Part shown: piece after piece, positions 1 to 64,000 of the stretch | Position numbering within the stretch: position 1 is the stretch's first letter | How the letters are laid out: every line of letters begins with the position of its first letter | IMG/VR virus record: IMGVR_UViG_2925897562_000001 | From: a virus | Taxonomy: Duplodnaviria; Heunggongvirae; Uroviricota; Caudoviricetes | DNA: 64,000 bases | Strand: one strand, 5' to 3' | Notes under the pieces: model-generated | What the model saw: the letters and a program-made list of their open reading frames with translations, nothing else | What the model was told of the DNA's origin: nothing | Database searches by the model: none | Position numbers and translations under genes: made by a program

Positions 1-116
1 GCGCGTCGAAAAGCCCAGACCGGCGCGGCAAAACTTGCCCGCAAAAAGTCAATGAAACTGCGCCGTAAGCGCCTTGGCTAAAGGAGGAGGCCGGAGAACT
101 CCGGCCTTTAACTTGA

Positions 117-698
117 ATGGCACCTATTCCTTATGGGGTTTACAGCCAGGCTGACGGTGTATCGCCATTTCTGAAAGTTACTTTAACGAACTCTCAGTAC
201 CAGGTTACCGGATATATCAGCCAGGGGGCGGCAATGAACATGGCCCAGAATTGGGAAGCGCCGTTTACCGGTATGTCCATGGGATCTGTTGCTGGTGCCT
301 TCAGTGGTTTTGCGCAGGTTGGTACTGAAACAACGTCGGTTGCCCGTTGGAACAGCTTAATGGTTTGGGAAGGGGGAACACCGCCGACTTTCACGCTGCC
401 AGTAACTTTCATCGCTTTGTTTGACCCATTCACGGAGGTTTCAGGAGCTATCGCCGCATTGTCAGCGATGATTAGCCCGGAACTTAAAGATGCCAGTATT
501 GGTGGTCGAATCCCGGAGCGCGTGACGCTAAACATTGGTCGCCGGATCAACATCATTGATGTCGCTATCCAGGACATAAGTTTCGATCTCGATGCGCCCA
601 GGGACAGCAATGGGCATTTCCTGAAAAACACCGTCAACCTCCAGTTGACCGGTTCTTCGATATATAACAGCTCCGATATTGTTCGGGCGTTCCAGTAA
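117..698 (+). CDS. hypothetical phage protein (193 aa)
   Basis: Intact ORF with GGAGG-type RBS upstream; no recognisable motif; convergent with repL. Confidence 0.5.
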   Translation: MAPIPYGVYSQADGVSPFLKVTLTNSQYQVTGYISQGAAMNMAQNWEAPFTGMSMGSVAGAFSGFAQVGTETTSVARWNSLMVWEGGTPPTFTLPVTFIALFDPFTEVSGAIAALSAMISPELKDASIGGRIPERVTLNIGRRINIIDVAIQDISFDLDAPRDSNGHFLKNTVNLQLTGSSIYNSSDIVRAFQ

Positions 699-709
699 AA
701 GGATTTTAT

Positions 710-1219
710 ATGGGGCACAATAACACTAAGGGAAACCGTAAATTTATTAAGGGCCGCTATACTGCCAACGCGGCCAAAGGCGAACGACTGGTATCTTCTG
801 AATTCCAGCTCACTTTTGCAGGCCATGAAGATATCAGCGTACTGGTTCGCACGTCGCAAATTCCTGAAATGACCCGCGAGGATGTGGAGGACTATGGTCC
901 GAATGGTGTGAAGTTCAACCAGCACGGACCAATTCGAAACTCTGGGGAAATCCAGGTCCAGTGCGTGGAGACTATCGAAGGCGATATTCTTCAGTTCATC
1001 AAGGATCGCATTGCGGCGAAGGACTATGTTGATATCACGATGGCTGCTACCCCTGAATCCAAATCTTCCGGGGTTAACGCTGTGACAAAAGCTGCTACAA
1101 CAATTGAAATGTTGGACTGCAAAATCTACAGTGATGCAATCGACTTTAGTACCGAAGATGTGACTGCCGCTGTGCGCCCGTCACTTCGTATCGTCTACAA
1201 CTGGATTGAGTGGGATTAA
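710..1219 (+). CDS. hypothetical phage protein (169 aa)
   Basis: Intact ORF 12 nt after previous gene, AAGGA RBS; followed by hairpin terminator. Confidence 0.5.
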   Translation: MGHNNTKGNRKFIKGRYTANAAKGERLVSSEFQLTFAGHEDISVLVRTSQIPEMTREDVEDYGPNGVKFNQHGPIRNSGEIQVQCVETIEGDILQFIKDRIAAKDYVDITMAATPESKSSGVNAVTKAATTIEMLDCKIYSDAIDFSTEDVTAAVRPSLRIVYNWIEWD

Positions 1220-1238
1220 GAGTCATCCCTTGTATTTT

Positions 1239-1264
1239 AAAGCTCCTTCGGGAGCTTTTTTATT
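1239..1264. terminator. rho-independent terminator (probably bidirectional)
   Basis: AAAGCTCC-TTCG-GGAGCTTT stem-loop followed by T-run, between convergent genes. Confidence 0.55.
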
Positions 1265-1335
1265 TGGAGAGGAAAGGGTGCATTGAGGATACCTGACACA
1301 CGAAGAGTGGCGAGGATCTCTCCCCGCCAGGTCTC

Positions 1336-1491
1336 TTACCTTTCAGATTCGTAGGCTGTGAAGACAGTGACCTCCGTCTGGCCGGTTCGGATTCGTACCT
1401 CGCAGAGGTCTTTCCTCGTTACCAGTGCCGTCACAATGACGGTTAAACAGATGACGATCAGAGCGATTAACATCGCTTTTTGCTGCTTCAT
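1336..1491 (-). CDS. hok: Hok/Gef-family membrane toxin (51 aa), type I toxin-antitoxin
   Basis: Hand translation gives MKQQKAMLIALIVICLTVIVTALVTRKDLCEVRIRTGQTEVTVFTAYESER; matches the Hok/Gef/RelF family signature (single TM helix, TRKxLCE, FxAYES); below the 60-aa ORF-track threshold. Confidence 0.8.
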   Translation of the reverse strand: MKQQKAMLIALIVICLTVIVTALVTRKDLCEVRIRTGQTEVTVFTAYESER

Positions 1492-1549
1492 AGCCTGCTT
1501 CTCCTTGACCTTTTGGTCGGTAAGAGGCTAATCTACGTATGCTAAGCAT
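1343..1549 (-). CDS. mok-like overlapping reading frame (68 aa) for translational coupling to hok
   Basis: ORF in a different frame covering almost all of hok, as mok does in hok/sok loci. Confidence 0.4.
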   Translation of the reverse strand: MLSIRRLASYRPKGQGEAGYEAAKSDVNRSDRHLFNRHCDGTGNEERPLRGTNPNRPDGGHCLHSLRI

Positions 1550-1968
1550 AGATATGGCCTCAGATTAATGTTAAGCGTCTTGCAGGACGCGTAATGTTAT
1601 CTGGGGCTTTCTTCTATCTGCTTTTCGGGTAATGCCTGAAGCAGATAGCCTCAAGCACCCGCAACGATTGTATCAATGTCTGGCTTTTTTTCTATAGAAA
1701 TCACCTGGAAGGGTGAATATCCACATCAGAAGAAATGTTGCAGCAAACATGATCCCTAATGGCCAGACCGCGCCAAAGAAAATCCATACTAAGATCTCCT
1801 CTGCTCGTTCTTTGCGGTCGATATCGACAAGCATTTTTCGGCTGATCATGTATACACAGAAGCCAATACAAACATATCCTGCAAAAGCGATCGCTAACTG
1901 TAAAAAATCAGATTGCATCTCCGACCTCAAACTGAAAACGCCAGGTGACTCCAGATTAGAGCAATCTA

Positions 1969-2814
1969 TCACCCCCTGAATCCTGCCGGTATACCCCATT
2001 TTTCGTTATCTTTATTTTTGGCTAAAATCGCATTAAGAGCTTCGTTTACCGTCATGCAATGCGGCAAATTATCGAAGTTTGATACCCCGCCAATATCAGG
2101 AGAACGCTTGTTCTTCAGGTAAGCATATTTCCGCGCTGCCGCCTCTACTTTCTGCTTGAACTCATGTTTTTGAGCGCGTTTTTTGGATAACCGCAGATTG
2201 TCAGCCTTTGCTTTTGCCTCAGCGATCCATGAAGTCAATTTTTTGAGTCTGCTCGTTCCGGCACCGCCGGAAACTGATCTTTTTGTTTTTTTAACTTGTG
2301 ACTTCTTATTCTTTATTGCCACGTCATCCTGACAGGGGGAGGGGGTATCATTTTGACATGGGGGTGTGGATAAAAAATTAAATAAAGCCAATGTCTTAGC
2401 GAGAACAGCTTTAACCTTGGTTGCCGCTGAAGAGATCTTTAATTTGCTTTCAATCAGCGCATTTTTGGCTTGTTGTGCGAAGGCCAAAAAGGATGGTGTA
2501 AACCGGTACAGGTTAGCGCGACGTTCATGGTGATCGCCGATAACAATCTCTACAGACAGAATTCCTTTGTTTACAGCTTCACGGAATGCACGAACGACGG
2601 TTGATTGGCTATAACCAGTTTCTGCCGCGATCAGGCGGTGAGGCTTGTGAATGAAGTATTCACTGGTTGTTGCCGCTAGATTTGCACATTGCGACAGGAT
2701 ATGCCCGGCGCTACGGGATAGACCGGAGTGTGTTACAAAGCAGGCCAATTCATAGCCAGAAAAAGTAAAATCGCTCATCGTTATACAGCTCAGGAAAGTG
2801 ACTTTAGCCAGCAT
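1969..2814 (-). CDS. repL: lytic replication initiator RepL (281 aa)
   Basis: Length and position downstream of kilA match P1 RepL; basic K-rich C-terminal half. Confidence 0.8.
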   Translation of the reverse strand: MLAKVTFLSCITMSDFTFSGYELACFVTHSGLSRSAGHILSQCANLAATTSEYFIHKPHRLIAAETGYSQSTVVRAFREAVNKGILSVEIVIGDHHERRANLYRFTPSFLAFAQQAKNALIESKLKISSAATKVKAVLAKTLALFNFLSTPPCQNDTPSPCQDDVAIKNKKSQVKKTKRSVSGGAGTSRLKKLTSWIAEAKAKADNLRLSKKRAQKHEFKQKVEAAARKYAYLKNKRSPDIGGVSNFDNLPHCMTVNEALNAILAKNKDNEKWGIPAGFRG

Positions 2815-2843
2815 TACAATGCTGGTGGTTCTTACTACGTCTG

Positions 2844-3644
2844 TTAGCGCGTTGCCGCGACAGGTACCAGCACACCAGCATCAAGCAATCGCTTCATCAG
2901 CCACTGCTGACCTTTGCCGGTTATACGAGTCGTGAAAGAAATCCTGCTTCCATTGCTTGTATCGATCACGGTTTCTTTAAGGGTGAAATACCCACGGGAT
3001 ATGTATTCTTGTTTGGGGACGTTCCTGCGTTCACCGGTTGCGATCAGAATTCCGTTATCACGCAACCAGGTGAAGAGATAGTTTTGGCCCAGGCCGAGCA
3101 CTTTGGCATAGTTGCCGATTAGAACTCCGCTGGCGGTAGCAACGCGTTCGGCGAATTCGACTTTAGGTGCATCCATAAGCATTTTTTGCTCCAGCCGTTG
3201 CTTTTGCTCTGCCAGGTCGGCAGCCAAACGGAGAGCTTCAGGGAGACTCTGCGGAATAGCAGGTTGTAATCTTCCGGCTCGATAGTCGATAAATGTCTGG
3301 TTTACCTTCAGCCGAAACGCGGGAGAAATCCAGCCTGCGTACTCCACAGCGAGCAATTCATGGGCAAAAGTGCCGCCGCCACGGCCTTCGAAAGAAACTA
3401 TGCAATTCTGCATAGTTTCTTTTTCAAGCTCTTCGATGAGCTGTTTGGCTGACAGCGTTCTTAGCCATTGAGCTGGCGCTTTATGGGCACCGAGTCCGCT
3501 CGCTCTGTGTAGAGCATTAAGGTTGTAACGGCCAGCGCGGTCGGTCGTAATTTCAACACCACAAATAACAGGCAGAGTGGTTGAAGGATCGACATTTTGA
3601 TGAAGGTTTGATATATTCATATCCGCATTGAATGTTTGTTGCAT
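2844..3644 (-). CDS. kilA: KilA (KilA-N domain protein, 266 aa)
   Basis: 266 aa; C-terminal half (LPEALRLAADLAEQK...GKGQQWL) paralogous to Ant C-terminus; directly upstream of repL. Confidence 0.8.
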   Translation of the reverse strand: MQQTFNADMNISNLHQNVDPSTTLPVICGVEITTDRAGRYNLNALHRASGLGAHKAPAQWLRTLSAKQLIEELEKETMQNCIVSFEGRGGGTFAHELLAVEYAGWISPAFRLKVNQTFIDYRAGRLQPAIPQSLPEALRLAADLAEQKQRLEQKMLMDAPKVEFAERVATASGVLIGNYAKVLGLGQNYLFTWLRDNGILIATGERRNVPKQEYISRGYFTLKETVIDTSNGSRISFTTRITGKGQQWLMKRLLDAGVLVPVAATR

Positions 3645-3713
3645 TTTTTCTCCAAATTTGCATCAACCTTCAATCACCAGCTCGAAATGGTGATTCTTTG
3701 CACTTAGAAAACG

Positions 3714-3730
3714 AAATTTATTAGAGCAAA
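3714..3730. promoter_or_regulatory. C1 repressor operator (Op53-like) upstream of kilA-repL
   Basis: AAATTTATTAGAGCAAA, 16 of 17 to the P1 C1 operator consensus (reverse orientation). Confidence 0.6.
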
Positions 3731-3807
3731 TTTTTCTGGCCCGATCCAGATCGGGTTGGTCGATCTGCTCAGAAACCTGCCAGTTTGCTGGCAGGTTTTT
3801 TCTTTTG

Positions 3808-4851
3808 TTAACCTATTGCTACTGGTTTTAACAAACCAGCATCAAGTAGCTTGCGAGTTAACCACTGCTGGCCTTTACCCGTTAATTGGGGCGTCAGCCG
3901 TATCTGGTAGCCATTTTCATCATCCAGCACCACTTCTTTCACCGTGAAATATCCGGCGTTGATGTACTGCTGGCGCGGTACGTTTTTGCGCGCACCAAAA
4001 GCCATGAGAATGCCGTTCTGGCGCAACCATGAGAAAAGGGCGTTTTGCTTAAGTCCAACGACCTTTGCAAAGTTCCCGATCAGGATTCCATTAGCCGCTG
4101 ATACCCGGTCGGCAAAATCGACTTTAGGGGCTGCGGCCACCAGCTGTTGTTCCAACTGCATTTTCTGTTCTGCCAACTCGGCAGCCAGGCGTAGAGCTTC
4201 TGGTAATGTTTGGGGGATCGATGGGGTAGGTGAGTTTGCCTGCTGCAATTCTTCCAGTTTGTCGATCAGCGAACGGCGGACCGCTTTCGATTCGCGCGCG
4301 GCGACTCGCAGGGCTTGTTTGTAGGTCATGGTTATGACAACCATAGGCGTACCGCCACCTGGCGGCACGGTTGCACTTTTTGTGTAACCGTCCTCACCTT
4401 CTAATTCGTCGAGTATTTTTTCGATGAATTTGTTGTTCCGAACCTCTGGTTCCCCACATAACTTACGCGCTTCATTGACCATCTTTAACAGTGTCAGGCT
4501 GTCGATTGTGTCTCCGGTGGTGGGGATGACATTCACGGCTGGTGCTGACGTTGCTGAAGCAACAGGTGCTGGTTTTTTAACATTCAAATTATTACTGGTC
4601 ATTCTATGTGCCTCCTTTCTCATTTCTGCTGCCACCGTTGCGTAACGTAGACGTCCTTGTTCAATCAAATAATCCCTGATCTCGGCTATCAGTAGCCTGT
4701 TGATCACAGCCTTATCTGTTCGGGTATAAAAACGCCTGGTTATCATGAAATAGTTGGCAATTGCGCCGGGGATCTCCCGTGTCGGCATACAGGCAGTATG
4801 CAGGGCGATCGCTTCGGCTATTTCATTACGGGTGACGAGAGGTTTTTTCAT
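3808..4851 (-). CDS. ant1: antirepressor Ant1 (347 aa; Ant2 from internal in-frame start)
   Basis: Start overlaps icd stop (coupling); C-terminal KilAC-like domain; immI gene order c4-icd-ant. Confidence 0.8.
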   Translation of the reverse strand: MKKPLVTRNEIAEAIALHTACMPTREIPGAIANYFMITRRFYTRTDKAVINRLLIAEIRDYLIEQGRLRYATVAAEMRKEAHRMTSNNLNVKKPAPVASATSAPAVNVIPTTGDTIDSLTLLKMVNEARKLCGEPEVRNNKFIEKILDELEGEDGYTKSATVPPGGGTPMVVITMTYKQALRVAARESKAVRRSLIDKLEELQQANSPTPSIPQTLPEALRLAAELAEQKMQLEQQLVAAAPKVDFADRVSAANGILIGNFAKVVGLKQNALFSWLRQNGILMAFGARKNVPRQQYINAGYFTVKEVVLDDENGYQIRLTPQLTGKGQQWLTRKLLDAGLLKPVAIG

Positions 4852-5069
4852 AAAACCCCCTGAACGTCAGCAGAGAAGGGGAGGTTCCAGTAACTAAGTG
4901 AATTGCGCGAGTTAGTAGAAAAACGGGCAGTAAAAATGCAGGGACCATCAGGCAATTGAGAGCGTGCTTCGTCTTCAGTTGCTGCGATAACGAAGTGATA
5001 GTGGTGTTTTTTACAGGAATAGAAACGCCAGATGAATTCTGGGCGTGCGCAAGGATTGGCATTAACCAT
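4848..5069 (-). CDS. icd: Icd cell-division inhibitor (73 aa)
   Basis: 73-aa ORF translationally coupled to ant1, preceded by c4 target motifs. Confidence 0.7.
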   Translation of the reverse strand: MVNANPCARPEFIWRFYSCKKHHYHFVIAATEDEARSQLPDGPCIFTARFSTNSRNSLSYWNLPFSADVQGVL

Positions 5070-5119
5070 AGTTACGGCCTCACAATCAGGTTTAACAACC
5101 TGCTACCCGCTGCTAAACA

Positions 5120-5200
5120 GGTGGCAGGACGTGACGGGGTTAGCAGACTGGCGATTGTGAAACCAGCAGGCCGAAGCCTCCCCATCACGCCCCACCATAA
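5120..5200 (-). ncRNA. c4: c4-like antisense repressor RNA of immI (approximate position)
   Basis: Transcript-sense motif GUUUAGCAGC occurs twice (plus-strand 5109-5118 and 5278-5287) with a complementary CUGCUAAC element between them (5139-5146), as expected for c4 a'/b' pairing; exact ends not determinable. Confidence 0.3.
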
Positions 5201-5383
5201 TTTGGGCGTAACGCGGTTTTACGGACACAAAAATACCGCAATATCGGATATCTGCGGCTGTCCGCACAATCATTCAGGCTGCTAAACCCGGTCGCAGAAT
5301 TTGCTACGACGGCGGAACTATAAGCCTGAACGATTAAAAGGTCAATATGATGCGAAAAGATAGCATTCGCGACTTAAAAATAC

Positions 5384-5400
5384 AAATTTATTAGAGCATT
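5384..5400. promoter_or_regulatory. C1 operator (Op51-like) at immI promoter
   Basis: AAATTTATTAGAGCATT, 16 of 17 to C1 operator consensus. Confidence 0.6.
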
Positions 5401-5496
5401 GCATGCTTAATAAATACACAATTGGATCTAATAACCTCTTTTTTTTAAAGGCGAAAATATGTACCCTAAATGAGTTATAAGGCAGGTGAGGTTATA

Positions 5497-6144
5497 ATGA
5501 GAAAACTATTACTACCGTTATTATTTATGGCTGGGACTGTTAATGCAGCATCAAGCGTAAAGGAGATTTGTACCGATTATACGAAATACCTTGGGCACGT
5601 TTACGGCTTTGCTGTCAGTCAAGACGAATCCATGCGCAAGAAGTTACTGTCAGATATGAAACGCCTTAAACTTTCTGAAGCGATGGTGCAGCAAGAACTG
5701 TATAAAGTCGCAACCAACGAAAATGCTAAATATCAATATTCTCGCCTATTAAATCCCGACGCAAACGAGATCAATCGAAGCTCTTTCGATTATATGGTAA
5801 AGGCATGCGAAACCGCTCCTGATTTTGCTATCCCTAGCTGGGGGGTGCTGGTGGCGAGCAATGCCGTTAATAAAGAAGATGTTGGAAGAAATGGCATTGA
5901 CTCAATCAGAAATGCCCCAGGAATGCGCCATCAAAACGTTCAGGGTACGCTTGAAGAGCGGGCCAGGGGGCCGGGTACAAACTCCCCAATGGGAAACCTC
6001 TCTCCAGAAGAATTGCAAGAGTATAACCAACGGATGGAGCAGTATGAGAAAGCGGCACGCGAAAAAATGGAACAACAAAAGAACGGCTCACTTAATACCT
6101 TCCAGCAAGGTTTAAAAGCGCTTAATTTACCCTATGAATGGTAA
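5497..6144 (+). CDS. secreted (signal-peptide) protein carrying a Sit-like peptide motif; candidate superinfection-exclusion (Sim-like) protein
   Basis: ATG at 5497 with GGTGAGG RBS; N-terminal MRKLLLPLLFMAGTVNAASS signal peptide; GMRHQNVQGTLEERARGPG resembles Sit GMRREVVQGTLEERARGKG. Confidence 0.6.
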   Translation: MRKLLLPLLFMAGTVNAASSVKEICTDYTKYLGHVYGFAVSQDESMRKKLLSDMKRLKLSEAMVQQELYKVATNENAKYQYSRLLNPDANEINRSSFDYMVKACETAPDFAIPSWGVLVASNAVNKEDVGRNGIDSIRNAPGMRHQNVQGTLEERARGPGTNSPMGNLSPEELQEYNQRMEQYEKAAREKMEQQKNGSLNTFQQGLKALNLPYEW

Positions 6145-6208
6145 ATATATGATGGGTAATTAATTAAAATATTGATAATAATTGTTAATATCCAAAGGAG
6201 ATAAATTA

Positions 6209-6685
6209 ATGCGCATCAAACGATTTTTTCTAATTCTTGCTTTGCTTACTCCTTTTTCGTCAATGGCAAATGTAAGCAAATGGTCAACCGGCGAGACTCA
6301 TGGTGTTCGTTCTTATGCTGTTTCCAGCAAAGATAATTATACGCTTACATTTGAGTGCGATGTTGGATTTAATAATACGGATCCCAATCAAGTAGGAACA
6401 CGACTACTCACTCTCATGAAAACAGAACCTGGCGGTGAGTCATTTGATGCTAAAAAAGAACAAATAACGCTGAAAGTTGGTGATGATGAATATCCTATCA
6501 GTTCTATCGGTTCCTCTGTGGGTGATAGTTACTGGTATGGTTTTTGGTCAGATACCCCTGATATGGAAGTTAAAACATTCGATGCATACGTAGACGGAAA
6601 AAAAATCGCAACATTTACGCTACGTAAGGCCGCAGAGCTTTTCAACGCGGCACCTGAAGATGGCTGCCTGAAGCGCGCAAAATGA
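6209..6685 (+). CDS. secreted protein (signal peptide MRIKRFFLILALLTPFSSMA)
   Basis: AAGGAG RBS 9 nt before the ATG at 6209; hydrophobic N-terminus with a plausible signal peptidase site. Confidence 0.6.
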   Translation: MRIKRFFLILALLTPFSSMANVSKWSTGETHGVRSYAVSSKDNYTLTFECDVGFNNTDPNQVGTRLLTLMKTEPGGESFDAKKEQITLKVGDDEYPISSIGSSVGDSYWYGFWSDTPDMEVKTFDAYVDGKKIATFTLRKAAELFNAAPEDGCLKRAK

Positions 6686-6719
6686 CCTGTCACAAATGAC
6701 TACTCGTAGAATCGGTTAA

Positions 6720-7310
<591 letters not shown>

Positions 7311-7320
7311 GGGGGCTGAT

Positions 7321-7932
7321 ATGGGGCTTAATGTTGCTTCAGTAAAGTCTTATGTATCTTCGGCATTAACGACGACATTATTTGGCTCCGGCGTTGGTGA
7401 GCGGGAAGTTGGTAAGCTGACGTCAATCATCATGAACAAAATGCTGTTCGCGCAAGGATGGCAGTTCTCTGTCGAAGTTGATGGTCTGGAGGGGGCAGAC
7501 TTCTTTGCTAAAGACATTACCTACCACGATTACAGCATCGAATATGAAACGATTAAAATCGGCGGAGGGAATATCCTTCAGCCAACGGAGCGTTCGCCTG
7601 GGCAGATAACAATGATGGTCAGGGATACCGTTGATGGCCTCGTTTTGGACTGGTTTAAGACGGCAAAAGGTCGGGTTATCAATCCGGACGGTACCGGGAA
7701 TATACCGTCTAAATATTTGCTCAATGTGCGTATTTATCGGTTGCTGTCCTCCGGTTTAACCAAACTGGAAAATGAGATGACGGTATTCCCGGTCACTACT
7801 GGCGATGTCACCTATGCGCGGGATCAGGTTACGGAATTTAAGTCATTCCCAATGACCTTCGCATTGCACAGCACGTTTAACCAATCCTCAAGTTCTTTAG
7901 CTTCCCTTCTGGGCTTTAGTTTTTCTCTTTGA
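7321..7932 (+). CDS. phage structural protein (203 aa)
   Basis: Intact ORF, operon context. Confidence 0.5.
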   Translation: MGLNVASVKSYVSSALTTTLFGSGVGEREVGKLTSIIMNKMLFAQGWQFSVEVDGLEGADFFAKDITYHDYSIEYETIKIGGGNILQPTERSPGQITMMVRDTVDGLVLDWFKTAKGRVINPDGTGNIPSKYLLNVRIYRLLSSGLTKLENEMTVFPVTTGDVTYARDQVTEFKSFPMTFALHSTFNQSSSSLASLLGFSFSL

Positions 7933-7946
7933 ATTAAGGAGCAAGG

Positions 7947-8828
7947 ATGCTTTTACCTCTTTTCCCGCTACCATCGCGGCCAACTGAATTGATCCAGTTC
8001 CGTCAGCCAAATATTGCTGATGCGATGCGTTTCAACTCGATAACACCGGAGGAACAAGAACAACAGACAACGGCGTATTTAAAAGTCTTGCTGGCTGAAC
8101 CCGCGAAATATGATCCCCTGACATGGACGGCGCAGGACCGGATTACCGCGTTATGGTGGATATTTACTGGCTCCCGTGAAACACCGGTCGAGACATTCAC
8201 CTACACCTGTAAACATTGCGGTAAAGAGCATTATTACGATTGCGATATGAATGCTCTGGCTGAAGATATCCAGGTCCTGGAAGTGGAACCGTTCATTGAC
8301 GATATTGAGGTGTCTGTAGAGGGCGTGCCTTATCAATGGCGTATCGTGCCGCTTGATGGTTGGGCAATGGAAATGCTGGAGATGCGCCGTGCAGCATTGC
8401 CACCTGAAGACGACGCGGAATTCAAAGAAGCGATCGTTGATTTGCGTTTTTGGGAATTCGCTTATCAGTGTGAACTTTATAACGATGTTAGCGGTACTCG
8501 TGAAGAGCAGGCTGAGCGTCGTTATGAAACGATCAAACGGATGGCCATTGATACTGAATTTATGAAGCTGGCGGCACACATCCGGCTGGCTCATGAAAAG
8601 CTCGAACATGGTTTACCGTGCTACATCGATAAAGGCGAAATGCGTCTTCGTCTCCCGCCGCACAAATGCCCAAACCAGGATACAAAGGAGTCCACAGAGG
8701 GTGCGTATACCCGTCTGTGGGTGCCCTTTCGGGCTACCGACTTCATTCCACAGGTGGGGATTGAAAAGCTATCAGACCTTAGTGTCCAACCTGGTTTTGT
8801 ATGGGGGTATACCGATTCAGGACGCTGA
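7947..8828 (+). CDS. phage morphogenesis protein with Cys-rich motifs (293 aa)
   Basis: CKHCGKEHYYDCD and HKCP motifs; operon context upstream of sit. Confidence 0.5.
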   Translation: MLLPLFPLPSRPTELIQFRQPNIADAMRFNSITPEEQEQQTTAYLKVLLAEPAKYDPLTWTAQDRITALWWIFTGSRETPVETFTYTCKHCGKEHYYDCDMNALAEDIQVLEVEPFIDDIEVSVEGVPYQWRIVPLDGWAMEMLEMRRAALPPEDDAEFKEAIVDLRFWEFAYQCELYNDVSGTREEQAERRYETIKRMAIDTEFMKLAAHIRLAHEKLEHGLPCYIDKGEMRLRLPPHKCPNQDTKESTEGAYTRLWVPFRATDFIPQVGIEKLSDLSVQPGFVWGYTDSGR

Positions 8829-8909
8829 AAGGCTCACTGAATCCTATGCGTTTTTCCTGTTGGAGAAACTGGAAGAAAAACTTAAACCGAAGCGGTAGGC
8901 GATAAGATC

Positions 8910-18991: not shown

Positions 18992-19416
18992 GCCCTTACG
19001 ATGTAATTAAATGCGATATTTCGCGGCCTGACAGCAACAAAATTTATACCATCACCTACAGAGTTACTGGTGAAATTAAATCGTGAAAATCCTGGCTGAT
19101 TTCCGACGATGCCATCATGAAAATTAATTGCGTGCCCCGCACCATCGCCTATATTTCCGGCACGCTGAGAAAAGTTTGTAGCCTCTTGGCTGCTTAATAA
19201 TGCTCGCCCATTGTCCACACCTCGTCCATCATCCCAACCTCGAATAAATTCGCCCCGTAGATCCGGCAATTTATTGGTGGGGTAAACCTTTGCCAGATTT
19301 GGGTACTTTTCAGAAGAAAATGCTGCTCCGTTACATTTCAGCCACCCCGTTGGTGGTGTGGCGGAGGGCCATGGAACAGGTACACCAACGGGCAGCGCCG
19401 AGCCTTCCCCTAAACC
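18985..19416 (-). CDS. silent tail-fibre C-terminal cassette B
   Basis: Same conserved N- and C-blocks (hand translation of 19270-19416); ORF track starts late only because in-frame start codons are absent. Confidence 0.75.
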   Translation of the reverse strand, partial: GLGEGSALPVGVPVPWPSATPPTGWLKCNGAAFSSEKYPNLAKVYPTNKLPDLRGEFIRGWDDGRGVDNGRALLSSQEATNFSQRAGNIGDGAGHAINFHDGIVGNQPGFSRFNFTSNSVGDGINFVAVRPRNIAFNYIVRAA

Positions 19417-19430
19417 AACGTTTTTATGCC
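19405..19430 (-). other. cix-like crossover site B
   Basis: TTCCCCTAAACC-AA-CGTTTTTATGCC. Confidence 0.7.
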
Positions 19431-19903
19431 GCCCTTACGATGTAATTAAATGCGATATTTCGTGGACGGGTTTCACTCCCGCCAGTATTACCAATACTCC
19501 CTCGAGAATGAAGTGTCGGTGATGGAATCAAATTCCCTCCTGTATTTGAGGCATCAAGCCCCCGTCCTTGTGTGTATGTTTTTTTGAAAATTGTCGCCAG
19601 CTCCCATTCATCTTTTGTGTCGTAACCATCATTGGCTACAACAATATGTCGGTGCTTTTCCAGCATTCCTGTCTGAATGCTCAATAAAGCACGTCCCGCA
19701 TCCACCCCGCGCCCATCATCCCAGCCGCGAATAAATTCTCCCCGTAAATCCGGTAATTTATTGGTGGGATAAGCCTTTGCCAGTTCTGGGTATTCTTCAG
19801 CAGAAAAAGCTGCTCCGTTGCATTTTAGCCAGCCTGTTGGCGGAGTGGCTGAGGGCCACGGAACAGGTACGCCAACAGGCAATGCAGAGCCTTCCCCCAA
19901 ACC
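19424..19903 (-). CDS. silent tail-fibre C-terminal cassette C
   Basis: Conserved blocks; variable tip with HRH. Confidence 0.75.
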   Translation of the reverse strand, partial: GLGEGSALPVGVPVPWPSATPPTGWLKCNGAAFSAEEYPELAKAYPTNKLPDLRGEFIRGWDDGRGVDAGRALLSIQTGMLEKHRHIVVANDGYDTKDEWELATIFKKTYTQGRGLDASNTGGNLIPSPTLHSRGSIGNTGGSETRPRNIAFNYIVRAA

Positions 19904-19917
19904 AACGTTTCTATGCC
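19892..19917 (-). other. cix-like crossover site C
   Basis: TTCCCCCAAACC-AA-CGTTTCTATGCC. Confidence 0.7.
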
Positions 19918-20375
19918 GCTCTTACGATGTAATTAAATGCAATATTACGGGGGCGAGCTGATACATAAGCCCACCAGTCATATTTTTTGGCACCTTTACT
20001 GGATGCATCAAATATCCACTTTTTGCCATTTATGGCCCCCCATTGATTAGAGGTTAAAGTGTCACCAAATCCGTATTGTGTTGAGCTGAGTGAACTGATA
20101 TCCCCAGTATCATTATCATCAAAACCGGAGACGATAGTGCCTTCCTGAAATGAAAGTATCTCTCGTCCTGCATCAATACCTCGTCCGTCATCCCAGCCAC
20201 GGATAAATTCGCCCCGTAAATCCGGTAATTTATTGGTCGGATAAGCCTTTGCCAGCCTGGGGTACATTTCAGAAGAAAATGCTGCGCCGTTACATTTCAG
20301 CCAGCCCGTTGGTGGTGTGGCTGAGGGCCACGGAACGGGCACACCAACAGGCAGTGCAGAGCCTTCCCCCAAACC
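19911..20375 (-). CDS. silent tail-fibre C-terminal cassette D
   Basis: Conserved blocks; distinct variable tip. Confidence 0.75.
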   Translation of the reverse strand, partial: GLGEGSALPVGVPVPWPSATPPTGWLKCNGAAFSSEMYPRLAKAYPTNKLPDLRGEFIRGWDDGRGIDAGREILSFQEGTIVSGFDDNDTGDISSLSSTQYGFGDTLTSNQWGAINGKKWIFDASSKGAKKYDWWAYVSARPRNIAFNYIVRAA

Positions 20376-20389
20376 AACGTTTTTATGTG
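20364..20389 (-). other. cix-like crossover site D
   Basis: TTCCCCCAAACC-AA-CGTTTTTATGTG. Confidence 0.7.
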
Positions 20390-20889
20390 GCCCTTACAAT
20401 GTAATTAAAAGCAACGTTGCGGGGGCGCATTGATATCCATGCCCCGGTAAAATTATCCTCTGCCGTCCTTTGAGTGCCTGTTATGGAGTTATCTGATGAT
20501 GCTGGAACATAATCGCTATTATCTCCTGCTTTAGGATTAGCAGGGTTTCCAACAGTTATAACAGAATCAGCAGTAGCATAAGCGATACCTACTTTGACAT
20601 TAGTAGTCAGATCGACACCGTAATAATCCTGCAAAGCTGTACGAATAAATGTTGCAGTCTGACCACTTAGCAATGAACGCCCTGTATCAATCCCTCTCGA
20701 ATCATCCCAACCACGGATAAACTCACCGCGTAAATCAGGTAATTTTAACGTTGGGTAAACCTTTGCCAGATTTGGGTACTTTTCAGAAGAAAATGCTGCT
20801 CCGTTACATTTCAGCCACCCCGTTGGTGGTGTGGCGGAGGGCCACGGAACAGGTACACCAACGGGCAGTGCCGAGCCTTCCCCTAAACC
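20383..20889 (-). CDS. silent tail-fibre C-terminal cassette E
   Basis: Conserved N-block present in frame (hand translation of 20674-20889); C-terminus RPRNVAFNYIVRAT. Confidence 0.75.
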   Translation of the reverse strand, partial: GLGEGSALPVGVPVPWPSATPPTGWLKCNGAAFSSEKYPNLAKVYPTLKLPDLRGEFIRGWDDSRGIDTGRSLLSGQTATFIRTALQDYYGVDLTTNVKVGIAYATADSVITVGNPANPKAGDNSDYVPASSDNSITGTQRTAEDNFTGAWISMRPRNVAFNYIVRAT

Positions 20890-20903
20890 AACGTTTTTAT
20901 GCC
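20878..20903 (-). other. cix-like crossover site E
   Basis: TTCCCCTAAACC-AA-CGTTTTTATGCC. Confidence 0.7.
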
Positions 20904-21403
20904 GCCCTTACGATGTAATTAAATGCAACGTTGCGAGGGCGAGTTTCTGTACCTACATTTCCACTAATTTCACCATAACGTTTAACACTACGAGAGCTAA
21001 TAGCTCGTAGTGAGGAAGGCACCTTATGACCGGGTTCGTCCGTTTTAACTATTCCCCCGTCACCGTATGTAGCTAGTATTCCTGGATTGACGCCTTCCCG
21101 TGCACTTCCTGCGGCGAGTCCGTCCCCTGTCCATAATTCCATATAGTGTGCATGGTCCAAAATTGTGTGTGGCTGCCAATTAAGCAAAGCGCGGCCAGCA
21201 TCCACCCCGCGCCCATCATCCCAACCGCGAATAAATTCTCCCCGTAAATCCGGTAATTTATTGGTGGGGTAGGCTTTTGCCAGTTTGGGATACATTTCAG
21301 AAGAAAATGCTGCACCATTGCATTTCAGCCAGCCCGTTGGTGGTGTTTCTAAGGGCCACGGAACGGGCACGCCAACGGGCAGTGCAGAGCCTTCCCCCAA
21401 ACC
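20897..21403 (-). CDS. silent tail-fibre C-terminal cassette F
   Basis: Conserved blocks; variable tip with HAH. Confidence 0.75.
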   Translation of the reverse strand, partial: GLGEGSALPVGVPVPWPLETPPTGWLKCNGAAFSSEMYPKLAKAYPTNKLPDLRGEFIRGWDDGRGVDAGRALLNWQPHTILDHAHYMELWTGDGLAAGSAREGVNPGILATYGDGGIVKTDEPGHKVPSSLRAISSRSVKRYGEISGNVGTETRPRNVAFNYIVRAA

Positions 21404-21417
21404 AACGTTTTTATGCC
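21392..21417 (-). other. cix-like crossover site F
   Basis: TTCCCCCAAACC-AA-CGTTTTTATGCC. Confidence 0.7.
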
Positions 21418-21881
21418 GCCCTTACGATATAATTAAACGCAATATTACGGGGGCGGGTTTCAGATGCTGTACGAACTGAGCGAGAGGCGTCGAATGTCCA
21501 GTTATAAGCGCCATAACCCTCAATAATTTCCGTTTCCTTTAGGCCTGTAGATAATACTTGACCATGTTGACTAAATGGCCCTGAACTAAGTACATCTCTA
21601 AAAAGCTGAGTACGCCCGAAAGAACCAACAATATTCTGAATTGCATCATTCTGTGCAGATAATAAATTACGGCCAGAGTCAATCCCCCGCCCGTCATCCC
21701 AGCCGCGAATAAATTCGCCCCGTAGATCCGGCAATTTATTAGTGGGGTAAACCTTTGCCAGATTTGGGTACTTTTCAGAAGAAAATGCTGCTCCGTTACA
21801 TTTCAGCCACCCCGTTGGTGGTGTGGCGGAGGGCCATGGAACAGGTACACCAACGGGCAGTGCCGAGCCTTCCCCCAAACC
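21411..21881 (-). CDS. silent tail-fibre C-terminal cassette G
   Basis: Conserved blocks; distinct variable tip. Confidence 0.75.
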   Translation of the reverse strand, partial: GLGEGSALPVGVPVPWPSATPPTGWLKCNGAAFSSEKYPNLAKVYPTNKLPDLRGEFIRGWDDGRGIDSGRNLLSAQNDAIQNIVGSFGRTQLFRDVLSSGPFSQHGQVLSTGLKETEIIEGYGAYNWTFDASRSVRTASETRPRNIAFNYIVRAA

Positions 21882-21895
21882 AACGTTTCTATGCC
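21870..21895 (-). other. cix-like crossover site G
   Basis: TTCCCCCAAACC-AA-CGTTTCTATGCC. Confidence 0.7.
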
Positions 21896-22323
21896 GCTCT
21901 TACGATGTAATTAAATGCAATATTACGAGGGCGAGATTCTCTCCCCCCCACCGAGTTAGTGCTATCCGATCTCTGTTGAATTACTGAGCCAGAAACATCA
22001 GCGGCTAAAAGATAATATCCACCTGTTGTATCAAATCCAGTTTGTGCCCATGTTCTTTCGAAATAATGACTATGTGATTTAAATTCATCTGTTTGAGTTG
22101 ATAATAACGCGCGCCCACTATCCACTCCACGCCCATCATCCCAACCACGGATAAACTCACCGCGTAAATCCGGCAATTTATTGGTGGGGTAAGCCCTTGC
22201 CAGATTTGGGTACATTTCAGAAGAAAATGCTGCGCCGTTACATTTCAGCCACCCTGCTGGCGGTGTGGCTGAGGGCCACGGAACAGGCACACCAACGGGC
22301 AGCGCAGAGCCTTCCCCCAAACC
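21889..22323 (-). CDS. silent tail-fibre C-terminal cassette H
   Basis: Conserved blocks; variable tip with HSH; adjacent to outermost site and cin. Confidence 0.75.
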   Translation of the reverse strand, partial: GLGEGSALPVGVPVPWPSATPPAGWLKCNGAAFSSEMYPNLARAYPTNKLPDLRGEFIRGWDDGRGVDSGRALLSTQTDEFKSHSHYFERTWAQTGFDTTGGYYLLAADVSGSVIQQRSDSTNSVGGRESRPRNIAFNYIVRAA

Positions 22324-22337
22324 AACGTTTTAGTCTT
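22312..22337 (-). other. outermost cix-like crossover site H (cixR-equivalent), 55 bp upstream of cin
   Basis: TTCCCCCAAACC-AA-CGTTTTAGTCTT; outer half diverged because no cassette follows. Confidence 0.7.
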
Positions 22338-22391
22338 AATCCCTACCTATACCAACGATGTATTTTTAACTAAACAAAGAGGTTGTTTTTC

Positions 22392-22964
22392 ATGCAAATT
22401 GGCTACATTCGTGTGTCAACAAATGACCAAAACACAGATTTACAAAGAAATGCACTGAACTGCGCAGGATGTGAACTGATTTTTGAAGATAAAATAAGCG
22501 GAACAAAGTCAGCCAGACCAGGCTTGAAAAAGCTGCTCAGAACGTTATCAGAAGGAGATACGCTGGTTGTCTGGAAGCTGGATAGGCTTGGCAGAAGTAT
22601 GAAACACCTTATCACGCTTATAGAGGAGTTGCGGGAAAAAGGTGTTAATTTCCGTAGTCTGACAGACAGTATTGACACATCAACACCCATGGGGCGTTTC
22701 TTTTTTCATGTCATGGGTGCTTTAGCAGAAATGGAACGTGAATTAATTGTTGAGAGAACACTGGCCGGACTGGCAGCTGCACGCGAACAGGGACGCATTG
22801 GCGGACGTCGCCCGAAGTTGACAAAAGAACAACATGAGCAAATAGCGAGGTTGATCGAAAATGGCTACAGCAGGAAACAGTTGGCAATTATTTACGATAT
22901 CGGTGTATCGACGATTTATCGTTATCATCCTGTAGAGAAGCGCCAAACTCAATCTGAGCTGTAA
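22392..22964 (+). CDS. cin: Cin/Min-type serine DNA invertase (190 aa)
   Basis: N-terminal MQIGYIRVSTNDQ catalytic serine motif and C-terminal HTH typical of the Hin/Gin/Cin family; adjacent to the invertible region. Confidence 0.9.
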   Translation: MQIGYIRVSTNDQNTDLQRNALNCAGCELIFEDKISGTKSARPGLKKLLRTLSEGDTLVVWKLDRLGRSMKHLITLIEELREKGVNFRSLTDSIDTSTPMGRFFFHVMGALAEMERELIVERTLAGLAAAREQGRIGGRRPKLTKEQHEQIARLIENGYSRKQLAIIYDIGVSTIYRYHPVEKRQTQSEL

Positions 22965-23399
22965 TTCTAATGCCGCGTCGGTGTAATTTATCTTGATAGA
23001 ATAGGTACATTTATCGCGCGGCACATCAATTCGATGTATCTAGCGCCTGCTGACCGCTAATGAAAACTGTCCTCGAAATGTTGTCCCTAGTCCGAGACTA
23101 GGGTATCACCTCTGGAAAGCATACGCAGAACCTTTTTTAACCCAGGGTGCCCAGCCTTTTTGCTGCTCGCCTTATTCGCAAAAATTAGCTCACATCCTGC
23201 GCTTTCAAGTGCTTTTCACTGCATAGCTGTGTTTTGTTCATTTGTCTATATGCGTACATAGCCTATTAGCATATTTTCTGCCCACTATCGTTATTTATTG
23301 CAAGCTACTGGTTTTAATTAACAAAACCAGTGTGTGTGGAAATCACAAAGTGCATACCGTTCTCAAATGTTGTTCAACTTACTGTTGTATAGGTAAAAA

Positions 23400-23663
23400 A
23401 TGACATTTTATGTACATATCGTGATGTTATCCCTTCTTGGTGGGGTGTATTCGTATTTGAGTGGGCTATGTGAAAACCGTTACGAGTCTTCATGCAAGAA
23501 ATTGCTGGCCGAATGTATTTCCGCCGTACTTGCTGGCTTTATTGGCATGTATCTCGCGGAATATAAGGACATGAATGAAAGCCTTCAGAGCTGCATGGTT
23601 CTTATTTTTAGCGCCAATAGCAGGCTTATTATTGAAGGTTCCAAAAGTCGGTTGAATAGGTAA
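23400..23663 (+). CDS. small membrane protein, holin-like (LydC-like?)
   Basis: 87-aa ORF with two hydrophobic segments, upstream of lydA. Confidence 0.4.
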   Translation: MTFYVHIVMLSLLGGVYSYLSGLCENRYESSCKKLLAECISAVLAGFIGMYLAEYKDMNESLQSCMVLIFSANSRLIIEGSKSRLNR

Positions 23664-23737
23664 GTCTCTTATGCAACATAACCGGTTGAGAAGTTACTTT
23701 GCATACCATTACCTCCTGACAACGTAGGAGGGAACTT

Positions 23738-24067
23738 GTGCTTGACACACAGGAATTAGCTCCAGTTGCTATTGCGCTCCTGCTTTCAGTAATTGGTGGG
23801 ATAGGCACGTTCCTGATGGATGTCCGAGACGGTCGCCAGTCTGGCAATTTGTTGGGATTGGTTACGGAGATCTTTGTTGCAGTGACAGCTGGCGCGGTGG
23901 CGTACCTATTGGGGCAACACGAGGGCTGGGAGTTATCAATTACGTACTTAATGGTAACGATAGCCAGCAATAACGGTCATGAGGTGATTTCAGGGATGAA
24001 ACGAGTGAATATCGATAGCATTCTGAATGTTCTTACAAGTTTGGTGAAAAAGGGAGGCGGGAAATGA
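23738..24067 (+). CDS. lydA: holin LydA (109 aa)
   Basis: GTG start after GGAGGG RBS; TM-rich 109-aa protein; P1 LydA length and position. Confidence 0.75.
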   Translation: MLDTQELAPVAIALLLSVIGGIGTFLMDVRDGRQSGNLLGLVTEIFVAVTAGAVAYLLGQHEGWELSITYLMVTIASNNGHEVISGMKRVNIDSILNVLTSLVKKGGGK

Positions 24068-24507
24068 TTGGCTGGGGTGTATGCGTTCTTGCGTTAGCCT
24101 TAGCCGATCGCTATTTGCTAAAACGCAAGGACATCACGCATTTAGAACTTGGTGATGTGGAAATTAAACCGGGTTTCATCCGGGTGCCGTTCAAATACCG
24201 GTCTAAATTCCCGTTTTTGCGCGGCGCAACGGTCAGATATTGGATCCGCGATGTTCAGAAGCCGACGACAGTGATTGAAGGCGAACAACGTTGTTTGACG
24301 TCGGCTGAACAGGGCGAAAACAGTGAATGGTTGTACATACCCACTGAATATATGGGTAAAGGAGAGCGACTGTGGCATTTCAACGTCATGGTTACGCATG
24401 GCGACTCGTTCATTAACCCGTTGTATCGGATTTTCCCTGTTACTCAGCAAATCCGCAGAAGTTACGTAATAAATCTCGCACAGGATGTGTCAGATGACGA
24501 AAAATAA
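24064..24507 (+). CDS. lydB: antiholin LydB (147 aa)
   Basis: Translationally coupled to lydA; 147 aa as P1 LydB. Confidence 0.7.
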   Translation: MIGWGVCVLALALADRYLLKRKDITHLELGDVEIKPGFIRVPFKYRSKFPFLRGATVRYWIRDVQKPTTVIEGEQRCLTSAEQGENSEWLYIPTEYMGKGERLWHFNVMVTHGDSFINPLYRIFPVTQQIRRSYVINLAQDVSDDEK

Positions 24508-25096
24508 GTATGCAACGGTCGATTTTGACCAGGTTAATGAAAAGGGGCTGAAATCCCTTATCGCGGCGATCAATAAAACCGGTGTTACGGTAATTGAGGT
24601 TGACTCCAGCAACCGCGCAACAACGAAAGATGGCGTTAAAGTTAAAACCGCAAAGCTGGTTCTTAACGATGGACAAATTCTTGCCATACAGGTAAACGAT
24701 ACTGGCGATATATCGTCTGTGAAGCTGAATGGAAAAGCTATTCCTAACGCTCAGTCGCCGGATATCAAGACGCTTGGTACCGTCATGGGGCAAGCGGCCC
24801 GCAAAAACTCCGCAAAATTCCAGAAATCACTGATCGCCAAAGCGAAACGTGTTGCCAATCCGGTAGACAAGAAACCGGCAGTAAAATCCAACTTTCAGCG
24901 CCTGCAAGAGGCAAAACAGCGGAATGTTCAGGTGGTTGCCGCTTATAAATCAGCGCAGAACTCGGTGTCTTTCAATCAACAGCAGATCACTGATTTGCGG
25001 GCGAAGCTGGATAAGGAGACAGGCCGACTCAATAACGAAAAGGCCCGAAATGGCGAACTCAAACGCCGTCTTAAGCAACTGAAAGCAGGAAATTAA
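24485..25096 (+). CDS. hdf: Hdf, dar-operon head protein (203 aa; alternative start at 24494)
   Basis: First gene of the hdf-darA-ddrA-ddrB order; coiled-coil C-terminus. Confidence 0.65.
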   Translation: MCQMTKNKYATVDFDQVNEKGLKSLIAAINKTGVTVIEVDSSNRATTKDGVKVKTAKLVLNDGQILAIQVNDTGDISSVKLNGKAIPNAQSPDIKTLGTVMGQAARKNSAKFQKSLIAKAKRVANPVDKKPAVKSNFQRLQEAKQRNVQVVAAYKSAQNSVSFNQQQITDLRAKLDKETGRLNNEKARNGELKRRLKQLKAGN

Positions 25097-25097
25097 C

Positions 25098-27017
25098 ATG
25101 GAACAGTTCAATATCAATAAAGGGGTGACGATCAAACCTGGGCTTGACGCGCTTCCCCCGCCAGTGACTGATGATGAATATCGCGCATTAATGGCCGGTG
25201 AGGACCGCTATCTGATGACGGAATCCAACACCCTGGAGGAAATCGAGGCTACGTTCTTCTATGACACGCCGATCCACTGGTGTGCTACGGATTTACTGGA
25301 GGCGATTAGTTCTACTCGTTTGCAGTTACACCGGACCATGCAGGCATTTGTCCGGGCATTGAACCAGAAGCTGAATGGTACCGGAATCTCTGCGGGGAGT
25401 GATAAAACGGGCGATGTGGCCCAGAGCGGCGCGCGCGCGATCGGCGGCGCTGAAATTGGTCGGGCACGTAACGTTAACGGGCTGCCGGTCCTGCCAGCCA
25501 TTATTCCGCTCAGTGATGGTCAGACTATCAGCATTCTGTTTCATAGCCCGACAGCGGAAAACCGGATCACCAATAGCGATACGCTGGTTGCTTTCCAGTT
25601 CTTACTGAATAAAAAAGACGTTACTCACACCGTTGCTCCGATGAGTGGACGTGATATGACGCTGGCGCAGGTCACCATGAAACTTGCCAACCTTGCAGAG
25701 AAAAACTCGGCAAAATTCCAGCGTGCGCAGAAGAAGAAAAAAGCCCTTGTTGATGAAATAACCCAACTACAGGCTGACAGTGACCAGAAAGAGGATGCCA
25801 TGAGCGACCTCGCGGATCAGGTGGCAGCGGTAGAAGGGCAGAAGGCAGATCTGGAGCAGAAAATTAACGCTGTTGCATCGGAAGCGGATTCTCTTTATGA
25901 AGAGAATGAGCGTTTGCAGACGGAGATTGATCAGCTCAATCGCACTGGTGGGCGCGATACCATTGCTCCTGCGGGGATGACTGGTGGGTACTCTCGCGCG
26001 CTGACGGATCGCCTTGCCAGTATCAAAAATCGTATGCATATGAACGGGGAAGTGACGCTCAGTAATGGTGCATCAATGAAGCAATTCATTGAGGACGGCG
26101 AAGGGTATATCCAGTTAACCGATTCGGATGGCAGCGTGTACATGATCAAGGCTAAATCCATACAGGGTGTGGACATGGCAGATGCGATCGGCAAGCTGTT
26201 TAAAGCCTATAAAGCGGGTAATGTATCGGAATATCTGGTCCAACCAGAAGAACATAAACCGGAAAACGTCGAACCTGAACCAGCGGAGGATACCGGTAGC
26301 TCTTCGCCTGAACCAGAAGTCTCTGTAGGTGCATATCGATATGCCCTGCAAATGCGTCCGGCGGCCCCTGGCGCAATACCTGAAGGTAACAAAGCAATTC
26401 TGCCGCGCCCTGATGAAGGTGACCCGTATTATGAATATGCACGCTACGGCATTGTTACTTACGATACCCCGCTTTCTGATCAGCAAATGAGTGAGTACGA
26501 CCTGAAGTTATTGCCTCGCGAGGATTCTTTCGACTTCCTGGCGAAGACACTTACTAATGGTCCGTTTGGCAAATATGCACAAAAAGCTCTGGAGCTGGCC
26601 ACCAGCTCACCAGACGAGTTCCGCGTAATGCTGAAAACTCAGTTTCAAAAAACTTTCCCCAATATTGCGTTTCCTGGGGGCGCTGGCATCGAGAAAATGG
26701 TGCAGAGCATGATCAATGCATTGCAGGCCGAAGTCGGTGAGATTACTCAACCAGAACCGGTCCCGGCACAGCCTGATGAAACGGTTAGCGAAGCAGATGC
26801 AGAGGCTAATAAAGCCATTGAATATCTCAATAGCGTGATGGATATGCAAAGCACTGACATGGCGGAGATCCGTAACGCCCGGGGCAATGTCCGGGAAGCG
26901 ATTGCTGCCCTTCAGGCTGCCGGACGTTTTGAGGAAAACGAAGAGCTGGTTAACGGTGCTGCTCGCCACCTGGCTGATCTGCTGGTAGCAATCCAGAAAG
27001 CGGGGGTAGCGGCATGA
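25098..27017 (+). CDS. darA: DarA anti-restriction head protein precursor (639 aa)
   Basis: 639 aa as P1 DarA; operon position. Confidence 0.8.
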   Translation: MEQFNINKGVTIKPGLDALPPPVTDDEYRALMAGEDRYLMTESNTLEEIEATFFYDTPIHWCATDLLEAISSTRLQLHRTMQAFVRALNQKLNGTGISAGSDKTGDVAQSGARAIGGAEIGRARNVNGLPVLPAIIPLSDGQTISILFHSPTAENRITNSDTLVAFQFLLNKKDVTHTVAPMSGRDMTLAQVTMKLANLAEKNSAKFQRAQKKKKALVDEITQLQADSDQKEDAMSDLADQVAAVEGQKADLEQKINAVASEADSLYEENERLQTEIDQLNRTGGRDTIAPAGMTGGYSRALTDRLASIKNRMHMNGEVTLSNGASMKQFIEDGEGYIQLTDSDGSVYMIKAKSIQGVDMADAIGKLFKAYKAGNVSEYLVQPEEHKPENVEPEPAEDTGSSSPEPEVSVGAYRYALQMRPAAPGAIPEGNKAILPRPDEGDPYYEYARYGIVTYDTPLSDQQMSEYDLKLLPREDSFDFLAKTLTNGPFGKYAQKALELATSSPDEFRVMLKTQFQKTFPNIAFPGGAGIEKMVQSMINALQAEVGEITQPEPVPAQPDETVSEADAEANKAIEYLNSVMDMQSTDMAEIRNARGNVREAIAALQAAGRFEENEELVNGAARHLADLLVAIQKAGVAA

Positions 27018-27379
27018 CACTATCAGCTATTGAGTTAATGGACCTCAGCGATAAGTTGGATGCTCTGATGTCCAAAGCGGCTACCGCGAGTGGCATGGAG
27101 TTGCTGGATATCAGCGATGAAATTGACCAGATCATGCAACAGATGGGGTACGGCGCGTCCGGCGGCAGTAGTGGCGAGGAAAAACAACCTTCGGTACATG
27201 ATGGTGTGCCAAAACTGGTTGCTGATTTCCTGGCTGATAAATTCGTCGATCAGAGCACTGATGCATTTATCGGTACGTTACAGGACTTGAGTCAATATGT
27301 TGGCACATACATCGACCTGGACCAGGTTAAACAGCACACGGCGGCATGGATAGCCGCCAACATTAAAGAGGCAGCGTGA
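27014..27379 (+). CDS. ddrA: DdrA (121 aa)
   Basis: Translationally coupled to darA; acidic small protein. Confidence 0.65.
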   Translation: MTLSAIELMDLSDKLDALMSKAATASGMELLDISDEIDQIMQQMGYGASGGSSGEEKQPSVHDGVPKLVADFLADKFVDQSTDAFIGTLQDLSQYVGTYIDLDQVKQHTAAWIAANIKEAA

Positions 27380-27382
27380 CAT

Positions 27383-28722
27383 CCTCCACGCCCCGAAGGG
27401 CGTGGATTCCTGCTACGTTCAGGCTGTCGCCTGAATCATTTCGGTGGGTTCCTGCTTCAACGGGCGGCCTGACTGCACCATCCCTCCACAGGCAAGTACG
27501 GCGTGCCCCGCCGCTAAAATGTTACGAGCGCCGTTTACATCGGCGTTCGCTGTATATCCACATACCTGGCATCTGAATTTACTTTGTGACAGGCGATTTT
27601 CTTTCGCTGTATGACCACAGCACGCGCAACGCTGGCTTGTGTACGCTGGCGGAACAGCAAGCACCTGACCGCCACGCCAGAGCTGCTTGTACTCAAGCTG
27701 GCGGCGCATTTCATACCAGCCCTGATCCAGTATCGAACGGTTTAAACCTGATTTTGCCCGGACATTGCGACCCGGATGACTTATCGTTCCCGCCGCTGAC
27801 TTTGACATGTATTTAACCTTCAAATCCTCAATGACAATCATTGCGTGGTTTTTGCTGACGGTCGTTGTGACTTTGTGAAGGTAGTCCCTGCGGATATTTG
27901 CGATACGGGAATGCAGTCGCTGTATTTTGCGTTTCTGCTTCTGCCAGTTGTTGCTGAATTTGACCTTGCGGCTTAACTGTCGCTGAAGTCTCGCCAGCTT
28001 CTTCTGGTTTTTCTGAAAACTATTTACAGGTTCAAAGACTGTGCCATCTGACAGCGTGGCGAGTTTAGCCACGCCAGCATCCAGTCCGACCATTGATGCT
28101 GAAGGGTGAACAGGAGTGGATACCTCTCTTTCTGTCTGAATACTGATGTACCACTTACCGCAGGACTGGCTGACAGTAACATTTTTCACAATACCCGTGA
28201 CCTGACGGCTATTCCGGTAGCGCATCCAGCCAAGTTTCGGCAGAAAAATACGGCTGTTTTCCTGATCGAGCTTAACACCCTGCGGGTAGCGGAATGCATC
28301 ATTCTGTCCCCGCTTTTTGAATCGGGGAAAAGCTGCCCGATTCTGGAAGAAGTTTTTGTAAGCCCGCTCAAGGTCTTTCAGTGACTGTTGCAATGGCTGT
28401 GAGGGAGAATCTTTAAGCCATTCGGTTTCAGTGTCTTTTTTCCACTCAACCAACCAGGAAGCCATTTTCGTGTAAGGGATGTATTTTTTACCGGCCTCAT
28501 GATTCTCATTCTGAAGCGCCAGAGCACGGTTGAAAACGAAACGACAAGCTCCGGCAAAGCGCCTCATTTGACGCTCCTGTTGACCATCTGGTTTTAACCG
28601 GAATTTGAATGACACCTGTTGTTTCATGTCACTATTTTAAGCAAAAATAGCCGGGAGGAAAACTGTGCCTTATATCCCCACTATGAGGAGCGTAGGGGGC
28701 GGCACATTGGATAAGGCGTAAC
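27383..28722 (-). mobile_element. IS200/IS605-family element, TnpB-only (IS1341/IS609-like), inserted in the ddrA-ddrB intergenic region; ends approximate
   Basis: tnpB fills the interval; perfect subterminal hairpin TCCACGCCC-CGAA-GGGCGTGGA at 27386-27405; no terminal inverted repeats, as expected for this family. Confidence 0.6.
27419..28627 (-). CDS. tnpB: TnpB (OrfB) RNA-guided nuclease-type transposase accessory protein (402 aa)
   Basis: N-terminal OrfB domain, RuvC-like core, C-terminal zinc finger CACCGH...CQVCG. Confidence 0.85.
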
Positions 28723-28726
28723 AGGG

Positions 28727-31714
28727 ATGAGCTTAAGCGATCAGGTGGTAATGGCCACCAGCATAGAAACGCTGATCGAGCTGCTAAAGAACCTGCCCGA
28801 TTATGGGCGGGTTTCGTATGTGGTGACAGCGAAGGGAGACGAGGTAAAAACAGCGTTTGATATCGTCGATGCCTCAGCTCTTTTGGTATCCAATACTCTG
28901 GATGGGAAAATTAATCCTGACTATCCCCAGGAACTTCAACCGCGCGACCGGACCCGCGCATCCAGCCTTCTTCAGGTTAACCAGATATCCAAGGATTTGC
29001 GGCCTGCTCAGCTTACCGATTCCGGTCTATCCAGCCATGGCGCGCCGATAATTGGTGAGGACAATGCCGTTGAGTCAGGTAATGGACGGACCATGGGGAT
29101 CATTAAAGCCTATCAGGACGGCAATGCGGATCGGTATCGTGAGTACCTGATTGATCATGCGACCGAATTCGGCATACGACCTGAAAAGGTTGAATCAATG
29201 ACGGCTCCGGTACTGGTGCGCCGCCGGTTAACTAAGGTTGACCGCGTTCAGTTTGCCAAGGACTCAAATATTTCTGATCTTCAGGAAATGGCAGCCAGTG
29301 AAAAGGCTTTTGTTGATGCCGACAGCATAACACCGGCGATGATGGCGCTTTTTAACCCGTCAGAAAGCGGAGATCTGCTTAGCCGCAGTAATGACACGTT
29401 TATTCGCGGATTTATGACGCAAGTTGGTGCCACACAGGCGGCTGGCCTTGTAACTGAAGATGGGCGACCAACACGGCAACTTGTAGACCGTATACAAAAC
29501 GCGATCTTTGCCAAGGCATATAAGGATGCGCGCCTGGTAAGGATGGTTGCAGAAGAACCTGATCCGGATATGCGTAATGTTCTGACGGCGCTTAATGCGG
29601 CAGCCAATGATTTTGTCCAGATGCAGGCTTTGTCAGGAGAAGCGCACAAGCAGGCTGTGACAACTATTGTTGATGGCATTGAGACAGCGGATAGCCTCGA
29701 TAAAAAGGCGCTGGCGGCATTGAAAGATGCGGTAGACCTGGTAAGGCAATCGAAGGAGTTAGGCCAGCATATTACCGATGTTATTGCTCAGGGGGATATG
29801 TTCAGCGAAACGGCCCCGGAAGTGAAAGCACTCGCGTTGTTCATCGTCGCGAATAACCGTAGCGCGAAGCGTATGGCCACCGCCTTTAAGTTGATGGCGC
29901 AACGTATCAATGATGAGTTACAGCACCAGGGCCAGGCGCTCGGGGATATGTTTGGCGGCGGCGATGTGTCGTTACAGGATATCCTTCGCCAGGTGTCTCA
30001 GGAACTGGAAAACGAAGGCATGCAAGGGATATCCGGCGGTCTTTTCGAGTCCGTTTCCGGCGGTAGTTACAACGGTGTTGCTCCGTATACCAGTTTGCTA
30101 TTACATCGGGCATCCGGCATCAAAGACATTATTCATCTGATCAGGCTGCTTTCCCGCACAGATCCCCAGGATGAACAGCTTGTACAAGTGCTTGCGCATT
30201 TTGTTCGAATGCCTGTTGCCGACGTGAATAAATGGTGCCGATTATTCGGTATCAGCAATTCGTTACTTCGCGGATTGTTAAATCACGCATCCTCCCTTGG
30301 GCGCGACGGCTTTGATGAGATAGCGCAGGCGATACAAAACGGAGATATGCCACCAGCTATTGACTGGTTTTCCATTCGCCCAACCAGGGTGAAAGCATTC
30401 CTTAGCGCGGCGCATTCGGCATCACCATTGGCAGAAATGGTTCAGAGGTTGTCGCTCATATTCACAGACCATACCGCGTTGGGTGATCTGACTCTGGACG
30501 AGATGAAAGAAGCCTCCATTCAGTGGGCCGATCAACAAAATGAGGTTAACTCAGACTTCTTGCCAGCATTCAGGAAGGCCGTTAGTAAAGCGGATGATTC
30601 CCGTGGAATTCTGAAGGCATTTAAGGCATTGCAAAGTCGGGTTAATAAACATGTCGGAGATATCGATGGGGTAACGGCGGAAGGCAGGGATATCCTTAAA
30701 GAGCACGGCATAACGCCAGAGTTTATTGATGAGATCAGGACGGATATGCAGCGTGAGGTCGTATCGTCCCTGCAAATTGTAGCCAGAGCGTTGGCGGATG
30801 CTAATCCGAAGAGTGCGGCCATTGTTAACCGGGTTATTGGTGATATTGAAGCATCGGAGGGCATGGGGGCGCTGAAACTCTTCCTTTCGCGAGCGTTTAA
30901 TCCTAACGGCAATATTCTCCCTGGCATTATTGGTGAGGCTAAAAAGTATGTCAGTGAAGAAGAACTTGAGCAGCTTGACCAACTACTTAAGCGATTCTCA
31001 TATAACCCGCAGACACGCTGGCAAATGAATCAGCGAAGTATGGGTTCGGTCCACGAGAAAGTGTTATCTGCCATGAACAGTGCGATCGCAAACTCATCCG
31101 TATCTGAAGAAAAAGCTCTTGAGTGGGCCGACTCTTTTATCACAGAAGAAGTGGAAGAAGCCCGCGCTGGACAGAATGGTGGGATAGACCTGCGCAAGGA
31201 ACTTGCTGATATTTATCGCCTGACCGGCGGGAAAATATCGACCTTATCAAAGGTAGTTCACCACCAGGGAAGGGCATATGCAAATCTAAATGGTGTTGTT
31301 GCTGTCAATTTGAACGATGAAAATGCAAGTGCACTGTGGCACGAGCTGGGTCATCATCTTGAGTACAGTAACCCTGGTTTGTTAGAGAAAGCCCGGTCAT
31401 TCCTGAAGGCCAATGTTGAAGGGGATAAGCCATCTTTCGTTAATATCGGTGGGCGTGGCAAGCCTGAATGGTGCTTCAGATCTCGATTGAGTAATATTTA
31501 TATGGCGAAGGTATACCCGCCAGCCTCAGTAAGTAACACCGGGAAAATTCGGCAGAAATCACCGACTATTTCCAAAACGTCAGCAACGGAAGTATTCTCT
31601 ATGGCTCTTCAGTTGTATCATGACAAAGAGGCCGCTGCCGCATCACTGATGAATGGTGACGGATTGCTGGAACTGTTATTAGGTGTGGCAAAGGAGCTAA
31701 ATAATGCAGATTAA
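28727..31714 (+). CDS. ddrB: DdrB anti-restriction head protein (995 aa)
   Basis: Large ORF after ddrA in dar operon. Confidence 0.7.
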   Translation: MSLSDQVVMATSIETLIELLKNLPDYGRVSYVVTAKGDEVKTAFDIVDASALLVSNTLDGKINPDYPQELQPRDRTRASSLLQVNQISKDLRPAQLTDSGLSSHGAPIIGEDNAVESGNGRTMGIIKAYQDGNADRYREYLIDHATEFGIRPEKVESMTAPVLVRRRLTKVDRVQFAKDSNISDLQEMAASEKAFVDADSITPAMMALFNPSESGDLLSRSNDTFIRGFMTQVGATQAAGLVTEDGRPTRQLVDRIQNAIFAKAYKDARLVRMVAEEPDPDMRNVLTALNAAANDFVQMQALSGEAHKQAVTTIVDGIETADSLDKKALAALKDAVDLVRQSKELGQHITDVIAQGDMFSETAPEVKALALFIVANNRSAKRMATAFKLMAQRINDELQHQGQALGDMFGGGDVSLQDILRQVSQELENEGMQGISGGLFESVSGGSYNGVAPYTSLLLHRASGIKDIIHLIRLLSRTDPQDEQLVQVLAHFVRMPVADVNKWCRLFGISNSLLRGLLNHASSLGRDGFDEIAQAIQNGDMPPAIDWFSIRPTRVKAFLSAAHSASPLAEMVQRLSLIFTDHTALGDLTLDEMKEASIQWADQQNEVNSDFLPAFRKAVSKADDSRGILKAFKALQSRVNKHVGDIDGVTAEGRDILKEHGITPEFIDEIRTDMQREVVSSLQIVARALADANPKSAAIVNRVIGDIEASEGMGALKLFLSRAFNPNGNILPGIIGEAKKYVSEEELEQLDQLLKRFSYNPQTRWQMNQRSMGSVHEKVLSAMNSAIANSSVSEEKALEWADSFITEEVEEARAGQNGGIDLRKELADIYRLTGGKISTLSKVVHHQGRAYANLNGVVAVNLNDENASALWHELGHHLEYSNPGLLEKARSFLKANVEGDKPSFVNIGGRGKPEWCFRSRLSNIYMAKVYPPASVSNTGKIRQKSPTISKTSATEVFSMALQLYHDKEAAAASLMNGDGLLELLLGVAKELNNAD

Positions 31715-32012
31715 AATCGCAGCGCCATTAGGCGGAGATGCCATTATCGAATTTGATGATAATGAAGAAGTTTCCGGGCGTTTAAGCATTATCTCCGGTG
31801 ACATTACCGAGGACATGATCGCTGAAGCCATAGCTGGGGCAAATCCCAATAGCTATATGGGATTCGTTAACACCCTTGATGCTCCCGCAAGTGATGTTCT
31901 CCGAACGCTGCATCTTTACGCTGGCTGGTTTGTTGATTGGCCAGCAGTAGATGGTGGCGATGAGGACGACGACGATGATTTTGGTGATCATGTAGACCAG
32001 ATCGTATATTGA
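31704..32012 (+). CDS. small highly acidic protein (102 aa) ending the dar operon
   Basis: AAGGAG RBS; ~23 Asp/Glu versus 3 Lys/Arg; C-terminal DGGDEDDDDDFGD. Confidence 0.55.
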   Translation: MQIKIAAPLGGDAIIEFDDNEEVSGRLSIISGDITEDMIAEAIAGANPNSYMGFVNTLDAPASDVLRTLHLYAGWFVDWPAVDGGDEDDDDDFGDHVDQIVY

Positions 32013-32014
32013 AG

Positions 32015-32040
32015 AAATCCCGCCAATTGGCGGGATTTTT
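32015..32040. terminator. bidirectional rho-independent terminator
   Basis: AAATCCCGCC-AATT-GGCGGGATTT followed by T-run, between convergent operons. Confidence 0.65.
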
Positions 32041-32043
32041 ACC

Positions 32044-33138
32044 TCACGAGAAACTCTTTTCTGATGTCAGCCAACAGTGCTCGTGCATATCTCTTGGTGG
32101 TTTTTCGACAAATGCCTCTTCAGCCACATCCTGCCAGGGGATTTGTTTAGCCCATTCAGTTATAGCGTTATGGTTTGCCGAGAATAACGGTATTGTATAG
32201 GCCTTCAGCCAGTCTAATGTGCTGGAGTTGTGTTTTTGAGCGTGATGTTTCGCATGGTGTTTGGCGATCACGATCGTAGGCACTACCCATTTACTACCGT
32301 CAGTCATTGTGAAGTGCATATTACGGGGAACAGATGACTTTTCCATCAACTCCCGAATCCCGGGGAATTTCCCCAAGATCAATCGGCGATATTCATCGCT
32401 ATTGCGCCCACCAAACTCTTTGGCTTTGAATTCAAGATATGCTTCAGAAACGAGAGGTGAATCCTCTGTGTTTAGAGTTATCGCCGTGAAAAAACCAGCA
32501 GGATTGTTTTTACTATGGGCCAACCGGTGATGCGAATCATAAAAGTACCCTTTCTCGCGTTCCGATGGTTTCGACAGCAACAGCAGGCGCGAGTCATAAT
32601 TGGTTAAATTGCCAGTTATCACTGCATGAGCGCGATCGCTGATTTCCGCCGAGTTAATAACGATGAAAAGATCGTGCGGTCCAGTAAAACCAGCCAGAGA
32701 CTCTTCGTTATTCAGACAATAGGTTATATAGACGCATCCCCATGTTTCACTGATATGCACCAACCCTTTGTCAGGGTGTATTCTGAAATAATTGCCAAGA
32801 AAAGGGTGTTTTTGGGTAACTCGCTCCCAATAACGGAACATATAGTCAATTATTGTTTTTCGACAATCGTTAATCGCAGGAGAAACAACCACTGTACGGG
32901 AACACGAATACAGTATTGTTTGCAGGATGCTAATCACTGCCACAATAGAGGTTTCCCCAATACCATGTGGTGTGGTGGCAGTGATTTTGGCTCCGGTGTT
33001 CTTTATCGCGTTAATAATTTTTGCTTGATGAGGTGTTAACTCAATATCAAGCAACTCTTTTGCTGCCAGTTCCCAATTGTCTTTATACCGTTCTATCAGT
33101 GCTAACCAGGCAGATTCATTCTGTATACGATTAATCAC
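32044..33138 (-). CDS. terminase large-subunit (PacB) N-terminal ATPase-domain paralog, catalytically degenerate, no nuclease domain (364 aa)
   Basis: Aligns by eye to PacB residues ~10-250 of this same window; Walker A GTGKS becomes GIGET; Walker B IIDEAS becomes VINSAE; C-terminal 110 aa unrelated to PacB nuclease domain. Confidence 0.7.
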   Translation of the reverse strand: MINRIQNESAWLALIERYKDNWELAAKELLDIELTPHQAKIINAIKNTGAKITATTPHGIGETSIVAVISILQTILYSCSRTVVVSPAINDCRKTIIDYMFRYWERVTQKHPFLGNYFRIHPDKGLVHISETWGCVYITYCLNNEESLAGFTGPHDLFIVINSAEISDRAHAVITGNLTNYDSRLLLLSKPSEREKGYFYDSHHRLAHSKNNPAGFFTAITLNTEDSPLVSEAYLEFKAKEFGGRNSDEYRRLILGKFPGIRELMEKSSVPRNMHFTMTDGSKWVVPTIVIAKHHAKHHAQKHNSSTLDWLKAYTIPLFSANHNAITEWAKQIPWQDVAEEAFVEKPPRDMHEHCWLTSEKSFS

Positions 33139-34039
33139 TTTCCACCTCTTCCGTGGTGTTTTCTTGCAGTTCTGTTAATGCAGCACGACATAGGTTCCGG
33201 GCATTGGCTATAGCCACACTTTTGACTTCATCCGTCATCGTGCAGGTAATGTACTGATCGAGTTCTTCAGCGCGGATGATGCTTTTGCCAATCAGAAACT
33301 GTATTTGCCATAGCAGATCGGCATCCATAATCAGAATTTCTGCCGGGCCTTCAGGGCCAGCCGGGAAGGAAACATAAGACTGTTTGCCCAGGCCGACAAC
33401 TCGACAACTTGCTTCAAGAATTGCGCGCTTGAGGTCTGACTTTATAACGGAAACAGGTTGATTTTCACCAGTGATTACGCCGTTGACATGGAAAGGCATG
33501 TAGCTTGAAATACGCTCTACTTTCCACACGCCAGCAAGCGATCCTTCATGCAGCACAATGGGGGTAACCGCGAGTTTCATCTCACCATATAACTGCTGGC
33601 AGATAGCTGGATTGCTGAATACATCTAAAGGCTCACATTCAAACAGCTGCGCAATCTGCATGAGGTCCATCATGGTCATCCCTGGGGTACGAGCAGTAAT
33701 GAATTTGCGCATACCAGTATCCATTGCGCTCCAGATTGCTACACCATGCTTTTTGCTCACTTCTTCAGTAAAGCCAAGGTGGCACATGATGGTTTTTTCG
33801 ATAGCCAGATCAGAGATAGAAACCTTTTCGCCAGGTACTCCATCATTATTGATGGTCACTTCGACACTCTGGCCATTACGTAGGCGGTATTGAATGGTTT
33901 TAGTATTTTGTGCTGTCATAGTCTTTTCTCTGCTTAAAAACTGATGTATTGCGTCTTCAGGTGGGTTAGGAATGTTTTCCCACCAGCGAAAGCAATATCT
34001 CGTGGTGTTCTGTTCGTTAAAAACGCGTGCCATTGCCAA
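33131..34039 (-). CDS. hypothetical protein (302 aa; true start possibly internal), partner of the PacB paralog
   Basis: Stop overlaps downstream gene start by 8 nt (operon); no recognisable motif. Confidence 0.5.
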   Translation of the reverse strand: MAMARVFNEQNTTRYCFRWWENIPNPPEDAIHQFLSREKTMTAQNTKTIQYRLRNGQSVEVTINNDGVPGEKVSISDLAIEKTIMCHLGFTEEVSKKHGVAIWSAMDTGMRKFITARTPGMTMMDLMQIAQLFECEPLDVFSNPAICQQLYGEMKLAVTPIVLHEGSLAGVWKVERISSYMPFHVNGVITGENQPVSVIKSDLKRAILEASCRVVGLGKQSYVSFPAGPEGPAEILIMDADLLWQIQFLIGKSIIRAEELDQYITCTMTDEVKSVAIANARNLCRAALTELQENTTEEVESD

Positions 34040-34121
34040 CTTTGGCGTTTTTTAGCGAGTTCGTGCTTTTGTTGGCGTTTGGACCACCGCTTTTCTTTCA
34101 GTCGTTTTTTACTCATAAACT

Positions 34122-34610
34122 CTAAAACGGAATATCGTCTTCAAAGTCCATTGGAGGTTCGTTATTGGCGCTGCTCTGAGGTTTGCCGCCACCGCTGTAT
34201 TGCTGGTGGTTTTGAGGTTGGTTTGACTGCCCCCAGCCATTTGAGGACTGTGAATCGTCGCGGCGAGTGTCGATCATTTGCATGGTGCCGCCCTGGCTGA
34301 CGATAATTTCCGTCGTGTAACGTTCTACACCGGCGTCATCAGTCCACTTACGGGTTTTAAGTTTCCCTTCGATGTAGACCTGAGAACCTTTTCGTAAATA
34401 CTCACTCGCAATTTCAGCAAGTTTTCCGAACAAAACGACTTTATGCCATTCTGTTTGCTCTTTCTGTTGGCCCGTTTGCTTATCGCGCCATGATTCATTC
34501 GTTGCGATGCTGAGTCTTCCGACTGCGCCGCCATTTGGTATATACCTGATCTCCGGGTCTTGCCCCAGGGTACCAATCAGGATGACTTTATTTACACCGC
34601 GTTGTGCCAC
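34122..34610 (-). CDS. ssb: single-stranded DNA-binding protein (162 aa)
   Basis: OB-fold SSB sequence with Gly/Gln-rich linker and acidic DFEDDIPF tail. Confidence 0.9.
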
Positions 34611-34779
34611 TTTTCTTACCTAATAAAATAAATTAATTAGGGCAATAATGTATATCTTTGAAACGTGGCTAACAAGTGATTTGCATTATCCTGTGCCTTC
34701 TAAAGGGATCGAGTCAGTCGGTATTGGCTGTGAATGAGTGTTTGTCCTGGAGCGTAAAAAATTCGCTTATGAGGTCTTT

Positions 34780-35337
34780 ATGAAGGGAAAAACAGCCGCA
34801 GGAGGCGGTGCAATTTGCGCTATCGCGGTGATGATTACCATCGTGATGGGTAATGGCAATGTGCGAACCAACCAGGCGGGGCTTGAGCTGATTGGTAACG
34901 CTGAAGGTTGCCGACGTGATCCATACATGTGCCCGGCGGGGGTATGGACTGACGGGATCGGTAATACACACGGGGTAACGCCGGGTGTGCGAAAAACCGA
35001 CCAGCAAATCGCCGCTGATTGGGAAAAGAATATCCTGATCGCTGAACGCTGTATTAATCAGCACTTCCGGGGCAAAGACATGCCCGATAATGCCTTCAGT
35101 GCAATGACAAGCGCGGCATTCAATATGGGATGCAATAGCTTACGGACCTACTACAGCAAAGCGCGAGGCATGCGAGTAGAAACGTCCATCCACAAGTGGG
35201 CGCAGAAAGGGGAATGGGTGAATATGTGTAACCATCTCCCTGATTTCGTGAACAGTAACGGCGTGCCCCTGCGAGGTTTAAAGATTCGCCGTGAAAAAGA
35301 ACGCCAGCTTTGCCTGACGGGGCTTGTCAATGAATAA
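34780..35337 (+). CDS. lyz: endolysin Lyz with N-terminal SAR signal-anchor (185 aa)
   Basis: MKGKTAAGGGAICAIAVMITIVMG SAR domain plus T4-lysozyme-like catalytic region; start set at second ATG (34780). Confidence 0.85.
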   Translation: MKGKTAAGGGAICAIAVMITIVMGNGNVRTNQAGLELIGNAEGCRRDPYMCPAGVWTDGIGNTHGVTPGVRKTDQQIAADWEKNILIAERCINQHFRGKDMPDNAFSAMTSAAFNMGCNSLRTYYSKARGMRVETSIHKWAQKGEWVNMCNHLPDFVNSNGVPLRGLKIRREKERQLCLTGLVNE

Positions 35338-35584
35338 ACTCCGGCAGCTCCGCCGACTTTCGACAATGAAGTTATCGCTGGCGGCGATAGTTTTTGACTC
35401 GATTTTCATGGCGGTATATGTGCTCAATGAGACGTGGCCACTGGAACCGCTATTGTATGCCGGGCTTCGGCTGTGCCTGACATTTTTGAGCATGGCTGCG
35501 AGATTGATGCAGCAGAAAGAAACCGCTTCAGATTGTCCACGCCGCGCGGTGCGCAAATATATGGCACGCAGGCGAAGGCGATAA
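35324..35584 (+). CDS. small membrane protein overlapping lyz 3' end (possible lysis accessory)
   Basis: 86-aa ORF with hydrophobic segment and basic C-terminus; no further support. Confidence 0.3.
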   Translation: MSMNKLRQLRRLSTMKLSLAAIVFDSIFMAVYVLNETWPLEPLLYAGLRLCLTFLSMAARLMQQKETASDCPRRAVRKYMARRRRR

Positions 35585-35628
35585 TAGTTAACGAGAACCC
35601 CGGCAGCTGCCGGGGTTATTTTTGGTGG

Positions 35629-38359
<2,731 letters not shown>

Positions 38360-38426
38360 TTAATTAGAATAATTCGCATCGTGTTTGAACGGAAATTTAA
38401 CACTAGTCACTTGTTAAGGATTACCA

Positions 38427-41400
38427 ATGAACAAGCTATCTATGGGGGTGTTTCGCTGTTCAAGTGTCAGCGAAATATTGAAATACATTAGGGCAATAAC
38501 ATCTCACCGAGCGCCGATTAAATACGGCGTGGAAAAGGTGGAAGGCAAAAGCTATGACCGACTGCGCCGTGAGGCGAATCAGAAGGCGATAGATTTGCTT
38601 AATTCGCTGGTGGACGGCGCGACACTGACAGATGAACAGCGCCAGATCCTGGCTGGGTACACCGGTGAAGGCGGCATTGGCGGGTCCGTCTCCGAATATT
38701 ACACACCAAAGCCGATCGCTGAAGGTGTCTGGGAGATCATGAAGCTCTACGGCGCGGACGTAGGTAACACTCTGGAACCATCGGCGGGAACCGGCGTTTT
38801 TAATGAGACAAAACCGGTTGGTACGGTGATGACCGCGACTGAGATCAGCAGTGTTTCCGGTCGTATAAACCAGCTGTTGCACCCGGAAGACAGCGTACAG
38901 ATTTCTCCGTTCGAACAACTGGCTGTAAGCACGCCTAACGATTCATTCGACCATGTTGTGGGTAACGTTCCGTTCGGTGGTCGTGATAACACACGCAACA
39001 TCGATAAGCCTTACGCAGAAGAAACGGACATGGGTTCTTACTTCATGCTCCGCATGCTGGACAAGATAAAGCCAGGCGGATTCATGTGCGTGATTGTGCC
39101 GCCGTCCATTGTTTCAGGTTCAAACATGAAGCGGTTACGCCTGCGCCTATCACGGAAAGCTGAATTTCTTGGTGCCCACCGCTTGCCTACCGGTACTTTT
39201 GACGCAAACGGGACCAGTACAGTTGTTGATGTGGTGCTGATGCGCAAACATCCGGCAGAGATGGCTGAGAAAATCCCCCTGGTGGATGAAAGCACTCTCG
39301 AATCGGCAAATGTGCTTTGGCCAACGTTTATTTCTGGCAAGTGGTTTGAAAAGGACGGCCGCCGGTTTGTTCATGGCACCCAGGAAAAGGGCTTCCAGGG
39401 GCGTATTGAGGTTCGTGCCGACGGTCAGATTGATAACCAGGCTCTTAAAGCGAAGCTGATTCATCGTTTCGAAAGCCGTATCGACTGGTCTTTGCTCGAT
39501 ATGGCTGAACCGTCACCGACCGCAGACGTTGTTGGTGAAGGGGAAATGCGCCTGATTAATGGCGTATGGCAAAAATATGCTGGTGGTCGCTGGATTGAAG
39601 CTGATGCCGGGAAGGAACTTAAGATCGATGCTGCCAGTTATGGCGCGGATAGCTGGGAGGCTCTTCAGCGTAACCTGACTACAACAGAAGGCCGTCTCGG
39701 CATGACATTTACCCAGATGGCAAATGTCCGCGATAAGTACACCACATCAATCAGCGACGATATGGTGCAGCTGGTGGACTGGATTAACAGCCAGCCTGAA
39801 AAATACCGTGAACGCTTGTATCGCGGGGCGATGATTGGCCGGATGTTAATTGAATATCAGGACATGAAGGCCGCCGGGCATAGTGCTGAACAAATCGAAC
39901 AGCAGCGCCTTTCTCTGGTATCCCGTTTGCAGGCAGAGATTGACCGTTTTGGTAACCCCGGTCGCGGTCCGATAGCGAAATTGTCGGGGAGCGGTGCGCG
40001 CGCCTGGTTTGCTTTCCGTGGTGCAATTAAGCTGGATGGCACTATTTCTGACGAGCTGACAGGGAAGCTGGTTACGCATGATTCCAGCGCAAGTTATGAC
40101 TCCACCAGCTATCAGGACACCCTGCGTTATCTCTATAGCGATCTCACCCGCGATCCAATCCAGCTCGATGATTTCCGCCTTGCGTTTACCGGCGAACTGC
40201 CAGCCAGTGATGAAGAGTTGCTTAATTTATTGGCCAGCACCCCTGGTATTGCGGTTTCACCGTATGGCGGGATTGTTCCGTTCGCCCGCGCCACCAGCGG
40301 CGACATTAACGAGATAGTGGCTCCAAAACAGGAATTCCTCGCCACACTCCCCGACGGTCCAGTAAAGAACAACGTCCTTAATCAGCTGGCAGCTATCGAA
40401 GAGAAGCGCATCAAGACGCCAGCAGAGAATATCCGGTTTAAGCTCAATAGCCGTTGGTTCGACCGTTCCGTCATTCTGGAATTTTTGCAGGAAAACGGCT
40501 ATCCGGATCTGCGCTATGTGCAGTCAGTGCAGCTGGAAGGCGACGAAATGGTTTCTGACACCTATCACGGTGGTGATGGTCTGTTCGTCGGGCACCGATA
40601 CGGTGTCGTCCAGCGCAAGGATAAAGAAACAGGTGAGATTCGCTACGAGTGGGACCGTAAATCAGGTGAAAACGCGACCGGGTTCCCGGCACAGCTGGAA
40701 AAGTATCTCAATGGTGCGCGTATCGGTGGCAAAGATAGCGCGACGGCGAACGGCTACCGCGAGCAGATGGCACTGCTTGAGGACCAGTTCAATAAGTGGA
40801 TCAAGACGCACGATCGCTACGATGAGCTGGTTGCCAAATACAACGATGTGTTCAATAGCAATATCCCGTATGAACACTCTGGCGATCCGCTTGGGTTGAA
40901 GGGATTAAGCGGTAAGCGCCAGCCATTTGATTACCAGAATAGCGAGGTGCGCCGACTGTCCGAAGATGGGCGCGGCATCCTGGGCTTCGGCACCGGGCTG
41001 GGTAAAACCACGACCGCGCTGGCGCTTGAGGCGTTCAACTATGAGAACGGTCGCTCCACCCGTACTGCGTATGTAGTGCCTAAATCAGTGCTGGAAAACT
41101 GGTATTACGAAGCAAAAGAATTCCTGAGTGAAGAGGCATTCAGTAACTACCTGTTCGTCGGTCTTGATGTGCTGATGGATGGCGATCAGATTCGCCAGGT
41201 GCCGGTGCTCGATGAGAACGGTAAACCTGTTCTTGGTACTGATGGCACTCCAGTTATGCGCGATGCCTTAAAACTGGCAGATGAAGCCACTATCACGGCG
41301 CGGATGAACGCGATCCCGCACTCAAATTACCGTGCAGTCGTGTTTACCAAAGAACAATACGCCCGCATTCCGCTACGTGATGACACCGTAGATGAGCATG

Positions 41401-44400
41401 CACAGGATATGCTTTATGACTTCGTTGCCGCCGGACGCGTAGCCAGCGCAATGGACTCCGACTCCCACCGCAAAGAGGCCGCGCGTCGCCGGGTATTGTC
41501 GGAGTATTCAGATACCGGCACCGAAAAAGCAGAGAAGTATCCGTACTTTGAGGATATGGGCTTCGATAGTGTGATCGCTGACGAAGGTCACAACTACCGC
41601 AATAGCTATAAAAATGGTCGCGAAGCGTCACAACTGGCCTATCTGCCCACCAGCGCGGTGGCGCAATCGGCGCGAGATATGGCAATTAAAAACGCGTACC
41701 TGATGAAAAAGAATGGTGGGCGCGGGCCGGTTCTCCTGACTGCAACGCCAGTCGTTAACACCCCGATCGATGCATACAACATGCTTTCTCATGTTCTGCC
41801 GAAGGAATACTGGCAGAACATGGGGATCTACGGTCCTGATGACTTCGTTAAATTCTTCGGCAAGACCAGGCTGGAAACGGTACAGAAAATTAGCGGTGAA
41901 GTTGAAGAAAAAATGGCGCTGGTGGGCTTTGAAAACCTTGATGCGCTGCGCGGTATATTCCATCGCTGGGTAACGCTTAAAACGGCGGAAGACGTTAAGG
42001 ATACCGTGGAGATCCCGGAGCTGGACGAACACCAGCAGGATGCACCACTTACTGAAGAACAACTGGCGGCGTATGAAGAATTGCGTCAGCAGGCGGAAGC
42101 GGCGGCCAAAGCCAACAATGGCGTAACGACCTCGGTCAATGAAGACGGCGTGATTGAGCACGAGAAAGCCCGTCCGATCTTCTCAATAATCAGGGATATG
42201 GACCGCGTATGTACTGACATGGACCTGTACTATCGCCGGATCACCTATCGTTTCCTGCCGGAGTACGCCGATGCGGTGCAGCAGCTGGCGGACAGTTTGC
42301 CTAAACAAGCCACCAGCGAAGACGACGACAGTGATGATTCAATCACGCAGCAATCGCAATACTCCCTGATAGATAAGGGCGAGTTTATTCAGTTGCAGGT
42401 TCCGGAAGCGTTCGAGCAGGAAGTGAATAAGCGCCTGGCCAGGTTTGGCATTGACGAACAGACCGTAACTCACCCCGTTACGCCCAAATACGCGAAGCTG
42501 ATTGCCACGCTGAAGGAGTTTTTCCCGGAAGGTAAGCAAATCATCTTCACCGATGAAAAAACGCAGCACCAGAAGCTCAAGCGCATTATCTGCAATGCTC
42601 TTAACCTTGAACCTTCAAAGGTGGGGATACTGAATGCTCAGACGGTTGCCGAGGCAGGTAAAACCGGTAAGAAACTGAAAGCGGTTAAACCGCCGAAAGA
42701 GTTACCGGATGAACCAACAGATGCACAGATAGCGAAATACAACGAGCAAATGGCTCTGTATGACGCCTATATCGCGCAGCAAAATGAAATGTCGTTGGGC
42801 GGTCTGGAAAAGATTGCAGCCGACTTCCAGGAGGGCCGGACTCCGATCATCATCTGCAACAAAAAGGCAGAGGTGGGTATCAACCTGCATCGAGGAACGA
42901 CTGACATCCATCATCTGACGTTGCCATGGACTCCAGCCAGTATTGCGCAACGAAACGGTCGCGGTGCCCGAGTTGGCTCCAACCGTGCAAGCGTTCGCGT
43001 TCACTACTACTGCGGCAAGGGGTCTTTCGATGAATACCGACTGAAGACGCTGAAGCGTAAAGCAGGCTGGATCTCCGATATCCTCCGTTCAGATAAGTCA
43101 GAAATGGAGAACGCCGACGCCAACGATATGATCGAAATGCAGATGTATACCGCGAAGGATGACGGCGAACGTCTGGCAATGATGCAGGTTCAAATGGATA
43201 AGGCGAAAGCTGCGAAACGCGCTCGCCAGAAAGAACAGGCTACTATCGACCTTCAGAACTACATCAAGGCGCAGCACGCAGCTGGTGAGGATGTGGAGGT
43301 ACTTACCGCTGAATTGGAGCGAAGCAAAGCGGAACTTGAAAAGACCACCGCCGACGTCGCCAAATTCAAACAGGCGGTAATGGCCAAAGCAGCTGATAAC
43401 GCAGACTGGAAAGCCCGCTGGGGTAGCGTCCATCACACAGACCGTATGTTGTTAGCACAGTATCGCGCGTCGTTGAAAAGCGCCATTCAGCGCAAGGCTA
43501 ATATCTCTCAGGCCATCTCCCGCTATGAGAAATTATTGAACCGTACTCAGAAGGCCGCGACGGATATCAAACGCCTGCGCCCGCTGGTGGAGGATGCAAT
43601 AAATAAAGGCATTCTGGATGTTGATCCTGATCTGGTTAACCATGCGAATGAGTTCCTTGTTATCGGCGATCGCTCATGGCGTGTAGGCCAATACTATGAT
43701 TGTGCCGGTGATATCGTTCGCATTAAGTCGCTGGACTTCGACAGCCAGCGCGCAGACGTGGAGATCATCTTTACCTTCAAAGGCACCAAATCGGGTAACT
43801 GGGATGTGAAGACGCTGGATAAACAGGTTGATGTAACTCCCGATGAAGATGCTGTTATGCAGAAAATCAGTGGTGGCGTCTCCATCGCCGGGATTAACGA
43901 CATCGTTTCCTGTGACGATTTCTACCGTTTCCAGCAGCGCGGCATGATCAAAATCACTGACTCATACGGCGTTCAGACTACAGAGTCAGGCTATAGCATT
44001 GATTTTGTTGGTACCTATACGGACCCACTGAAGCATGCGGTTTACCCGGATCGCCGTGACAGCGCGCTGAAGTCGTCAATTGCAAAATGGGTGCTTGGTA
44101 TGATGTCGGAAGGGAATAACCGCCAGATCCGTTCGGCAGAAACATTCCTGGTTGAACTGTTTGGCTCCAATTATGGCGATGTAATCGCGTCATACGGAGA
44201 TACGCTATCCCCTGAAGCAATTCAGGAGAAAATAGCGGATGCGATCGCCAGAATGCCGGAAAAAACAAGCCAGGGGGCTACTCGTAACGGGGATTCTGAA
44301 CTTGAAGTCACCAATGCCATTTTCGGTACCAATGAGTTCCGGGCGTCAGATTATGAGATCACCACAGCACAGTTTGGCACCATTGGCATTTACAGCAATA

Positions 44401-45194
44401 AAGACGAGATCAAGCAGACAATGGACGCAGCAAGCGCGCGCATTGCAGCAGAACGGAAAGCCAATCTGAATCATGCAGTCGCCGCGCTGACTCAATCGTG
44501 GGTAACAGCAATCAGGAAGGCCGCCACCACAGGGAAAATCACACCGGCAATTGCGGATGTCGTAAACGACGGCTCTAAATTTATGGATGCCTATCAAATG
44601 GATGCGGTGCAGTTGCCATCAGCCTATGGGCAACTCAGCTATCGCATGACCTACAACCTGGTATCAATGTTTACCGACCTTGCCATCCTTGGGCTGGTGG
44701 ACCTTAACGAGGTTACGCCGGAATTGCTCAGCATGCGCAAGAATCATGTGGAGATATTGCACAGAATTAACACGGTACTTGCCGGGCGCACCGATGAAGA
44801 GAAACAGGCAGACGCTGATCGGATAAACCTGGCCCTTGGCAACATCACGGAGGAAGAAATTGCCGCCAGAAACGAGAAACAAGAAGAGTTATCATCAATA
44901 CAGGGTGATGCCACCAGCATAGCTCAGTCTCTTGGTCTGAATTATCGCGTATCCACCGCCGACCTGAAGATGATGTACGCACCAAAATTCGCCGCTGGCG
45001 AGGTATTTGGGCTTCAGGAAGCCTCCGGCATGAAAGGGGTTCTTTTCCGTGCGAAAGACGCAATCAAGGCGAAATTCGGCGCTCGCTGGTTGCCAGCGAA
45101 GGCGAAGAACAGCGACTTCCCAGGTAACTGGTGGATTATCGAGACAAAACACAACGTGGCGGACGTTCTGGCCGTCATCCAACAATACGCATAA
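38427..45194 (+). CDS. darB: DarB anti-restriction protein, N6-adenine methyltransferase plus SF2 helicase fusion (2255 aa)
   Basis: 2255 aa; MTase motif VVGNVPFGG; helicase Walker A GFGTGLGKTT, DEGH box VIADEGHNYRN, motif VI QRNGRGARVGS. Confidence 0.9.
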   Translation: MNKLSMGVFRCSSVSEILKYIRAITSHRAPIKYGVEKVEGKSYDRLRREANQKAIDLLNSLVDGATLTDEQRQILAGYTGEGGIGGSVSEYYTPKPIAEGVWEIMKLYGADVGNTLEPSAGTGVFNETKPVGTVMTATEISSVSGRINQLLHPEDSVQISPFEQLAVSTPNDSFDHVVGNVPFGGRDNTRNIDKPYAEETDMGSYFMLRMLDKIKPGGFMCVIVPPSIVSGSNMKRLRLRLSRKAEFLGAHRLPTGTFDANGTSTVVDVVLMRKHPAEMAEKIPLVDESTLESANVLWPTFISGKWFEKDGRRFVHGTQEKGFQGRIEVRADGQIDNQALKAKLIHRFESRIDWSLLDMAEPSPTADVVGEGEMRLINGVWQKYAGGRWIEADAGKELKIDAASYGADSWEALQRNLTTTEGRLGMTFTQMANVRDKYTTSISDDMVQLVDWINSQPEKYRERLYRGAMIGRMLIEYQDMKAAGHSAEQIEQQRLSLVSRLQAEIDRFGNPGRGPIAKLSGSGARAWFAFRGAIKLDGTISDELTGKLVTHDSSASYDSTSYQDTLRYLYSDLTRDPIQLDDFRLAFTGELPASDEELLNLLASTPGIAVSPYGGIVPFARATSGDINEIVAPKQEFLATLPDGPVKNNVLNQLAAIEEKRIKTPAENIRFKLNSRWFDRSVILEFLQENGYPDLRYVQSVQLEGDEMVSDTYHGGDGLFVGHRYGVVQRKDKETGEIRYEWDRKSGENATGFPAQLEKYLNGARIGGKDSATANGYREQMALLEDQFNKWIKTHDRYDELVAKYNDVFNSNIPYEHSGDPLGLKGLSGKRQPFDYQNSEVRRLSEDGRGILGFGTGLGKTTTALALEAFNYENGRSTRTAYVVPKSVLENWYYEAKEFLSEEAFSNYLFVGLDVLMDGDQIRQVPVLDENGKPVLGTDGTPVMRDALKLADEATITARMNAIPHSNYRAVVFTKEQYARIPLRDDTVDEHAQDMLYDFVAAGRVASAMDSDSHRKEAARRRVLSEYSDTGTEKAEKYPYFEDMGFDSVIADEGHNYRNSYKNGREASQLAYLPTSAVAQSARDMAIKNAYLMKKNGGRGPVLLTATPVVNTPIDAYNMLSHVLPKEYWQNMGIYGPDDFVKFFGKTRLETVQKISGEVEEKMALVGFENLDALRGIFHRWVTLKTAEDVKDTVEIPELDEHQQDAPLTEEQLAAYEELRQQAEAAAKANNGVTTSVNEDGVIEHEKARPIFSIIRDMDRVCTDMDLYYRRITYRFLPEYADAVQQLADSLPKQATSEDDDSDDSITQQSQYSLIDKGEFIQLQVPEAFEQEVNKRLARFGIDEQTVTHPVTPKYAKLIATLKEFFPEGKQIIFTDEKTQHQKLKRIICNALNLEPSKVGILNAQTVAEAGKTGKKLKAVKPPKELPDEPTDAQIAKYNEQMALYDAYIAQQNEMSLGGLEKIAADFQEGRTPIIICNKKAEVGINLHRGTTDIHHLTLPWTPASIAQRNGRGARVGSNRASVRVHYYCGKGSFDEYRLKTLKRKAGWISDILRSDKSEMENADANDMIEMQMYTAKDDGERLAMMQVQMDKAKAAKRARQKEQATIDLQNYIKAQHAAGEDVEVLTAELERSKAELEKTTADVAKFKQAVMAKAADNADWKARWGSVHHTDRMLLAQYRASLKSAIQRKANISQAISRYEKLLNRTQKAATDIKRLRPLVEDAINKGILDVDPDLVNHANEFLVIGDRSWRVGQYYDCAGDIVRIKSLDFDSQRADVEIIFTFKGTKSGNWDVKTLDKQVDVTPDEDAVMQKISGGVSIAGINDIVSCDDFYRFQQRGMIKITDSYGVQTTESGYSIDFVGTYTDPLKHAVYPDRRDSALKSSIAKWVLGMMSEGNNRQIRSAETFLVELFGSNYGDVIASYGDTLSPEAIQEKIADAIARMPEKTSQGATRNGDSELEVTNAIFGTNEFRASDYEITTAQFGTIGIYSNKDEIKQTMDAASARIAAERKANLNHAVAALTQSWVTAIRKAATTGKITPAIADVVNDGSKFMDAYQMDAVQLPSAYGQLSYRMTYNLVSMFTDLAILGLVDLNEVTPELLSMRKNHVEILHRINTVLAGRTDEEKQADADRINLALGNITEEEIAARNEKQEELSSIQGDATSIAQSLGLNYRVSTADLKMMYAPKFAAGEVFGLQEASGMKGVLFRAKDAIKAKFGARWLPAKAKNSDFPGNWWIIETKHNVADVLAVIQQYA

Positions 45195-45227
45195 CAGGAG
45201 CGCCCGGTTCGCCGGGCGTCGCATAAT

Positions 45228-45668
45228 ATGGCCACACTATCTGATACAATAAAACCGAATAAAACATATCTTGAGGCGGTACTCCGTACAGCGTTGTTAG
45301 GAAAGACAGAAGACGAATACGTTGATTTCTTCCTGTCAGGGCTACGCGGGCGATTACTGAAAAATCCCCGCCTGTACCGCAGCTATGGTCCATACTGGCC
45401 GGAAATTAAAAAATTATTACTGGAGCGCGGTTATGGTAATTTCGGTCGTCTCGTTGACCGTGACGTTCGCAAAATTTACCGTTATGACCGCCCGGCGCTA
45501 ACACTCATAGCCGCGACGCTCTACAGCCAGGAGCGTTTTGATAATGGTCAGATATACTCAGCCTGGCATTTACTGCCAGTGCCTGAAGAAGTTGACGACC
45601 AGGACTATGAGTTTGAGTCTTACGATTTGGAAGTTGAAGCCTTGGCACAGGCTGGAGAGAAAACTTGA
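45228..45668 (+). CDS. ulx: Ulx (146 aa)
   Basis: Immediately downstream of darB, as in P1. Confidence 0.6.
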   Translation: MATLSDTIKPNKTYLEAVLRTALLGKTEDEYVDFFLSGLRGRLLKNPRLYRSYGPYWPEIKKLLLERGYGNFGRLVDRDVRKIYRYDRPALTLIAATLYSQERFDNGQIYSAWHLLPVPEEVDDQDYEFESYDLEVEALAQAGEKT

Positions 45669-45913
45669 AAAAGCGATACTACACAGTAAAGCATGGGACG
45701 CTACGAGCATTACAAGAGTTTGCTGATAAGCATAACGTTGAGGTGCGCAGGGAAGGGGGAAGTAAAGCTCTGCGCATGTACCGCCCGGACGGGAAATGGC
45801 GGACGGTGGTCGATTTCAAAACTAACAGTGTTCCCCAGGGCGTCCGCGATCGGGCATTCGAAGAATGGGAGCAGATCATCATAGATAACGCATTGCTCCT
45901 GAATGCAGATTGA
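45665..45913 (+). CDS. lxc: Lxc/Bof C1 corepressor (82 aa)
   Basis: 82 aa, coupled to ulx. Confidence 0.65.
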   Translation: MKKRYYTVKHGTLRALQEFADKHNVEVRREGGSKALRMYRPDGKWRTVVDFKTNSVPQGVRDRAFEEWEQIIIDNALLLNAD

Positions 45914-45949
45914 CAATTTTGCCCGGAATTACCGGGCAAAATTAAGCAA

Positions 45950-47086
45950 CTATCCTTCGTTACGAAGATGCTTATCTAAGAATTTTGTAAACTGGTTTGT
46001 TGAGCCAAAATAGTTGGGGTAGGCTTTTTTTAGTGACTTAATGTTATCTGTAGCAACGAGAACAGATATCAATACATTAGGATTAGAATCGTCTTTATTT
46101 AAGGCCTCAAGGGCTTCATCTGCTTCTTTTGTTTTAAATGCGCGAACAGACACTAGGAACATTTTTTTGTTTTTTGTATTGGGCTTGTTTTCTGCATTTC
46201 TCATTGTTACTAAGTAATGCCCCTTATGATTTTTTGGCAACTTCTTAATCAAATTCGCGTCAGAAGTTAAATTTAAGGCGATGGTGTATGTGCTTAGTTT
46301 CCTCCGTACAGATAAAGTCCGTTCCAGCTCTTTAAGCTCGCCTTCATACTGAGATACAACTAGCTCATCAAGAGTGCAGGCTTTTTCGTCGTGCGCTACA
46401 AGACATCCGGCTAGATAGAAAAATCGTCTCCATTCTGGATGCCCTTCACTTGAAGTTTTCAGCTTGATACCTTCAAGGGTATCAATTATTTCAAGGCTGG
46501 TAGCCCAAGCATGCTGCAATTGAGTTCTTAACTGTATCTCAATCTTTGTTTTTCGCCACGGATATTGATCCTCTTTCTGATCGAAGCAACTGTATGCAAG
46601 GTGGATTCCACTATAGCCGCTGTCTTTGGGAGTAAGATAATCATACTCTTTAACAATCCTATGAACAGATTTGCTTTTTAAAAGACGTTCCTTTAGCTGT
46701 ATCAACTGGTCTAAGTTTCTGACAATGGCCCTACATCCGCCAACGTCCTGCATCCGTGTTAATTTAATTGCATTGCTAGTTCTGCCTCCATCAAGACTAG
46801 GACGCTCTAGTTTATCTATTATGGTAGAAAGTCGCTTAAGTCTTCTTGCAACGAGAATCTTTTTGTCCTTGTCAACCTTAGCAGCTGCTCTTGCTAAATG
46901 ATTTTTCATGAGCATTAATGGATAAAGATGCAGCTCACGGAAATTTTGTATCATTTCAATAGATTGCTGCCTTTCTTCGTCACTACACCCGTGCCTTATC
47001 AATTGAGCAGCCCTATCAATTTGAGATTTTGAATATTTCAACTTGCATTTTTGACTTTGATAAACTTCATTCCCCATTGCTTTCAT
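45950..47086 (-). CDS. fused toxin-antitoxin anti-phage protein: N-terminal RelA/SpoT-like nucleotidyltransferase (toxSAS), C-terminal Cys-free regulatory domain; CapRel-like (378 aa, or 375 aa from ATG at 47077)
   Basis: RSH synthetase signature RMQDVGGCRAIV, DSGYSGIHLAY, EIQLRTQLQHAWATSLEI; no separate antitoxin ORF; occupies the slot of P1 res/mod. Confidence 0.8.
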   Translation of the reverse strand: MKAMGNEVYQSQKCKLKYSKSQIDRAAQLIRHGCSDEERQQSIEMIQNFRELHLYPLMLMKNHLARAAAKVDKDKKILVARRLKRLSTIIDKLERPSLDGGRTSNAIKLTRMQDVGGCRAIVRNLDQLIQLKERLLKSKSVHRIVKEYDYLTPKDSGYSGIHLAYSCFDQKEDQYPWRKTKIEIQLRTQLQHAWATSLEIIDTLEGIKLKTSSEGHPEWRRFFYLAGCLVAHDEKACTLDELVVSQYEGELKELERTLSVRRKLSTYTIALNLTSDANLIKKLPKNHKGHYLVTMRNAENKPNTKNKKMFLVSVRAFKTKEADEALEALNKDDSNPNVLISVLVATDNIKSLKKAYPNYFGSTNQFTKFLDKHLRNEG

Positions 47087-47179
47087 CCATTTTAAATGAT
47101 TTACATGCTGTTACATCTAATGATAAAGCGGTTAGAAAATCAATGGAGAATGTAACCACAAAATTACTGTATGTAATTG

Positions 47180-47821
47180 TTAAAAATAATTATGCTTGCC
47201 TGTTAATACCCCTTTCGGCACTTTTTTTTGTTCCAGTATCTGGGTGCCCAGAATTATGTTAATCAGTGGACTTAGTAACGATGGTTCTTGGCGGGCCTCA
47301 ACTTCTCCAGCCATTGCCCTGATGTAGTCGGCGCTGGCAACGTTGTTGTATTCCGTCGCAAAGCAACATAGTAACGTCAGAACATGCTCTGTCGTTATTT
47401 CGCTCCAGTTGATGTTGAAAAATTCATCGCCTTTTTTATCGTGTTCGGAATCGAAGATGCTTTGGTGGAGAATGTATTTGCCGGATTCCTTGCGCGGTAA
47501 CTTGATTGCTTTCTGGCGTTCCAGCTCCTTATAAATCTGCATTGCCTCAATTAGTACCGGCCTGCCGTTCATGAAGGGATCGCGCAACCTTACACGCTGG
47601 CCAACTCGACCAGTAATAAAGCTGTTTTCCTCTTCCACCAGCACGATAAAACCCTTTTCCTCTTTTTCTCGCAATTCGCGCAGCAGCTGGAGTTCCATAT
47701 CGCGGCGGCGTTCAGGGTAGCTGGTCCGCTCAGCCATTATCAGCTCGTTATTGATCCATGCAGCAGTCATTGACGCCGGTTTGCCGACGCTCATCGAAAC
47801 AACGCATATTTTCTTATCCAT
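47180..47821 (-). CDS. hypothetical protein (213 aa from ATG at 47821), Mat-like by position
   Basis: AGGGGG RBS before ATG at 47821; between ref and the defence slot. Confidence 0.45.
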   Translation of the reverse strand: MDKKICVVSMSVGKPASMTAAWINNELIMAERTSYPERRRDMELQLLRELREKEEKGFIVLVEEENSFITGRVGQRVRLRDPFMNGRPVLIEAMQIYKELERQKAIKLPRKESGKYILHQSIFDSEHDKKGDEFFNINWSEITTEHVLTLLCCFATEYNNVASADYIRAMAGEVEARQEPSLLSPLINIILGTQILEQKKVPKGVLTGKHNYF

Positions 47822-48010
47822 AGCGCCCCCTACAAAAAAGAAAAGCCACCAGCGGCGGCTTAGCAATACAACTGAAGGTAGCGCCCGGTACTCAGACTGT
47901 GCCGTCCATGGAATATTTGAAAAGGGATCCATCCGTACCGGGCATGTGATGATTCTGACTGAAGTCACTTGTCAGTTGTCAATCATTTATCATTAAAAAT
48001 AATATATTTA

Positions 48011-48571
48011 TTAGTGCATGATGTTTGCCATCTCATAGGCGTCAGCCAGTAACTCCATCTCTGACTTGTTCAGCAAGGTGAATTCTTTCTTGCCTCCAAC
48101 CACACCATCGGCATGAACAGGGACCAGCCAGGGGTATTTTGCTCTTACTTCAGCCGGTGCTGCATGCTGGTGGTGCCATCTGCAAAGGGGCAATTGCTTT
48201 TTGTGACAACCCGGCGCGGTACGACCGGAGATATGGTGCAGAGACACCTCTTCAGATATTACTCCATGCATGTAGCAGGCAATGCAGGGGAGAGTGCCAA
48301 GAGCATTGGCGATAGTCTGTTCCTCCTCCGTCGGTGTTCGCCCCTTCAAGCCACGAGATTTTATTTTTACCGCACTTTTCCGCGTTTTGCTGGCTGGTGG
48401 GCGCTCTTTCTGTTTAGCGATACGGCGGTCGATAGAATCCCGCATTTTCTGATATTGCGATTCTCGCCAGGCGGGGTCAGCCAACTTTTCCCGTTGCCGA
48501 GCGATCGCTCGTTCTCTGGCTGCCTTCTGCCACTCGCGGCGCTGTTCAAGTTTTTGTTCGATTGTTTTCAT
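48011..48571 (-). CDS. ref: Ref recombination enhancement function, HNH endonuclease (186 aa)
   Basis: Starts MKTIEQKLEQRREW; basic N-terminus; HNH motif CIACYMHG...LHHISGR...CRWHH. Confidence 0.8.
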   Translation of the reverse strand: MKTIEQKLEQRREWQKAARERAIARQREKLADPAWRESQYQKMRDSIDRRIAKQKERPPASKTRKSAVKIKSRGLKGRTPTEEEQTIANALGTLPCIACYMHGVISEEVSLHHISGRTAPGCHKKQLPLCRWHHQHAAPAEVRAKYPWLVPVHADGVVGGKKEFTLLNKSEMELLADAYEMANIMH

Positions 48572-48669
48572 ATGGCAAAAAAAAGGCGGCCTAATGGCCG
48601 CCAATGATGTCAAGGAGTGAAGTAATGGCAACGTCTTCGTAGTTGACAAAAACTGCGGCCAAATTATAG

Positions 48670-48686
48670 CAATCAATTAGAGCAAT
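48670..48686. promoter_or_regulatory. C1 operator-like site(s) upstream of ref
   Basis: Tandem partial operators AAATTATAGCAAT and CAATTAGAGCAAT. Confidence 0.5.
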
Positions 48687-48818
48687 GGTATATATTTTGT
48701 TTCTCGCGAATCACATTTTTTCACTTCAGTACCTGTGTGCTATACTCCTTCTTGATTGATTGGATGCGGAATACAAACCCGCTCTTTTGTGCAGCCTGGC
48801 TCCTTGCCAGGCTTTTTT

Positions 48819-49130
48819 TTATTTCATCATGGAAGCGGTTAACGCTTTGGACCTTGCTGAACTGATTGAAAGGGCATTGTTTACCTTACCCAGGAGTTCG
48901 CCAAATTCCCCCATCACTCTAGTAAGCCCGCGCCGCGCTTCCTCCTCCGTTGCATTCATCACAAAATGTTCAGCACTCCGCATGCTTTTAACGGGGAACG
49001 CAACAGATATCGAGTCGATATCAGGCATCCTATCGCTCAACTTTACGGTGACAATGACAGATGGCGACAGAATATTAGTGCTTACAGACAGCACTACATA
49101 TTTTCCGTCGATGTTGAAATCCTTTCTCAT
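48819..49130 (-). CDS. Cra-like protein downstream of cre (103 aa)
   Basis: ORF following cre on the same strand. Confidence 0.35.
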   Translation of the reverse strand: MRKDFNIDGKYVVLSVSTNILSPSVIVTVKLSDRMPDIDSISVAFPVKSMRSAEHFVMNATEEEARRGLTRVMGEFGELLGKVNNALSISSARSKALTASMMK

Positions 49131-49180
49131 ATGCCACCATAAATATCAAAGAATTAGAGCAATCATTTACGCGTTAATGG

Positions 49181-50212
49181 CTAATTGCCATCTTCCAGCA
49201 GGCGCACCATTGCCCCTGTTTCACTATCCAGGTTACGGATATAGTTCATGACAATATTTACATTGGTCCAGCCACCAGCTTGCATGATCTCCGGTATTGA
49301 AACTCCAGCGCGGGCCATATCTCGCGCTGCTCCGACACGGGCACTGTGTCCAGACCAGGCCAGGTATCTCTGACCAGAGTCATCCTTAGCGCCGTAAATC
49401 AATCGATGAGTTGCTTCAAAAATCCCTTCCAGGGCGCGAGTTGATAGCTGGCTGGTGGCAGATGGCGCGGCAACACCATTTTTTCTGACCCGGCAAAACA
49501 GGTAGTTATTCGGATCATCAGCTACACCAGAGACAGAAATCCATCGCTCGACCAGTTTAGTTACCCCCAGGCTAAGTGCCTTCTCTACACCTGCGGTGCT
49601 AACCAGCGTTTTCGTTCTGCCAATATGGATTAACATTCTCCCACCGTCAGTACGTGAGATATCTTTAACCCTGATCCTGGCAATTTCTGCTATACGTAGC
49701 AGGGTATTATAAGCAATCCCAAGAAATGCCAGATTACGTATATCCTGGCAGCGATCGCTATTTTCCATGAGTGAACGAACCTGGTCGAAATCAGTGCGTT
49801 CGAACGCCAATGCCTGTTTTGCACGTTCACCGGCATCAACGTTTTCTTTTCGAATCCGCCGCATGACCAGTGAAACAGCATTGCTGTCACTTGGTCGTGG
49901 CAGCCCGGACCGACGATGAAGCATGTTTAGCTGGCCCAAATGTTGCTGGATAGTTTTTACTGCCAGACCGCGCGCCTGAAGATATAGAAGATAATCGCGA
50001 ACATCTTCAGGTTCTGCGGGAAACCATTTCCGGTTATTCAACTTGCACCATGCCGCCCACGACCGGCAAACGGACAGAAGCATTTTCCAGGTATGCTCAG
50101 AAAACGCCTGGCGATCCCTGAACATGTCCATCAGGTTCTTGCGAACCTCATCACTCGTTGCATCGACCGGTAATGCAGGCAAATTTTGGTGTACGGTCAG
50201 TAAATTGGACAT
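49181..50212 (-). CDS. cre: Cre tyrosine site-specific recombinase (343 aa)
   Basis: Essentially identical to canonical Cre (MSNLLTVHQNLPALPVD...); loxP 419 bp upstream. Confidence 0.97.
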   Translation of the reverse strand: MSNLLTVHQNLPALPVDATSDEVRKNLMDMFRDRQAFSEHTWKMLLSVCRSWAAWCKLNNRKWFPAEPEDVRDYLLYLQARGLAVKTIQQHLGQLNMLHRRSGLPRPSDSNAVSLVMRRIRKENVDAGERAKQALAFERTDFDQVRSLMENSDRCQDIRNLAFLGIAYNTLLRIAEIARIRVKDISRTDGGRMLIHIGRTKTLVSTAGVEKALSLGVTKLVERWISVSGVADDPNNYLFCRVRKNGVAAPSATSQLSTRALEGIFEATHRLIYGAKDDSGQRYLAWSGHSARVGAARDMARAGVSIPEIMQAGGWTNVNIVMNYIRNLDSETGAMVRLLEDGN

Positions 50213-50219
50213 TTAACAC

Positions 50220-50441
50220 TCAGATAATGGTTTTAAGTAAAGTGTACAGGATCGGCCCTGCCTTTACCTGTTTATGGTTCTCGTCATAGAAACGCCAGCG
50301 ACCGCGCGTGCGTTCTATTTTCTCTTCACCGCGCGATAATGACAGTTGGTAACTATCACGATCAAACCCTTTTGCCCGCCAGTAACCACGGTTTTTCTCA
50401 AGCTCAAGATGAGTGGACACTTTAGCAGCTGAATATCCCAT
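50220..50441 (-). CDS. small ORF (73 aa) in the loxP-cre interval
   Basis: Ends 8 nt before cre start; basic, no motif; may be non-coding promoter region. Confidence 0.25.
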   Translation of the reverse strand: MGYSAAKVSTHLELEKNRGYWRAKGFDRDSYQLSLSRGEEKIERTRGRWRFYDENHKQVKAGPILYTLLKTII

Positions 50442-50630
50442 TTTTCACCTCTGATTGATTGGTGGTGCTAAGTGCGCTACGCGAAATCTGGAGCACTAAC
50501 ACTGCCAACATTTCGCAGATTTTACGTAGCGCAACCTTGATCAAATGATCAAGTGATCACTATTTGACCTGATAAGGTATTGAACTGTATGGATTTACAG
50601 GTAAATTGATCATGTTCAATAACCCTTAAG

Positions 50631-50664
50631 ATAACTTCGTATAATGTATGCTATACGAAGTTAT
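50631..50664. other. loxP: loxP site
   Basis: Exact ATAACTTCGTATA-ATGTATGC-TATACGAAGTTAT. Confidence 0.97.
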
Positions 50665-50707
50665 TAGGTCCGAAGAGGAGTTTACGTCCAGCTGCGCATA
50701 AAAATCA

Positions 50708-50724
50708 AGAATTATTAGAGCAAT
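50708..50724. promoter_or_regulatory. C1 operator (Op99-type)
   Basis: AATTATTAGAGCAAT matches reverse operator consensus. Confidence 0.55.
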
Positions 50725-50784
50725 AAATTTTGAGAGAAAAATCCCACTCCACCAGCCAAAAACTGGATTGTTTTTCATAGTTGT

Positions 50785-50811
50785 TTGACAATTGCTCTAA
50801 TAAATTATAGT
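50785..50811 (+). promoter_or_regulatory. C1-repressed promoter for coi-c1 (TTGACA -35 overlapped by operator ATTGCTCTAATAAATTA)
   Basis: TTGACA at 50785-50790; operator 50791-50807 (16 of 17); TATAGT -10-like. Confidence 0.6.
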
Positions 50812-51045
50812 TTTGCCGCCGTTTCGTAATACGACTTTGGATTCACTATTTAATGTGTCTTCAGCGTTGTAGAGCGGCTCAGAAGGAAATGAGCAAACAG
50901 GGAAACCTTATACAACGGCATTACAGCTATGCATTGCTCATCTTACACACAGCGCAATGTTGTTAGATTACCCCAGCATGGATCATGGGTGAAACAGTAG
51001 GTCAGAGCTTCAGGCTCTGTGTTGTCAATACAGTGAGGCATAATT

Positions 51046-51255
51046 ATGGCTTTCATTCCACCAACCATCGACGACGTTAGACATTGCTCTAACGCTTTAT
51101 CTGTAGACCCCGCCGAAACCGACGCTGCCCGCGCCATTGCTGAACACTACTCAAAGATATCCAATCAGGAGTACCGCATCACCCAAGACGACCTGGATGA
51201 TCTCACTGACACAATCGAATATCTCATGGCCACTAACCAGCCAGACTCACAATAA
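51046..51255 (+). CDS. coi: Coi, C1 inactivator (69 aa)
   Basis: 69-aa ORF immediately upstream of c1. Confidence 0.8.
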   Translation: MAFIPPTIDDVRHCSNALSVDPAETDAARAIAEHYSKISNQEYRITQDDLDDLTDTIEYLMATNQPDSQ

Positions 51256-51365
51256 ATGCACTAATAAATCTATTATTTTCGTTGGATCCTTCTATAATGG
51301 TGGCCAACAACTCCCAGTGTAATCCGCTGTGAGTTGTTGGCCATGTCAATTCTGGAGGAGGATCA

Positions 51366-52217
51366 ATGATAAATTATGTCTACGGCGAACAACTGTACCA
51401 GGAGTTCGTCAGCTTCAGGGATCTCTTTCTAAAAAAAGCTGTTGCACGCGCCCAACACGTTGATGCCGCCAGCGACGGTCGTCCTGTACGCCCGGTTGTC
51501 GTTCTGCCGTTCAAAGAAACTGACAGCATTCAGGCTGAAATTGATAAATGGACTTTAATGGCGCGGGAACTGGAACAGTACCCAGACCTCAATATCCCAA
51601 AGACTATTTTATATCCAGTACCTAACATCCTTCGCGGTGTGCGTAAGGTTACGACTTATCAGACAGAAGCTGTGAACAGCGTCAACATGACCGCTGGCCG
51701 CATTATTCATCTGATTGATAAGGACATTCGCATCCAGAAAAGCGCAGGGATCAATGAGCACAGTGCGAAATACATAGAGAACCTGGAAGCAACAAAAGAG
51801 CTAATGAAGCAGTACCCGGAGGATGAAAAATTCCGTATGCGCGTACACGGCTTTAGCGAAACAATGCTGCGCGTCCATTACATTTCTAGTAGCCCTAACT
51901 ACAATGATGGTAAATCAGTTAGTTACCATGTGCCGCTATGTGGTGTGTTTATCTGCGATGAAACTCTCCGTGATGGAATTATCATCAACGGTGAATTCGA
52001 GAAAGCAAAATTTAGCCTTTATGACTCTATAGAACCGATCATCTGCGACCGCTGGCCGCAGGCAAAAATATATCGCCTGGCAGATATTGAAAATGTAAAA
52101 AAACAAATTGCCATCACTCGCGAAGAGAAAAAGGTCAAATCAGCCGCATCAGTTACGCGCAGCCGTAAAACTAAGAAAGGGCAGCCAGTAAACGACAACC
52201 CCGAAAGCGCGCAATAG
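51366..52217 (+). CDS. c1: C1 primary immunity repressor (283 aa)
   Basis: 283 aa; position between coi and pacB; cognate operators throughout window. Confidence 0.9.
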   Translation: MINYVYGEQLYQEFVSFRDLFLKKAVARAQHVDAASDGRPVRPVVVLPFKETDSIQAEIDKWTLMARELEQYPDLNIPKTILYPVPNILRGVRKVTTYQTEAVNSVNMTAGRIIHLIDKDIRIQKSAGINEHSAKYIENLEATKELMKQYPEDEKFRMRVHGFSETMLRVHYISSSPNYNDGKSVSYHVPLCGVFICDETLRDGIIINGEFEKAKFSLYDSIEPIICDRWPQAKIYRLADIENVKKQIAITREEKKVKSAASVTRSRKTKKGQPVNDNPESAQ

Positions 52218-52241
52218 TTTCCATCCGGCATGGTCAATGAG

Positions 52242-53726
52242 TTATTCATTAAGCCATGCCAGAGCTTCATCAACCTGCGCTTCGTCTTCGACGCTAAGCA
52301 CTTCATCCTGGGGAACATAATCCGCCAGCATAGCGAAACAATATGTATCCCAATGGTCTGGTGAGTGCAGGTTGAGTTTTTTCTTCATATCCTCCTTACT
52401 CATCACCTTCCATTGACCTGCGGAGTTAATCCCTACAGGGATTTTCGACGCTTCCTCAATAGTTTCATTACCCTTATCCAGTCTCATACGACCAGATTTT
52501 ACGGCCTCTGCGGCTTGAACGTTGGCATAAGCACGTTTATCAAAGTACAGGCTCTTATCTTCACGGCTATGCATCTTTTTACCCCAGCGTATACGCTGTA
52601 CGGTAATACCATAATACTCGTACATCAGATCCGCCGTTGCTTTACCCAGCCCATCGCCGTCTATCGCTATGGTGATATTTGGGAATCGCTCAGGATTACA
52701 TTCTGCGAAAATTTTGGCGGCAAGCTGCGTTTCTGTAACGTCTGTGTATTCCAGCATTCGATAGTTGATTACACGGCGTTTATTTCTCTGGCCGGACACC
52801 ATCATGATATTGATAACGGACTTATCCCGTCCCGTACCACCAGCAACGTCCACACATGCAAGCCAGCCCCATCCTTTGGCAATCTTGACTTTCCGCCGCG
52901 TCGCACGTTCAACCTCATCACGTCCAAGAAGGAAGCCATCCTGTGATTTAGGGAATAGTCCGCGTACCTTAATCATGTACATAGGGTTATCACGCCCGCC
53001 GTACTCCGCCAGCTTCATTTTGATAAATGCTGGCGTTACCAGCGGTGATTCCTCACTGTTAAGCGTGATCGCCGTATAAACGCCATCAGGGTTACCAGGA
53101 CGCTTGGCCAGTTTATGGTGAGTATCGTAGAAATAGCCGCTTGGGCGTGTAGGCTGTGACAGTAATAAGATGCGGTTATCCTGTCCGGTAAGAGCACCGG
53201 TGATGATACCGAAAGCTCTATCACTGACACCGGAGGCTTCATCGATAATATACAGAAGATGATCTGCGTGTTCACCGGCGAGAGCTTCTTCACTTCCCAG
53301 ACGAAAGCCCTTCGGTACTACAGTCCATACACCTTTACCAGTAACCTCATAGAAAGCGGTTTCTGTCAGAACAAAATAATCAGCAAGCCATGGAAAACGG
53401 CTGGTGGCAGTAGCCCAGTTTATCTTGATGTACTTGAATATACCGGTCATTACCTGCTGAATTTTGTTCGCAACGATAATGGCGCGGGCACCGGGATACA
53501 TGATTATGAACAACATGATCATGATAGAAGTCATGTCTGATTTCCCGGTACCGTGACCAGACGAAACAGATGTCTTGCTACCCTGTTCCTGCACAGACTC
53601 AATAATCAGATCCTGCTGCCAGGTAGGTGTTTTGCCGAACAAAACATCAGCGGCAGCAATCCAGTCATAACGATATAGCGCCACCAGCTCGCGCCAACGT
53701 GGATCCGTTACGCAACTTCTGGCCAT
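52242..53726 (-). CDS. pacB: terminase large subunit PacB (494 aa)
   Basis: Walker A SGHGTGKS, Walker [12 protein letters not shown]-terminal nuclease domain; coupled to pacA. Confidence 0.9.
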
Positions 53727-54919
53727 TAATCATCATCCCCGTATAGCTTGCGGGTAACTTCTTCGTCTTCCTCCTCGTCTTCGTCCAGGTCTTGTTCCAG
53801 CCATGGGTCGTTTGATACACCTTCAGTATCAACATCTCCATAACCGCCTGTATCAACGATATCGGCGATTTCTTCCCTACGCTGCTCAATCCACAATGCG
53901 GCATCGGCGCGGCGGTTGGCGGCCCGTTCTCGCGCAACTTTGTCCAGATCTTCAAGAGAAGGGCCACCGACGGCTGTTTGCCTTTCCTCATCATCGGTAT
54001 TGGTCTTAGGAGCACGCAGATCGGCTTTGATTTGCTCCAGCATCAGGGGCGGCACTTTTCCGCCATGCGCCTCGATGAATTCAGCTGCTTCCAGCACTGA
54101 CCAGTTATTTTCACGCTTTCGTTCGTATGCCAGCTTAACAATGCCAGCTTGCCCCATAGATAAAGCGTGCTTTTCCGCCTCCCGGCTTTCTTTTCGATAG
54201 TTATTCCGGATGCTGTAAATGGTGTTGATCAGGCTGCTTATCTGCGCGGAACAGCTGTTTAGCATGCTCGCGATACGATATTCAGGCGGAGTCCCTTCAT
54301 CATCGTCTTTTTGCTGATCGCGCATTTCCTGCACCAGACGAATACACGTATCCCTGGCGTTCTCCAGCATAAGGAGATGAGAAAGTGACTTTTCCAGAAG
54401 AGTGGTTTCCAGAACATCGGCCCCGGACCGACGCAACATAGCGCGCGCGGCCTTCCGCGCTTCAACGTTATCTATCAGGTAATCGCCAGCTTCGAATTCA
54501 AAGCGTTCACCATCATCATCCAGGGTGTCGCGTTCCAGGCGATCACGTAAGGTCCGGTGGGCGCGGGTGATCACGTCATGATCATCAGAACGATCATTTA
54601 TGCGCTTATTTTGGCGCTTCGCATTCTCGACTGCGGCACTGACAACGGCATTAACCCTTTGTTTTTCCGCTATTTCAGCCGCAATGTGATCACCTGCATG
54701 TTGATCATTAGAGTGATCAATGATCATGCTTTTTAGTGGCTTCCTGACTGGCTTATTTGGCTTGCGGCTGTCCGCTGTCCTGGTGTCTTCTTTGAAGGCA
54801 CGGAGATAACGACGTGCAGTATTAGGGTTAAGATTAAACTCGGCGGCATACTGTGCGATGGTGTAACCACCATCTCGCGCCAGGCGAGCAAAATTCTTCT
54901 TGTGATCGTCCCAGGTCAC
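53726..54919 (-). CDS. pacA: terminase small subunit PacA (397 aa)
   Basis: 397 aa; contains pac site; acidic C-terminus. Confidence 0.9.
54541..54726. other. pac: pac packaging site (two clusters of TGATCA / GATC Dam-site hexamers)
   Basis: GATC at 54541, 54569, 54580, 54592 and TGATCA at 54687, 54702, 54714, 54721 inside pacA. Confidence 0.75.
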
Positions 54920-55004
54920 TTATGCTTCCTTTCGTAAAAACTCTTTTTGACGCGAGGGTAACGAAAGTCACATGTCAAAAGGCCCGGAACGGGCAAGCAA
55001 TCAA

Positions 55005-55457
55005 TCAGATACGTGCGGATGTGGCATTACCGTAATGACGGTGCTGACGGGCCACCTTATTGAAAAGTTGACGCGCCATTACCCAAGGCTGGTGCTCCCG
55101 GCGTTCCTTTTCGTCCTGCGTCATATAGAGTTCGTTCTGGAGTTTTTCATCAAACCGGCGCGGAGCGCGGCTACGGCGAAAGAATTCAGGATTCAGAGAG
55201 TGGATCTGAAATCTACGTGGGCGTGTACTGTCATCAATCAAAACAGACGAATACTTAGACACAGCGATAGCCTTTAAGCGCAGATAAACATCGCGCTTAT
55301 CGACATCCAGATGCGGGTATTCCTTTTCAAGAATTGCTGCGAGTTCTTTCGCTGATAGAAGAGATTTAGTGCGGATCATGTAATCCGCAATCTCGTACGA
55401 TGTTATTCGTGAGTGATTTATTTCCATGAAGTGGCGTCCCTGCCAGTTAAGTAACAT
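55005..55457 (-). CDS. lpa: Lpa late promoter activator (150 aa)
   Basis: 150 aa, upstream of pacA; operator-like site upstream. Confidence 0.75.
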   Translation of the reverse strand: MLLNWQGRHFMEINHSRITSYEIADYMIRTKSLLSAKELAAILEKEYPHLDVDKRDVYLRLKAIAVSKYSSVLIDDSTRPRRFQIHSLNPEFFRRSRAPRRFDEKLQNELYMTQDEKERREHQPWVMARQLFNKVARQHRHYGNATSARI

Positions 55458-55527
55458 CCTGTCACCTACTGATTAGCCCATGTCAACTAATCAACGTGGA
55501 ATATAATACCCTCGATTAAAGAAATAG

Positions 55528-55544
55528 CAATACATTAGAGCAAT
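55528..55544. promoter_or_regulatory. C1 operator-like site upstream of lpa
   Basis: ATACATTAGAGCAAT partial match to operator consensus. Confidence 0.45.
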
Positions 55545-55545
55545 T

Positions 55546-56589
55546 TTATCTAACGCTCGACGAGTGACTTGTGATAGCGCCGACTCCAAGCGCGTAATCA
55601 AAGAACAATCGTTGATGCATCGCCAGCCTACCGTGCGTCTTCTCCCAATTATCGCGGTCACGCTCAATATCACGCTGGCATGACTGGCACAGAGGAATTG
55701 CGTAAATGTCATGCGCGCATAATCGACTATGACGAACGATATAAGGCGTAATGTGAGCGCCAGCTCCCGCCGCTCCACACCCACAGCATGGACGGGAAGC
55801 AACAAAGTCCATGTACTCAGGTAATTTTAGCGATTGCAGTTTTGGTATTTTGAAATGCGCCATGCCAGGGTCGGAGTCAACATCCACAGGGCATACTTTT
55901 GCACGCATCGGCGCGGCGCGTTCTTCCATCATCTGAACATATGCTGTAGCGCGATCGTCATACGGGCGAATATCCGCCTCTTTCAGAGGTCCGCTATCCT
56001 GCGTTGCGGCTTTCATCTTATTTATTGATATACGGCAAACTTCTTCCGGCATCAGGTGCATCATGTTGCGCATGAAAGCCCACCAGCACAGTTCCTGAAT
56101 ACTTAAATCATGGCCATCTGAAAGCCCCATTTCCTGACGGGCGACATCCAGTATCCAGTTAACGCGATTATTATGCAGCGTTTCTTTCAGCTCATTAAAA
56201 CCACGCATCCGGTAATGGTTATCGTGATGCCAGCACAACAACACCGCGCTATTGTCTCGTTCTGCGTGGACAATATGGTTGTCACACCAGCTACGATCTG
56301 CGGCCTGGCATTGCCCCTCTTTCCTGCGCAACCACGCCACCAGCGCGTCAATTCCACCAATACGGCGAAACAGTTCATCGCTGTTAAAAAACGGCTGCAA
56401 CGCCTCATTTGTTGCCATAGTTTGCTCGGAAACAACGAGGCCGTCGTCCATGTGCTCGATTAACTCACGCGGCACCGGCTCCATAATAAATTTACGGCCA
56501 GCCTCCACCAGCTTTCTGACTTCCTGATCCACTTTGAATGTGGCGACGCCAAGCTCTTTTTGTACAAAGGGAGTAATTACGGCTTTCAC
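55546..56589 (-). CDS. pdcB: PdcB (347 aa)
   Basis: Position downstream of doc; Cys/His-rich. Confidence 0.6.
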
Positions 56590-56616
56590 ATCACACCTTT
56601 CATCACTGATTGGGCT

Positions 56617-56817
56617 TTATCTGCTGCCCGGCATTCTCTGTTTAAGCACAACCATTTCCTGACGGCATAACACAGCAATAGCAGTCCTGGCTCCAATTTG
56701 CTTACCAACCAGGTATTGCTTTACCTTGCGGCGACTCACGCCATCAAGAAGCATCTTTAACGCTTCACGGGACAATTTGTTGTATTTGCGTGCCATTAAT
56801 CTACTCCGCAGAACCAT
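56617..56817 (-). CDS. PdcA-like small protein
   Basis: Small ORF immediately after doc. Confidence 0.4.
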
Positions 56818-57181
56818 ACAATCTACGTAACGTGTCGGCGACAGAAGATACAGATATCTCGCCAGTCGCAGCGCCTACAGTAAGGTCTGCCAGTTCAGGT
56901 GAATCAAATACCTGCACCCCGTTACGGCGTAGAAATAGCAGCGCACTGTTTAGCGCGGTACGCTTATTGGCATCATTGAATATATGCCCTCTCGCTGTAG
57001 CCACCAGGTAGGTGGCGGAGACTTCGAAAAGGTCGGTGATCTCTTCGTAGGCAACTCTGGCCTGAACTCTCCCGATAATGGCCTCTGCCCTACCCGGATC
57101 TGACATTCCCGGCAGGCCGCCGTAGCGGCTTATATTCGCATCATGAAGCGCAATAAGTTCTTCCGGTGATATATGCCTCAT
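56801..57181 (-). CDS. doc: Doc toxin (Fic-fold kinase), 126 aa
   Basis: [22 protein letters not shown]... matches P1 Doc; coupled to phd. Confidence 0.95.
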
Positions 57182-57402
57182 TATCGGTTAACCAGTTCCT
57201 TGTTGGTGGAGTCCAGGGTGTCAAACAGGGATGCAAATTCAGCATCCAGCGCCGCTTTTTTGTAGGCTTCGAAAGTAGCCTTGCTGACAATTACTGCTGG
57301 CTCACGGCCTCTGCGGGTGATTTCAACCTCTTCCCCGGCTTCAACATTGTTGAGCACTTCAGAAAGGTTGCCACGCGCGGTACGGAAGTTAATGGATTGC
57401 AT
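57181..57402 (-). CDS. phd: Phd antitoxin (73 aa)
   Basis: [39 protein letters not shown]... matches P1 Phd; start set at ATG 57402. Confidence 0.95.
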
Positions 57403-57474
57403 AAACACCTCGTGTACTCGTTATGTGTACACAATTATAAACTTCACAGGCATAAAGCACCAGCACTTTGCAGC

Positions 57475-57864
57475 TTAAATAACCGGACAATCATCAAATT
57501 CCCCACTTCGGGCATCATTGATGACATGAGTGATCACACCAAAAACAGCATTACTGCCCGTGTATCCATCGTCATCTACTGGTAACGCCTCTTTCTTCCC
57601 GGTGCTTAAATCCTCCAGGTGCTGGCGCGGATACTTCCTGTATCTCTTTATGCGATATTCACCCTCCATAGCGCACACAAGCAGAGAACCATCAACCGGA
57701 GTAAGCGAGGAATCAACCACCAGCAAAGCACCCTGCAATATTCCCTCACGGTGATGGCTATCAGCTGCCCGCATGAAGTAGGTCGCTGAAGGATGTCTAA
57801 TTATCTGCTGATCAAGAGAAATTCGGCTTTCAACATAATCCGCCGCAGGAGAAGGGAAGCCCAT
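57475..57864 (-). CDS. humD: HumD, UmuD-like S24 peptidase (129 aa)
   Basis: LexA/UmuD-family C-terminal domain; SOS box upstream. Confidence 0.85.
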   Translation of the reverse strand: MGFPSPAADYVESRISLDQQIIRHPSATYFMRAADSHHREGILQGALLVVDSSLTPVDGSLLVCAMEGEYRIKRYRKYPRQHLEDLSTGKKEALPVDDDGYTGSNAVFGVITHVINDARSGEFDDCPVI

Positions 57865-57882
57865 AGCGTTTTACCTCAATGA

Positions 57883-57902
57883 TACTGTTTATTCATACAG
57901 TA
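57883..57902. promoter_or_regulatory. LexA (SOS) box upstream of humD
   Basis: TACTGTTTATTCATACAGTA fits CTGT-N8-ACAG. Confidence 0.7.
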
Positions 57903-57987
57903 TACATTGAAAAGGCATAGTTTGTGAAAGCGGGGTTTGTAGGCGCGCCACGCTGGGGGCTAATCACATTTCTCCCCCATCTTGCCG

Positions 57988-58239
57988 TTATTTTTTTGGT
58001 GCATCCTCGTTCTGATACACCGGATCGCTCCCTTTTGGCAACTGGAGGCTTAACTGCCGGTAGTGCCGTAGCCGTTCCATGAAATAGGCGCGCAGGTTTT
58101 CCGGTTGCTCACGGGCCACCTGCTCTGCAATCACAGGTATATTCAGCCGTTCTTTGTAAGCAACGCCGCTGGCGGCAAGGTCTACGTTCACCTTGTCTCG
58201 CTCTTCCTGGCTTTTAGCTGCTATATTTCGATCTGACAC
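57988..58239 (-). CDS. hot: Hot, DNA polymerase III theta-subunit homolog (83 aa)
   Basis: 83 aa; position next to lxr and humD. Confidence 0.7.
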
Positions 58240-58271
58240 AAGAAACCTCCAGGAGTTAGTGGATCAGGCAC

Positions 58272-58622
58272 ATGCACAATAACGTTCTCAATGTTAGCCG
58301 TTCAATTCAGACAATCAGAGACTGGACCAGTGTGGTGGCATCAATCCCATTGCGGAACAGCATAGACGAACTGCAAATTCGTGTATTGAATCCGAATCAG
58401 GCTAATAAGCAATTGCGCTTTATTTTGACGCTGAAAAGTGAAACAGAGGGGATAAAGCACAGCGTAAAAGTGTTTTCTGAGGCCATTCTGCTTAATGGGA
58501 AGCTCCGGCATCTGGTAAGGCCAGAACGTCAATATCCTGACGTCCTGGCGCGTGAAAAAGACCTTCTTTCTGAAGTTCAGGATAGGGTGATCGATTTCGT
58601 CAAATGCTATCCCCTGCATTGA
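58272..58622 (+). CDS. lxr: Lxr (116 aa)
   Basis: Position divergent from hot. Confidence 0.55.
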   Translation: MHNNVLNVSRSIQTIRDWTSVVASIPLRNSIDELQIRVLNPNQANKQLRFILTLKSETEGIKHSVKVFSEAILLNGKLRHLVRPERQYPDVLAREKDLLSEVQDRVIDFVKCYPLH

Positions 58623-58891
58623 GGGCAGGTGTTCCCTTCCGCAAAGTAGGGAAAATTGCTATCAAGTTCATCACACCATCTGCGTTGGTCGTAGCACCAA
58701 AACGCCTCCCACGGTGCACGGAAATACTTCATCCACCAGGACACTCGATCAGGTATATCTGCTGGTGGCAGTTCTTCTGGCAATAATTTGCCTGATAATT
58801 CCCTTTCCGCCCGCGACAGCATTTTTTTGAGGCTCGCGTTCTCTTTTTCAAGCTCATCTACGCGCACCTGTAATTCAGCTTTCGTTGGCAT
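58607..58891 (-). CDS. hypothetical protein (94 aa from ATG 58891) with C-terminal CPQC
   Basis: GAGGTGG RBS before ATG 58891. Confidence 0.4.
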   Translation of the reverse strand: MPTKAELQVRVDELEKENASLKKMLSRAERELSGKLLPEELPPADIPDRVSWWMKYFRAPWEAFWCYDQRRWCDELDSNFPYFAEGNTCPQCRG

Positions 58892-59813
58892 GGTCCACCT
58901 CATGCTTTTCAGCCACCAGCGGCAATAAAGCCCTGGCCATCTTATGAACCAATAGTGCATCAATAATGCCAAGCGTATGCCCCGGCTTAATGTTTAATGC
59001 CGCCTCAAGGTGACACCTTTCCAGGTCACTTTTCTCGGCTTGTTTATGATGATCTGGTGTAATAACGTCGCCCAAAACACGGCTAATTCTTTCTCGTAAT
59101 TGCTGGGTGCCAGCACACTTGATCGCTGTATCGTGGAGACGGTTAACCAGTTCGCGATAAACATGCGGCTTAATGCGGATACGTTCACCGGTGACGCCCT
59201 TTCCTGGCGCTGGCACCGAACTATCCGGAATATCCGGATAGTTGCCAGCCTCGTAAGCTACCCACAGCCAGTGCATGAATGTTTCAGTGGACACACAACC
59301 ACAGTCCACATCGATTTTCCCGCGTTGCTGTTCCAGCCATTGCCCAAAATCCAACCTGTAAGTCTTACTTTCAAGTTCATCACCATTGAACTCGACTTTC
59401 TGCGACGCTATGAGAGCTGATTCGTATTGTTCGCGAGTGACAACTGACTGGTATTCATCGCTATCAAGGCCACCAATTGGAAGCTCAATCTCACAACAAA
59501 AATTGCGCCCAAAGAAAGTGTCTTTTTTGTGGTCTGAGCCAAAAGCAAAAGTCGCGCATGGTGCCATTAAATTGACACTGGGTAGGTAACAATAACTCAT
59601 TCCATCAGGCCACCCGCCGCACTTAGGCAGCTCCTTCACTAACAAGTCGATAAGCTTCATTTTTTTATCATCTTTGCAAGCCGCCAAAGCCATTTGGGCA
59701 AGTGCCAATACTTCATCTGCCGTATATCCAGCACCGTGACCATACATTTCGATACGGGAAATAATCTCTGATATACGCTCTTCAGTGATTCTGGTCATTT
59801 CTTTTTGCGCCAT
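58875..59813 (-). CDS. hypothetical protein (312 aa)
   Basis: Intact ORF, operon context. Confidence 0.5.
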   Translation of the reverse strand: MAQKEMTRITEERISEIISRIEMYGHGAGYTADEVLALAQMALAACKDDKKMKLIDLLVKELPKCGGWPDGMSYCYLPSVNLMAPCATFAFGSDHKKDTFFGRNFCCEIELPIGGLDSDEYQSVVTREQYESALIASQKVEFNGDELESKTYRLDFGQWLEQQRGKIDVDCGCVSTETFMHWLWVAYEAGNYPDIPDSSVPAPGKGVTGERIRIKPHVYRELVNRLHDTAIKCAGTQQLRERISRVLGDVITPDHHKQAEKSDLERCHLEAALNIKPGHTLGIIDALLVHKMARALLPLVAEKHEVDHANES

Positions 59814-60169
59814 TTCTTTTCACATTCCTTAGTCCATTTTTCAATGTTCATTTTGGCAATATCGGTCATTCCATCACCTAAGAAATACTTTCTCCGGTAT
59901 GTCTTGCACTTAAACCACACTACAACAGCCACCAGCCAGAAAATAAAAGGCCATACAGCAATACCAACGACTGCCGCGATAAAGCTCAATATCCATAAAT
60001 GAAGCTCTCCAACTTCTGTTTCCGGCAATATTCTTAAAGAATTAAACAGTAGGCTGAACGCATGGTCGTATGCATTGGCAGTATAAGACATGCAATCCAT
60101 ATAATTAAAGTCATAGCCTGCGGCTGCCGCCCATAATGGGCGGTCAAGAAAATGTTTTAGTGTCATCAT
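59795..60169 (-). CDS. small membrane protein (124 aa)
   Basis: Two predicted TM segments; basic C-terminus. Confidence 0.4.
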   Translation of the reverse strand: MMTLKHFLDRPLWAAAAGYDFNYMDCMSYTANAYDHAFSLLFNSLRILPETEVGELHLWILSFIAAVVGIAVWPFIFWLVAVVVWFKCKTYRRKYFLGDGMTDIAKMNIEKWTKECEKKWRKKK

Positions 60170-60175
60170 ATAAAT

Positions 60176-60469
60176 TTAAGGTTCAGACCAGTTATCTTCA
60201 ATAGCAATGCTTAATCTTTGTAGCCATTCTGCTAATTTCAGCATTGCTTCTCTTTCGCTTAAACCACGAGGAAAATCATCAAGCGAAATTGTTGGCTTGA
60301 AGCCCCCGTAATTATCCATTTCAACTGTCAGATTTTGCTCCAGCACGGTATTCCTTACGCGGCTATTGTGCCGAAGCAAATATACTGAACGTGATTTATT
60401 GGTTTTATGGTCAAACTGATATTCGGTAAGTATCATCTGGCTTTTGCCATGACTATTACCTCTCCACAT
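60176..60469 (-). CDS. hypothetical protein (97 aa from ATG 60469)
   Basis: GAGG RBS before ATG 60469. Confidence 0.35.
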   Translation of the reverse strand: MWRGNSHGKSQMILTEYQFDHKTNKSRSVYLLRHNSRVRNTVLEQNLTVEMDNYGGFKPTISLDDFPRGLSEREAMLKLAEWLQRLSIAIEDNWSEP

Positions 60470-60647
60470 ACTTACCTCACTTAATAAAACAACTCCATGC
60501 GTAGTTGATGATTTTTTCCCACGTAATATAAATCTGCACTCCGGCAGTAAAACCAAAGCCAACAATTGCTGAAAAAATCAAAACATTTACTTTTGACATT
60601 ATAAATTTTCTCTCGGTGTCGTAGGTGATAGCACCATAATTGATAAT

Positions 60648-60881
60648 TTAGTGAGTTAGCAGTTCCATTTTTTGGATGATTTCCGCATGAGCATCATCGT
60701 TATCAACACTTAACTCGTTTAATGCCTCTCGCACTACATCAACTTCTTCAGGCTGAAAGAAGTCGTCGCGGTAATCACCAAATAGAACCGAAACCAGCCT
60801 GCCACCAGCAACATCAAGATTGGCGCTAACAGGTGGCTCTTTGCCATCCTCAAATTCGACAACAAAAGTTAATTTTCCCAT
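60648..60881 (-). CDS. small acidic hypothetical protein (77 aa)
   Basis: Intact ORF. Confidence 0.4.
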   Translation of the reverse strand: MGKLTFVVEFEDGKEPPVSANLDVAGGRLVSVLFGDYRDDFFQPEEVDVVREALNELSVDNDDAHAEIIQKMELLTH

Positions 60882-60957
60882 CGTTACCCCCAGAAGATAA
60901 AAATAGCGGCAATCGCCATAGCTACGCCTACAATCGCAAATGCTTCAGGCCAGCTCA

Positions 60958-61290
60958 TTACCGCACCTCAAGTCTCCATGCCGCCTGACCAATCCGGCTG
61001 GCATGGGTATCTTTGGATACTGTTCCGTCTTTAGCCAGCTCCATAAGAATTTTGCGCAAATCTGCCGAGCGCCATTCTTCATCAGGAAATTCCTTCTCCA
61101 TTGCCAACCGCAGATTCCAAGTTGCTATCGTGAATGGATATTCACCGCCGAGAGCTTTCTCTTGTAGGGCAGCACGGGAACGCATCACCTGCAAAACCTT
61201 CTCTTTTACATCCATCATTTCGCCTCCTGCGGCGGTTCTGGTAGCGGCATCCAGTGTGATGGAATCCACGACGCACCAGGAATTATCCAA
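60958..61290 (-). CDS. hypothetical protein (110 aa)
   Basis: Intact ORF. Confidence 0.4.
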   Translation of the reverse strand: MDNSWCVVDSITLDAATRTAAGGEMMDVKEKVLQVMRSRAALQEKALGGEYPFTIATWNLRLAMEKEFPDEEWRSADLRKILMELAKDGTVSKDTHASRIGQAAWRLEVR

Positions 61291-62096
61291 CCATCATTAG
61301 CGTCAGGATGTCCCGGTATGTAAGTCGCCCACTTCATTCGCCAGTCACCTTTCCCGTCAAACTCCCTGGCAACAAGAACAGCTGTTTTGCTATCCGGCAT
61401 TCGCTCACTACAGCTTATCCAATCATCCAGAGTTACCGGAGAATTGCCATTTACCAAGTCAGCTCGAACATATAGCGTGTCATCATGGTGCTGATTGTGG
61501 CTGCACCACGTTAATTCGCTTAACTCGCCATCTTCTGGCCATACTCCAGCCGTTTGCAGCCAGATATGGGCTGGCGCATCTTTGCAAGGTGTATTAACTG
61601 GCAACTTGTAAGTTTGGCTTACAGGTTCGGCACCATGAAGCATGGCGTCGCTCCGCTCTATGCCATCCAGCGCGATTCGCAGTGCATGAATTGTGGTAGA
61701 GCTATCGTTTGGGGCTATTCCATATCGCTCGAATACAGCTAAATGGTTGCGCATAATCTCAGGCGTAAGCTCTTTGTAAGCATAAGCAAGAGGCTCTGAT
61801 GCATTATCCGGCACAACCGACGCAGGCGCGGCAGCATAAACAGGAATAACGTCCGCTTGCTCTTTATTGCTTTCATCCGTTAAAGCCCAGAATAATTTCC
61901 CGGCCGGATGTTTGAAAATATAAGCAACTGGCTCTGCTTCCAGCGATGCCAGCGTAATTTCAGCCAGCTTGAGGTGAATAACCGCCGCATCATAAGCGCC
62001 TGGGACTCTTCCCACCGCAACGCGAAGAACCTCAATATTCTTCTTAGCCTGCTCAATCAACTGCTCTTTGGTGAACTCTTTGGTAATCGTGATCAT
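61215..62096 (-). CDS. phage protein with DUF551-like C-terminus (293 aa)
   Basis: C-terminal W-rich motif GWIIPGASWIPSHWMPLPEPP. Confidence 0.5.
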   Translation of the reverse strand: MITITKEFTKEQLIEQAKKNIEVLRVAVGRVPGAYDAAVIHLKLAEITLASLEAEPVAYIFKHPAGKLFWALTDESNKEQADVIPVYAAAPASVVPDNASEPLAYAYKELTPEIMRNHLAVFERYGIAPNDSSTTIHALRIALDGIERSDAMLHGAEPVSQTYKLPVNTPCKDAPAHIWLQTAGVWPEDGELSELTWCSHNQHHDDTLYVRADLVNGNSPVTLDDWISCSERMPDSKTAVLVAREFDGKGDWRMKWATYIPGHPDANDGWIIPGASWIPSHWMPLPEPPQEAK

Positions 62097-62608
62097 GCCG
62101 CGTTTCCTTCTTTCTTATTAACAATTACACCGTCATATATTTCATTAAGGTGCCCTCTCAACTCCATGCGCCTTAATGCAGATAACATGTAATCGCATTC
62201 AACCTGCTTATTTCCAGTAAATGGCTTATCGTCAGGATTACCCCAACAGCAATTACCCTTGGGCCACCCATGTACTTTCCGTACTCTTCCGTTAACAACG
62301 TGAAGTAATCCCCAGCCAGGTGGTAAATCCTCAATTGAAATAATTCCCGGCTCACTAATAAAGAATCGCCAGTCGCCCATTCCAAGAGATGGATTTTTAC
62401 GAAAACGCTTTTTTCTATCTGCCAACAAGTCAGCACGAGAACATTTCGCCTCTATCAGGCATGATGCTGAATTTCTGAATCCCATAGCATCTGGCTGTTC
62501 TCCGGTACTGGTTACAGCTATAAAGCGGTCATGAAAACAAACCTTGAACCCGTTGCGCTTAAGGAACTTGTACGCAATCTGACAGAGTTCGCGGTGTGTT
62601 AACGCCAT
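62093..62608 (-). CDS. putative PD-(D/E)xK-fold nuclease-like protein (171 aa from ATG 62608)
   Basis: AAAGGAGAG RBS; D...IEAK motif (PDAMGF ... CLIEAKC); assignment tentative. Confidence 0.4.
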   Translation of the reverse strand: MALTHRELCQIAYKFLKRNGFKVCFHDRFIAVTSTGEQPDAMGFRNSASCLIEAKCSRADLLADRKKRFRKNPSLGMGDWRFFISEPGIISIEDLPPGWGLLHVVNGRVRKVHGWPKGNCCWGNPDDKPFTGNKQVECDYMLSALRRMELRGHLNEIYDGVIVNKKEGNAA

Positions 62609-62609
62609 A

Positions 62610-62798
62610 TCACTCTCCTTTAGTGCGCAAGTGGTTTTTCCAGCGGTTTTGCGCCGCGCTGGGCTTTTTGCAAAAACCACAATCCATCATCCCGTAATAT
62701 TTCATCAACCCCATCCGTCGGTTGCTGAGTCTCACCCACTGCCAGACGCCAGGAGCGTTTCTACGAACTAACAGAATCTTTGCTTTACGGTTTTTCAT
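62610..62798 (-). CDS. small basic protein (62 aa), paralog of upstream ORF
   Basis: Begins MKNRKAKILLVRR; ATG overlaps stop of preceding small ORF. Confidence 0.35.
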   Translation of the reverse strand: MKNRKAKILLVRRNAPGVWQWVRLSNRRMGLMKYYGMMDCGFCKKPSAAQNRWKNHLRTKGE

Positions 62799-62971
62799 CT
62801 TACAGCGTACCCTTTCTTCCGCCTGTTCTGTGACGCAGTAGGCTTACGCTTTGCGGCAAAAGCCACCTGACCAAATGGATGGAGTACCGCTATCTTATGG
62901 TTGCTAATAACCAGCTCCACCACACGCACAGGTCGCTGTAAAAAAAGTCGTTTTGCCTTACGGTTTTTCAT
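62795..62971 (-). CDS. small basic protein (58 aa), paralog of downstream ORF
   Basis: Hand-translated MKNRKAKRLFLQRPVRVVELV...; shares first ~12 codons with next ORF; below ORF-track threshold. Confidence 0.3.
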   Translation of the reverse strand: MKNRKAKRLFLQRPVRVVELVISNHKIAVLHPFGQVAFAAKRKPTASQNRRKKGYAVR

Positions 62972-63143
62972 CGCTTTGCTCTCCTGCGTCTCTTTGCTGC
63001 TCGTCGTGCCGCTGCAATACCGGTATGGCGGCGCTTTGGTGCCGGGATGATGTTGTCAGCCATCAGGACATGTGGCTTTGCAATTAGCGCAGAAGCCCAA
63101 AAACGAGTCGGGTACGGTAACAAGCCGATACATGCCACACGCA

Positions 63144-63869
63144 CTACTCACCTCCGTTGATGCGAATGCCAGCGGCACGGGAATCATTCCATCGCTTTAC
63201 TTCTTCACGAATTACGTCAATGCATTCTTTCGAATCCATTAGGTAATCTTCATCAAAAAGCCTTTCCTGTTCGTTTTCTATCGCAACAATGATTGCTTCA
63301 ACTAACTTTTGTGCCTGAGAACCACTTTCTAACTCTGCAATGCGCTTCTCTGCGGCTTCCAGCTTCTCGCGCATATCGTCAACGTACTCGACCAGAGATC
63401 CGCCAGCAGGAATTTCGCACTCCTCGACCAGTTGGAAGTAGATATCAGCTGCGGCCCGTGTGTTGCTATGCCTAGCGTCGCCCATCTCACCTTCACGAAG
63501 AGCATCGCGTTCGGCGGTAAGATTGGCTATTTTGCTGTCTTTGCCTTCCAGCTCAACGCGAAGCCTCCCTACCGTTAGCGCAATTTCCTCGTTCTCCTGG
63601 TCGCGGGATTTGATGTATTGCTGGTTCCTTTCCCGTTCATCCAGTAGTGCCAGCACGGTTTCTGGTCCGGCCAGAAATTTGAAGGCGTTGAGCGCATCAA
63701 TATCCACACCGTAATCTTTAAGTTCCTGTTCACTTAACAAATCATCATCAGCTGGCAACATTAACAGGCGTTCCATTGCTGGAATTGCACGTTCCGCCGC
63801 CTCACGCAGTGCCTGATAATCAATCTTGCTCACTGGTTGCCTCCTTTGCGGAGTTGCGCTTCGATGCAC
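63144..63869 (-). CDS. hypothetical coiled-coil protein (241 aa; start possibly internal)
   Basis: Intact ORF, acidic coiled-coil rich. Confidence 0.45.
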   Translation of the reverse strand: MHRSATPQRRQPVSKIDYQALREAAERAIPAMERLLMLPADDDLLSEQELKDYGVDIDALNAFKFLAGPETVLALLDERERNQQYIKSRDQENEEIALTVGRLRVELEGKDSKIANLTAERDALREGEMGDARHSNTRAAADIYFQLVEECEIPAGGSLVEYVDDMREKLEAAEKRIAELESGSQAQKLVEAIIVAIENEQERLFDEDYLMDSKECIDVIREEVKRWNDSRAAGIRINGGE

Positions 63870-64000
63870 GAAAAAAAAGACTCCCGAGTATGACTGTTAA
63901 GAGCTGGTGCGAACGCCGCGTTAAGAACGGCAGCATCACAGCCGTCATCAATATAGAGCGCAATTTTTTTCTCCAGGCGCGCTTTGGCTTCCTGCAACTG

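Follow-up and report, generated by a model that had tools for sequence, protein, structure and literature searches.

We conclude that positions 1239-1694 of the window (the whole 64,000-nucleotide stretch of viral DNA analysed here) hold a complete hok/mok/sok locus of the prophage hokD/hokW lineage, carried in an accessory cassette between bplB and repL of a P1-like phage-plasmid, and we give this reading a probability of roughly 0.8. That the locus belongs to the hok/mok/sok toxin-antitoxin systems of type I is almost certain, and it is very likely governed by the canonical RNA switch, to judge from its sequence and predicted folds. As to its main role in the element, we lean somewhat towards maintenance of the plasmid-prophage by post-segregational killing, by analogy with plasmid R1. 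The reading frames and the antisense gene lie as follows.

Positions 1336..1491, minus strand: hok toxin gene, 51 aa, with the Shine-Dalgarno (SD) sequence AAGGAG at 1506-1501; it has a Pfam match and is named hokD or MokW in identical public records.
Positions 1343..1549, minus strand: mok reading frame, 68 codons, with the SD GAGG at 1561-1558 and the stop codon TGA at 1345-1343; shifted by +1 relative to hok.
Positions 1541..1611, plus strand: Sok antisense RNA gene, about 71 nt, in one-to-one base alignment with the sokW annotated in phage 933W.
Positions 1505..1534, plus strand: Sok promoter, with the -35 TTGACC at 1505-1510, an 18-nt spacer and the -10 TAATCT at 1529-1534.

The 51-aa ORF at 1336..1491 (-) in the ORF listing has exactly the translation quoted in the initial annotation, which had called it a Hok/Gef/RelF-type toxin. 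This call was borne out by the profile searches, in which the product matched Pfam HOK_GEF (PF01848) with E=2.4e-22 and 78.7 bits (cut-off 22) over profile positions 1-42 of 42, and PHROG 251 ('MokW-like host killing') with E=4.9e-32. In NCBIfam, the toxin scored under the curated cut-offs (49.5 versus 73 for the Hok subfamily and 38.1 versus 89 for the HokA equivalog), and the subfamily name is therefore based on nucleotide similarity and on the PGAP labels in public records. At the amino acid level, the toxin is 96% identical to what we take to be the RelF/HokD sequence and 42% identical to what we take to be R1 Hok. Among 45 Hok representatives assayed elsewhere, 42 were toxic, HokD among them (preprint 10.1101/2025.08.07.668861).

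A scan of viral contigs yielded 80 loci that encode close relatives, from which came 66 distinct sequences spanning the mRNA; the 66-allele alignment is confined to these close relatives. The hok ORF is short and lies under the usual gene-calling thresholds, and the overlapping 68-aa frame is by itself statistically unremarkable, as would suit a chance small ORF or the functionless remnant of a decayed pseudogene. However, the strength of the Pfam match, an Rfam match of 114.9 bits (below), a full-length toxin, the presence of every RNA element and a hok coding sequence that is near-invariant among the 66 alleles rule this out, and we assign it practically no probability.

The ATG of mok (1549) lies 58 nt upstream of the hok ATG, and the frame ends 7 nt before the hok stop codon. 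In alignment with phage 933W, this ATG and the GAGG, which is invariant, coincide with the mokW start as annotated there, and it is for this reason, not for its open length, that we count the 68-aa frame as mok. The shifted frame across hok is free of stops in all 66 alleles, and 11-35% of synonymous hok recodings also keep it open. The mok product had a single match, to a PHROG of unknown function. We observed that in the lambdoid-type alleles (52 of the 66) the mok start position lies 57 nt upstream, in the reading frame of hok itself, which yields an extended Hok of 70 aa; a single allele among these has ATA instead of ATG at the mok start position. All 14 P1-type alleles, that of the window included, carry an extra T (1508), which makes the distance 58 nt and therefore puts mok out of frame with hok. 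The same T turns the Sok -35 from TTGCCT into TTGACC. In an IncFII locus whose Hok we take to be identical to that of R1, mok is in frame with hok. The frame of mok relative to hok thus differs among the family members compared and is not conserved. The overlapping mok-like frame of the initial annotation therefore holds as to its overlap and its own SD, but its out-of-frame layout is specific to the P1-type allele, the nearest relatives being in frame. It has been published that the translation of mok matters and its product does not (PMC9841398), and the shifted frame of the P1-type alleles fits this view.

In the leader, where room had been noted for a Sok-like antisense RNA, Rfam RF01794 ('sok') matched 1660..1486 (-) over the full 157 positions of the model, with 114.9 bits where the gathering score is 59. 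Together with the sokW mapping to 1541-1611 and the hairpin described below, this match gives that suggestion substance. RF01794 was the lone significant Rfam match in 1-4000. The strand of the model is that of the hok mRNA and its last position is at the hok AUG; what it depicts is therefore the hok leader in the open conformation, which in RF01794 consists of a tac/ucb stem, the Sok-target hairpin and a mok-SD/dcb stem. The sub-threshold matches in 1-4000 (CRISPR-DR46 on the bplB hairpin, ceN48, sbrA and ctRNA_p42d) were far under their gathering scores and were rejected, and a 21-bit 'sok' match on the plus strand at 1603-1751 was dismissed on the same ground.

A sok promoter, TTGACC-18-TAATCT at 1505-1534 (+), was found in the leader by reading the sequence together with its alignment with 933W and an R1-type IncFII locus. 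Its -35 is opposite the hok SD and its -10 adjoins dcb. The -10 agrees with the consensus at 3 of 6 positions, and the promoter is under the threshold of the promoter scan and unlisted by it; the P1-type -35 is better than that of the prophage relatives. The Sok RNA (71-75 nt) is predicted to have a free 5' tail of about 15 nt, a long hairpin and a U-rich tail, with a fold of -30.4 kcal/mol (z=-4.56; 0 of 200 shuffles were as stable), and it is complementary to the mok SD and start codon over their full length. Variation in the locus is greatest in the 22 nt surrounding the mok start, the partner of the Sok 5' tail, for which 64 sequences have 21 alleles. This variability fits allele-specific recognition.

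The elements of the hok mRNA could be placed as follows.

Positions 1667..1694, minus strand: hok/mok promoter of the sigma-70 type from the promoter scan, with the -35 TAGAAA at 1694-1689, a 16-nt spacer and the extended -10 TGaTACAAT (-10 at 1672-1667).
Positions 1276..1660, minus strand: body of the hok/mok mRNA from tac to fbi, about 385 nt; homology to other hok loci covers exactly 1276-1672.
Positions 1647..1660, minus strand: tac (translational activator element), GGGUGCUUGAGGCU; its partner is fbi in the full-length minimum free energy (MFE) structure and ucb in the Rfam consensus, and it is invariant in the 66 alleles.
Positions 1599..1609, minus strand: ucb (upstream complementary box, or anti-SD), AAGCCCCAGAU; pairs with the mok SD region when closed and with tac when open.
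Positions 1524..1528, minus strand: dcb (downstream complementary box), GCCUC; partner of the mok SD GAGGC when open, from the Rfam consensus and constrained folding.
Positions 1309..1328, minus strand: 3' UTR stem-loop, GGCGGGGAGAGAUCCUCGCC; would protect the processed mRNA at its 3' end, from folds and one compensatory pair.
Positions 1276..1290, minus strand: fbi (fold-back inhibitory element), AUCCUCAAUGCACCC; complementary to tac.

The predicted start of hok/mok transcription is a G at about 1660, where both position 1 of the Rfam model and the conserved 5' end GGGUGCUUGAGG begin, and the transcript probably extends on to the hairpin at 1258-1239. One further minus-strand match of the promoter scan (1574..1545, TTAACA-18-TATGCT) falls inside the leader, where there is no conserved feature, and was treated as noise. 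The range given in the initial annotation, 1336-1620, covers hok, mok and the Sok gene but misses the hok promoter and tac (to 1694) as well as fbi (1276-1290).

The published hallmarks of a hok mRNA are a tac/fbi lock, ucb covering the mok SD and a metastable hairpin at the nascent 5' end; once the 3' end has been trimmed, tac pairs with ucb and the SD with dcb (PMC9841398). By the folds and the Rfam consensus, the window's mRNA has both sets of pairings, tac/fbi as well as the alternative ones of ucb and dcb. From the MFE structure of the 399-nt RNA 1660->1262, we observed a 5'-3' fold-back with a tac/fbi helix of 12 pairs and one bulge, together with the ucb/SD hairpin. In the full-length RNA, the closed form (-154.7 kcal/mol) was better by 10.8 kcal/mol than the enforced open form (-143.9), whereas in the RNA lacking fbi the open form (-131.9) came within 0.6 kcal/mol of the MFE (-132.5). 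In the first 40 nt, tac is predicted to fold onto its neighbouring sequence, which is the expected metastable tac hairpin. As far as such predictions go, the energies reproduce the published closed-to-open pathway.

When the full-length structure derived from the window was applied to the 66 alleles, 93% of the cells were paired, compared with 36-42% with slid partners, and double-change cells numbered 97, compared with 39 in shuffles and 4-20 in slid controls. Compensatory changes were observed in the 5' hairpin, the ucb/SD hairpin, a long-range helix between the leader and the 3' UTR, one hairpin within hok, and the 3' stem-loop. The tac/fbi helix was paired in 98.4% of the alignment cells, the exceptions being two copies disrupted by an insertion sequence (IS). 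Since neither strand of the helix varies among the 66 alleles, tac/fbi showed no covariation, and the backing for this helix comes from conservation and energy. The least variable parts among the alleles are tac, the mok SD, dcb, the hok coding sequence and fbi.

The locus lies in an interval where the window departs from phage P1, and the following features of its surroundings bear on it.

Positions 1262..1954: accessory cassette of 693 bp with an 81-aa membrane ORF and hok/sok, replacing P1 pmgF-rlfB-rlfA (blastn versus P1).
Positions 1239..1258: GC-rich hairpin shared with bplB, in the P1 backbone outside the cassette (terminator scan; fold of 1300->1230).
Positions 1673..1918, minus strand: predicted membrane protein of 81 aa in the same cassette; its stop codon is inside the hok promoter.
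Positions 56804..57402, minus strand: phd/doc, with phd at 57184-57402 and doc at 56804-57181 (tblastn, NCBIfam).

The flanks of the cassette are 96-98% identical to P1, and the P1 counterpart pmgF-rlfB-rlfA measures 1826 bp against the 693 bp of the window. Going by the annotated P1 record, the neighbours are pmgG and bplB upstream and repL (1969..2814), kilA (2844..3644), ant and icd downstream, repL being 98% identical to the annotated P1 repL. The left junction is directly after the bplB terminator hairpin, P1 homology reaching 1261, and the right junction falls within the C1 operator Orlf (ATTGCTCTAAT, at 1965-1955; operator comparison). The rlfA-rlfB-pmgF segment is one of eight variable regions in P1-like phage-plasmids (PMC9603915). 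The initial annotation had placed the module next to the lytic replicon, in an accessory position and as a second, RNA-regulated module, and on each point the context agrees with it: repL adjoins the cassette, the cassette takes the place of a published variable region, and phd/doc is in the same window (NCBIfam TIGR01552, E=5.4e-13; TIGR01550 DOC_P1, E=4.3e-39). The 81-aa protein matches phrog_3772 (unknown function) with E=1.7e-53, corresponding to residues 28-108 of a 108-aa ORF, and is annotated in sister plasmids as a 246-nt hypothetical CDS. Homology to the prophage hok loci breaks off precisely at fbi, which leaves the cassette without its own terminator; the bplB hairpin presumably serves instead. 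This hairpin is a clear terminator on the plus strand; with its poor U tract on the hok strand, it is a probable, weaker terminator of the hok mRNA.

Many plasmids in PLSDB, 85-118 kb in size and found in Escherichia, Salmonella, Shigella and Klebsiella, contain the 901-bp bplB-cassette-repL stretch at full length and 99-100% identity; in these, PGAP labels the ORF 'hokD: type I toxin-antitoxin system toxin HokD'. Most of the hok locus is present in at least 448 PLSDB plasmids, versus 99 with the cassette of the P1 reference. Phage records with the cassette include phi456, MH422554 ('MokW'), MH445380/1 and Ro157c2YLVW, and a table entry in a 2019 paper gives '2 orfs including antibacterial toxin' in place of rlfA, rlfB and pmgF (PMC6906374). 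The locus has thus been annotated before, under the name hokD, in the public records of hundreds of plasmids.

We also observed a hot spot for IS186-family elements between hok and fbi, occupied in about 40% of sister plasmids (161 with the IS versus 216 intact). A target of this family, GGATCTCTCC, is present in the window at 1314-1323 inside the 3' stem-loop and is used in sister plasmids (PMC6906374); IS junctions were seen in three relatives' loci (L010, L019 and L087). Some sister plasmids are without hok, and some retain sok only. Given the IS insertions and the hok-less sister plasmids, the module is dispensable for the element.

Outside the P1 group, the nearest relatives are prophage hokD/hokW loci with 87-91% identity, found in 4738 of 5426 complete E. 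coli genomes. Over the region from the -10 to fbi (1276-1672), nucleotide identity is 87.6% to hokW/mokW/sokW of 933W and 91% to the Rac-type hok/mok locus, and the Hok proteins of the 933W, lambdoid and Rac-type loci are 94-98% identical to that of the window. In the 933W-type loci, tac, ucb, mok SD, dcb, 3' stem-loop and fbi follow one another as in the window and with the same sequences, and sokW equals the window's Sok in position and length. However, the window differs from them in its extra T, which gives it a 68-aa Mok where they have a Hok extended at the N-terminus to 70 aa, and in the sequence of the Sok 5'-tail target. It differs also in its -35 region and downstream terminator, as homology stops at the -10 and at fbi. 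Its locus is on a plasmid-prophage, whereas theirs are on integrated prophages. The window allele derives from the chromosomal or prophage hokD/hokW lineage and not from the plasmid lineage.

Chromosomes with the K-12 hokD (relF) match only query positions 196-425 of 439 nt (the coding and 3' part), and the K-12-type locus is therefore without the mok/Sok leader. Such a truncated structure is ruled out for the window by its complete leader (RF01794), and the PGAP name 'hokD' therefore denotes a toxin subtype, not the structure of the K-12 locus.

In R1-type loci, as in the window, the Sok gene is convergent with its promoter overlapping the dcb and hok SD region, and fbi is followed by a terminator hairpin; this comparison was made through the IncFII locus whose Hok is presumably that of R1. 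The R1 hok/mok/sok locus (parB) shares with the window the overall architecture and the tac/fbi, tac/ucb, SD/ucb and SD/dcb pairings (PMC9841398). Both R1 and the window's element are low-copy plasmids. A nucleotide search of PLSDB with the window locus returned no R1-type matches, the leader and Sok being too diverged, and the Sok-target hairpin of the window exceeds the Rfam consensus by an extra apical stem of 18 nt. For R1, experiments have demonstrated killing and stabilisation, whereas for the window allele both are predictions. The phd/doc system of P1, present on the same element, has the same presumed purpose of plasmid-prophage addiction, but it belongs to type II, its antitoxin being a protein that a protease degrades, and is unrelated to hok/sok in sequence and mechanism.

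The mechanism that we propose follows the published R1 model (PMC9841398 and work cited therein), and we infer post-segregational killing, toxicity, transcription, processing and Sok instability by analogy with it. The constitutive promoter at 1694-1667 would produce a stable mRNA of about 385-420 nt, in which tac (1660-1647) would pair with fbi (1290-1276) while ucb would hide the mok SD, so that ribosomes and Sok would both be excluded. Slow 3' trimming to the stem-loop at 1328-1309 would strip off fbi, upon which tac would pair with ucb and the mok SD with dcb, opening the mok start to translation and to Sok; translation of mok would be needed for that of hok. As long as the element is present, the unstable Sok of about 71 nt (1541-1611, +) would pair with the opened region and the duplex would be destroyed. 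Upon loss of the plasmid-prophage, or a stop of transcription, Sok would decay first and the pool of processed mRNA would be translated, and the 51-aa Hok would depolarise the inner membrane and kill the cell. By these steps, the locus would give the element a second addiction module, regulated by RNA, in addition to phd/doc. In the literature searched, we found no experimental study of the hok/sok allele in P1-like elements.

A complete locus may also be tightly self-silenced, a selfish or neutral passenger from a lambdoid prophage that does not stabilise the plasmid. Its nearest relatives being prophage and chromosomal hokD/hokW loci, present in most complete E. coli genomes at 87-91% identity, is in keeping with this, as are the presence of phd/doc in the element, the 161 plasmids with an IS between hok and fbi, compared with 216 that are intact, and the existence of hok-less sister plasmids. 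Moreover, the chromosomal hokA, hokB and hokC of E. coli, although seemingly complete, are reported to show neither post-segregational killing nor activation by rifampicin (preprint 10.1101/2025.08.07.668861, citing earlier work). Against a mere passenger, all the regulatory elements are intact and 99-100% conserved in hundreds of plasmids from several genera, and the P1-type Sok -35 is better than that of the prophage relatives. The ratio of about 4:1 between this cassette and the P1-reference arrangement fits a selective benefit, but hitch-hiking could also explain it. We regard the passenger role as rather unlikely, though it carries some weight.

Abortive infection against other phages, or competition between phage-plasmids, with Hok released by host transcription shut-off or by plasmid displacement, appears improbable to us. 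R1 hok/sok was originally reported to exclude T4, but a recent re-test found no protection by R1 hok/Sok against T4 (both in PMC13047441, the former as summarised there). The high variability of the Sok 5'-tail target and the sok-only sister plasmids would fit an allele-specific conflict, and an orphan Sok in the latter may serve as an anti-addiction device in displacing hok-bearing relatives. However, hok is not enriched near defence systems (preprint 10.1101/2025.08.07.668861), and within the window nothing links the cassette to a defence island. We hold it to be decidedly improbable that the cassette is wired to the prophage's own lysis-lysogeny switch and is more than an addiction module alone. 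It is directly downstream of the C1-repressed kilA-repL operon in the same orientation, its right junction interrupts the C1 operator Orlf, and the weak hairpin at 1716-1701 is all that separates the hok locus from upstream transcription. Read-through upon induction would then run head-on into the Sok promoter, so that less Sok would be made and Hok would be released; if true, killing would be coupled to lytic commitment or to the loss of C1. Plasmid-prophage maintenance by post-segregational killing is the role that we favour, tempered by the reported failure of chromosomal hok loci to kill in this way, by the lack of T4 protection from R1 hok/Sok, and by the frequent IS insertions and hok losses in sister plasmids.

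The locus leaves the understanding of the hok/sok mechanism itself unchanged. It does indicate that the P1 laboratory reference is atypical here, as most sequenced natural P1-like phage-plasmids have a hok/mok/sok cassette beside phd/doc, while public records mark the toxin ORF alone and leave mok, Sok and the RNA switch unannotated. The combination of two independent addiction systems, one protein-based and one RNA-based, on phage-plasmids that spread resistance genes could help explain their persistence.

All P1-type hok alleles are set apart from the lambdoid hokW/hokD alleles by the insertion of a single T at window position 1508. This insertion places mok (1343-1549) and hok in different frames, and the same T also improves the Sok -35 element, from TTGCCT to TTGACC. 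The features of the locus and of the sister loci considered here are as follows.

Features in the window and in sister loci
1314-1323: IS186/IS421-family target, uninterrupted in the window
1350-1353, minus strand: hok codon 47 (Tyr47), UAC then G
1673-1918, minus strand: 81-aa predicted membrane protein (phrog_3772)
3714-3730, 5384-5400 and 50791-50807, plus further positions: C1 operator sites close to consensus, from a whole-window scan
L085:1501-1675 (pS159-2) and L086:1801-1890 (pYJ4-b): retained Sok gene, equivalent of window 1526-1615
L010, L019 and L087:2388 onward: IS186/IS421-family insertion at the hok 3' stem-loop

We observed that the Tyr47 codon and the G following it are unchanged in 66 of 66 alleles. 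In hokC, hokD and hokE the equivalent Tyr reportedly undergoes A-to-I editing by TadA, which yields a second cysteine required for full toxicity (preprint 10.1101/2025.08.07.668861), and the motif CUACGAA found at that edited Tyr is also present in the window's hok allele.

Between the stop codon of hok and fbi, the GC-rich 3' stem-loop forms a hot spot for insertion of IS186/IS421-family elements, whose 10-bp target, GGATCTCTCC, was reported for pSvP1 (PMC6906374). Among PLSDB plasmids, the hok-IS junction was present in 161 and an uninterrupted hok 3' end in 216. As the IS parts fbi from the body of the hok mRNA, the inert reservoir form of this mRNA should be lost, much as in the chromosomal hok loci inactivated by IS elements.

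Some P1-like plasmids, pS159-2 and pYJ4-b, carry the Sok gene without the hok coding sequence, in place of which stands a 198-aa ORF on the opposite strand. Their Sok gene is that of the window, except for two bases adjoining the -10 in pYJ4-b; its promoter keeps the -10 (TAATCT) and has a new -35-like element, TTGCTC. This orphan antitoxin RNA could be either a leftover or an anti-addiction device. The 81-aa ORF, which accompanies hok/sok within the cassette, is still present in variants that lack hok. The hok promoter contains the stop codon of this ORF, whose 3' end also holds a weak hairpin resembling a terminator (1716-1701).

On its right-hand side, the cassette has its recombination junction (1949-1965) inside the P1 C1 operator Orlf, of which the conserved half, ATTGCTCTAAT, was retained and the other part replaced. 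The near-consensus C1 sites, with one mismatch to ATTGCTCTAATAAATTT, occupy positions corresponding to P1 OrepL and Oc4, among others, and confirm that the immunity circuit is of P1 type.

Variability in the hok/sok locus peaks at 1536-1557, the stretch around the mok start with which the 5' tail of Sok pairs (21 alleles among 64 sequences), the remainder being highly conserved. Such allelic diversity suggests that this stretch has diversified in a way that avoids cross-talk among co-resident hok/sok copies.

What the first reader, a model, noticed from the sequence alone, without database searches (positions are those of the whole stretch)
5497..6144. Secreted protein copies a repeated peptide motif from the injection protein Sit (possible exclusion by mimicry)
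The signal-peptide protein heading the morphogenesis operon contains NGIDSIRNAPGMRHQNVQGTLEERARGPGT. Sit carries two related segments near its C-terminal third: MNGRGMRREVVQGTLEERARGKGT (about 11728-11800) and GIDGLFDKLRNSPGMRKNNAPEP (about 11890-11960). The motif is therefore duplicated inside Sit and copied into a periplasm-targeted protein. P1 sim proteins block superinfection at DNA entry, so a periplasmic decoy of the Sit segment that engages the host entry machinery is a concrete, testable mechanism. The second signal-peptide protein (6209-6685) may belong to the same module.
Basis: partly seen in the sequence, partly recalled or inferred. Interest (0 to 1): 0.5.

Follow-up and report, generated by a model that had tools for sequence, protein, structure and literature searches.

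The report
Secreted sim-locus protein carrying a tape-measure motif
A P1-like phage encodes, at the spot where phage P1 keeps its superinfection-exclusion genes, an exported protein that displays on a flexible tail the best-conserved short peptide of the phage's own DNA-injection (tape-measure) protein, which makes a decoy mechanism for blocking entry of rival phages plausible and directly testable but not yet shown.

Summary
The 215-aa ORF at 5497-6144 shares GMRxxxVQGTLEERARGxGT with Sit (BLASTP E=5e-9; shuffle z=11; Sit-family PHROG hit E=9e-8). Of 16 identical residues in the 20-residue core, 10 use different codons, so this is an old similarity kept at the peptide level, not a recent DNA copy.

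The gene lies at P1's sim (superimmunity) locus, between the C4/icd/ant operon and the late promoter LPsit. P1's 52-aa "simA" is its truncated 5' stump. It is not part of the late operon proper.

The family occurs in P1-like phage-plasmids of Escherichia, Salmonella and Klebsiella. It has a signal peptide, a confidently predicted helical domain with two invariant cysteines, then a predicted-flexible linker. In that linker the motif is an island of conservation (61-78% identity against 0-20% in the segment before it).

A profile of the motif finds only Sit-like and SimA-like proteins among 1.84 billion representatives.

Exclusion by mimicry fits this anatomy but is untested. The known excluder SimC lacks the motif, about half the family keeps only the GMRHQ half, and motif tracking of the cognate Sit is weak. 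The second secreted protein (YfjT family) is a conserved partner.

The parts
5117..5202 (-). C4 antisense RNA of the divergent immI (c4-icd-ant) operon. This is context that fixes the locus; the a1/b1 targets lie at 5271-5323 (-).
   Evidence: Rfam RF01695 at 69.6 bits and RF03163 at 55.5 bits; P1 annotation.
5384..5400 (.). C1 repressor operator (P1 Oc4/Op51 equivalent), AAATTTATTAGAGCATT, lying between the divergent c4 and simA-like genes.
   Evidence: Aligns to the P1 operator annotated at L001 4085-4101.
5406..5432 (+). Position equivalent to P1's predicted sigma-70 promoter PsimA. It is weak, and the consensus scan did not find it.
   Evidence: P1 annotation transferred through a 95.5%-identical alignment; the consensus scan was negative.
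5497..6144 (+). Full-length SimA-like gene (215 aa; phrog_3933). The alternative upstream ATG at 5470 has no ribosome-binding site.
   Evidence: ORF list; Shine-Dalgarno GGTGAGG before 5497; phrog_3933 E=5e-137; 28 homologue clusters; 266 plasmid records in PLSDB, 83 of them with the full-length gene.
5497..5547 (+). Sec-type signal peptide MRKLLLPLLFMAGTVNA, with predicted cleavage VNA|ASS and no lipobox.
   Evidence: Read from the sequence; N16, A17 and S19 are invariant in the family alignment.
5548..5886 (+). Helical N-terminal domain (residues 18-130) with invariant Cys25 and Cys104. No match to any solved fold.
5890..5979 (+). Sit-like linear motif NGIDSIRNAPGMRHQNVQGTLEERARGPGT (core 5920-5979) in a predicted-flexible linker.
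   Evidence: for significance; pLDDT 50-65; motif identity of 61-78% against 0-20% in the segment just before it, across homologues down to 42% overall identity.
6004..6120 (+). C-terminal long helix (residues 170-208). This module is variable: it is absent from the 163-, 176- and 179-aa alleles and replaced by Cys-rich modules in others.
6209..6685 (+). Second secreted protein (158 aa; phrog_3429; homologues carry Pfam PF27224 YfjT). It has a signal peptide and invariant Cys50/Cys153, and is a conserved partner of the SimA-like gene.
   Evidence: No Pfam or NCBIfam hit in the local libraries; no relative in the PDB.
6694..6712 (+). Late promoter LPsit (-22 box and -10), beginning 9 nt after the stop of the second secreted protein. 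It marks the start of the pmgC-tub-pmgB-sit late operon and the right edge of the variable cassette.
   Evidence: Identical to P1 LPsit in the alignment.
8910..12302 (+). sit, the tape-measure / injection transglycosylase (1130 aa, 95% identical to P1 Sit).
   Evidence: PMC9024508.
11151..11480 (+). SLT lytic transglycosylase domain of Sit.
   Evidence: PF01464 E=4.6e-27, residues 748-857; confidently folded in AlphaFold2.
11700..11795 (+). Sit motif copy 1, VNDLVNKFMNGRGMRREVVQGTLEERARGKGT (core 11736-11795). It is present in every Sit examined and lies in a region predicted to be non-globular.
   Evidence: invariant G204 M205 R206 G212 R217 A218 G220 G222 in A6 numbering; pLDDT about 30.
11901..11969 (+). 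Sit partial copy 2, GIDGLFDKLRNSPGMRKNNAPEP, inside an insertion of about 60 aa specific to the Escherichia lineage.

Best explanation
The ORF is the intact form of P1's simA. I propose it is expressed from the prophage, independently of the late promoter, together with the downstream YfjT-family protein, and that both are exported by Sec into the periplasm. There the protein folds into a disulfide-stabilised helical domain. From that domain hangs a flexible tail carrying the same short linear motif that lies just after the SLT domain in the C-terminal, periplasm-exposed part of the tape-measure protein Sit.

When another P1-like phage contracts its tail and releases Sit into the periplasm, the resident protein would interfere with the step that depends on this motif. 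It could either occupy the motif's binding partner (decoy) or join the incoming Sit through the motif (dominant-negative). Either way the DNA would not cross the inner membrane, which is superinfection exclusion.

What is shown: the homology of the motif, its selective conservation, its restriction to these two protein families, the locus, the export signal, and the predicted flexible display.

What is inferred: expression in lysogens, periplasmic residence, an exclusion phenotype, and competition as the mechanism.

My estimates: the similarity is real and functionally constrained, 0.95; the protein is periplasmic, 0.85; it is a superinfection or entry-interference factor, about 0.55; it works through the shared motif, about 0.35-0.4.
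For: Locus:
- Window 5300-5636 is 95.5% identical to the P1 simA region, and similarity to P1 resumes only at LPsit/pmgC.
- simC at this locus is the P1 superinfection-exclusion gene (PMC2409434, citing Maillou & Dreiseikelmann 1990).
- The sim genes are non-essential for plaque formation (PMC10695390), and this is a known hypervariable region of P1-like phage-plasmids (PMC9603915).
- Every protein encoded by every cassette seen at this site has a signal peptide or a membrane segment.

Motif:
- Significance: E=5e-9, z=11, PHROG E=9e-8.
- Ten of 16 identical residues are encoded by different codons.
- It is an island of conservation. In the 42%-identical homologue P0155, the motif is 74% identical, the N-domain 39% and the flanks 0-8%.
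- Three allele classes (163, 176 and 179 aa) end just after the motif, keeping it while losing the C-terminal helix.
- The motif is invariant in Sit even across the two different SLT alleles.
- A motif profile finds only Sit-like and SimA-like proteins in 1.84e9 representatives.

Structure and precedent:
- In both proteins the motif lies in low-confidence, non-globular regions, as expected of a short linear motif.
- There is precedent for exclusion proteins that act on the tape measure: T4 Imm binds the tape measure (bioRxiv 10.64898/2026.03.06.709160), and TP-J34 Ltp and HK97 gp15 are escaped by tape-measure changes (PMC10883804).
Against: - No phenotype is known for this gene. All database copies are annotated 'hypothetical' or 'simA domain protein'.
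- SimC, the proven P1 excluder, has no Sit-like segment, and no other sim-locus protein does either.
- About half of the family clusters (for example L045 and L049-L051) keep only N(A/S)(P/R)GMR(H/Q)Q and replace the VQGTLEERARG half with Cys-rich modules, although their Sit keeps the whole motif.
- The motif does not clearly track the cognate Sit. An exact permutation test over 8 lineages gives p=0.06 (identity) and p=0.024 (BLOSUM), confounded by shared phylogeny. The window protein is closer to foreign Sit than to its own.
- The promoter is only predicted and weak.
- Neither the partner of the motif nor its role in Sit is known. Sit is unresolved in the P1 cryo-EM maps (PMC12810830).
Confidence: 0.4

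Rival explanations
1. Shared-ligand anchoring without exclusion. The motif is a small binding module for a common periplasmic structure such as peptidoglycan, a membrane surface or a chaperone. The secreted protein uses it for some other lysogenic-conversion role, and any effect on incoming Sit is incidental.
For: The motif is a conserved linear element in flexible regions of both proteins. The N-domain and the YfjT-family partner are conserved regardless of whether the extended motif is present. YfjT-family proteins also occur outside P1-like phages, judging by the family name, which comes from an E. coli K-12 prophage gene (own knowledge).
Against: The motif is found nowhere else in 1.84e9 representative proteins, which is unexpected for a general envelope-binding module. 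The gene sits at a locus dedicated to superimmunity in P1.
Confidence: 0.2
2. The helical domain is a receptor for Sit's motif, with its own motif as a pseudo-ligand. The N-domain binds the motif of incoming Sit and neutralises it. The protein's own copy occupies that site in cis, or links molecules in trans, until displaced. This is still exclusion, but by capture rather than decoy.
For: It shares all the locus and conservation evidence of the main explanation. The N-domain is the most widely conserved part and is kept even in alleles lacking the extended motif, which fits better if the domain is the active part.
Against: AlphaFold2 does not dock the motif on the domain with any confidence (pLDDT 50-65). 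There is no evidence of binding.
Confidence: 0.15
3. Transglycosylase inhibitor. The motif is a regulatory segment that contacts Sit's SLT domain, and the periplasmic copy inhibits the incoming enzyme so the tail cannot cross the cell wall.
For: The motif lies about 85 residues after the SLT domain and stays invariant while the SLT domain itself comes in two alleles. The 163-aa allele is linked to the alternative SLT allele in 10 of 12 loci, while all 23 loci of the 215-aa allele with a readable Sit have the standard one.
Against: AlphaFold2 of Sit residues 740-1130 gives a confident SLT domain but leaves the motif undocked at pLDDT about 30. There is no similarity to known lysozyme or transglycosylase inhibitors in Pfam, NCBIfam, PADLOC or PDB searches. 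The allele linkage may simply reflect lineage, since the genes are only 3 kb apart.
Confidence: 0.1
4. Recombination relic. The segment entered the gene by illegitimate or short-homology recombination with sit in a mosaic hot spot and has no function of its own.
For: The locus is highly mosaic. The P1 breakpoint lies inside the gene, one allele class ends 2 aa after the motif, remnants of other modules are seen, and about half the family has swapped the distal half of the motif.
Against: Synonymous sites are heavily diverged while the peptide is kept. The motif is better conserved than the folded domain in a 42%-identical relative. It is retained in truncated alleles.
Confidence: 0.1

Closest known systems
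Phage P1 sim (superimmunity) locus: simA-simB-simC, with SimC as the processed exclusion protein
   Same: Same chromosomal position, between the C1 operator/c4 promoters and LPsit. The first 45 residues are identical to P1 SimA. The products are exported, and the locus is non-essential and hypervariable (PMC9603915; PMC10695390; PMC2409434).
   Different: There is no simB or simC here. The gene is the full-length form of which P1 simA is a stump. SimC has no Sit-like motif. No exclusion phenotype has been shown for this cassette.
T4 Imm, a superinfection-exclusion protein that binds the tape measure gp29
   Same: A contractile-tail phage in which exclusion acts on the tape-measure protein at the DNA-translocation step (bioRxiv 10.64898/2026.03.06.709160).
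   Different: Imm is a polytopic inner-membrane protein that binds a helical-bundle domain of the tape measure and shares no sequence with it. The protein here is a soluble exported protein carrying a copy of a tape-measure peptide.
TP-J34 Ltp and HK97 gp15, prophage exclusion proteins overcome by tape-measure changes
   Same: Prophage-encoded envelope proteins that block DNA injection after adsorption, with the tape measure as the genetic target (PMC10883804 and references therein).
   Different: Ltp is a lipoprotein of a Gram-positive host and gp15 is a predicted inner-membrane protein. Neither is reported to resemble its target. Here there is no lipobox and no membrane helix beyond the signal peptide.
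E. coli K-12 CP4-57 prophage protein YfjT (Pfam PF27224)
   Same: Homologues of the downstream 158-aa secreted protein carry this Pfam family in precomputed annotations.
   Different: The function of YfjT is unknown (no informative paper found). The local Pfam copy gave no hit for the window protein itself.

Membership tests
SimA family ('simA domain protein', phrog_3933) | Sequence homology to P1 SimA and to family members | tested here: met
   The first 45 residues are identical to P1 SimA; phrog_3933 E=5e-137 over the full length; 28 homologue clusters, several named 'simA domain protein'.
SimA family ('simA domain protein', phrog_3933) | Position at the sim locus, between c4/Op51 and LPsit/pmgC | tested here: met
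   the same position holds in all loci where both flanks are present.
P1 Sim exclusion protein (SimC) | Sequence homology to SimC | tested here: not met
   There is no simC homologue in the window. The SimA-like and SimC proteins fall in different PHROGs.
P1 Sim exclusion protein (SimC) | Cleavable signal peptide / periplasmic processing | tested here: inconclusive
   The sequence shows a canonical n-h-c region with VNA|A, and cysteines are conserved. No signal-peptide predictor or experiment was available.
P1 Sim exclusion protein (SimC) | Blocks P1 infection after adsorption when expressed | not testable with these tools
   This needs plating and DNA-entry assays.
Ltp-type exclusion lipoproteins | Lipobox with +1 Cys after the signal peptide | tested here: not met
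   The mature N-terminus is predicted as ASSVKE, and the first Cys is residue 25.
Imm/gp15/SieA-type membrane exclusion proteins | Transmembrane helices in the mature protein | tested here: not met
   The only hydrophobic stretch is the signal peptide. The model is a soluble helical domain plus a linker and a long helix.
PTP-like phytase (PF14566) | Score above the Pfam gathering threshold, and a CX5R catalytic loop | tested here: not met
   26.4 bits against a cut-off of 27, covering profile positions 47-132 only. The Cys104 context is CETAPDF, with no arginine at +6 (from the sequence).
Known anti-phage defence proteins (PADLOC-DB) | Match to any PADLOC model | tested here: not met
   No hits for SimA-like, the YfjT-like protein, SimB or SimC.

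The most novel reading that the evidence does not exclude
A temperate phage protects its lysogen with a periplasmic decoy: a small folded scaffold displaying a short linear motif shared with the phage's own tape-measure protein. The decoy saturates the still-unknown partner that Sit needs in order to carry DNA across the inner membrane. If so, the motif marks the functional entry determinant of P1-family tape measures and gives a handle (peptide pull-down, escape mutants) for finding the host entry factor. It would also be the first exclusion protein that works by mimicking the injection protein rather than by binding it or the receptor. The extra partial copy of the motif in Escherichia-lineage Sit could then be a counter-move.
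Probability: 0.3. Interest if true: 0.75.

Novelty: new variant of a known kind. Interest (0 to 1): 0.55.

Why it matters
How P1 DNA crosses the periplasm and inner membrane is unknown, and so is how the sim locus blocks that step. Sit is unresolved in the cryo-EM maps, and no host entry factor is known.

This finding picks out one roughly 20-residue element of Sit. It is invariant across the family, lies in a flexible region, and is duplicated in an exported protein at the exclusion locus. That gives a precise target for mutagenesis.

It also re-reads a textbook annotation: P1 simA is the stump of a larger gene that about a third of P1-like plasmids with a match in PLSDB still carry intact.

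If the decoy idea holds, it adds a new logic to superinfection exclusion and a general search strategy: look for exported prophage proteins that share short motifs with ejection or tape-measure proteins.

Tried and rejected
- **Pfam PTP-like phytase.** The hit is just under threshold and there is no catalytic CX5R loop, so I rejected it.
- **PADLOC and NCBIfam.** Nothing found.
- **Does the Sit motif dock on the SLT domain?** AlphaFold2 of Sit residues 740-1130 leaves everything after the SLT domain at pLDDT below 50. This neither supports nor excludes docking.
- **Does the motif co-vary with the cognate Sit?** The signal was only marginal and is confounded by phylogeny.
- **Do other sim-locus proteins copy virion proteins?** I tested SimB, SimC, the YfjT-like protein, the 394-aa SH3 protein and the other C-terminal modules of SimA-like alleles. 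No hits.
- **Recent DNA transfer between sit and the gene.** Rejected: 74% nucleotide identity in the core, with differences mostly synonymous, and only patchy identity over the copy-2 region.
- **BLASTP between the two Sit copies.** It found nothing; only the restricted shuffle test supports the duplication.
- **Pairing the most divergent SimA-like (P0155) with a Sit.** Its contigs are about 1 kb, and the diverged Sit P0152 lies on a contig with no sim insert.
- **Literature.** The P1 genome paper (PMC523184) is not held. My statements on Sim acting after adsorption rest on secondary citation and my own knowledge.

Full report
**What the window is.** The region matches P1-family phage-plasmids (genus Punavirus). 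The segment 5300-6800 is 96.8% identical to phage vB_EcoM-Ro157c2YLVW over its whole length. It matches P1 itself only at its two ends: 5300-5636 (95.5%, the simA region) and from about 6690 (LPsit/pmgC). P1's annotation then fixes the map. To the left, on the minus strand, lie the C4 antisense RNA (Rfam, 5117-5202), its a1/b1 targets, icd and ant. The C1 operator Op51 equivalent is at 5384-5400. To the right come pmgC, tub, pmgB, sit (95% identical to P1 Sit), pmgA and bplA. The finding therefore lies exactly at the P1 sim (superimmunity) locus.

The ORF 5497-6144 encodes 215 aa. The start at 5497 has a GGTGAGG ribosome-binding site, while the in-frame ATG at 5470, used for P1 simA, has none. 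Residues 132-161 align with Sit residues 931-962.
- BLASTP gives 23/47 identities, E=5e-9, and the same against P1 Sit.
- The Smith-Waterman score is 101 against 39.9 +/- 5.5 for shuffles.
- It is the only non-self hit in the six-frame window (E=1.8e-7).
- The Sit-family PHROG profile hits at E=9e-8.
- The partial second copy in Sit (998-1020) is weaker. BLASTP is silent, and restricted shuffle tests give p about 1e-4 and 3e-5. It sits in an insertion of about 60 aa found only in Escherichia-lineage Sit.

**It is not a recent copy.** In the 20-codon core, 16 residues are identical. Six of them share the codon and 10 differ synonymously. The peptide has been kept in both genes while silent sites drifted.

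**What the gene is.** P1's annotated 52-aa SimA is identical to this protein for 45 residues and then breaks off where simB-simC begin. P1 simA is therefore the stump of this gene. The intact family (phrog_3933; 'simA domain protein') occurs in P1-like elements of Escherichia, Shigella, Salmonella and Klebsiella. There are 28 clusters at 90% identity, 69 viral contigs, and 266 PLSDB plasmids, of which 83 carry the gene at full length. All are unannotated.

The alignment shows four parts:
- a signal peptide with a conserved ANA|(A/S)S site;
- a domain of about 110 residues with invariant Cys25 and Cys104;
- a nearly invariant N(A/S)(P/R)GMR(H/Q)Q;
- a variable C-terminus.

About half the clusters continue after GMRHQ with the Sit-like xV(Q/E)G(T/S)L(E/M)(E/S)RA(R/Y)GxG. 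The others switch to Cys-rich helical-hairpin modules.

AlphaFold2 gives a confident helical domain (pLDDT above 90, residues 20-130), a low-confidence linker holding the motif, and a long C-terminal helix. No solved fold resembles the domain.

**The motif is the constrained part of the tail.** Against seven homologues, the motif (residues 139-161) is 61-78% identical, the ten residues before it 0-20%, and the C-terminus 8-59%. In P0155, which is 42% identical overall, the motif is 74%, the folded domain 39% and the flanks 0-8%. Three allele classes end shortly after the motif, keeping it while discarding the helix: 163 aa (...ERARGPGVAP*), 179 aa and 176 aa.

**The motif in Sit.** Every Sit examined has it, in Escherichia, Salmonella, Klebsiella and a deeply diverged metagenomic relative. 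It stays invariant even though the adjacent SLT domain exists as two divergent alleles. AlphaFold2 folds the SLT domain confidently and leaves the rest of the C-terminus, motif included, unstructured. Sit is the P1 tape measure with a C-terminal SLT domain, and it is not resolved in the cryo-EM maps (PMC9024508, PMC12810830).

**The motif is private to these two families.** A 13-sequence profile searched against 1.84 billion representative proteins returns 10 proteins at E up to 0.001. They are Sit-like tape measures, SimA-like proteins and fragments of them, plus one low-complexity false positive.

**The locus as a cassette site.** Between the conserved flanks I found five arrangements:
- SimA-like 215 aa plus a YfjT-family protein (the window type, 24 loci);
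- SimA-like 163 aa plus a YfjT-like protein plus a 325-394-aa protein with one membrane segment and a C-terminal SH3_3 domain;
- SimA-like 212 aa plus a SimC homologue;
- the simA stump plus simB plus simC (the P1 type);
- Salmonella and Klebsiella versions of SimA-like plus a YfjT-like protein.

All products carry export or membrane signals. The late promoter LPsit is conserved 9 nt after that gene's stop, so the module lies upstream of the late operon rather than within it.

**Interpretation.** The anatomy fits a prophage-encoded exclusion factor aimed at the Sit-dependent entry step: an exported scaffold, a flexibly displayed and selectively conserved copy of a tape-measure peptide, a position at a superimmunity locus, and high allelic turnover. 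It could act as a decoy for the motif's partner, or through direct association with incoming Sit. Exclusion proteins that act on tape measures are known: T4 Imm binds gp29 (bioRxiv 10.64898/2026.03.06.709160), and TP-J34 Ltp and HK97 gp15 are escaped by tape-measure changes (PMC10883804). I found none reported to share sequence with its target.

**Caveats.**
- SimC, the proven P1 excluder, has no Sit-like segment.
- Half the family lacks the distal half of the motif although their Sit keeps it.
- Tracking of the cognate Sit is marginal (p=0.06/0.024, confounded by phylogeny), and the window motif is nearer to foreign Sit than to its own.
- The promoter is only predicted.
- The motif's role in Sit is unknown.

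I therefore put about 0.55 on an entry-interference role and about 0.35-0.4 on the motif being its mechanism. The rivals are capture by the helical domain with the motif as pseudo-ligand, inhibition of the SLT domain, a shared envelope-binding module, and a functionless recombination relic.

**Verdict.** This is a genuine, statistically solid and previously unremarked similarity with a sharpened context. It gives a good experimental lead for an old open question, how P1-family DNA entry and sim exclusion work, but it carries no functional proof. If it functions as proposed it would be a new variant of a known kind (tape-measure-directed superinfection exclusion). Interest 0.55.

Noticed in passing
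window 5470-5636; L001 4171-4329: P1's annotated simA (52 aa) is the truncated 5' end of the full-length 215-aa gene. Its annotated ATG lacks a ribosome-binding site, whereas the MRK start 27 nt downstream has a strong one. The P1 annotation therefore probably has the wrong start as well as describing a gene remnant.
   Followed up: yes
L037 10001-12413 (also L030, L032-L042): An alternative sim cassette. It holds a SimA-like protein that stops 2 residues after the motif, a YfjT-like protein, and a 325-394-aa protein with one membrane segment and a C-terminal bacterial SH3 domain whose N-terminal half is highly variable.
   Followed up: partly
Sit SLT region, window about 11151-11480, and loci L030-L042: Sit carries two divergent SLT-domain alleles. 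The alternative allele accompanies the 163-aa sim cassette in 10 of 12 loci, and the standard allele accompanies all 23 loci of the 215-aa cassette with a readable Sit. This may be lineage linkage or co-selection. A paper on D6-like prophages also noted divergence near simB and in sit (PMC6799933).
   Followed up: partly
window 11805-11990 (Sit residues about 966-1025): An insertion in Sit of about 60 aa, specific to the Escherichia lineage, holds the partial second motif copy. Its start (VASN...GID...LRNSPGMR) aligns better with the SimA-like protein (VASN...GID..IRNAPGMR) than with Sit copy 1, so part of it might derive from the sim-locus gene. DNA identity is too low to decide.
   Followed up: partly
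L046 10001-11596: One lineage has a full-length SimA-like protein (212 aa, degenerate motif GMRTQNTQGALERRALG) directly followed by a SimC homologue. So SimA-like and SimC are not mutually exclusive.
   Followed up: no
window 1486-1660 (-): A hok/sok-type sok antitoxin RNA (Rfam RF01794, 114.9 bits) lies a few kb left of the ant genes, in a region that differs from P1's kilA-repL arrangement.
   Followed up: no
L085 6851-7469: In a deeply diverged P1-like metagenomic phage, bplB is followed directly by pmgC. There is no immI or sim insert at this site, although its Sit keeps the motif (NAPGMRHQVATGSMADRAYG).
   Followed up: partly
L077 10708-11121: A Salmonella lineage has an extra 117-aa ORF between the SimA-like and YfjT-like genes. 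Just upstream of it is a 23-residue remnant (78% identity) of the Cys-rich C-terminal module seen in other SimA-like alleles, a trace of module shuffling.
   Followed up: no

Follow-up and report, generated by a model that had tools for sequence, protein, structure and literature searches.

A tnpB-only IS609-type element with atypical ends between ddrA and ddrB of a P1-like phage-plasmid, and its predicted guide RNA

Results

An insert separates ddrA from ddrB

The DNA analyzed here (the window; 64,000 nucleotides of the viral record IMGVR_UViG_2925897562_000001) is that of a P1-like phage-plasmid, and shares 99.8% identity with Escherichia phage RCS47 over 26800-29400. An hdf-like gene, darA, ddrA and ddrB lie on the plus strand (Table 1); their assignments come from Pfam matches (DarA_N/DarA_C and ddrB-ParB) and from the annotation of RCS47 and P1. 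Comparison with P1 and P7 showed that ddrA and ddrB are kept apart by a 1,335-bp insert on the minus strand. A first-pass annotation, made from the letters alone, had read this region as a TnpB-only IS200/IS605 element lying antisense in the hdf-darA-ddrA-ddrB operon, which holds in view of the profile matches and the annotation of the flanks, while its limits of 27383-28722 were slightly off at both ends. Alignment to P1, which it had recommended for defining the ends and the target, gave exact ends and a TTAT target site, and no target-site duplication was found at the insert ends relative to the empty sites of P1 and P7. With a caret marking each junction, P1 reads GAGGCAGC^ATAAGGCG and the window reads GAGGCAGC^GTGACATCC...CACATTGG^ATAAGGCG; read further, P1 has GAGGCAGC^ATAAGGCGTAACACGGATG and the window has GAGGCAGC^GTGACATCC...CACATTGG^ATAAGGCGTAACAGGGATG, which in the orientation of the element becomes TTAT^CCAATGTGCC ... 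GGAGGATGTCAC^GCTGCCTC.

Table 1. Positions of the insert, its parts and the neighboring genes in the window
Feature	Coordinates	Strand	Basis or remarks
hdf-like gene	24485-25096	+	
darA	25098-27017	+	
ddrA, 121 aa	27014-27379	+	protein unaltered by insertion; P1 ...GCA TAA, window ...GCG TGA
Predicted 16-nt guide GCUGCCUCUUUAAUGU	27360-27375	-	directly 3' of right end; antisense to last ddrA codons
Whole insert, IS609-type tnpB-only IS200/IS605 element, 1,335 bp	27376-28710	-	P1 alignment
Right tip TCAC (family TCAA)	27376-27379	-	G+TGA on plus strand completes ddrA Ala codon and stop
Predicted omega-RNA (guide RNA) scaffold, tnpB 3' end and right end	27376-27560	-	covariation, 44 relatives
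Right-end subterminal hairpin (IPR equivalent)	27385-27406	-	GAAT (27406-27409) before; AGGATG and tip after
tnpB (insQ), 402 aa	27419-28627	-	RuvC D183, E267, D363; zinc finger C334xxC337, C353xxC356
Left end, 83 bp, atypical	28628-28710	-	outer stem TGTGCC/GGCACA kept; no AAAA guide
Target/TAM TTAT (ATAA on plus strand)	28711-28714	-	adjoins left end; remnant of original ddrA ...A TAA
ddrB, 995 aa	28727-31714	+	Pfam ddrB-ParB 2.1e-39; P1 annotation

The hairpin and right end had been placed immediately after the ddrA stop codon. They do adjoin ddrA, but the insertion point falls inside its last codon (GC^A TAA), and the stop codon now in use, TGA at 27377-27379, is supplied by the right tip of the element. 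Because the third base of the last Ala codon and the stop codon both come from this tip, DdrA is unchanged. The distance from the ddrA stop to ddrB is 1,347 bp with the insert versus 12 bp without it, and ddrB retains its own upstream sequence from ATAAGG onward. DdrA should thus be unaffected, and expression of ddrB, which the first-pass annotation thought might be disturbed, would depend on read-through across the insert. P1 can form plaques without ddrA and ddrB (PMC10695390), and Dar proteins have an anti-restriction role and undergo ordered packaging (PMC12810830). A scan for promoters and terminators yielded no excess over chance (2 versus 1.9 and 3 versus 1.9) and called no sigma-70 promoter for tnpB on the minus strand; a candidate picked by eye upstream of the tnpB ATG, TTTTCC-17-TAAAAT, was not called by the scan and was dropped. 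Because the scan performed no better than chance, neither a tnpB promoter nor a polar terminator is claimed.

Lack of a transposase gene and divergence of both ends from the family design

The Y1 (HUH) transposase TnpA is needed in autonomous IS200/IS605 members and is by definition absent from tnpB-only members. Using the K-12 tnpA remnant as the tblastn query, we found no tnpA in the element or in the whole 64 kb, which bears out on a larger scale the earlier remark that none lies nearby, and only 83 bp separate the left tip from the start of tnpB. A weak tblastn match at 37880-38011 (E 0.005) was rejected as chance, lying as it does inside an opposite-strand ORF of 569 aa. The chromosomal relative in K-12 carries a divergent tnpA pseudogene. 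We also considered the 83-bp left region as the scar of a tnpA deletion, an idea suggested by a 66-nt pseudogene annotated as a transposase in the related copy L004, and abandoned it on finding that L004, L005 and L006, which occupy three unrelated sites, all have this short left end bounded by TTAT.

The design of the ends was reconstructed from relatives. Copies of the tnpB-only type in three unrelated replicons, namely a phage-plasmid-like element, an IncI2 plasmid and an IncFII plasmid, begin TTAT^CCAGTGCGCCGT AAAA CCCCGTCC TTCA GGGCGGGG ATATAAGG..., with the tnpB ATG following after about 83 bp, and approximately 60 relatives from Enterobacterales and beyond end in GAAT, the hairpin, AGGATG and TCAA, after which unrelated flank begins. 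In IS608, each cleavage site pairs with the tetranucleotide 5' of the corresponding hairpin, such that TTAC (CL) pairs with AAAG (GL) and TCAA (CR) with GAAT (GR) (PMC5934647, PMC3201880); the corresponding pairs of the IS609-type relatives are TTAT/AAAA and TCAA/GAAT. TTAT, the published left cleavage site of IS609, and TCAA were reported as the sites of this element in P1-like plasmids by Venturini et al. 2019 (PMC6906374). Members of the IS200/IS605 family insert 3' of a specific tetra- or pentanucleotide, with no duplication of the target; consistent with this, TTAT^CCA(G/A)TG forms the start of four independent insertions in different flanks (the window, L004, L005 and L006).

The left end in the window departs from this design. 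Its first 11 nt are retained and the outer stem covaries, being TGTGCC/GGCACA here and TGCGCC/GGCGCG in relatives, but the AAAA guide and the canonical CCCCGTCC/GGGCGGGG hairpin are replaced by CCCCCTACGCTCCTCATAGTGGGG, so that CCCC(T)AC...GTGGGG stands in place of the inner hairpin. As DNA, the left end folds no better than its shuffles (-6.9 kcal/mol, z -0.55), versus -14.6 kcal/mol and z -2.64 for relatives. The divergence is concentrated in the first ~100 nt (the left end together with codons 1-5), whereas the remaining IS609 sequence is ~95% identical. At the right end, the hairpin that the first-pass annotation had noticed is real and perfect, although the interval given for it, 27386-27405, covered only its inner 8 bp. 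It is formed by TCCACGCCC/GGGCGTGGA with a 4-nt loop, folds as DNA at -12.1 kcal/mol (z -4.86; 0 of 200 shuffles as good) and shows compensatory changes at five of the six stem pairs compared among relatives (helix 8 of the alignment described below). GAAT is also present, but with the TCAC tip the fourth position no longer pairs with it. GTCAA closes 43 of the 44 aligned relatives, and GTCAC is found in every P1-type copy.

Because it has no tnpA, its left end is without hairpin and AAAA, and its right cleavage site is TCAC instead of TCAA, this copy would, by the rules established for IS608, be a poor TnpA substrate and is probably immobile. That it might still be a mobile, non-autonomous IS, mobilized in trans by a host-encoded TnpA, is suggested by relatives of the tnpB-only type with canonical ends, which are found at many sites in IncI2 and IncFII plasmids, phage-plasmids and chromosomes and indicate that the family has been moved in this manner. 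We nevertheless regard continued mobility as very unlikely, given that this left-end variant is found at one site only, that both ends are altered as described and that the K-12 tnpA is a pseudogene.

A single-site, single-origin distribution

RCS47, SJ46, 813R1, 8 IMG/VR contigs and 63 E. coli genomes carry this insert at the same site, its unusual ends included; the ddrB^left-end junction and the TCAC tip are shared by RCS47, the 8 contigs, SJ46, 813R1 and pTB502, and the insert with its 100-bp flanks is 100% identical to a plasmid of E. coli FDAARGOS_497. All 8 contigs bearing the left-end variant have the same ddrB junction, with TCAC^GCTGCC wherever the right end is reached. Among 5,426 complete E. 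coli genomes the variant is present in 63, and a probe combining flank and left-end junction was likewise present in exactly 63. The uninterrupted junction was found in 388 E. coli genomes, such that ~14% of the ~451 P1-like loci are filled and ~86% are empty, and clean empty sites also exist in P1, P7, phi456 and Ro157. The left-end motif had no match in 185,579 species genomes (one per species), as searched with an exact 24-mer that misses diverged copies. Related IS609 copies are present in 5,014 of the 5,426 E. coli genomes, and positions 100-1334 of the insert are about 95% identical in nucleotide sequence to chromosomal insQ.

These results bear on whether tnpB could be an ancestral resident of the dar operon that was lost by P1 and P7. 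Many related genomes do carry tnpB at the same position with identical flanks, which is literally the pattern that the first-pass annotation had named as telling against an insertion. It is outweighed by the empty sites, in which TTAT is joined exactly to GCTGCC, the ddrA stop is intact and the spacer is 12 nt; in addition, the ends of the insert are common to copies in unrelated replicons and its sequence closely resembles chromosomal insQ. We consider the ancestral reading to be refuted by the empty-site junctions and virtually without prospect of being correct. The clean empty sites therefore imply an insertion, but an old and inherited one: by sequence comparison, the insert has one origin and a single site and is not recent.

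When loci were grouped by ~1.25 kb of flank, filled and empty alleles were interspersed, SJ46 being closest to Ro157, which is empty, and one filled contig to P7. This shows recombination around the site and does not indicate its cause. Together, the findings make it very probable that an IS609-type element inserted once, 3' of TTAT in the last ddrA codon, in the ancestor of a subset of P1-like phage-plasmids, that its later history among them has been one of inheritance and recombination, and that it would no longer be able to transpose.

An intact TnpB reading frame

The 402-aa ORF matches the Pfam families HTH_OrfB_IS605 (1.6e-16), OrfB_IS605 (1.5e-34) and Cas12f1-like_TNB (2.4e-24), and scores 392.7 bits against a cut-off of 100 with NCBIfam guided_TnpB, such that both the OrfB_IS605 core and the zinc ribbon of IS200/IS605 TnpB proteins are found above the Pfam and NCBIfam cut-offs. 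The alignment with ISDra2 TnpB (PDB 8bf8/8exa; E 9e-52) runs from end to end and places D183, E267 and D363 opposite D191, E278 and D361. The RuvC-like core and C-terminal CxxC...CxxC motif recognized at first pass are intact, and the mutated catalytic residues that it had named as evidence against its reading are not present. The D-E-D triad and zinc finger are thus those of a TnpB nuclease, and assignment to TldR, a nuclease-dead TnpB-derived transcription factor, is ruled out by the intact triad.

Same-site copies show 51 (SJ46) and 39 (pTB502) nucleotide differences, with the ORF kept and dN/dS of 0.19-0.22, which shows, as far as substitution patterns can, that the tnpB ORF is under purifying selection (dN/dS about 0.2). 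The substitutions between same-site copies are mosaic and partly match chromosomal alleles, and because they are mosaic, gene conversion from chromosomal IS609 could import a low dN/dS. One copy, that of 813R1, has a 1-nt deletion leading to a stop at codon 83, and the TnpB protein is therefore dispensable to the phage. In the literature that we searched, neither this TnpB nor any E. coli InsQ had expression or cleavage data, and nothing specific was found on TnpB in a phage-plasmid or on InsQ activity; when assayed in a comparable way, the IS608 TnpB of Helicobacter showed no activity (Meers et al.).

A predicted guide RNA that matches the empty junction

The last 185 nt of the element fold better than shuffles when a single sequence is considered (z -3.56). 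An alignment of 44 sequences yielded 42 consensus pairs in 8 helices, of which 18 pairs have compensatory changes, versus 5.8±1.5 in shuffled controls (0 of 500 reached 18) and 8-12 in slid registers, and every helix of the scaffold is intact in the window. The predicted RNA, supported by this covariation, thus has the layout of OMEGA systems, in which a structured scaffold spanning the 3' end of tnpB and the right end leads into a guide derived from the flank. A covariance-model search, which the first-pass annotation had suggested for the scaffold, was run against Rfam in E-value mode over 26800-29300 and returned sub-threshold matches only, although all of them lie at the tnpB 3' end and on the scaffold strand. 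The matches are to RAGATH-18 (RF03064; 28.1 versus 44.9 bits), HgcC (RF00062; 22.6 versus 50) and sot0042 (RF02656; 17.8 versus 88), and being below the gathering thresholds they denote resemblance, not membership. All three families have been linked to TnpB guide RNAs (PMC11061315, PMC4615843).

The flank that adjoins the right end on its 3' side agrees with the earlier suggestion that the guide would read into the ddrA 3' end. With a guide length of 16 nt, as in ISDra2, the predicted guide is GCUGCCUCUUUAAUGU. At their empty ddrA-ddrB junction, P1, P7 and Ro157 carry TTAT followed by GCUGCCUCUUUAAUGU with no mismatch, and phi456 has one mismatch. In the window, the guide matches the resident site only, where it is preceded by TCAC instead of TTAT; single TAM changes abolish cleavage in the systems tested by Meers et al. 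The A-to-C change at the right tip sits at the junction of scaffold and guide, where it could also affect the RNA.

Discussion

The insert in the ddrA-ddrB junction is a real, tnpB-only IS200/IS605 element with IS1341-type organization and belongs to the type labeled IS609 or insQ in annotations; as such it is an ordinary insertion whose presence in P1-like phage-plasmids is already published: Venturini et al. 2019 described IS609 in pJIE250-3 and pSvP1 (MN510445, MN510446; PMC6906374), and in GenBank the RCS47 and SJ46 copies are labeled insQ and the 813R1 copy IS609. What is added by our comparisons is the exact junction and the way in which the stop codon is rebuilt, a distribution with one origin and one site, the apparently defective ends, the covariation support for the scaffold and the exact match of TAM and guide to empty alleles. 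Relative to IS609/insQ of E. coli, this copy is ~95% identical (to K-12 insQ), falls in the same size class with 1,335 bp versus the published 1,338-1,340 bp and has the same TTAT left site, but its first ~100 nt are much diverged, the left hairpin and AAAA are missing, and its tip is TCAC versus the published TCAA. Compared with IS608 of Helicobacter pylori, the right end is built in the same way (GR GAAT, hairpin, 6 nt, and CR, which is TCAA there and TCAC here), and insertion likewise occurs 3' of a tetranucleotide without duplication. The two differ in target (TTAC in IS608, TTAT here) and in GL (AAAG versus the AAAA of the relatives of our copy), and this copy has no tnpA and a left end that breaks the IS608 rule.

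Functional parallels are offered by ISDra2 of Deinococcus radiodurans, to whose TnpB the present protein aligns throughout, the catalytic triad included, and by the Geobacillus ISGst systems (Meers et al.). In these systems, as predicted here, the scaffold overlaps the tnpB 3' end and right end, TAM and transposon target coincide, and the guide corresponds to the donor joint; the predicted TAM is TTAT here versus TTGAT in ISDra2 and TTTAT in ISGst2. By analogy with these elements, TnpB may be made and bind an RNA ending in GCUGCCUCUUUAAUGU, and this complex would cut DNA in which TTAT is followed by GCUGCCUCUUUAAUGU, that is, the uninterrupted ddrA-ddrB junction. Such cleavage would be of the donor-joint or empty-allele type described for IS605-family TnpB. 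Unlike ISDra2 and the ISGst elements, however, the element studied here is probably unable to excise and would produce no donor joint of its own; if it is unable to excise, insert-free P1 relatives would be the only natural targets.

The insert may instead be an inert relic, a decaying passenger whose TnpB and RNA are unexpressed or inactive and whose ORF stays open either because the insertion is too young, at the given mutation rate, to have decayed or because it is renewed by gene conversion from the numerous IS609 copies on chromosomes. The frameshift in 813R1, the degeneracy of both ends, the absence of a called sigma-70 promoter for tnpB and the mosaic differences among copies, which often match chromosomal alleles, all point in this direction, as does the abundance of possible conversion donors in the 5,014 E. 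coli genomes mentioned above. On the other side stand the low dN/dS over 39-51 substitutions between same-site copies, the retention of all catalytic and zinc-binding residues, and a scaffold with no broken helix. We consider a wholly inert insert possible, though the less favored outcome.

A more active role was also weighed, in which the TnpB-RNA complex acts as a selfish drive or weapon: upon superinfection or co-residence, P1-like genomes that lack the insert would be cut at the ddrA-ddrB junction, and the empty allele would then be converted by recombination (homing) or the competitor eliminated. The exact TAM and guide match in P1, P7 and Ro157, the ~86% of E. coli P1-like loci that are empty and hence targetable, the protection of the resident copy by TCAC, and the interspersion of filled and empty alleles despite one insert origin would all fit such a role, and Meers et al. 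state that TnpB can cleave IS-lacking copies and so aid spread. However, P1-like genomes are highly mosaic in any case, such that interspersion does not need TnpB; immunity and incompatibility restrict co-residence; with only 14% of loci filled, any drive must be weak; and one copy is a pseudogene. This role therefore appears doubtful to us. Equally speculative is its evolutionary extension, namely that an immobilized IS609 derivative has been kept because TnpB and its guide RNA cut TTAT plus GCTGCCTCTTTAATGT in insert-free relatives, serving as a homing element or exclusion weapon and not as a device for transposon retention. Phage drives based on group I introns and homing endonucleases resemble this arrangement by analogy only, in that the element-lacking allele is cut and the interrupted allele is immune; in contrast to them, recognition here would be RNA-guided and no intron is involved.

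As it stands, the single ancestral insertion that we favor matters little, being an annotated IS in a known phage lineage with a protein whose general role is established. One useful detail is that a copy seemingly dead for excision keeps an intact nuclease and scaffold under apparent purifying selection while most related phage-plasmids carry its exact predicted target. This makes the insert a handy natural setting in which to ask, by ordinary P1 genetics, whether an allele can be driven or defended by TnpB when mobile elements compete. It is also a clean natural case of an IS200/IS605 element entering a stop-codon context, where ATAA reads as TTAT on the opposite strand, with the stop rebuilt from the tip of the element itself and the gene left unharmed.

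Junctions and ends of the insert

The tip of the IS supplies the end of ddrA, which reads GCG TGA at 27374-27379 of the window as against GCA TAA in P1; because the last Ala and a stop are retained, the DdrA protein is unchanged. With the TCAA tip that is the family consensus, the ddrA end would be GCT TGA, likewise Ala followed by a stop.

On the minus strand of the window, positions 27339-27359 contain a terminator-like hairpin, TGGCGGCTATCCATGCCGCCG, followed by TGTGCTGTTT. This hairpin begins immediately past the predicted 16-nt guide, within ddrA and on its antisense strand, and could be the end point for right-end read-out transcripts. The terminator scan returned 3 sites versus 1.9 by chance, which is no excess over expectation.

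At the opposite end of the element, no obvious Shine-Dalgarno sequence is present upstream of the tnpB ATG (28628-28664, minus strand), and a TAAAAT sequence lies 6 nt ahead of this ATG, conserved also in the tnpB-only copies of other replicons (L004-L006). Together, these two features hint that the tnpB mRNA may be leaderless or near-leaderless. TAAAAT was not called by the promoter scan. One of these copies, on E. coli plasmid p1_000200 (L004), carries at 2463-2528 a 66-nt pseudogene fragment annotated by RefSeq as 'IS200/IS605 family transposase', which falls within the ordinary 83-bp left end of the tnpB-only copy and probably reflects misannotation, not a vestige of tnpA.

Variation among copies and their flanks

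In the right-end hairpin, the sequence of the 4-nt loop (27394-27397 in the window) differs between copies: the window, RCS47 and 813R1 carry TTCG, and SJ46 and pTB502 carry CGAA along with a mismatch in the stem, CCACACCC. CGAA is the reverse complement of TTCG, as expected of a hairpin inversion. In Escherichia phage vB_EcoM-813R1, the copy of the window insert has lost 1 nt at element position 270, which leads to a stop at codon 83, and a further 1 nt in its left end; tnpB in this phage is a pseudogene.

When the flanks of the insert (26810-27375 and 28711-29390) were compared with loci L001 and L096-L100, which include SJ46 and 813R1, and with IMG/VR contigs, the flanking sequence did not sort filled from empty alleles. 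The nearest flank to that of filled SJ46 was that of empty Ro157, with 15 differences, and filled-filled pairs had up to 39 differences. Sequence comparison indicates that P1-like elements recombine in the dar region.

IS609-like tnpB sequence (~96% identity) is also found in three unrelated phage records.

IS609-like tnpB sequences in unrelated phages
Phage	Accession	Coordinates	Sequence	Annotation
Filamentous phage If1	NC_001954	6409-7055	647-bp tnpB-like piece	ORF348
Morganella phage IME1369_01 (L007)			near-complete copy and divergent tnpA remnant	tnpB as 'putative virulence protein'
Aeromonas phage AP1 (254 kb)	MT713136	238144-238434	291 bp, tnpB-like	

In E. coli, copies of the insQ/IS609 type are plentiful potential gene-conversion partners for the phage copy, related sequence being present in 5,014 of the 5,426 complete genomes (median, 2 places per genome).

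Follow-up and report, generated by a model that had tools for sequence, protein, structure and literature searches.

The window analysed here is a 64,000-nucleotide stretch of DNA from a P1-like tailed virus (Caudoviricetes; IMG/VR record IMGVR_UViG_2925897562_000001), and the locus of concern lies on its minus strand downstream of ssb. The two open reading frames that the initial annotation had called there are both real (Table 1). The downstream one is termed pseudo-PacB below. Its partner, just upstream, is open up to a TTG at 34039 (33131-34039, 302 aa if begun there), overlaps pseudo-PacB by 8 nt (33131-33138) and holds within its 3′ end the GAGGTGG Shine-Dalgarno sequence of pseudo-PacB. 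The description of a two-gene unit beside ssb stands; that of the partner as an unrecognisable 302-aa protein does not. It is a full-length ortholog of P1 IsaA (gp017), in the same position downstream of ssb, with 95% nucleotide identity to P1 isaA in a part of the window (33130 to 34800) that is homologous to P1, and it matches phrog_2326 (E 6e-149). Diverged homologs begin at the position of the ATG at 33919, which is for that reason the most probable start of the gene and would give a product of 262 aa. A search of PDB with an IsaA profile yielded nothing significant, and no function is assigned to IsaA in the P1 annotation used. A chimera of IsaA and KilAC (P0014) was considered as a clue to function and rejected, since recombination or truncation seems to have produced it. 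The small basic reading frame between ssb and isaA stays open, with 83-98% conservation, at almost every related locus, that of P1 included.

The operator upstream of ssb differs by a single mismatch from the one annotated in P1, ATTGCTCTAATTAATTT, and is located in the same place. At the other end of the operon, the hairpin past the pseudo-PacB stop codon (-20.7 kcal/mol on RNA folding; z -6.3 relative to shuffles) probably ends the operon as a terminator for both directions. A simple promoter scan of the minus strand found no internal sigma-70 promoter. From these signals isaA and pseudo-PacB appear to belong to an early, C1-repressed ssb operon, with the timing taken over from the P1 annotation and an additional internal promoter possible.

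Table 1. Features of the ssb-isaA-pseudo-PacB locus and of the parent paralog, with positions in the window
Feature	Coordinates	Strand	Remarks
C1 repressor operator ATTGCCCTAATTAATTT	34630..34646	-	Ossb/Op21 equivalent; overlaps ssb promoters
ssb	34122..34610	-	first gene of operon
Small ORF	33934..34116	-	60 aa, very basic; starts 6 nt past ssb stop; putative coding
Partner gene, P1 isaA ortholog	33131..33919	-	262 aa from ATG at 33919; pI 5.0, acidic
Pseudo-PacB gene	32044..33138	-	364 aa, GTG start; PacB-derived ATPase-fold domain and unrelated C-terminal domain
Pseudo-PacB residues 1-262	32353..33138	-	terminase large-subunit ATPase-like domain, catalytically degenerate
Walker A remnant TPHGIGET	32950..32973	-	pseudo-PacB residues 56-63; aligned with PacB SGHGTGKS
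Walker B remnant FIVINSAE	32644..32667	-	pseudo-PacB residues 158-165; N162 and S163 at PacB Asp-Glu positions
Pseudo-PacB residues 263-364	32047..32352	-	C-terminal domain, ~100 aa; stands where PacB nuclease domain (residues ~275-494) would be
Strong hairpin	32010..32046		directly past pseudo-PacB stop, between convergent pseudo-PacB and hxr
PacB	52242..53726	-	functional terminase large subunit, parent paralog; SGHGTGKS and IIDEAS intact

A relationship of pseudo-PacB to the window's own PacB had been noticed by eye, and formal pairwise alignment bears it out, with 35% identity across the whole ATPase domain (E 5e-55) and an end to the similarity at PacB residue ~274. By sequence and by fold, the latter common to both proteins, this part of pseudo-PacB is a terminase-type ASCE ATPase domain. 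It keeps the N-terminal helix of PacB, the Q motif, whose glutamine (PacB Q38) is invariant across all pseudo-PacBs, and the lid motifs (GYFYDSHH, ITLN.E.SP, GxFP). The resemblance is specific to the PacB family (35-39% identity, versus ~26% to other terminases). The AlphaFold model is of moderate quality (pLDDT 73.5), with low confidence at the Walker A remnant and at residues 170-230.

Unlike PacB, pseudo-PacB lacks the Walker A lysine, the Walker B Asp-Glu pair and the RNase H-like nuclease domain. In the alignment the lysine is replaced by Glu and the first Gly by Pro, and replacement of the lysine and of the acidic pair is as first reported. The equivalents in other pseudo-PacB lineages are GIGRPQ, GIGHKS and GTGTTT for Walker A, and IIVDSA and IVMDAA for Walker B, so that the motifs are degenerate in 4 of 4 lineages with residues that differ (E, R, H or T at the Lys position; NS, VD or MD at the DE position). 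The change of the first P-loop Gly to Pro is common to the three P1-type lineages and is not found in the P0043 fragment, which points to one ancestral inactivation in that clade. A P-loop in an alternative register was searched for and ruled out: GK[ST] is absent from pseudo-PacB in every register, and a motif scan found no hhhD[DE]. The invariant Q motif glutamine, and the GIGHKS of one lineage, where Lys-Ser is shifted by one position, could be taken as traces of ATPase activity retained at a nucleotide site of non-canonical form. However, the residue at the Lys position varies freely, the P-loop proline recurs in three lineages, neither Walker B acidic residue is conserved and there is no alternative motif, and activity of this kind is very improbable. 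Judged by its sequence, this PacB paralog has a degenerate ATP site, and it is probably a non-catalytic protein that acts through binding rather than catalysis. Neither it nor its partner has a Pfam or NCBIfam match, and searches of PDB sequences with the single pseudo-PacB protein gave nothing significant; a word-indexed homolog search with the full-length query returned three proteins, PacB not among them.

In two P1-like lineages the pseudo-PacBs are 48-53% identical, the PacBs 57%, and any pseudo-PacB/PacB pair 35-39%, from which a single duplication predating the split of the lineages is deduced. The reading frame of pseudo-PacB is intact in all 21 loci compared, and dN/dS is 0.23-0.32 in the more diverged pairs (about 0.25); on these figures the gene is old and under long-term purifying selection. 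Loss of the catalytic motifs and absence of the gene from many relatives is what a decaying duplicate without function might present. That explanation is largely refuted, and scarcely credible, in view of the selection and the full-length frames, of an architecture kept across lineages of such low identity, of the conserved overlap with isaA and of a C-terminal domain that is more conserved than the remainder of the protein.

This C-terminal domain was overlooked in the initial annotation. The nuclease domain is indeed absent, as stated there, though not by bare loss, for an unrelated domain of ~100 aa stands in its place. It carries a His-rich helix (IAKHHAKHHAQKH) of the conserved pattern HHAxHHAxKH, which might bind metal, is modelled with pLDDT ~85-95 and matches the C-terminal part of phrog_17928 (E 1.6e-13). 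The family to which it belongs is large and consists of acidic, stand-alone accessory proteins of phages, ~100 aa in length (154 representatives at E<=1e-3; by profile, 1064 clusters at E<=1e-5), whose motif, TM.DGS.W.VP..VIA...A...A ... T.PLF ... WA....W.DV ... W over ~95 residues, is present in residues 263-364, with the P, T, F, W, A and W columns of the alignment invariant. A PDB profile search, and a Pfam search on ten homologs, revealed no relative of the domain. Between lineages it is 63-64% identical, versus 43-51% for the ATPase part, and since it is the best-conserved part of the protein it is probably central to its function. The stand-alone homologs are very acidic (median pI 4.3) and members of the family lie in accessory early regions of lambdoid prophages.

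Stand-alone homologs of the domain adjoin replication genes (DnaB, O/P) in lambdoid prophages, pseudo-PacB is in one operon with ssb, and the ASCE ATPase fold is also that of helicases. All three would suit an accessory role in early DNA metabolism, be it replication or recombination, together with the phage SSB, whose gene lies just upstream. Yet motor action is precluded by the absence of an ATP site, the lambdoid homologs sit in accessory regions of a generic kind (nin, ea), and in a second lineage the same gene pair does not adjoin ssb; this role is improbable.

The second lineage bears on how the pair is inherited. IsaA-like and pseudo-PacB genes overlap there too, at another genomic site, in the order cre-orf-orf-dut-DUF2829-isaA-pseudoPacB, and an orthologous DUF2829/Tad2-like gene (64-80% identity) lies directly upstream of the pair in some loci at the ssb site. 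The pair therefore moves as a cassette, often with a Tad2-like gene. Tad2/DUF2829 proteins (PF11195) are known as anti-Thoeris sponges, and a gene of this type is a recurrent upstream neighbour of the pair in two lineages and at two genomic sites. The connection is one of position, with no homology shared, and the window has no DUF2829 gene.

At the ssb site, the interval between ssb and hxr is the variable region RD-2 of P1-like phage-plasmids (PMC6906374, PMC9603915). P1 has the same slot with an IsaA in it, but carries a terminator, IS1 and isaB where the window has pseudo-PacB. The suggestion that the IS1 and isa genes of P1 are a disrupted version of this locus did not survive comparison. 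Homology of the window to P1 ends at the isaA stop codon, and 32011-33129 has no nucleotide homology to P1. The IS1 entered the spacer between the isaA terminator and isaB by simple insertion, duplicating 9 bp of its target (CAGAGGGCA). IsaB (gp020) has no resemblance to pseudo-PacB on inspection of its sequence and is by that measure unrelated to it, and its candidacy as the 3′ half of an IS1-split pseudo-PacB was ruled out. With IsaA full-length as well, it follows that P1 lacks pseudo-PacB and has other cargo in the slot. The literature searched has isaA and isaB as ‘IS1-associated’, of unassigned function and non-essential, the last by CRISPRi in P1 (PMC10695390).

Pseudo-PacB is found in about 161 of 783 matching plasmids (roughly a fifth), and the proposal that it is accessory cargo fits its absence from P1 and from most relatives. 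Because it is confined to a minority of plasmids and isaA and isaB are non-essential, pseudo-PacB is not a packaging necessity. It also differs from PacB in being accessory rather than core, in not adjoining pacA (it is in the ssb operon ~19 kb from pacA-pacB) and, on timing taken from the P1 annotation, in being encoded in an early rather than a late operon.

The main rival to the reading favoured below is nevertheless one of packaging interference or regulation, an idea of the initial annotation. On this view the dead domain would keep surfaces for PacA, pac DNA or PacB, and would either titrate or poison the pacase of a co-infecting P1-like phage or tune cleavage of its own pac. Ring ATPases are poisoned by one dead subunit. 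SaPI Ppi, PICI Rpp and PLE factors, the packaging-interference proteins of phage satellites, bind to the terminase machinery and have no enzymatic action on it. They offer a functional analogy, but they are encoded by satellites and not by the phage itself, and they either resemble small subunits or are small proteins of other kinds, none of them a dead ATPase domain from a large subunit. Satellites do manipulate the packaging of their helpers (PMC11417361). Specificity for the PacB family and retention of the N-terminal helix, Q motif and lid motifs suit such a role. However, the gene is encoded beside functional pacAB, so that its own phage would suffer, and P1 packages normally in its absence. 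The nuclease domain, which in other terminases contributes contacts to portal and DNA, is not there. The N-terminus is the least PacB-like part of the window's pseudo-PacB (21-25% identity), and covariation of this part with the resident PacB, which was looked for, had to be rejected. Absence from P1 and most relatives, the early C1-controlled operon and the lack of N-terminal covariation speak against participation in packaging of the phage that encodes it, and packaging interference as a whole is unlikely, if less so than the other rivals.

Prophage defence or superinfection exclusion, with the terminase-like domain sensing incoming packaging proteins or DNA and IsaA or the C-terminal domain as the effector, is doubtful. 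C1 represses the promoter in P1, and expression of the gene in lysogens is accordingly not expected; its orientation is shared with dut and the Tad2-like gene, both of service to the phage; IsaA yielded no conserved nuclease motif; and neither protein matches a defence family of PADLOC-DB v2 at E<=1.

No proteins of tailed phages are more conserved than terminase large subunits, and it is chiefly these that several bacterial immune sensors read as a pattern. The homology, fold, loss of motifs and replacement of a domain, together with purifying selection, accessory distribution and cassette linkage, are shown for pseudo-PacB, and the reading tentatively preferred is that it may be a non-catalytic terminase mimic within an early counter-defence or host-takeover cassette. 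An old duplication of the ATPase domain of a P1-family PacB would have given rise to a pseudo-terminase, which would then have lost ATP binding and hydrolysis and the nuclease domain and gained the small acidic phage accessory domain. IsaA and pseudo-PacB would be made together, and since their genes overlap they probably form a complex. Their transcription would set in with lytic growth, as members of the early ssb operon under C1 repression, and pseudo-PacB would act by binding, as part of a mobile cassette of Tad2-like protein, IsaA and pseudo-PacB whose role would be counter-defence or host takeover. In the most specific version, the dead ATPase fold would mimic terminase and engage factors by which it is recognised, for instance host sensors of the Avs1-3 or Upx type, withholding from them the ATP-loaded active site that terminase sensors read.

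Avs2 and Avs3 read terminase-bound ATP and the active site, and T4 vs.8, a paralog of the terminase large-subunit ATPase with intact Walker motifs, activates EcAvs2 (PMC13601566). A paralog without an ATP site would hence be expected to escape such sensing. Since the ATP and the active-site residues of terminase close its interfaces with Avs2 and Avs3, loss of the site should also lower affinity for these sensors, which would fit evasion better than competitive inhibition. Self-mimicry, in which an early excess of pseudo-PacB unable to load ATP would, with IsaA and the C-terminal domain, occupy or disable Avs1-3 or Upx before PacB appears, is a rather unlikely form of the mimic reading. Against the mimic reading more generally, PADLOC, Pfam and NCBIfam gave no match, linkage to a Tad2-like gene is a weak argument and the window lacks that gene, and IsaA and the C-terminal domain are left unexplained. 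Neither a dead terminase paralog of P1-like elements nor an anti-defence protein that mimics terminase is described in the literature searched. The nearest likeness is vs.8, a phage-encoded stand-alone copy of the ATPase domain of the phage's own terminase (gp17) without the nuclease domain (PMC13601566); compared by description only, it keeps Walker A and B and triggers EcAvs2, whereas pseudo-PacB is without both motifs and has an extra C-terminal domain.

The phage lineage has thus long kept, under selection, a second terminase copy that is unable to be an enzyme, and to which a domain has been added from a family of small acidic early proteins that is both large and uncharacterised. Pseudo-PacB offers a testable entry to what the terminase fold does beyond packaging, to the role of the ~100-aa family and to that of P1 IsaA. 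Mimicry directed at host sensors or at the packaging of rival phages, if true, would add a new mechanism to the conflicts of phages with hosts or with one another, and would be of relevance to P1-like phage-plasmids, which spread resistance genes in Enterobacteria. The pairing of a pseudo-PacB-type ATPase domain with the C-terminal domain is not confined to this gene, as the two are fused a second time in the opposite order.

The 364-aa product encoded directly downstream of isaA, pseudo-PacB, is a paralog of the window's own PacB, the terminase large subunit (52242-53726, minus strand). The resemblance, seen by eye in the initial annotation, is confirmed by BLASTP at 35% identity over 266 residues (E 5e-55), and the match spans PacB residues 11-274, which is the entire ATPase domain. 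In PHROGs the protein falls into a family of its own, phrog_5902, with a weaker match to phrog_2 (terminase large subunit). Multiple alignment bears out the replacement of both Walker motifs. All real terminases aligned have SGHG[TC]GKS and [ILV][ILV]DEAS (the second residue of the latter is also Leu in two PacBs), and at these positions the window's pseudo-PacB has TPHGIGET and VINSAE; two further variants have TPHGIGRP with IIVDSA, and T[IT]P[TH]GIGHK with IVMDAA. Scanning of every register of pseudo-PacB yielded no GK[ST] or hhhD[DE] motif, and a cryptically active ATPase is largely excluded. The nuclease domain is absent, as had been stated, but it is not merely missing: residues 263-364 form a different domain in its place (the C-domain). 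As four of the five terminase-defining features tested fail, pseudo-PacB is no terminase despite its terminase fold, and it is predicted to be neither packaging motor nor nuclease. It is a solid, unexpected pseudoenzyme with two uncharacterised partners. In one public record (MH422554.1, 2545-3639) the gene is annotated 'terminase large subunit', a product name that is misleading because the ATP site is lost and the nuclease domain missing; labels of this type may lead automated analyses to overcount terminases.

The window belongs to a P1-like phage-plasmid; its stretch 31500-34500 shares 99.1% identity with Escherichia phage vB_EcoM-813R1 and 96.5% with two further 'Punavirus P1' records. 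The start of the pseudo-PacB gene overlaps the stop of isaA by 8 nt, and 3′ of its own stop codon, opposite the convergent hxr gene, is a strong hairpin (−20.7 kcal/mol, z −6.3).

Features of the ssb, isaA and pseudo-PacB operon in the window
Feature	Coordinates	Strand	Remarks
C1 operator	34630-34646	minus-strand operon	inside ssb promoter region; 1 base off P1's annotated Ossb/Op21
ssb	34610-34122	minus	downstream of C1 operator
60-aa basic small ORF	34116-33934	minus	conserved; downstream of ssb
isaA ortholog (partner gene)	ATG 33919 to 33131	minus	
pseudo-PacB gene, 364 aa	33138-32044	minus	GTG start, GAGGTGG in front

The predicted product of the small ORF is very basic (MSKKRLKEKRWSKRQQKHELAKKRQ...), and the ORF starts 6 nt past the ssb stop. 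Nearly all related loci keep it open, at 83-98% conservation; P1 is among them but leaves it unannotated. The ORF overlaps out of frame with a 5′ extension of isaA that is likewise open and is annotated as coding in P1.

The partner, initially taken to be unrecognisable, is the ortholog of P1 IsaA, and since diverged IsaA homologs start at the equivalent of Met44, its product is most likely of 262 aa. On P1 isaA and isaB, the literature searched offers no more than the label 'IS1-associated ORFs of unknown function' and the finding that they are non-essential. The window and P1 are homologous only up to the isaA stop codon. Past that point P1 has a terminator-like hairpin, then IS1, flanked by CAGAGGGCA as the 9-bp duplication of its target, and isaB, whose product is, by inspection, unrelated to pseudo-PacB. 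P1 thus carries no pseudo-PacB but different cargo in the slot, and the suggestion that its interval is a disrupted version of this locus does not hold. IS1 is in a non-coding spacer, with the hairpin on one side and the isaB promoter on the other, so that with the 9-bp repeat the 'IS1-associated' names denote position only and no disruption. (In P1, NC_005856, the perfect direct repeat flanking IS1 is at 3354-3363 and 4132-4140.) In another contig, L007, isaA is joined straight to the sequence found past pseudo-PacB.

Of 72,556 plasmids searched with tblastn, 783 gave a match, most via PacB. Pseudo-PacB is present at at least 80% identity in 119 of the 783, and full-length variants of 48-53% identity in about 42 more, which makes it a feature of about a fifth of the plasmids matched. 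The diverged forms belong to a second lineage of P1-like phage-plasmids and occupy a different genomic site, in the order pacA-pacB-c1-cre-orf-orf-dut-DUF2829(Tad2-like)-isaA-like-pseudoPacB, convergent with doc-phd; the overlap of the last two genes is kept. At four ssb-site loci (L010, L012, L016 and L025) an orthologous DUF2829 gene is inserted directly upstream of isaA. The two sites and these insertions make the unit a two- or three-gene cassette that moved between sites. The DUF2829 gene is present or absent exactly at the isaA start codon, with the same leader in front (L010 4539-5219; L029 4518-5219; L030 4515-5162), and the product, of about 226 aa, has an extra N-terminal domain. The DUF2829 orthologs, which at the cre-dut site of the second lineage precede the isaA-pseudoPacB pair, are 64-80% identical; the gene differs much less between lineages than the two genes beside it do, and so seems to have been recently exchanged.

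Pseudo-PacBs of the two lineages are 48-53% identical, the corresponding PacBs 57%, and any pseudo-PacB/PacB pair 35-39%, which fits a single duplication older than the lineage split; the Gly-to-Pro change common to the three P1-type pseudo-PacB lineages fits a single inactivation of the P-loop. The ORF is intact in all 21 IMG/VR copies, isaA is directly upstream in 20 of 20 complete loci, and the more diverged pairs have dN/dS values of 0.23-0.32; a decaying pseudogene is largely excluded.

The best-conserved part of pseudo-PacB is the C-domain (63-64% identity between lineages, as against 43-51% for the ATPase part), which is modelled with high confidence and matches the C-terminus of phrog_17928. 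With this segment as query, HMMER run over all 1.8 billion representatives gave 154 proteins at E<=1e-3, mostly stand-alone and about 100 aa long, and a profile search gave 1064 clusters, all of them 'hypothetical' by name and without any Pfam domain. No PDB sequence relative of the domain was found, and phage GenBank records annotate the family solely as hypothetical proteins. Its members share the motif TM.DGS.W.VP..VIA..RA.YYA ... DT.PLF ... DWA.NNM.W.DV ... GW, and with a median pI of 4.3 they are strongly acidic. Lambdoid prophages of enterobacteria encode them either in the nin region, past the replication genes, or beside int in the early-left accessory region; in its behaviour the family resembles small acidic early accessory proteins.

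As P1 has no pseudo-PacB, the protein is dispensable for packaging, and as a selected pseudoenzyme it should act by binding. An early accessory role is suggested by several features: the C1 repressor controls the ssb promoters in P1, and the operator is conserved in the window; a Tad2-like gene and dut are recurrent neighbours of the cassette; the ssb-site interval is a known cargo hotspot adjoining the dar anti-restriction operon; and the C-domain family is of the kind described. From these we tentatively infer, as the best-supported reading, an early module of counter-defence or host interaction in which IsaA and pseudo-PacB would form a complex. The main rival takes up the packaging role suggested initially: PacA or pac would be titrated, or the pacase of a rival phage poisoned. 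It is unlikely given the early operon, the accessory distribution and a pseudo-PacB N-terminus that does not covary with the resident PacB. A defence module is less likely, having no PADLOC match and a repressed promoter, as is a factor of DNA metabolism linked to SSB, whose gene is in the same operon.

In the most specific, and rather doubtful, version of the counter-defence reading, the dead ATPase fold would be a terminase mimic directed at host terminase sensors. This rests on the published finding that Avs2 and Avs3 read the ATP-loaded active site of terminase (PMC13601566). A terminase copy that lacks the ATP site would be expected, at a minimum, to evade Avs-type sensing; with the ATP-sealed interface gone, pseudo-PacB would be expected to bind the sensors less tightly. 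T4 vs.8 comes closest as a precedent: this paralog of the terminase ATPase has intact Walker motifs and triggers EcAvs2 (PMC13601566). Unlike pseudo-PacB, it retains the ATP site and carries no extra domain. No terminase-mimic anti-defence protein was found in the literature searched.

One helix of the fused C-domain (window 32230-32270, residues ~290-302) reads IAKHHAKHHAQKH, where stand-alone proteins have IA..RA.YYA. Its His residues at i, i+1, i+4 and i+5 are kept in all three diverged pseudo-PacB lineages, and could serve in metal binding or pH sensing as a peculiarity of the fused form. Elsewhere the C-domain forms the end of long (~440-460 aa) coiled-coil phage proteins rich in Glu, Arg and Ala (P0073 and P0105; phrog_17928 full length) and is attached to several other unrelated N-terminal regions, behaving as a portable module. 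A second, independent pairing with a PacB-like ATPase is in a separate bacterial genome contig (L038 6001-6741), where the C-domain is fused N-terminally to the ATPase start; Walker A there is SGTGTTT (Lys to Thr), and the gene, cut by a Tn3-type transposase fragment, adjoins AbiH and a RecA-dependent nuclease gene.

Follow-up and report, generated by a model that had tools for sequence, protein, structure and literature searches.

A likely CapRel-family defence gene in the variable lxc-mat interval of a P1-like plasmid prophage

The window, a stretch of 64,000 nucleotides (IMG/VR virus record IMGVR_UViG_2925897562_000001), displays the gene order darB (38427-45194), ulx (45228-45668) and lxc on the plus strand, followed by the gene here called capRel and by mat, ref (48011-48676) and cre (49181-50212), which all lie on the minus strand like capRel (Table 1). 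The identities of the neighbouring genes were checked against the annotated P1 record. A 378-aa minus-strand ORF between lxc and the mat/ref/cre block had been proposed from the letters alone, and the ORF list together with a reading of the sequence revealed just such an ATG-initiated frame (45950-47086), with flanks matching P1. The length, however, has probably to be corrected to 375 aa: the second in-frame ATG, residue 4 at position 47077, is the likelier start compared with the upstream ATG at 47086, because this is where the SJ46 annotation, the protein in the crystal structures and the RefSeq entry all begin. A GGA stands 8-11 nt 5' of this second ATG. The RefSeq protein of the window gene is WP_000526244.1, with a length of 375 aa, which is annotated in the database only as "RelA/SpoT domain-containing protein", and a literature search with the accession WP_000526244 returned no paper.

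Only 36 nt separate the stop codons of capRel and lxc, and 93-102 nt lie between the capRel start and the mat stop, leaving no room for a separate antitoxin gene; neither intergenic gap holds a conserved small ORF, in line with the earlier reading of the ORF list that no small antitoxin ORF is found on either side. Judged from its recurrence, capRel is not a chance ORF, since at least 1000 public contigs encode the very same 375-aa protein and intact copies at least 99% identical to the gene turn up in 83 complete E. coli replicon records.

Table 1. Features of the capRel locus in the window. Residues are given in 375-aa numbering unless stated otherwise.
Feature	Coordinates	Strand	Basis or detail
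lxc, left flank of the slot, conserved P1 backbone	45665..45913	+	97.6% identical to P1 lxc/ulx
Variable cargo cassette, lxc stop (45911-45913) to mat stop (47180-47182)	45914..47179	.	Homology breakpoints
Hairpin with a perfect 13-bp stem between convergent capRel and lxc	45914..45944	.	RNA fold, -21.8 kcal/mol
capRel CDS, favoured start, 375 aa plus stop	45950..47077	-	Second ATG is the start in PDB 7ZTB/9ERV, SJ46 gp058 and WP_000526244.1
C-terminal antitoxin/sensor region, residues 269-375	45953..46273	-	AF2 secondary structure; no Cys
YPNY, putative YXXY autoinhibition motif, Y353-Y356	46010..46021	-	Aligned to SJ46 Y352/Y355
N-terminal toxSYNTH (toxin) region plus helical linker, residues 1-268	46274..47077	-	77% identical to CapRel-SJ46
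Pfam RelA_SpoT (PF04607), residues 82-196 of the 378-aa ORF	46499..46843	-	E=3e-12, 47.2 bits vs cutoff 27
Predicted sigma-70 promoter, -35 TTGATT (47143-47138), 17-nt spacer, -10 TTAGAT (47120-47115)	47115..47143	-	Read from sequence
mat-like ORF, right flank of the slot, conserved P1 backbone	47180..47968	-	94.6% identical to P1 mat-ref; RefSeq CDS 642 nt

Transcription of capRel may start from a sigma-70 promoter with a weak match to the consensus, whose counterpart in SJ46 lies at the same position and reads TTGATT-17-TTATAT; the "native promoter" construct used for SJ46 consists of the mat-capRel intergenic region. The hairpin between capRel and lxc is likely a bidirectional terminator, and SJ46 carries in the equivalent place a hairpin of other sequence (-23.9 kcal/mol). 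A consensus scan for promoters and terminators picked up neither the capRel promoter nor the hairpin, the promoter being missed due to the T at position 2 of its -10 hexamer. A search for C1 operators revealed no such site near capRel or its promoter.

The interval in which capRel lies is the one that harbors the res/mod genes in P1, as had been expected, with breakpoints at the stop codons of lxc and mat. Homology to P1, RCS47, JL22, MH422554 and others ends at 45911-45917 and restarts at 47179-47186, in some of them at 47298-47312. The cassette has a size of 1.27 kb and a GC content of 38.1%, compared with 47-50% in the flanks. Comparison across P1-like genomes unveiled unrelated cargoes between conserved flanks, namely res/mod in P1, CapRel-SJ46 in SJ46 and elsewhere a DUF2971 protein, a PIN protein or an AraC/EAL pair, while in some the slot is empty; the cargo of the lxc-mat interval is highly polymorphic, with seven states or more. 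The slot is thus a swappable cargo site, as proposed, but in our census of it in E. coli, for which seven junctions were tested, the commonest cargo counted was the AraC-HTH/EAL pair, which is no obvious defence system. Roughly 280 of the E. coli P1-like elements have a cargo outside these seven junctions. The iLund4u hotspot preprint, consulted for a P1 lxc-mat hotspot, does not mention P1. The difference between the window and SJ46 is a cassette swap and not drift in place, because the synonymous sites of capRel are saturated while the flanks of the two are at least 97% identical.

We are confident that the window gene encodes a CapRel-family fused toxin-antitoxin, acting as an abortive-infection anti-phage system of the P1-like plasmid prophage and its host. 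The protein matches crystallised CapRel-SJ46 (PDB 7ZTB/9ERV) over its full length with E=5e-185 and 73.7% identity, Foldseek gives these two entries the names "Salmonella tRNA pyrophosphokinase CapRel" and "CapRel bound to Bas11 Gp54", and the PADLOC profile PDC-S33 also spans the full length (6.7e-86). For the N-terminal part, the predicted (p)ppGpp-synthetase-like signature was recovered both as a Pfam RelA_SpoT match above its cutoff and as the three nucleotidyltransferase motifs quoted earlier, located at residues 111, 155 and 183 of the 378-aa ORF; the toxSYNTH region also fold-matches small alarmone synthetases in Foldseek. R79 and R116, which coordinate ATP, and the G-loop Y155 (codon 46613-46615, minus strand) are invariant across 57 homologues. 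Twelve of twelve mutationally tested CapRel-SJ46 residues are kept in the window protein (A77, R79, R116, Y155, L280, L307, V338, L339, A341, A351, Y352 and Y355 in SJ46 numbering), their functional roles having been established in CapRel-SJ46 (PMC9712102).

The C-terminal region consists of an anchor-1 helix, a pseudo-zinc-finger domain (pseudo-ZFD) of strand-strand-helix-strand order and anchor-2, and varies more across the family than any other part. Its description as Lys-rich and Cys-free holds, as Lys makes up 14.8% of the last 108 aa and Cys is absent there, compared with 9.6% Lys and six Cys in the first 270 aa. An AF2 model (pLDDT 83.7, pTM 0.83) places strands at residues 286-294, 307-315 and 335-342 and a helix at 316-330, flanked by helices at 257-279 and 346-371, and thus predicts the pseudo-ZFD topology of CapRel, in which a helix is inserted between the second and the third strand of an antiparallel three-stranded sheet. 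With open crystal forms the model superposes at an rmsd of about 10 Å and a TM-score of 0.70-0.76, which only hints at a different domain arrangement. The YPNY motif is invariant across the 57 homologues; the role of YXXY was shown through Y352A/Y355A in SJ46 (PMC9712102). The autoinhibition-interface residues A77, V338, L339, A341 and A351 are all identical to SJ46. Full-length homology, predicted pseudo-ZFD topology and the invariant YXXY agree with the CapRel-type fused architecture put forward in the original prediction.

Among E. coli P1-like genomes, 97 of 698 carry capRel; complete E. coli genomes contain WP_000526244.1, the very protein of the window, about five times as often as the SJ46 allele. 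The presence of CapRel in E. coli P1-like phage-plasmids was reported earlier in a survey preprint (bioRxiv 10.1101/2025.09.12.675607). The window allele is neither CapRel-EcHT nor CapRel-Ebc, whose gBlock sequences (machine-read from Supplementary Table 4) were matched to the database proteins P0026 and P0031, respectively, and Kp CapRel is much more distant. Partial capRel copies were seen on some plasmids, and a remnant truncated by ISKpn26 on a chromosome. Chromosomal matches to the C-terminal third were considered as free-standing antitoxin or decoy genes and rejected, being IS-truncated remnants of P1 fragments amid ISKpn26, IS26, IS3 and IS1. The two-CDS capRel of vB_EcoM-673R5 was likewise rejected as a pseudogene lineage, its sole differences being two 1-nt deletions; as these are single-A deletions in A-runs and a similar deletion is found in mat of that record, the split is likely a sequencing error.

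Established directly for the window gene are its homology, the conservation of functional residues, the fold topology as modelled, the single-gene architecture, the slot position and the population frequency; autoinhibition, tRNA pyrophosphorylation and abortive infection would follow by homology from CapRel-SJ46. In that protein, the N-terminal fragment is toxic and is neutralised in trans by the C-terminal fragment, as demonstrated for SJ46 only (PMC9712102). In a lysogen, capRel would probably be transcribed from its own weak constitutive promoter, and in the uninfected cell the pseudo-ZFD would fold back onto toxSYNTH, with the YPNY motif between R79 and R116 blocking the ATP site. When a sensitive phage infects the cell, one of its proteins may bind the pseudo-ZFD and the anchor helices and hold the enzyme open. 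The open toxSYNTH, with 77% identity to that of SJ46, is expected to modify the 3'-CCA end of tRNAs with pyrophosphate taken from ATP, by which aminoacylation, translation and phage production would be blocked.

Other functions were weighed against this. A non-toxic small alarmone synthetase, which makes (p)ppGpp and tunes host physiology for the prophage, would agree with the RelA_SpoT match, with database annotations as "GTP pyrophosphokinase" and with a weak similarity to the structures of RelP, RelQ and YjbM (E=1e-5 to 2e-8). It is nonetheless very improbable: the NCBIfam equivalog for the GTP diphosphokinase YjbM scored 35.5 bits with a cutoff of 320, identity to such enzymes is about 20% compared with 74% to the tRNA-pyrophosphorylating CapRel, and the window protein has an autoinhibitory C-terminal domain and a YXXY motif, both absent from them. 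Equally hard to credit is a plasmid-addiction module that stabilises the P1-like plasmid through post-segregational killing and has no anti-phage role, in spite of a toxin-antitoxin architecture on a low-copy plasmid prophage. A single polypeptide comprises both toxin and antitoxin, which therefore cannot differ in stability, as such killing requires, unless proteolysis separates them; moreover, about 86% of the E. coli P1-like elements do without capRel, the slot also holds restriction-modification and other defence-candidate genes, and the type member has been shown to defend against phages (PMC9712102). That capRel is decaying, non-functional cargo might be suspected from the truncated or interrupted copies, including the ISKpn26 remnant, the partial plasmid copies and the split in vB_EcoM-673R5, and is just as improbable, as the window copy is intact, has dozens of identical complete counterparts elsewhere and retains all family-invariant residues, and the split points to sequencing error.

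For a CapRel-family defence protein, the more delicate aspect is the trigger. In the specificity region, equivalent to SJ46 residues 270-339, the window protein has an identity of 62% with SJ46, 61% with CapRel-EcHT and 52% with CapRel-Ebc, while SJ46 and EcHT share 51%. The window sensor is thus roughly equidistant from two alleles linked to capsid sensing, nearer to each than they are to one another, and farthest from Ebc. We regard the major capsid protein as the leading trigger candidate, in a judgement that is evenly balanced, because SJ46 and EcHT both appear to sense one despite their low mutual identity; L280 and L307, required for capsid sensing in SJ46, are kept as well. Capsid sensing cannot be assumed, though, since the sensor has diverged from that of SJ46 to this extent and since CapRel-Ebc, in spite of an overall identity of 70% with SJ46, responds to T7 Gp0.4 in complex with host FtsZ and not to a capsid protein (PMC13423816).

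A trigger other than the major capsid protein, with a phage range unlike that of SJ46, is therefore a plausible if somewhat doubtful reading. Candidates would be a small accessory phage protein, as Bas11 Gp54 for SJ46, or a phage protein together with a host protein, as for CapRel-Ebc. Besides the limited identity of the specificity region, the dN between the window and SJ46 alleles argues for it, being twofold higher in the pseudo-ZFD (0.31) than in the catalytic core (0.155); dN/dS by domain was dropped and dN by region kept, because synonymous differences are saturated (pS 0.72-1.3) and no meaningful ratio can be obtained. Of the SJ46 positions implicated in the binding of Gp54, S279, which was mutationally tested, is replaced by K, and K269, a contact in the complex structure (PMC11578894), by N; further differences are K277I, R314K and K315T. 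Against a non-capsid trigger stand the retained leucines and the relative closeness to SJ46 and EcHT noted above. Whether the predominant CapRel allele of E. coli P1-like phage-plasmids recognises a trigger or phage range other than that of SJ46 we judge to be finely poised; if it does, the two alleles in the P1 slot would form a natural allelic series for retargeting of the pseudo-zinc finger.

The window protein is an uncharacterised but common CapRel allele, ordinary in kind: what CapRel is, how it works and that P1-like elements carry it has already been published (PMC9712102; bioRxiv 10.1101/2025.09.12.675607). For CapRel-SJ46 the structures, the mechanism and two triggers are known, and the new allele leaves the general picture unchanged. 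Its phage range matters because the allele is so much commoner than that of SJ46, is annotated only generically and has a diverged sensor; it bears on predicting the phage susceptibility of E. coli with P1-like plasmids, for instance in phage therapy or in P1 transduction. A comparison of the window, SJ46 and EcHT alleles would show which sensor residues set trigger specificity.

Compared with known systems, housekeeping small alarmone synthetases such as RelQ, RelP and YjbM have about 200-230 aa and no C-terminal regulatory domain, unlike the window protein of 375 aa with its extra C-terminal domain. Bicistronic toxSAS, such as PhRel/ATphRel of mycobacteriophage Phrann and FaRel2/ATfaRel2, share a RelA/SpoT-fold toxin that pyrophosphorylates tRNA, an activity expected by homology for the window protein, and the FaRel2 structure 8PU3 was a distant fold match (E=3e-3), but toxin and antitoxin are separate genes there, whereas the window has a single ORF without a neighbouring small one. 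The EcoP1I type III restriction-modification system, res/mod of P1, occupies the identical lxc-mat interval and is also anti-phage cargo; its mechanism and proteins are unrelated, and it takes up about 6.3 kb including IS5 instead of 1.27 kb.

Among fused CapRel proteins, CapRel-Ebc of Enterobacter chengduensis (Nat Microbiol 2026) keeps the catalytic Tyr and YXXY, though it is only 69% identical to the window protein overall and differs in its sensor, the trigger in its case being T7 Gp0.4 in complex with host FtsZ. CapRel-EcHT of E. coli HT2012018 (Zhang et al. 2022, Extended Data Fig. 6h) protects from Bas8, whose escape mutants are altered in the major capsid protein, and has the sensor segments LIKKLPKN, GH[YF]LVTM and KEADEALEAL in common with the window protein, all absent in SJ46; the two are 70% identical overall, and the different upstream region of EcHT places it outside the P1 slot. 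The closest counterpart is CapRel-SJ46 (Salmonella phage SJ46 gp058; Zhang et al. Nature 2022 and 2024), a tRNA pyrophosphokinase and demonstrated phage-defence system (PMC9712102), and indeed the described Salmonella P1-like example to which the original prediction had referred. It belongs to the same family, with the same length and domain order, and lies in the identical slot of a P1-like phage, between lxc and mat, with a positionally conserved promoter and a hairpin after the stop codon. The window protein is nevertheless a distinct allele, which diverges in the specificity region, has a beta6-beta7 loop longer by one residue and carries 40 substitutions from SJ46 residue 265 on.

The minus-strand ORF that the original prediction described as a fused RelA/SpoT-type toxin is present, opens with ATG, contains all three quoted RelA/SpoT-type motifs and ends in a Lys-rich, Cys-free region (14.8% Lys and no Cys in the last 108 residues). 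Comparison with the annotated P1 genome also bore out its neighbours: on the left are darB, ulx and lxc, encoded on the plus strand; on the right, mat, ref and cre share the minus strand with the ORF. A second in-frame ATG is the likelier start, because it corresponds to residue 1 of the Salmonella phage SJ46 gene product, of the crystallised protein and of RefSeq WP_000526244.1; the first ATG would be a possible start as well, since it is retained in both the window and SJ46 alleles.

The protein matched RelA_SpoT in Pfam (3e-12) and, over its full length, the single-gene defence candidate PDC-S33 in PADLOC (6.7e-86); its score with the NCBIfam model of the housekeeping GTP diphosphokinase lay far under the cutoff (35.5 vs 320 bits). 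We regard as decisive for its CapRel identity the full-length match to PDB 7ZTB and 9ERV (E=5e-185), labelled in Foldseek as 'Salmonella tRNA pyrophosphokinase CapRel' and 'CapRel bound to Bas11 Gp54'. Global identity to CapRel-SJ46 (SJ46 gp058) was 73.7%, with 77% in residues 1-270, 61% in 271-340 and 73% in 341-373. All 12 residues whose roles in CapRel-SJ46 were established by mutagenesis (PMC9712102) are identical in the window protein: the G-loop tyrosine Y155, R79 and R116 for ATP coordination, A77, V338, L339, A341 and A351 of the autoinhibition interface, Y352 and Y355 of the YXXY motif, and L280 and L307 for capsid sensing. Across 57 aligned homologues, R79, R116, Y155 and the YXXY motif YPNY are invariant. 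The AlphaFold2 model (pLDDT 83.7, pTM 0.83) revealed a C-terminal strand-strand-helix-strand fold with helices on both sides, in agreement with the described pseudo-ZFD. Its top structural matches are CapRel crystal structures (TM 0.70-0.76), and their rmsd of about 10 A suggests that the domains may be arranged differently from the open crystal form.

With the architecture and residue conservation of capRel demonstrated in this way, its activity, toxicity, defence and trigger may be inferred by homology. The C-terminal domain would keep the protein autoinhibited, with YPNY lodged between R79 and R116 to obstruct the ATP site, until a phage protein binding the pseudo-ZFD and the anchors opened the enzyme; the N-terminal toxSYNTH domain would then pyrophosphorylate tRNA 3' ends, leading to a halt of translation and aborted infection. 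That the gene might encode a housekeeping alarmone synthetase is poorly supported, being contradicted by the NCBIfam score, the full-length match to the CapRel structures and the C-terminal domain of the model. The same holds for a plasmid-addiction module, a role made unlikely by the fusion of toxin and antitoxin in one polypeptide; moreover, about 86% of P1-like elements carry no capRel. A decaying pseudogene is likewise a poorly supported reading, contradicted by the intact and widely conserved capRel copies.

The window CapRel is not the SJ46 allele: synonymous sites are saturated (pS >0.8), yet the flanks share at least 97% identity, and therefore the alleles were swapped as whole cassettes rather than diverging at the locus. 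Between the two, dN reaches 0.31 in the pseudo-ZFD, against 0.155 in the catalytic core. [quoted passage not shown] Over SJ46 270-339, the stretch that carries specificity along when swapped, the window protein is 62% identical to SJ46, 61% to EcHT and 52% to Ebc, SJ46 and EcHT sharing 51%. Bas8 escape mutations against SJ46 and against EcHT hit the same major capsid protein stretch (Zhang et al.), and the Ebc trigger is T7 Gp0.4 bound to FtsZ (PMC13423816). Of the anchor-1 helix alpha9, which in SJ46 binds Gp54 of Bas11 (PMC11578894), the window protein keeps L270, D273, N275, L276 and K278 and differs by K269N, K277I and S279K. Because of these sensor-region identities, the capsid escapes, the Gp0.4-FtsZ trigger and the mixed alpha9 conservation, we rate a capsid protein as a plausible but not established trigger of the window allele, with the balance about even.

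Homology breaks with P1 and five other P1-like phages delimit a cassette of 1.27 kb with a GC content of 38.1%, vs 47-50% in the flanks, holding capRel, a sigma-70-like promoter and a hairpin. The predicted promoter, whose SJ46 counterpart at the same position reads TTGATT-17-TTATAT, falls inside the short intergenic fragment used by Zhang et al. as 'native promoter'. Directly after the capRel stop codon lies the hairpin, a perfect 13-bp stem (-21.8 kcal/mol); SJ46 has a hairpin of other sequence at the same place. No C1-operator-like site was found close to the predicted capRel promoter, which would be compatible with expression in the lysogen. Window-wide, the P1 C1-operator consensus ATTGCTCTAATAAATTT gave nine matches with up to three mismatches, vs 0.39 expected by chance, consistent with a P1-type immunity network.

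The proposal of a swappable cargo slot between lxc and mat is well supported by relatives and by a junction census. P1 carries res/mod and IS5 there, SJ46 CapRel-SJ46, JL22 a PIN-domain protein, MH422554 an unannotated DUF2971/PDC-S31 protein, and Ro157c2YLVW and OP279344 (labelled 'P1 isolate del res del mod') a pair of AraC-HTH and EAL proteins; in RCS47 the slot is empty (39 bp). Among 698 complete E. coli genomes with ulx-lxc, out of 5426, junction queries (at least 80% coverage) counted AraC/EAL in 138 genomes, DUF2971 in 60, P1-type mod in 56, an empty slot in 35 and PIN in 30; a whole-gene search counted 83 records of the window capRel allele (at least 99% identity) and 15 of the SJ46 type (~70% identity). 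These counts cover the probed cargo types, about 280 elements carrying other cargo. The commonest counted cargo, AraC/EAL, is no obvious defence system.

Further copies were seen in other records. Phage vB_EcoM-673R5, the closest phage record here (98.9% identical over window 45200-48700), has capRel annotated as two CDS, differing from the window gene solely by two single-A deletions in A-runs; a third such deletion lies in its mat, and all are probably homopolymer sequencing errors. In some E. coli chromosomes (NZ_AP027813.1, also H105) the last 414 nt of the window capRel allele, at 99.3% identity, adjoin lxc and ulx; the annotation there gives a hypothetical protein of 84 aa. This remnant is cut by ISKpn26, with IS26, IS3 and IS1 around; it was rejected as a free-standing antitoxin and is a decayed, IS-truncated P1 fragment.

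Coordinates of the features, in the window unless another record is named
Feature	Position	Strand	Remarks
Segment in place of P1 rlfA/rlfB/pmgF (~1.8 kb)	1262-1954		~0.7 kb
ORF	1673-1999	minus	108 aa
Segment replacing part of P1 simB-simC superimmunity region	5637-6691		
ORF	5470-6144	plus	224 aa
ORF	6182-6685	plus	167 aa
Tail-fibre/invertible C-segment region	16196-22391		
ddrA	27014-27379		
Insert relative to P1	27376-28710		1.3 kb, exactly between ddrA and ddrB
TnpB/IS605 OrfB-type ORF	27419-28627	minus	402 aa
ddrB	28727-31714		
Segment in place of P1 IS1/isaB	32011-33129		
ORF	32044-33138	minus	364 aa
Left homology break	45911-45917		lxc stop codon
capRel	45950-47086	minus	378 aa; 375 aa from ATG at 47077
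Window positions of the A-run deletions in vB_EcoM-673R5 capRel	46576, 46031		
Predicted promoter	47143-47115		TTGATT, 17 nt, TTAGAT
Right homology resumption	47179-47186		mat stop codon; in some relatives ~120 bp inside mat
C1-operator consensus matches	3714, 5384, 34630, 38481, 48670, 50708, 50791, 51255, 55528		none near capRel
capRel, ON470615.2 (L001, vB_EcoM-673R5)	3777-4876		two CDS
346-aa ORF, MH422554.1 (L006, 'Punavirus P1')	1067-2107		DUF2971 (Pfam 9e-6); PDC-S31 (PADLOC 2e-16)
AraC-type HTH regulator and EAL-domain (c-di-GMP phosphodiesterase-like) protein, relatives' records L008; L007	1053-2627; 1053-2678		divergent pair
Region with the capRel remnant, NZ_AP027813.1 (L009, chromosome)	6001-7136		

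Besides the capRel cassette, five further non-P1 segments were found on comparing window 1-50,647 with P1 1-60,000 (window 50,648-64,000 corresponds to P1 outside that range). The ddrA/ddrB insert is a solo TnpB element, its protein matching OrfB_IS605, Cas12f1-like TNB and HTH_OrfB_IS605 in Pfam and Cas12f-like in PADLOC (8e-90), and contains no TnpA-sized ORF (at least 90 aa). The 364-aa ORF had no match in Pfam or PADLOC; it gave a full-length match to phrog_5902, whose function is unknown, and showed weak similarity to the terminase large-subunit ATPase (phrog_2, 4e-9); its site may be a further variable cargo position. By eye, the N-termini of the two ORFs in the simB-simC segment are hydrophobic and signal-peptide-like, and the 108-aa ORF has hydrophobic stretches; matches of all three are confined to PHROGs whose function is unknown (phrog_3933 and phrog_3429; phrog_3772). 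The tail-fibre region showed no megablast-level similarity to the P1 S/U genes and its cin-like stretch is just 69% identical to P1, a host-range module unlike that of P1 being expected among P1-like elements.

Published work (PMC9712102, PMC11578894) already covers the CapRel kind, how it acts and its presence in this slot of a P1-like phage, and a 2025 survey preprint reports CapRel as common in E. coli P1-like phage-plasmids (bioRxiv 10.1101/2025.09.12.675607). A literature search found no paper testing the window allele. The exact 375-aa protein occurs on at least 1000 public contigs, and in complete E. coli genomes the window allele is about five times commoner than the studied SJ46 allele.

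Follow-up and report, generated by a model that had tools for sequence, protein, structure and literature searches.

The window analysed here is the whole stretch of 64,000 nucleotides in the IMG/VR record IMGVR_UViG_2925897562_000001, a virus of the Caudoviricetes. Along the strand that carries cre, a loxP site is followed by a 73-codon open reading frame and then by cre itself (Table 1). This order of loxP, cra and cre is the layout of the phage P1 record AF234172, in which cra lies at 207..428 and cre at 436..1467, and the P1 annotations can be transferred to the window without indels (window coordinate = 50648 minus P1 coordinate), with the hexamers present as annotated. The predicted product of the frame in the window is an 8.7 kDa protein with a pI of 9.85, containing 15 Lys and Arg residues versus 9 Asp and Glu residues. 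An earlier reading of the window, made from the sequence only, had pointed to an uninterrupted basic ORF of 73 aa lying close against cre, and the frame, its basic character (pI 9.85) and its coordinates were all confirmed. That reading had placed the end of the frame 8 nt before the cre ATG; the close spacing holds, but the spacer is 7 nt long and 8 is the difference between the coordinates.

Table 1. Positions of the genes, signals and sites of the loxP-cra-cre region in the window
Feature	Position	Strand	Description
cra	50220..50441	minus	73 codons + TGA; ATG-to-TGA ORF; 96% amino acid identity to P1 Cra AAQ13977
cra-cre spacer	50213..50219	minus	GTGTTAA, 7 nt
cre	49181..50212	minus (cra strand)	343 aa; follows cra in the cra-cre unit
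cra Shine-Dalgarno	50446..50451	minus	GAGGTG, 4 nt before ATG; anti-SD duplex -7.1 kcal/mol; putative rRNA binding site in X03453
P3cre (pR1)	50519..50544	minus	upstream of cra; AF234172 104-129; -35 TTGATC overlaps Dam site, -10 TAAAAT
P2cre (pR2)	50336..50365	minus	inside cra, codons 26-36; AF234172 283-312; TTGATC ... CATTAT
P1cre (pR3)	50224..50248	minus	in last cra codons; AF234172 400-424; TGTACA ... ATTAT
Dam (GATC) sites	starts 50539, 50547, 50555, 50608		cre regulatory region; = P7 37-40, 90-93, 98-101, 106-109
LexA box	50585..50600		= P7 LexA site 46-65
loxP	50631..50664		34 bp, perfect

Identity of the gene upstream of cre

Judged from the sequence comparisons, the ORF upstream of cre is very probably the known phage P1 gene cra ('cre-associated'), a real coding gene under selection. 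The 1986 cre sequence (X03453) lists a 'pot. ORF1 (aa 1-73)', assigns it a putative ribosome-binding site and marks three promoters, pR1 upstream of ORF1 and pR2 and pR3 within it. The P1 record AF234172 annotates cra as 'putative cre associated function', together with Dam sites and a LexA box, and in P7 the gene is called upf0.2. In the P1 literature cra is placed between loxP and cre (PMC2409434), and its product has been named 'Putative Cre-associated regulatory protein' (PMC5786510). The sequence-only reading took the interval to be treated as non-coding DNA in which a small gene would be unexpected. This is contradicted by the annotation of the ORF in X03453, in AF234172/NC_005856 and in P7. 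Consequently, the finding is genuine but not new, the gene having been in GenBank as ORF1 since 1986 and having carried the name cra since 2004.

In a megablast search against phage records, the region was 97.6-99% identical at the DNA level to P1, P7, SJ46, phiW39, RCS47 and others. Among 5,426 complete E. coli genomes, 692 carried the same DNA, with very few exceptions on plasmids of ~90-100 kb. At the protein level Cra matched phrog_804, a family of unknown function, with an E value of 2.1e-33 (Cra residues 3-73 aligned to positions 1-72 of the 72-position profile). A search of the window for a second copy of the Cra family found none.

The cra allele of the window encodes Y31 and G62, in contrast to the C31 and E62 of most copies. 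It occurs on 87 contigs, and the DNA of the E. coli plasmid pM121-2 is 100% identical to it (Y31, G62). Compared with cra of P1 or P7, the window carries 3-4 non-synonymous and no synonymous differences. A reading of these counts as positive or absent selection was dropped, the ratio in a sample of 77 sequences being 0.35 (see below).

The 73-aa protein is also found under the label 'creatininase', which is present at NCBI (RefSeq included) and in nr and UniRef, in records from E. coli, Salmonella, Klebsiella and Cronobacter. The enzyme creatininase (creatinine amidohydrolase) is several times the size of the 73-aa Cra and shares nothing with it beyond the gene symbol. Scans of Cra against Pfam and NCBIfam returned no match to any enzyme family and no hit above noise. 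A creatininase identity was ruled out on the length of 73 aa and on this result for Pfam and NCBIfam enzyme domains. The label is a misannotation, which probably arose from a mix-up with the gene symbol cra and was then widely propagated. One record with this label is that of H25/L182 (NZ_CP083587.1, 72503-72724).

A further observation concerns loxP itself. The record of Lactococcus phage Q33 (JX564242.1 / NC_049809.1) contains, at 17548-17583 and inside the annotated portal gene, a perfect 36-nt match that spans the 34-bp loxP. A loxP at this place is unexpected and could have arisen artificially during library construction or assembly.

Coding evidence and constraint on cra

The length of the ORF, taken alone, is no more than weakly unusual. 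Of 20,000 shuffles of the 419-nt interval between loxP and cre, 2.3% had a complete ORF on the cre strand that started with ATG and spanned 73 codons or more. It is the comparative evidence that sets the ORF apart from chance. Homologues of Cra with 71 aa and 58-65% identity are encoded directly upstream of a 342-aa Cre homologue in Salmonella, Klebsiella and Cronobacter lineages. Between lineages the synonymous sites of cra are saturated (pS 0.62-0.81) compared with a pN of 0.22-0.28, and dN/dS, where it could be estimated, is 0.09-0.20. The differences are in excess at the third codon position (for example, 18/16/44 at positions one to three; chi-square P 1e-5 to 4e-4). Of the six frames, that of cra alone is free of stop codons in all four P1-like lineages, and 34 columns of Cra residues are invariant across these lineages.

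We also examined a population sample of 80 IMG/VR loci picked on Cre alone, blind to cra, of which 79 had a cra interval that could be scored. No indel was present in 77 of the 79 copies, 75 of these starting with ATG and two with CTG, while the remaining two copies carried single-base frameshifts. Variants among the 77 sequences comprised 24 synonymous and 29-30 non-synonymous changes, giving a per-site N/S of 0.35 (binomial P = 2e-4); owing to relatedness among the IMG/VR copies, the variant counts are not fully independent. In the two shifted frames of the same 77-sequence alignment, N/S was 1.08 and 1.02. A single 'nonsense' variant among the 77 proved to be an artefact of splitting multi-base codon changes, and no sequence contains an internal stop. 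The comparison of conservation and synonymous sites across P1-like genomes, which the sequence-only reading had proposed as a check, thus yields purifying selection specific to the cra frame, both in the population sample and between lineages (dN/dS about 0.1-0.2).

Because the frame is under purifying selection, we take the ORF to be coding and reject the earlier suggestion that it may be fortuitous. That suggestion would have an open frame lying by chance in cre promoter and Dam-site DNA, with no coding function. In its favor, the 2.3% frequency in shuffles makes the length not striking, annotated promoters do sit in the region, disrupted cra alleles exist and the generic ORF list contains other frames of 60-66 aa nearby. 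However, the synonymous excess is frame-specific both within the P1 clade and between lineages, and no other frame stays open across the four lineages, in which synonymous sites have reached saturation. The Shine-Dalgarno sequence is conserved, homologues of 30-45% identity occur in unrelated contexts without cre or cre promoters, and pR2 is not retained in lineages that keep the protein. A chance frame is scarcely credible on this evidence, and the frame-specific selection tests suffice to refute it to a good standard.

Selection on cra is nevertheless weak, and much weaker than that on cre: N/S is 0.35 for cra versus 0.07 for cre and 0.23 for c8. Many damaged alleles of the E. coli clade are found in the large protein database. 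They include frameshifts (for example, the 41-aa products P0041-P0044), double shifts that restore the frame (P0017 and P0019), in-frame deletions (P0005-8, P0015 and P0033) and premature stops (P0011, P0013 and P0014). The commonest frameshift allele, P0042, is present on 115 contigs, and the two commonest intact alleles are each present on at least 1000 contigs. Stop codons or frameshifts in close relatives had been named by the sequence-only reading as evidence against a gene. The outcome is mixed in that disruptions do occur, but as a small minority only, and they indicate that cra is dispensable rather than non-coding. Taken together with the selection tests, the disrupted alleles therefore identify cra as a non-essential gene and not as non-coding DNA. 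Dispensability is evident from the circulating frameshift alleles and also from a published genome-wide CRISPRi study of P1, in which cra was non-essential for plaque formation, with an EOP of 0.66 (PMC10695390).

Most indel, frameshift and deletion alleles of cra are changed between codons 18-22 (RGYWR) and codons 46-50 (RGRWR), two runs that resemble each other; in the window this corresponds to about 50300-50390. Allele P0033 lacks exactly the stretch between the two runs and looks like the result of slippage between short direct repeats.

The damage could also mean that cra was functional in an ancestor and is functional in other lineages, but is drifting to a pseudogene in the E. coli P1 clade, where it would survive mainly as housing for the cre promoters. 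The 3-4 non-synonymous and zero synonymous differences between the window and P1 or P7 fit such a decay, as do the 26 distinct proteins encoded by the 77 copies, the many indel and frameshift alleles and the non-essential nature of the gene. In contrast, N/S in the larger sample is significantly below 1 and the deficit is frame-specific. Moreover, about 95% of the copies selected on Cre are full length, and intact alleles exceed the commonest frameshift allele at least 10-fold. We consider decay improbable and retain the view of cra as a weakly constrained but selected gene.

Translation signals and promoters of the cra-cre unit

Compared with 20-mers drawn at random from the window, the Shine-Dalgarno sequence of cra in the window has an anti-SD energy under the 5th percentile. 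A Shine-Dalgarno sequence, either GAGGTG or AGGAGG, precedes the cra start in every P1-like lineage examined and in several distant relatives, and its energy across lineages (-7.1 to -11.0 kcal/mol) does not exceed the 5th percentile for such 20-mers. This conservation speaks for expression of the protein. For cre, no usable Shine-Dalgarno sequence of its own was found in any lineage, the energies of -2.5 to +1.5 kcal/mol comparing with a random median of -2.3; the value for cre in the window, -2.5 kcal/mol, is near the median of random 20-mers. The distance from the cra stop to the cre start is exactly 7 nt in four lineages, although the spacers themselves (GTGTTAA, GCAGACA, CTAACTT and TTAAGCT) are unrelated. 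In the Salmonella, Klebsiella and Cronobacter loci L004, L008 and L012, this spacer is at 4217-4223.

Two IMG/VR P1-like contigs, L090 and L092, differ in that a 131-aa ORF (1109-1504) is situated between cra and cre. The stop codon of this ORF overlaps the cre ATG as ATGA (L090 1501-1504), and cra is still intact. The classification of these contigs as cre loci without cra was dropped, since an intact cra is present with the 131-aa ORF interposed. The N-terminus of Cre in both contigs is MTNSLTV, as in the D6-like lineages described below.

Translational coupling is suggested because cre lacks a Shine-Dalgarno sequence and starts within 7 nt of the stop codon of the preceding ORF. On long transcripts, synthesis of Cre would depend on ribosomes that terminate at the cra stop and reinitiate. 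Transcripts from pR3, whose annotated -10 ends 11 nt short of the ATG, would leave cre with almost no leader. Either way, Cre would stay at a low level, suited to a resolvase of plasmid dimers. We rate the chances of this arrangement, with termination-reinitiation on long transcripts and near-leaderless initiation on pR3 transcripts, as evenly balanced. Against coupling, the X03453 record gives cre a putative rRNA-binding site that spans the stop codon of cra. Given this site and the promoters inside cra, Cre can therefore be made without translation of cra.

An extreme form of coupling would make cra solely an upstream ORF that brings ribosomes to the SD-less cre, the peptide itself being irrelevant. 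The absence of a Shine-Dalgarno sequence before cre in every lineage, the invariant 7-nt spacing and the different ORF that abuts cre in L090 all speak for such a device. However, the amino acid sequence of Cra is conserved across the P1-like lineages, with the 34 invariant columns described above, family members exist away from any recombinase, cra remains intact even where it no longer abuts cre, and a compact fold is predicted with confidence. An irrelevant peptide is thus very improbable. A non-functional upstream ORF or leader peptide was likewise ruled out by the 34 invariant residues, the frame-specific N/S of 0.35 and the homologues found elsewhere. The reading of cra as a protein-coding gene that may also be coupled to cre is the one that we follow.

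The gene body of cra doubles as regulatory DNA, since P2cre and P1cre are inside it. P3cre, the pR1 of Sternberg 1986, lies upstream of cra, the first cistron of the unit, and would therefore give a bicistronic cra-cre transcript. These promoter positions rest on GenBank annotation; a generic scan of 49100-50800 for sigma-70 promoters and terminators found nothing, P3cre included. The -35 hexamer of pR3, TGTACA, falls in the cra codons for Leu-Tyr-Thr (CTGTACACT, 50240-50248) and is invariant in the four lineages, all three synonymous positions included. Its retention at synonymous sites, where saturation is otherwise the rule, is consistent with a dual constraint, and pR3 itself, not the protein, may account for some of the nucleotide conservation at the 3' end of cra. 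The pR2 hexamers (50360-50365 and 50336-50341), on the other hand, are specific to the P1 clade; they are present in the window and absent in the D6-like lineages even though the protein is kept there. The cre regulatory region (50539-50611) contains four GATC sites in the window, the same four in P7 and three in P1 c1.100.

The Cra family and its relation to Cre

Relatives of Cra were sought with several methods. A profile search of 1.84 billion representative proteins gave 16 hits, all but one of 22-85 aa (65-79 aa when full length). The exception was a weak match (E 1.4e-4) to a protein of 1499 aa. The same kind of search in a database of 5.8 billion proteins returned 127 proteins, and every one with a taxon name belonged to Enterobacterales or to a phage metagenome. 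A scan of viral contigs with the family alignment recovered only near-identical P1 copies. In these searches, then, the Cra family appears confined to phages and phage-plasmids of Enterobacterales. Its members have 65-81 aa and share the core motif ELEK..G[YF]WRAKGF ... R.D..I ... W ... L..LLK.I. Residues E13 and W49 are invariant in the family, and G19, R22, A23, K24, G25, F26, R37, I42, L65, L68 and L69 are nearly so. PADLOC gave no match for Cra of the window or for three distant relatives.

An AlphaFold (AF2) model built from 57 sequences had a pLDDT of 85.4 and a pTM of 0.67, compared with a pLDDT of 69.6 for a model built from 11 sequences. With good confidence, Cra is predicted to be an alpha+beta protein made up of two N-terminal helices (residues 5-16 and 18-24), a five-stranded antiparallel sheet (27-29, 34-37, 40-45, 48-52 and 58-62) and a C-terminal helix (65-71). 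A Foldseek search of the PDB with the first model (pLDDT 69.6) gave no match with E < 0.001, and a profile search of PDB sequences gave noise only. Matches in the BFVD structures were to uncharacterised phage proteins of similar size from Hafnia, Klebsiella, Erwinia, Enterobacter and Serratia, with TM values of 0.6-0.76.

Distant homologues of Cra, 30-45% identical, were found in surroundings that differ from the cre locus. No tyrosine recombinase was present within 3.5 kb in six such contexts. On contigs of ~110 kb, the genes for relatives of 70-72 aa come last in a small operon, overlapping at their start a phrog_2077 ORF of 111-112 aa, and run convergently to a Rep3-type replication gene. 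Relatives of 73 aa on contigs of ~90 kb have umuD/umuC-like genes as neighbors and a Rep3-like gene at a distance of 2-3 kb. Others are located among small ORFs adjoining RdgC- or Lar-like genes or, on a Salmonella contig of 157 kb, close to NAPRTase and VWA genes. A 356-aa ORF near one distant member had been equated with the 356-aa ORF that precedes cra in D6-like elements, but the two are unrelated and the equation was dropped. In Enterobacterales elements of ~110 kb (L173-L176, 3166-3719), the phrog_2077 ORF always precedes the Cra-family gene and the Rep3-type gene is about 350-490 nt away; the phrog_2077 ORF and the Cra-family gene could be a conserved two-gene module beside the replicon.

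Since the distant relatives occur without a recombinase, the association with cre belongs to the P1-like elements and not to the family. This argues for a function of Cra of its own and not for that of an obligate partner of Cre. Probably, though by no great margin of confidence, Cra acts alone as a small binding protein, with a nucleic acid or a host or phage protein as its partner, rather than as an obligate Cre cofactor. For the same reason, the label 'Cre-associated' fits only the P1-like elements, and the name 'Cre-associated regulatory protein' is unsupported; the label 'creatininase' is undercut even more.

A competing possibility is that Cra is an accessory factor or regulator specific to Cre, which would bind DNA adjacent to loxP, the cre promoters or Cre itself and so adjust recombination or the expression of cre. 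In keeping with such a role, cra is strictly syntenic with cre and linked to it as an operon in every P1-like lineage examined, and the protein is small and basic. Yet homologues exist with neither cre nor any tyrosine recombinase nearby, and frameshifted cra alleles persist on many P1-like plasmids. Cre-loxP recombination is not known to require an accessory protein, whether in vitro or in heterologous hosts, which also counts against this role. We consider a Cre-specific role unlikely. An Xis/RDF-like accessory factor of recombinases was ruled out, as Cra has neither the Xis-type winged-helix fold nor a family-wide pairing with a recombinase.

Only tentatively, and as something less than probable, we put forward a broader proposal that combines a function independent of Cre with the coupling described above. 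Cra would be the founding member of a family of small phage and phage-plasmid effectors that bind nucleic acid or host proteins, and in P1-like elements its gene would in addition form a translation gate on the SD-less cre. If this is true, a small upstream gene, which constructs routinely omit, determines how much Cre, a widely used recombinase, is natively produced. Little is added here to an ORF that has been in GenBank since 1986; what is firmer now is that it is coding, that it is dispensable and that its family is not tied to Cre. The position of an SD-less cre exactly 7 nt past the cra stop offers a modest and testable point on the low native levels of Cre.

Comparison with known systems places the gene of the window closest to Cra of P1, Upf0.2 of P7 and phrog_804, to which it is identical in position, strand, length and 7-nt spacing to cre. 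Protein identity to Cra of P1 and P7 is 95-96%, and the internal promoters, the Dam sites, the LexA box and loxP are shared; the differences from P1 Cra are allelic only. The D6-like elements of Salmonella, Klebsiella and Cronobacter (P0024, P0027 and P0028) share with the window the 7-nt spacing, the Shine-Dalgarno sequence and the TGA stop of cra. Their Cre homologue is 79-82% identical to Cre of the window and their Cra is 58-65% identical and two codons shorter (71 aa). In these elements cra is preceded by a 356-aa ORF (phrog_7674), which overlaps its start by 4 nt (ATGA), and the distance from lox to cra is about 1.5 kb versus about 190 nt in the window. In the P1-like plasmid-prophages of Klebsiella and Cronobacter (L008-L012, 2473-5252), the order is lox, a 68-aa ORF, the 356-aa phrog_7674 ORF of unknown function, cra and cre. 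The lox of L008-L012 matches a degenerate loxP pattern; the Salmonella loci L004-L007, which are otherwise similar, gave no match to this pattern. The distant members from other Enterobacterales phage-plasmids and phages (for example, P0061, P0089, P0110, P0071, P0052 and P0056) are of the same length class as Cra (70-79 aa), match the family profile with E values of 1e-22 to 1e-11, and keep the G[YF]WRAKGF core and the C-terminal L..LLK.I helix.
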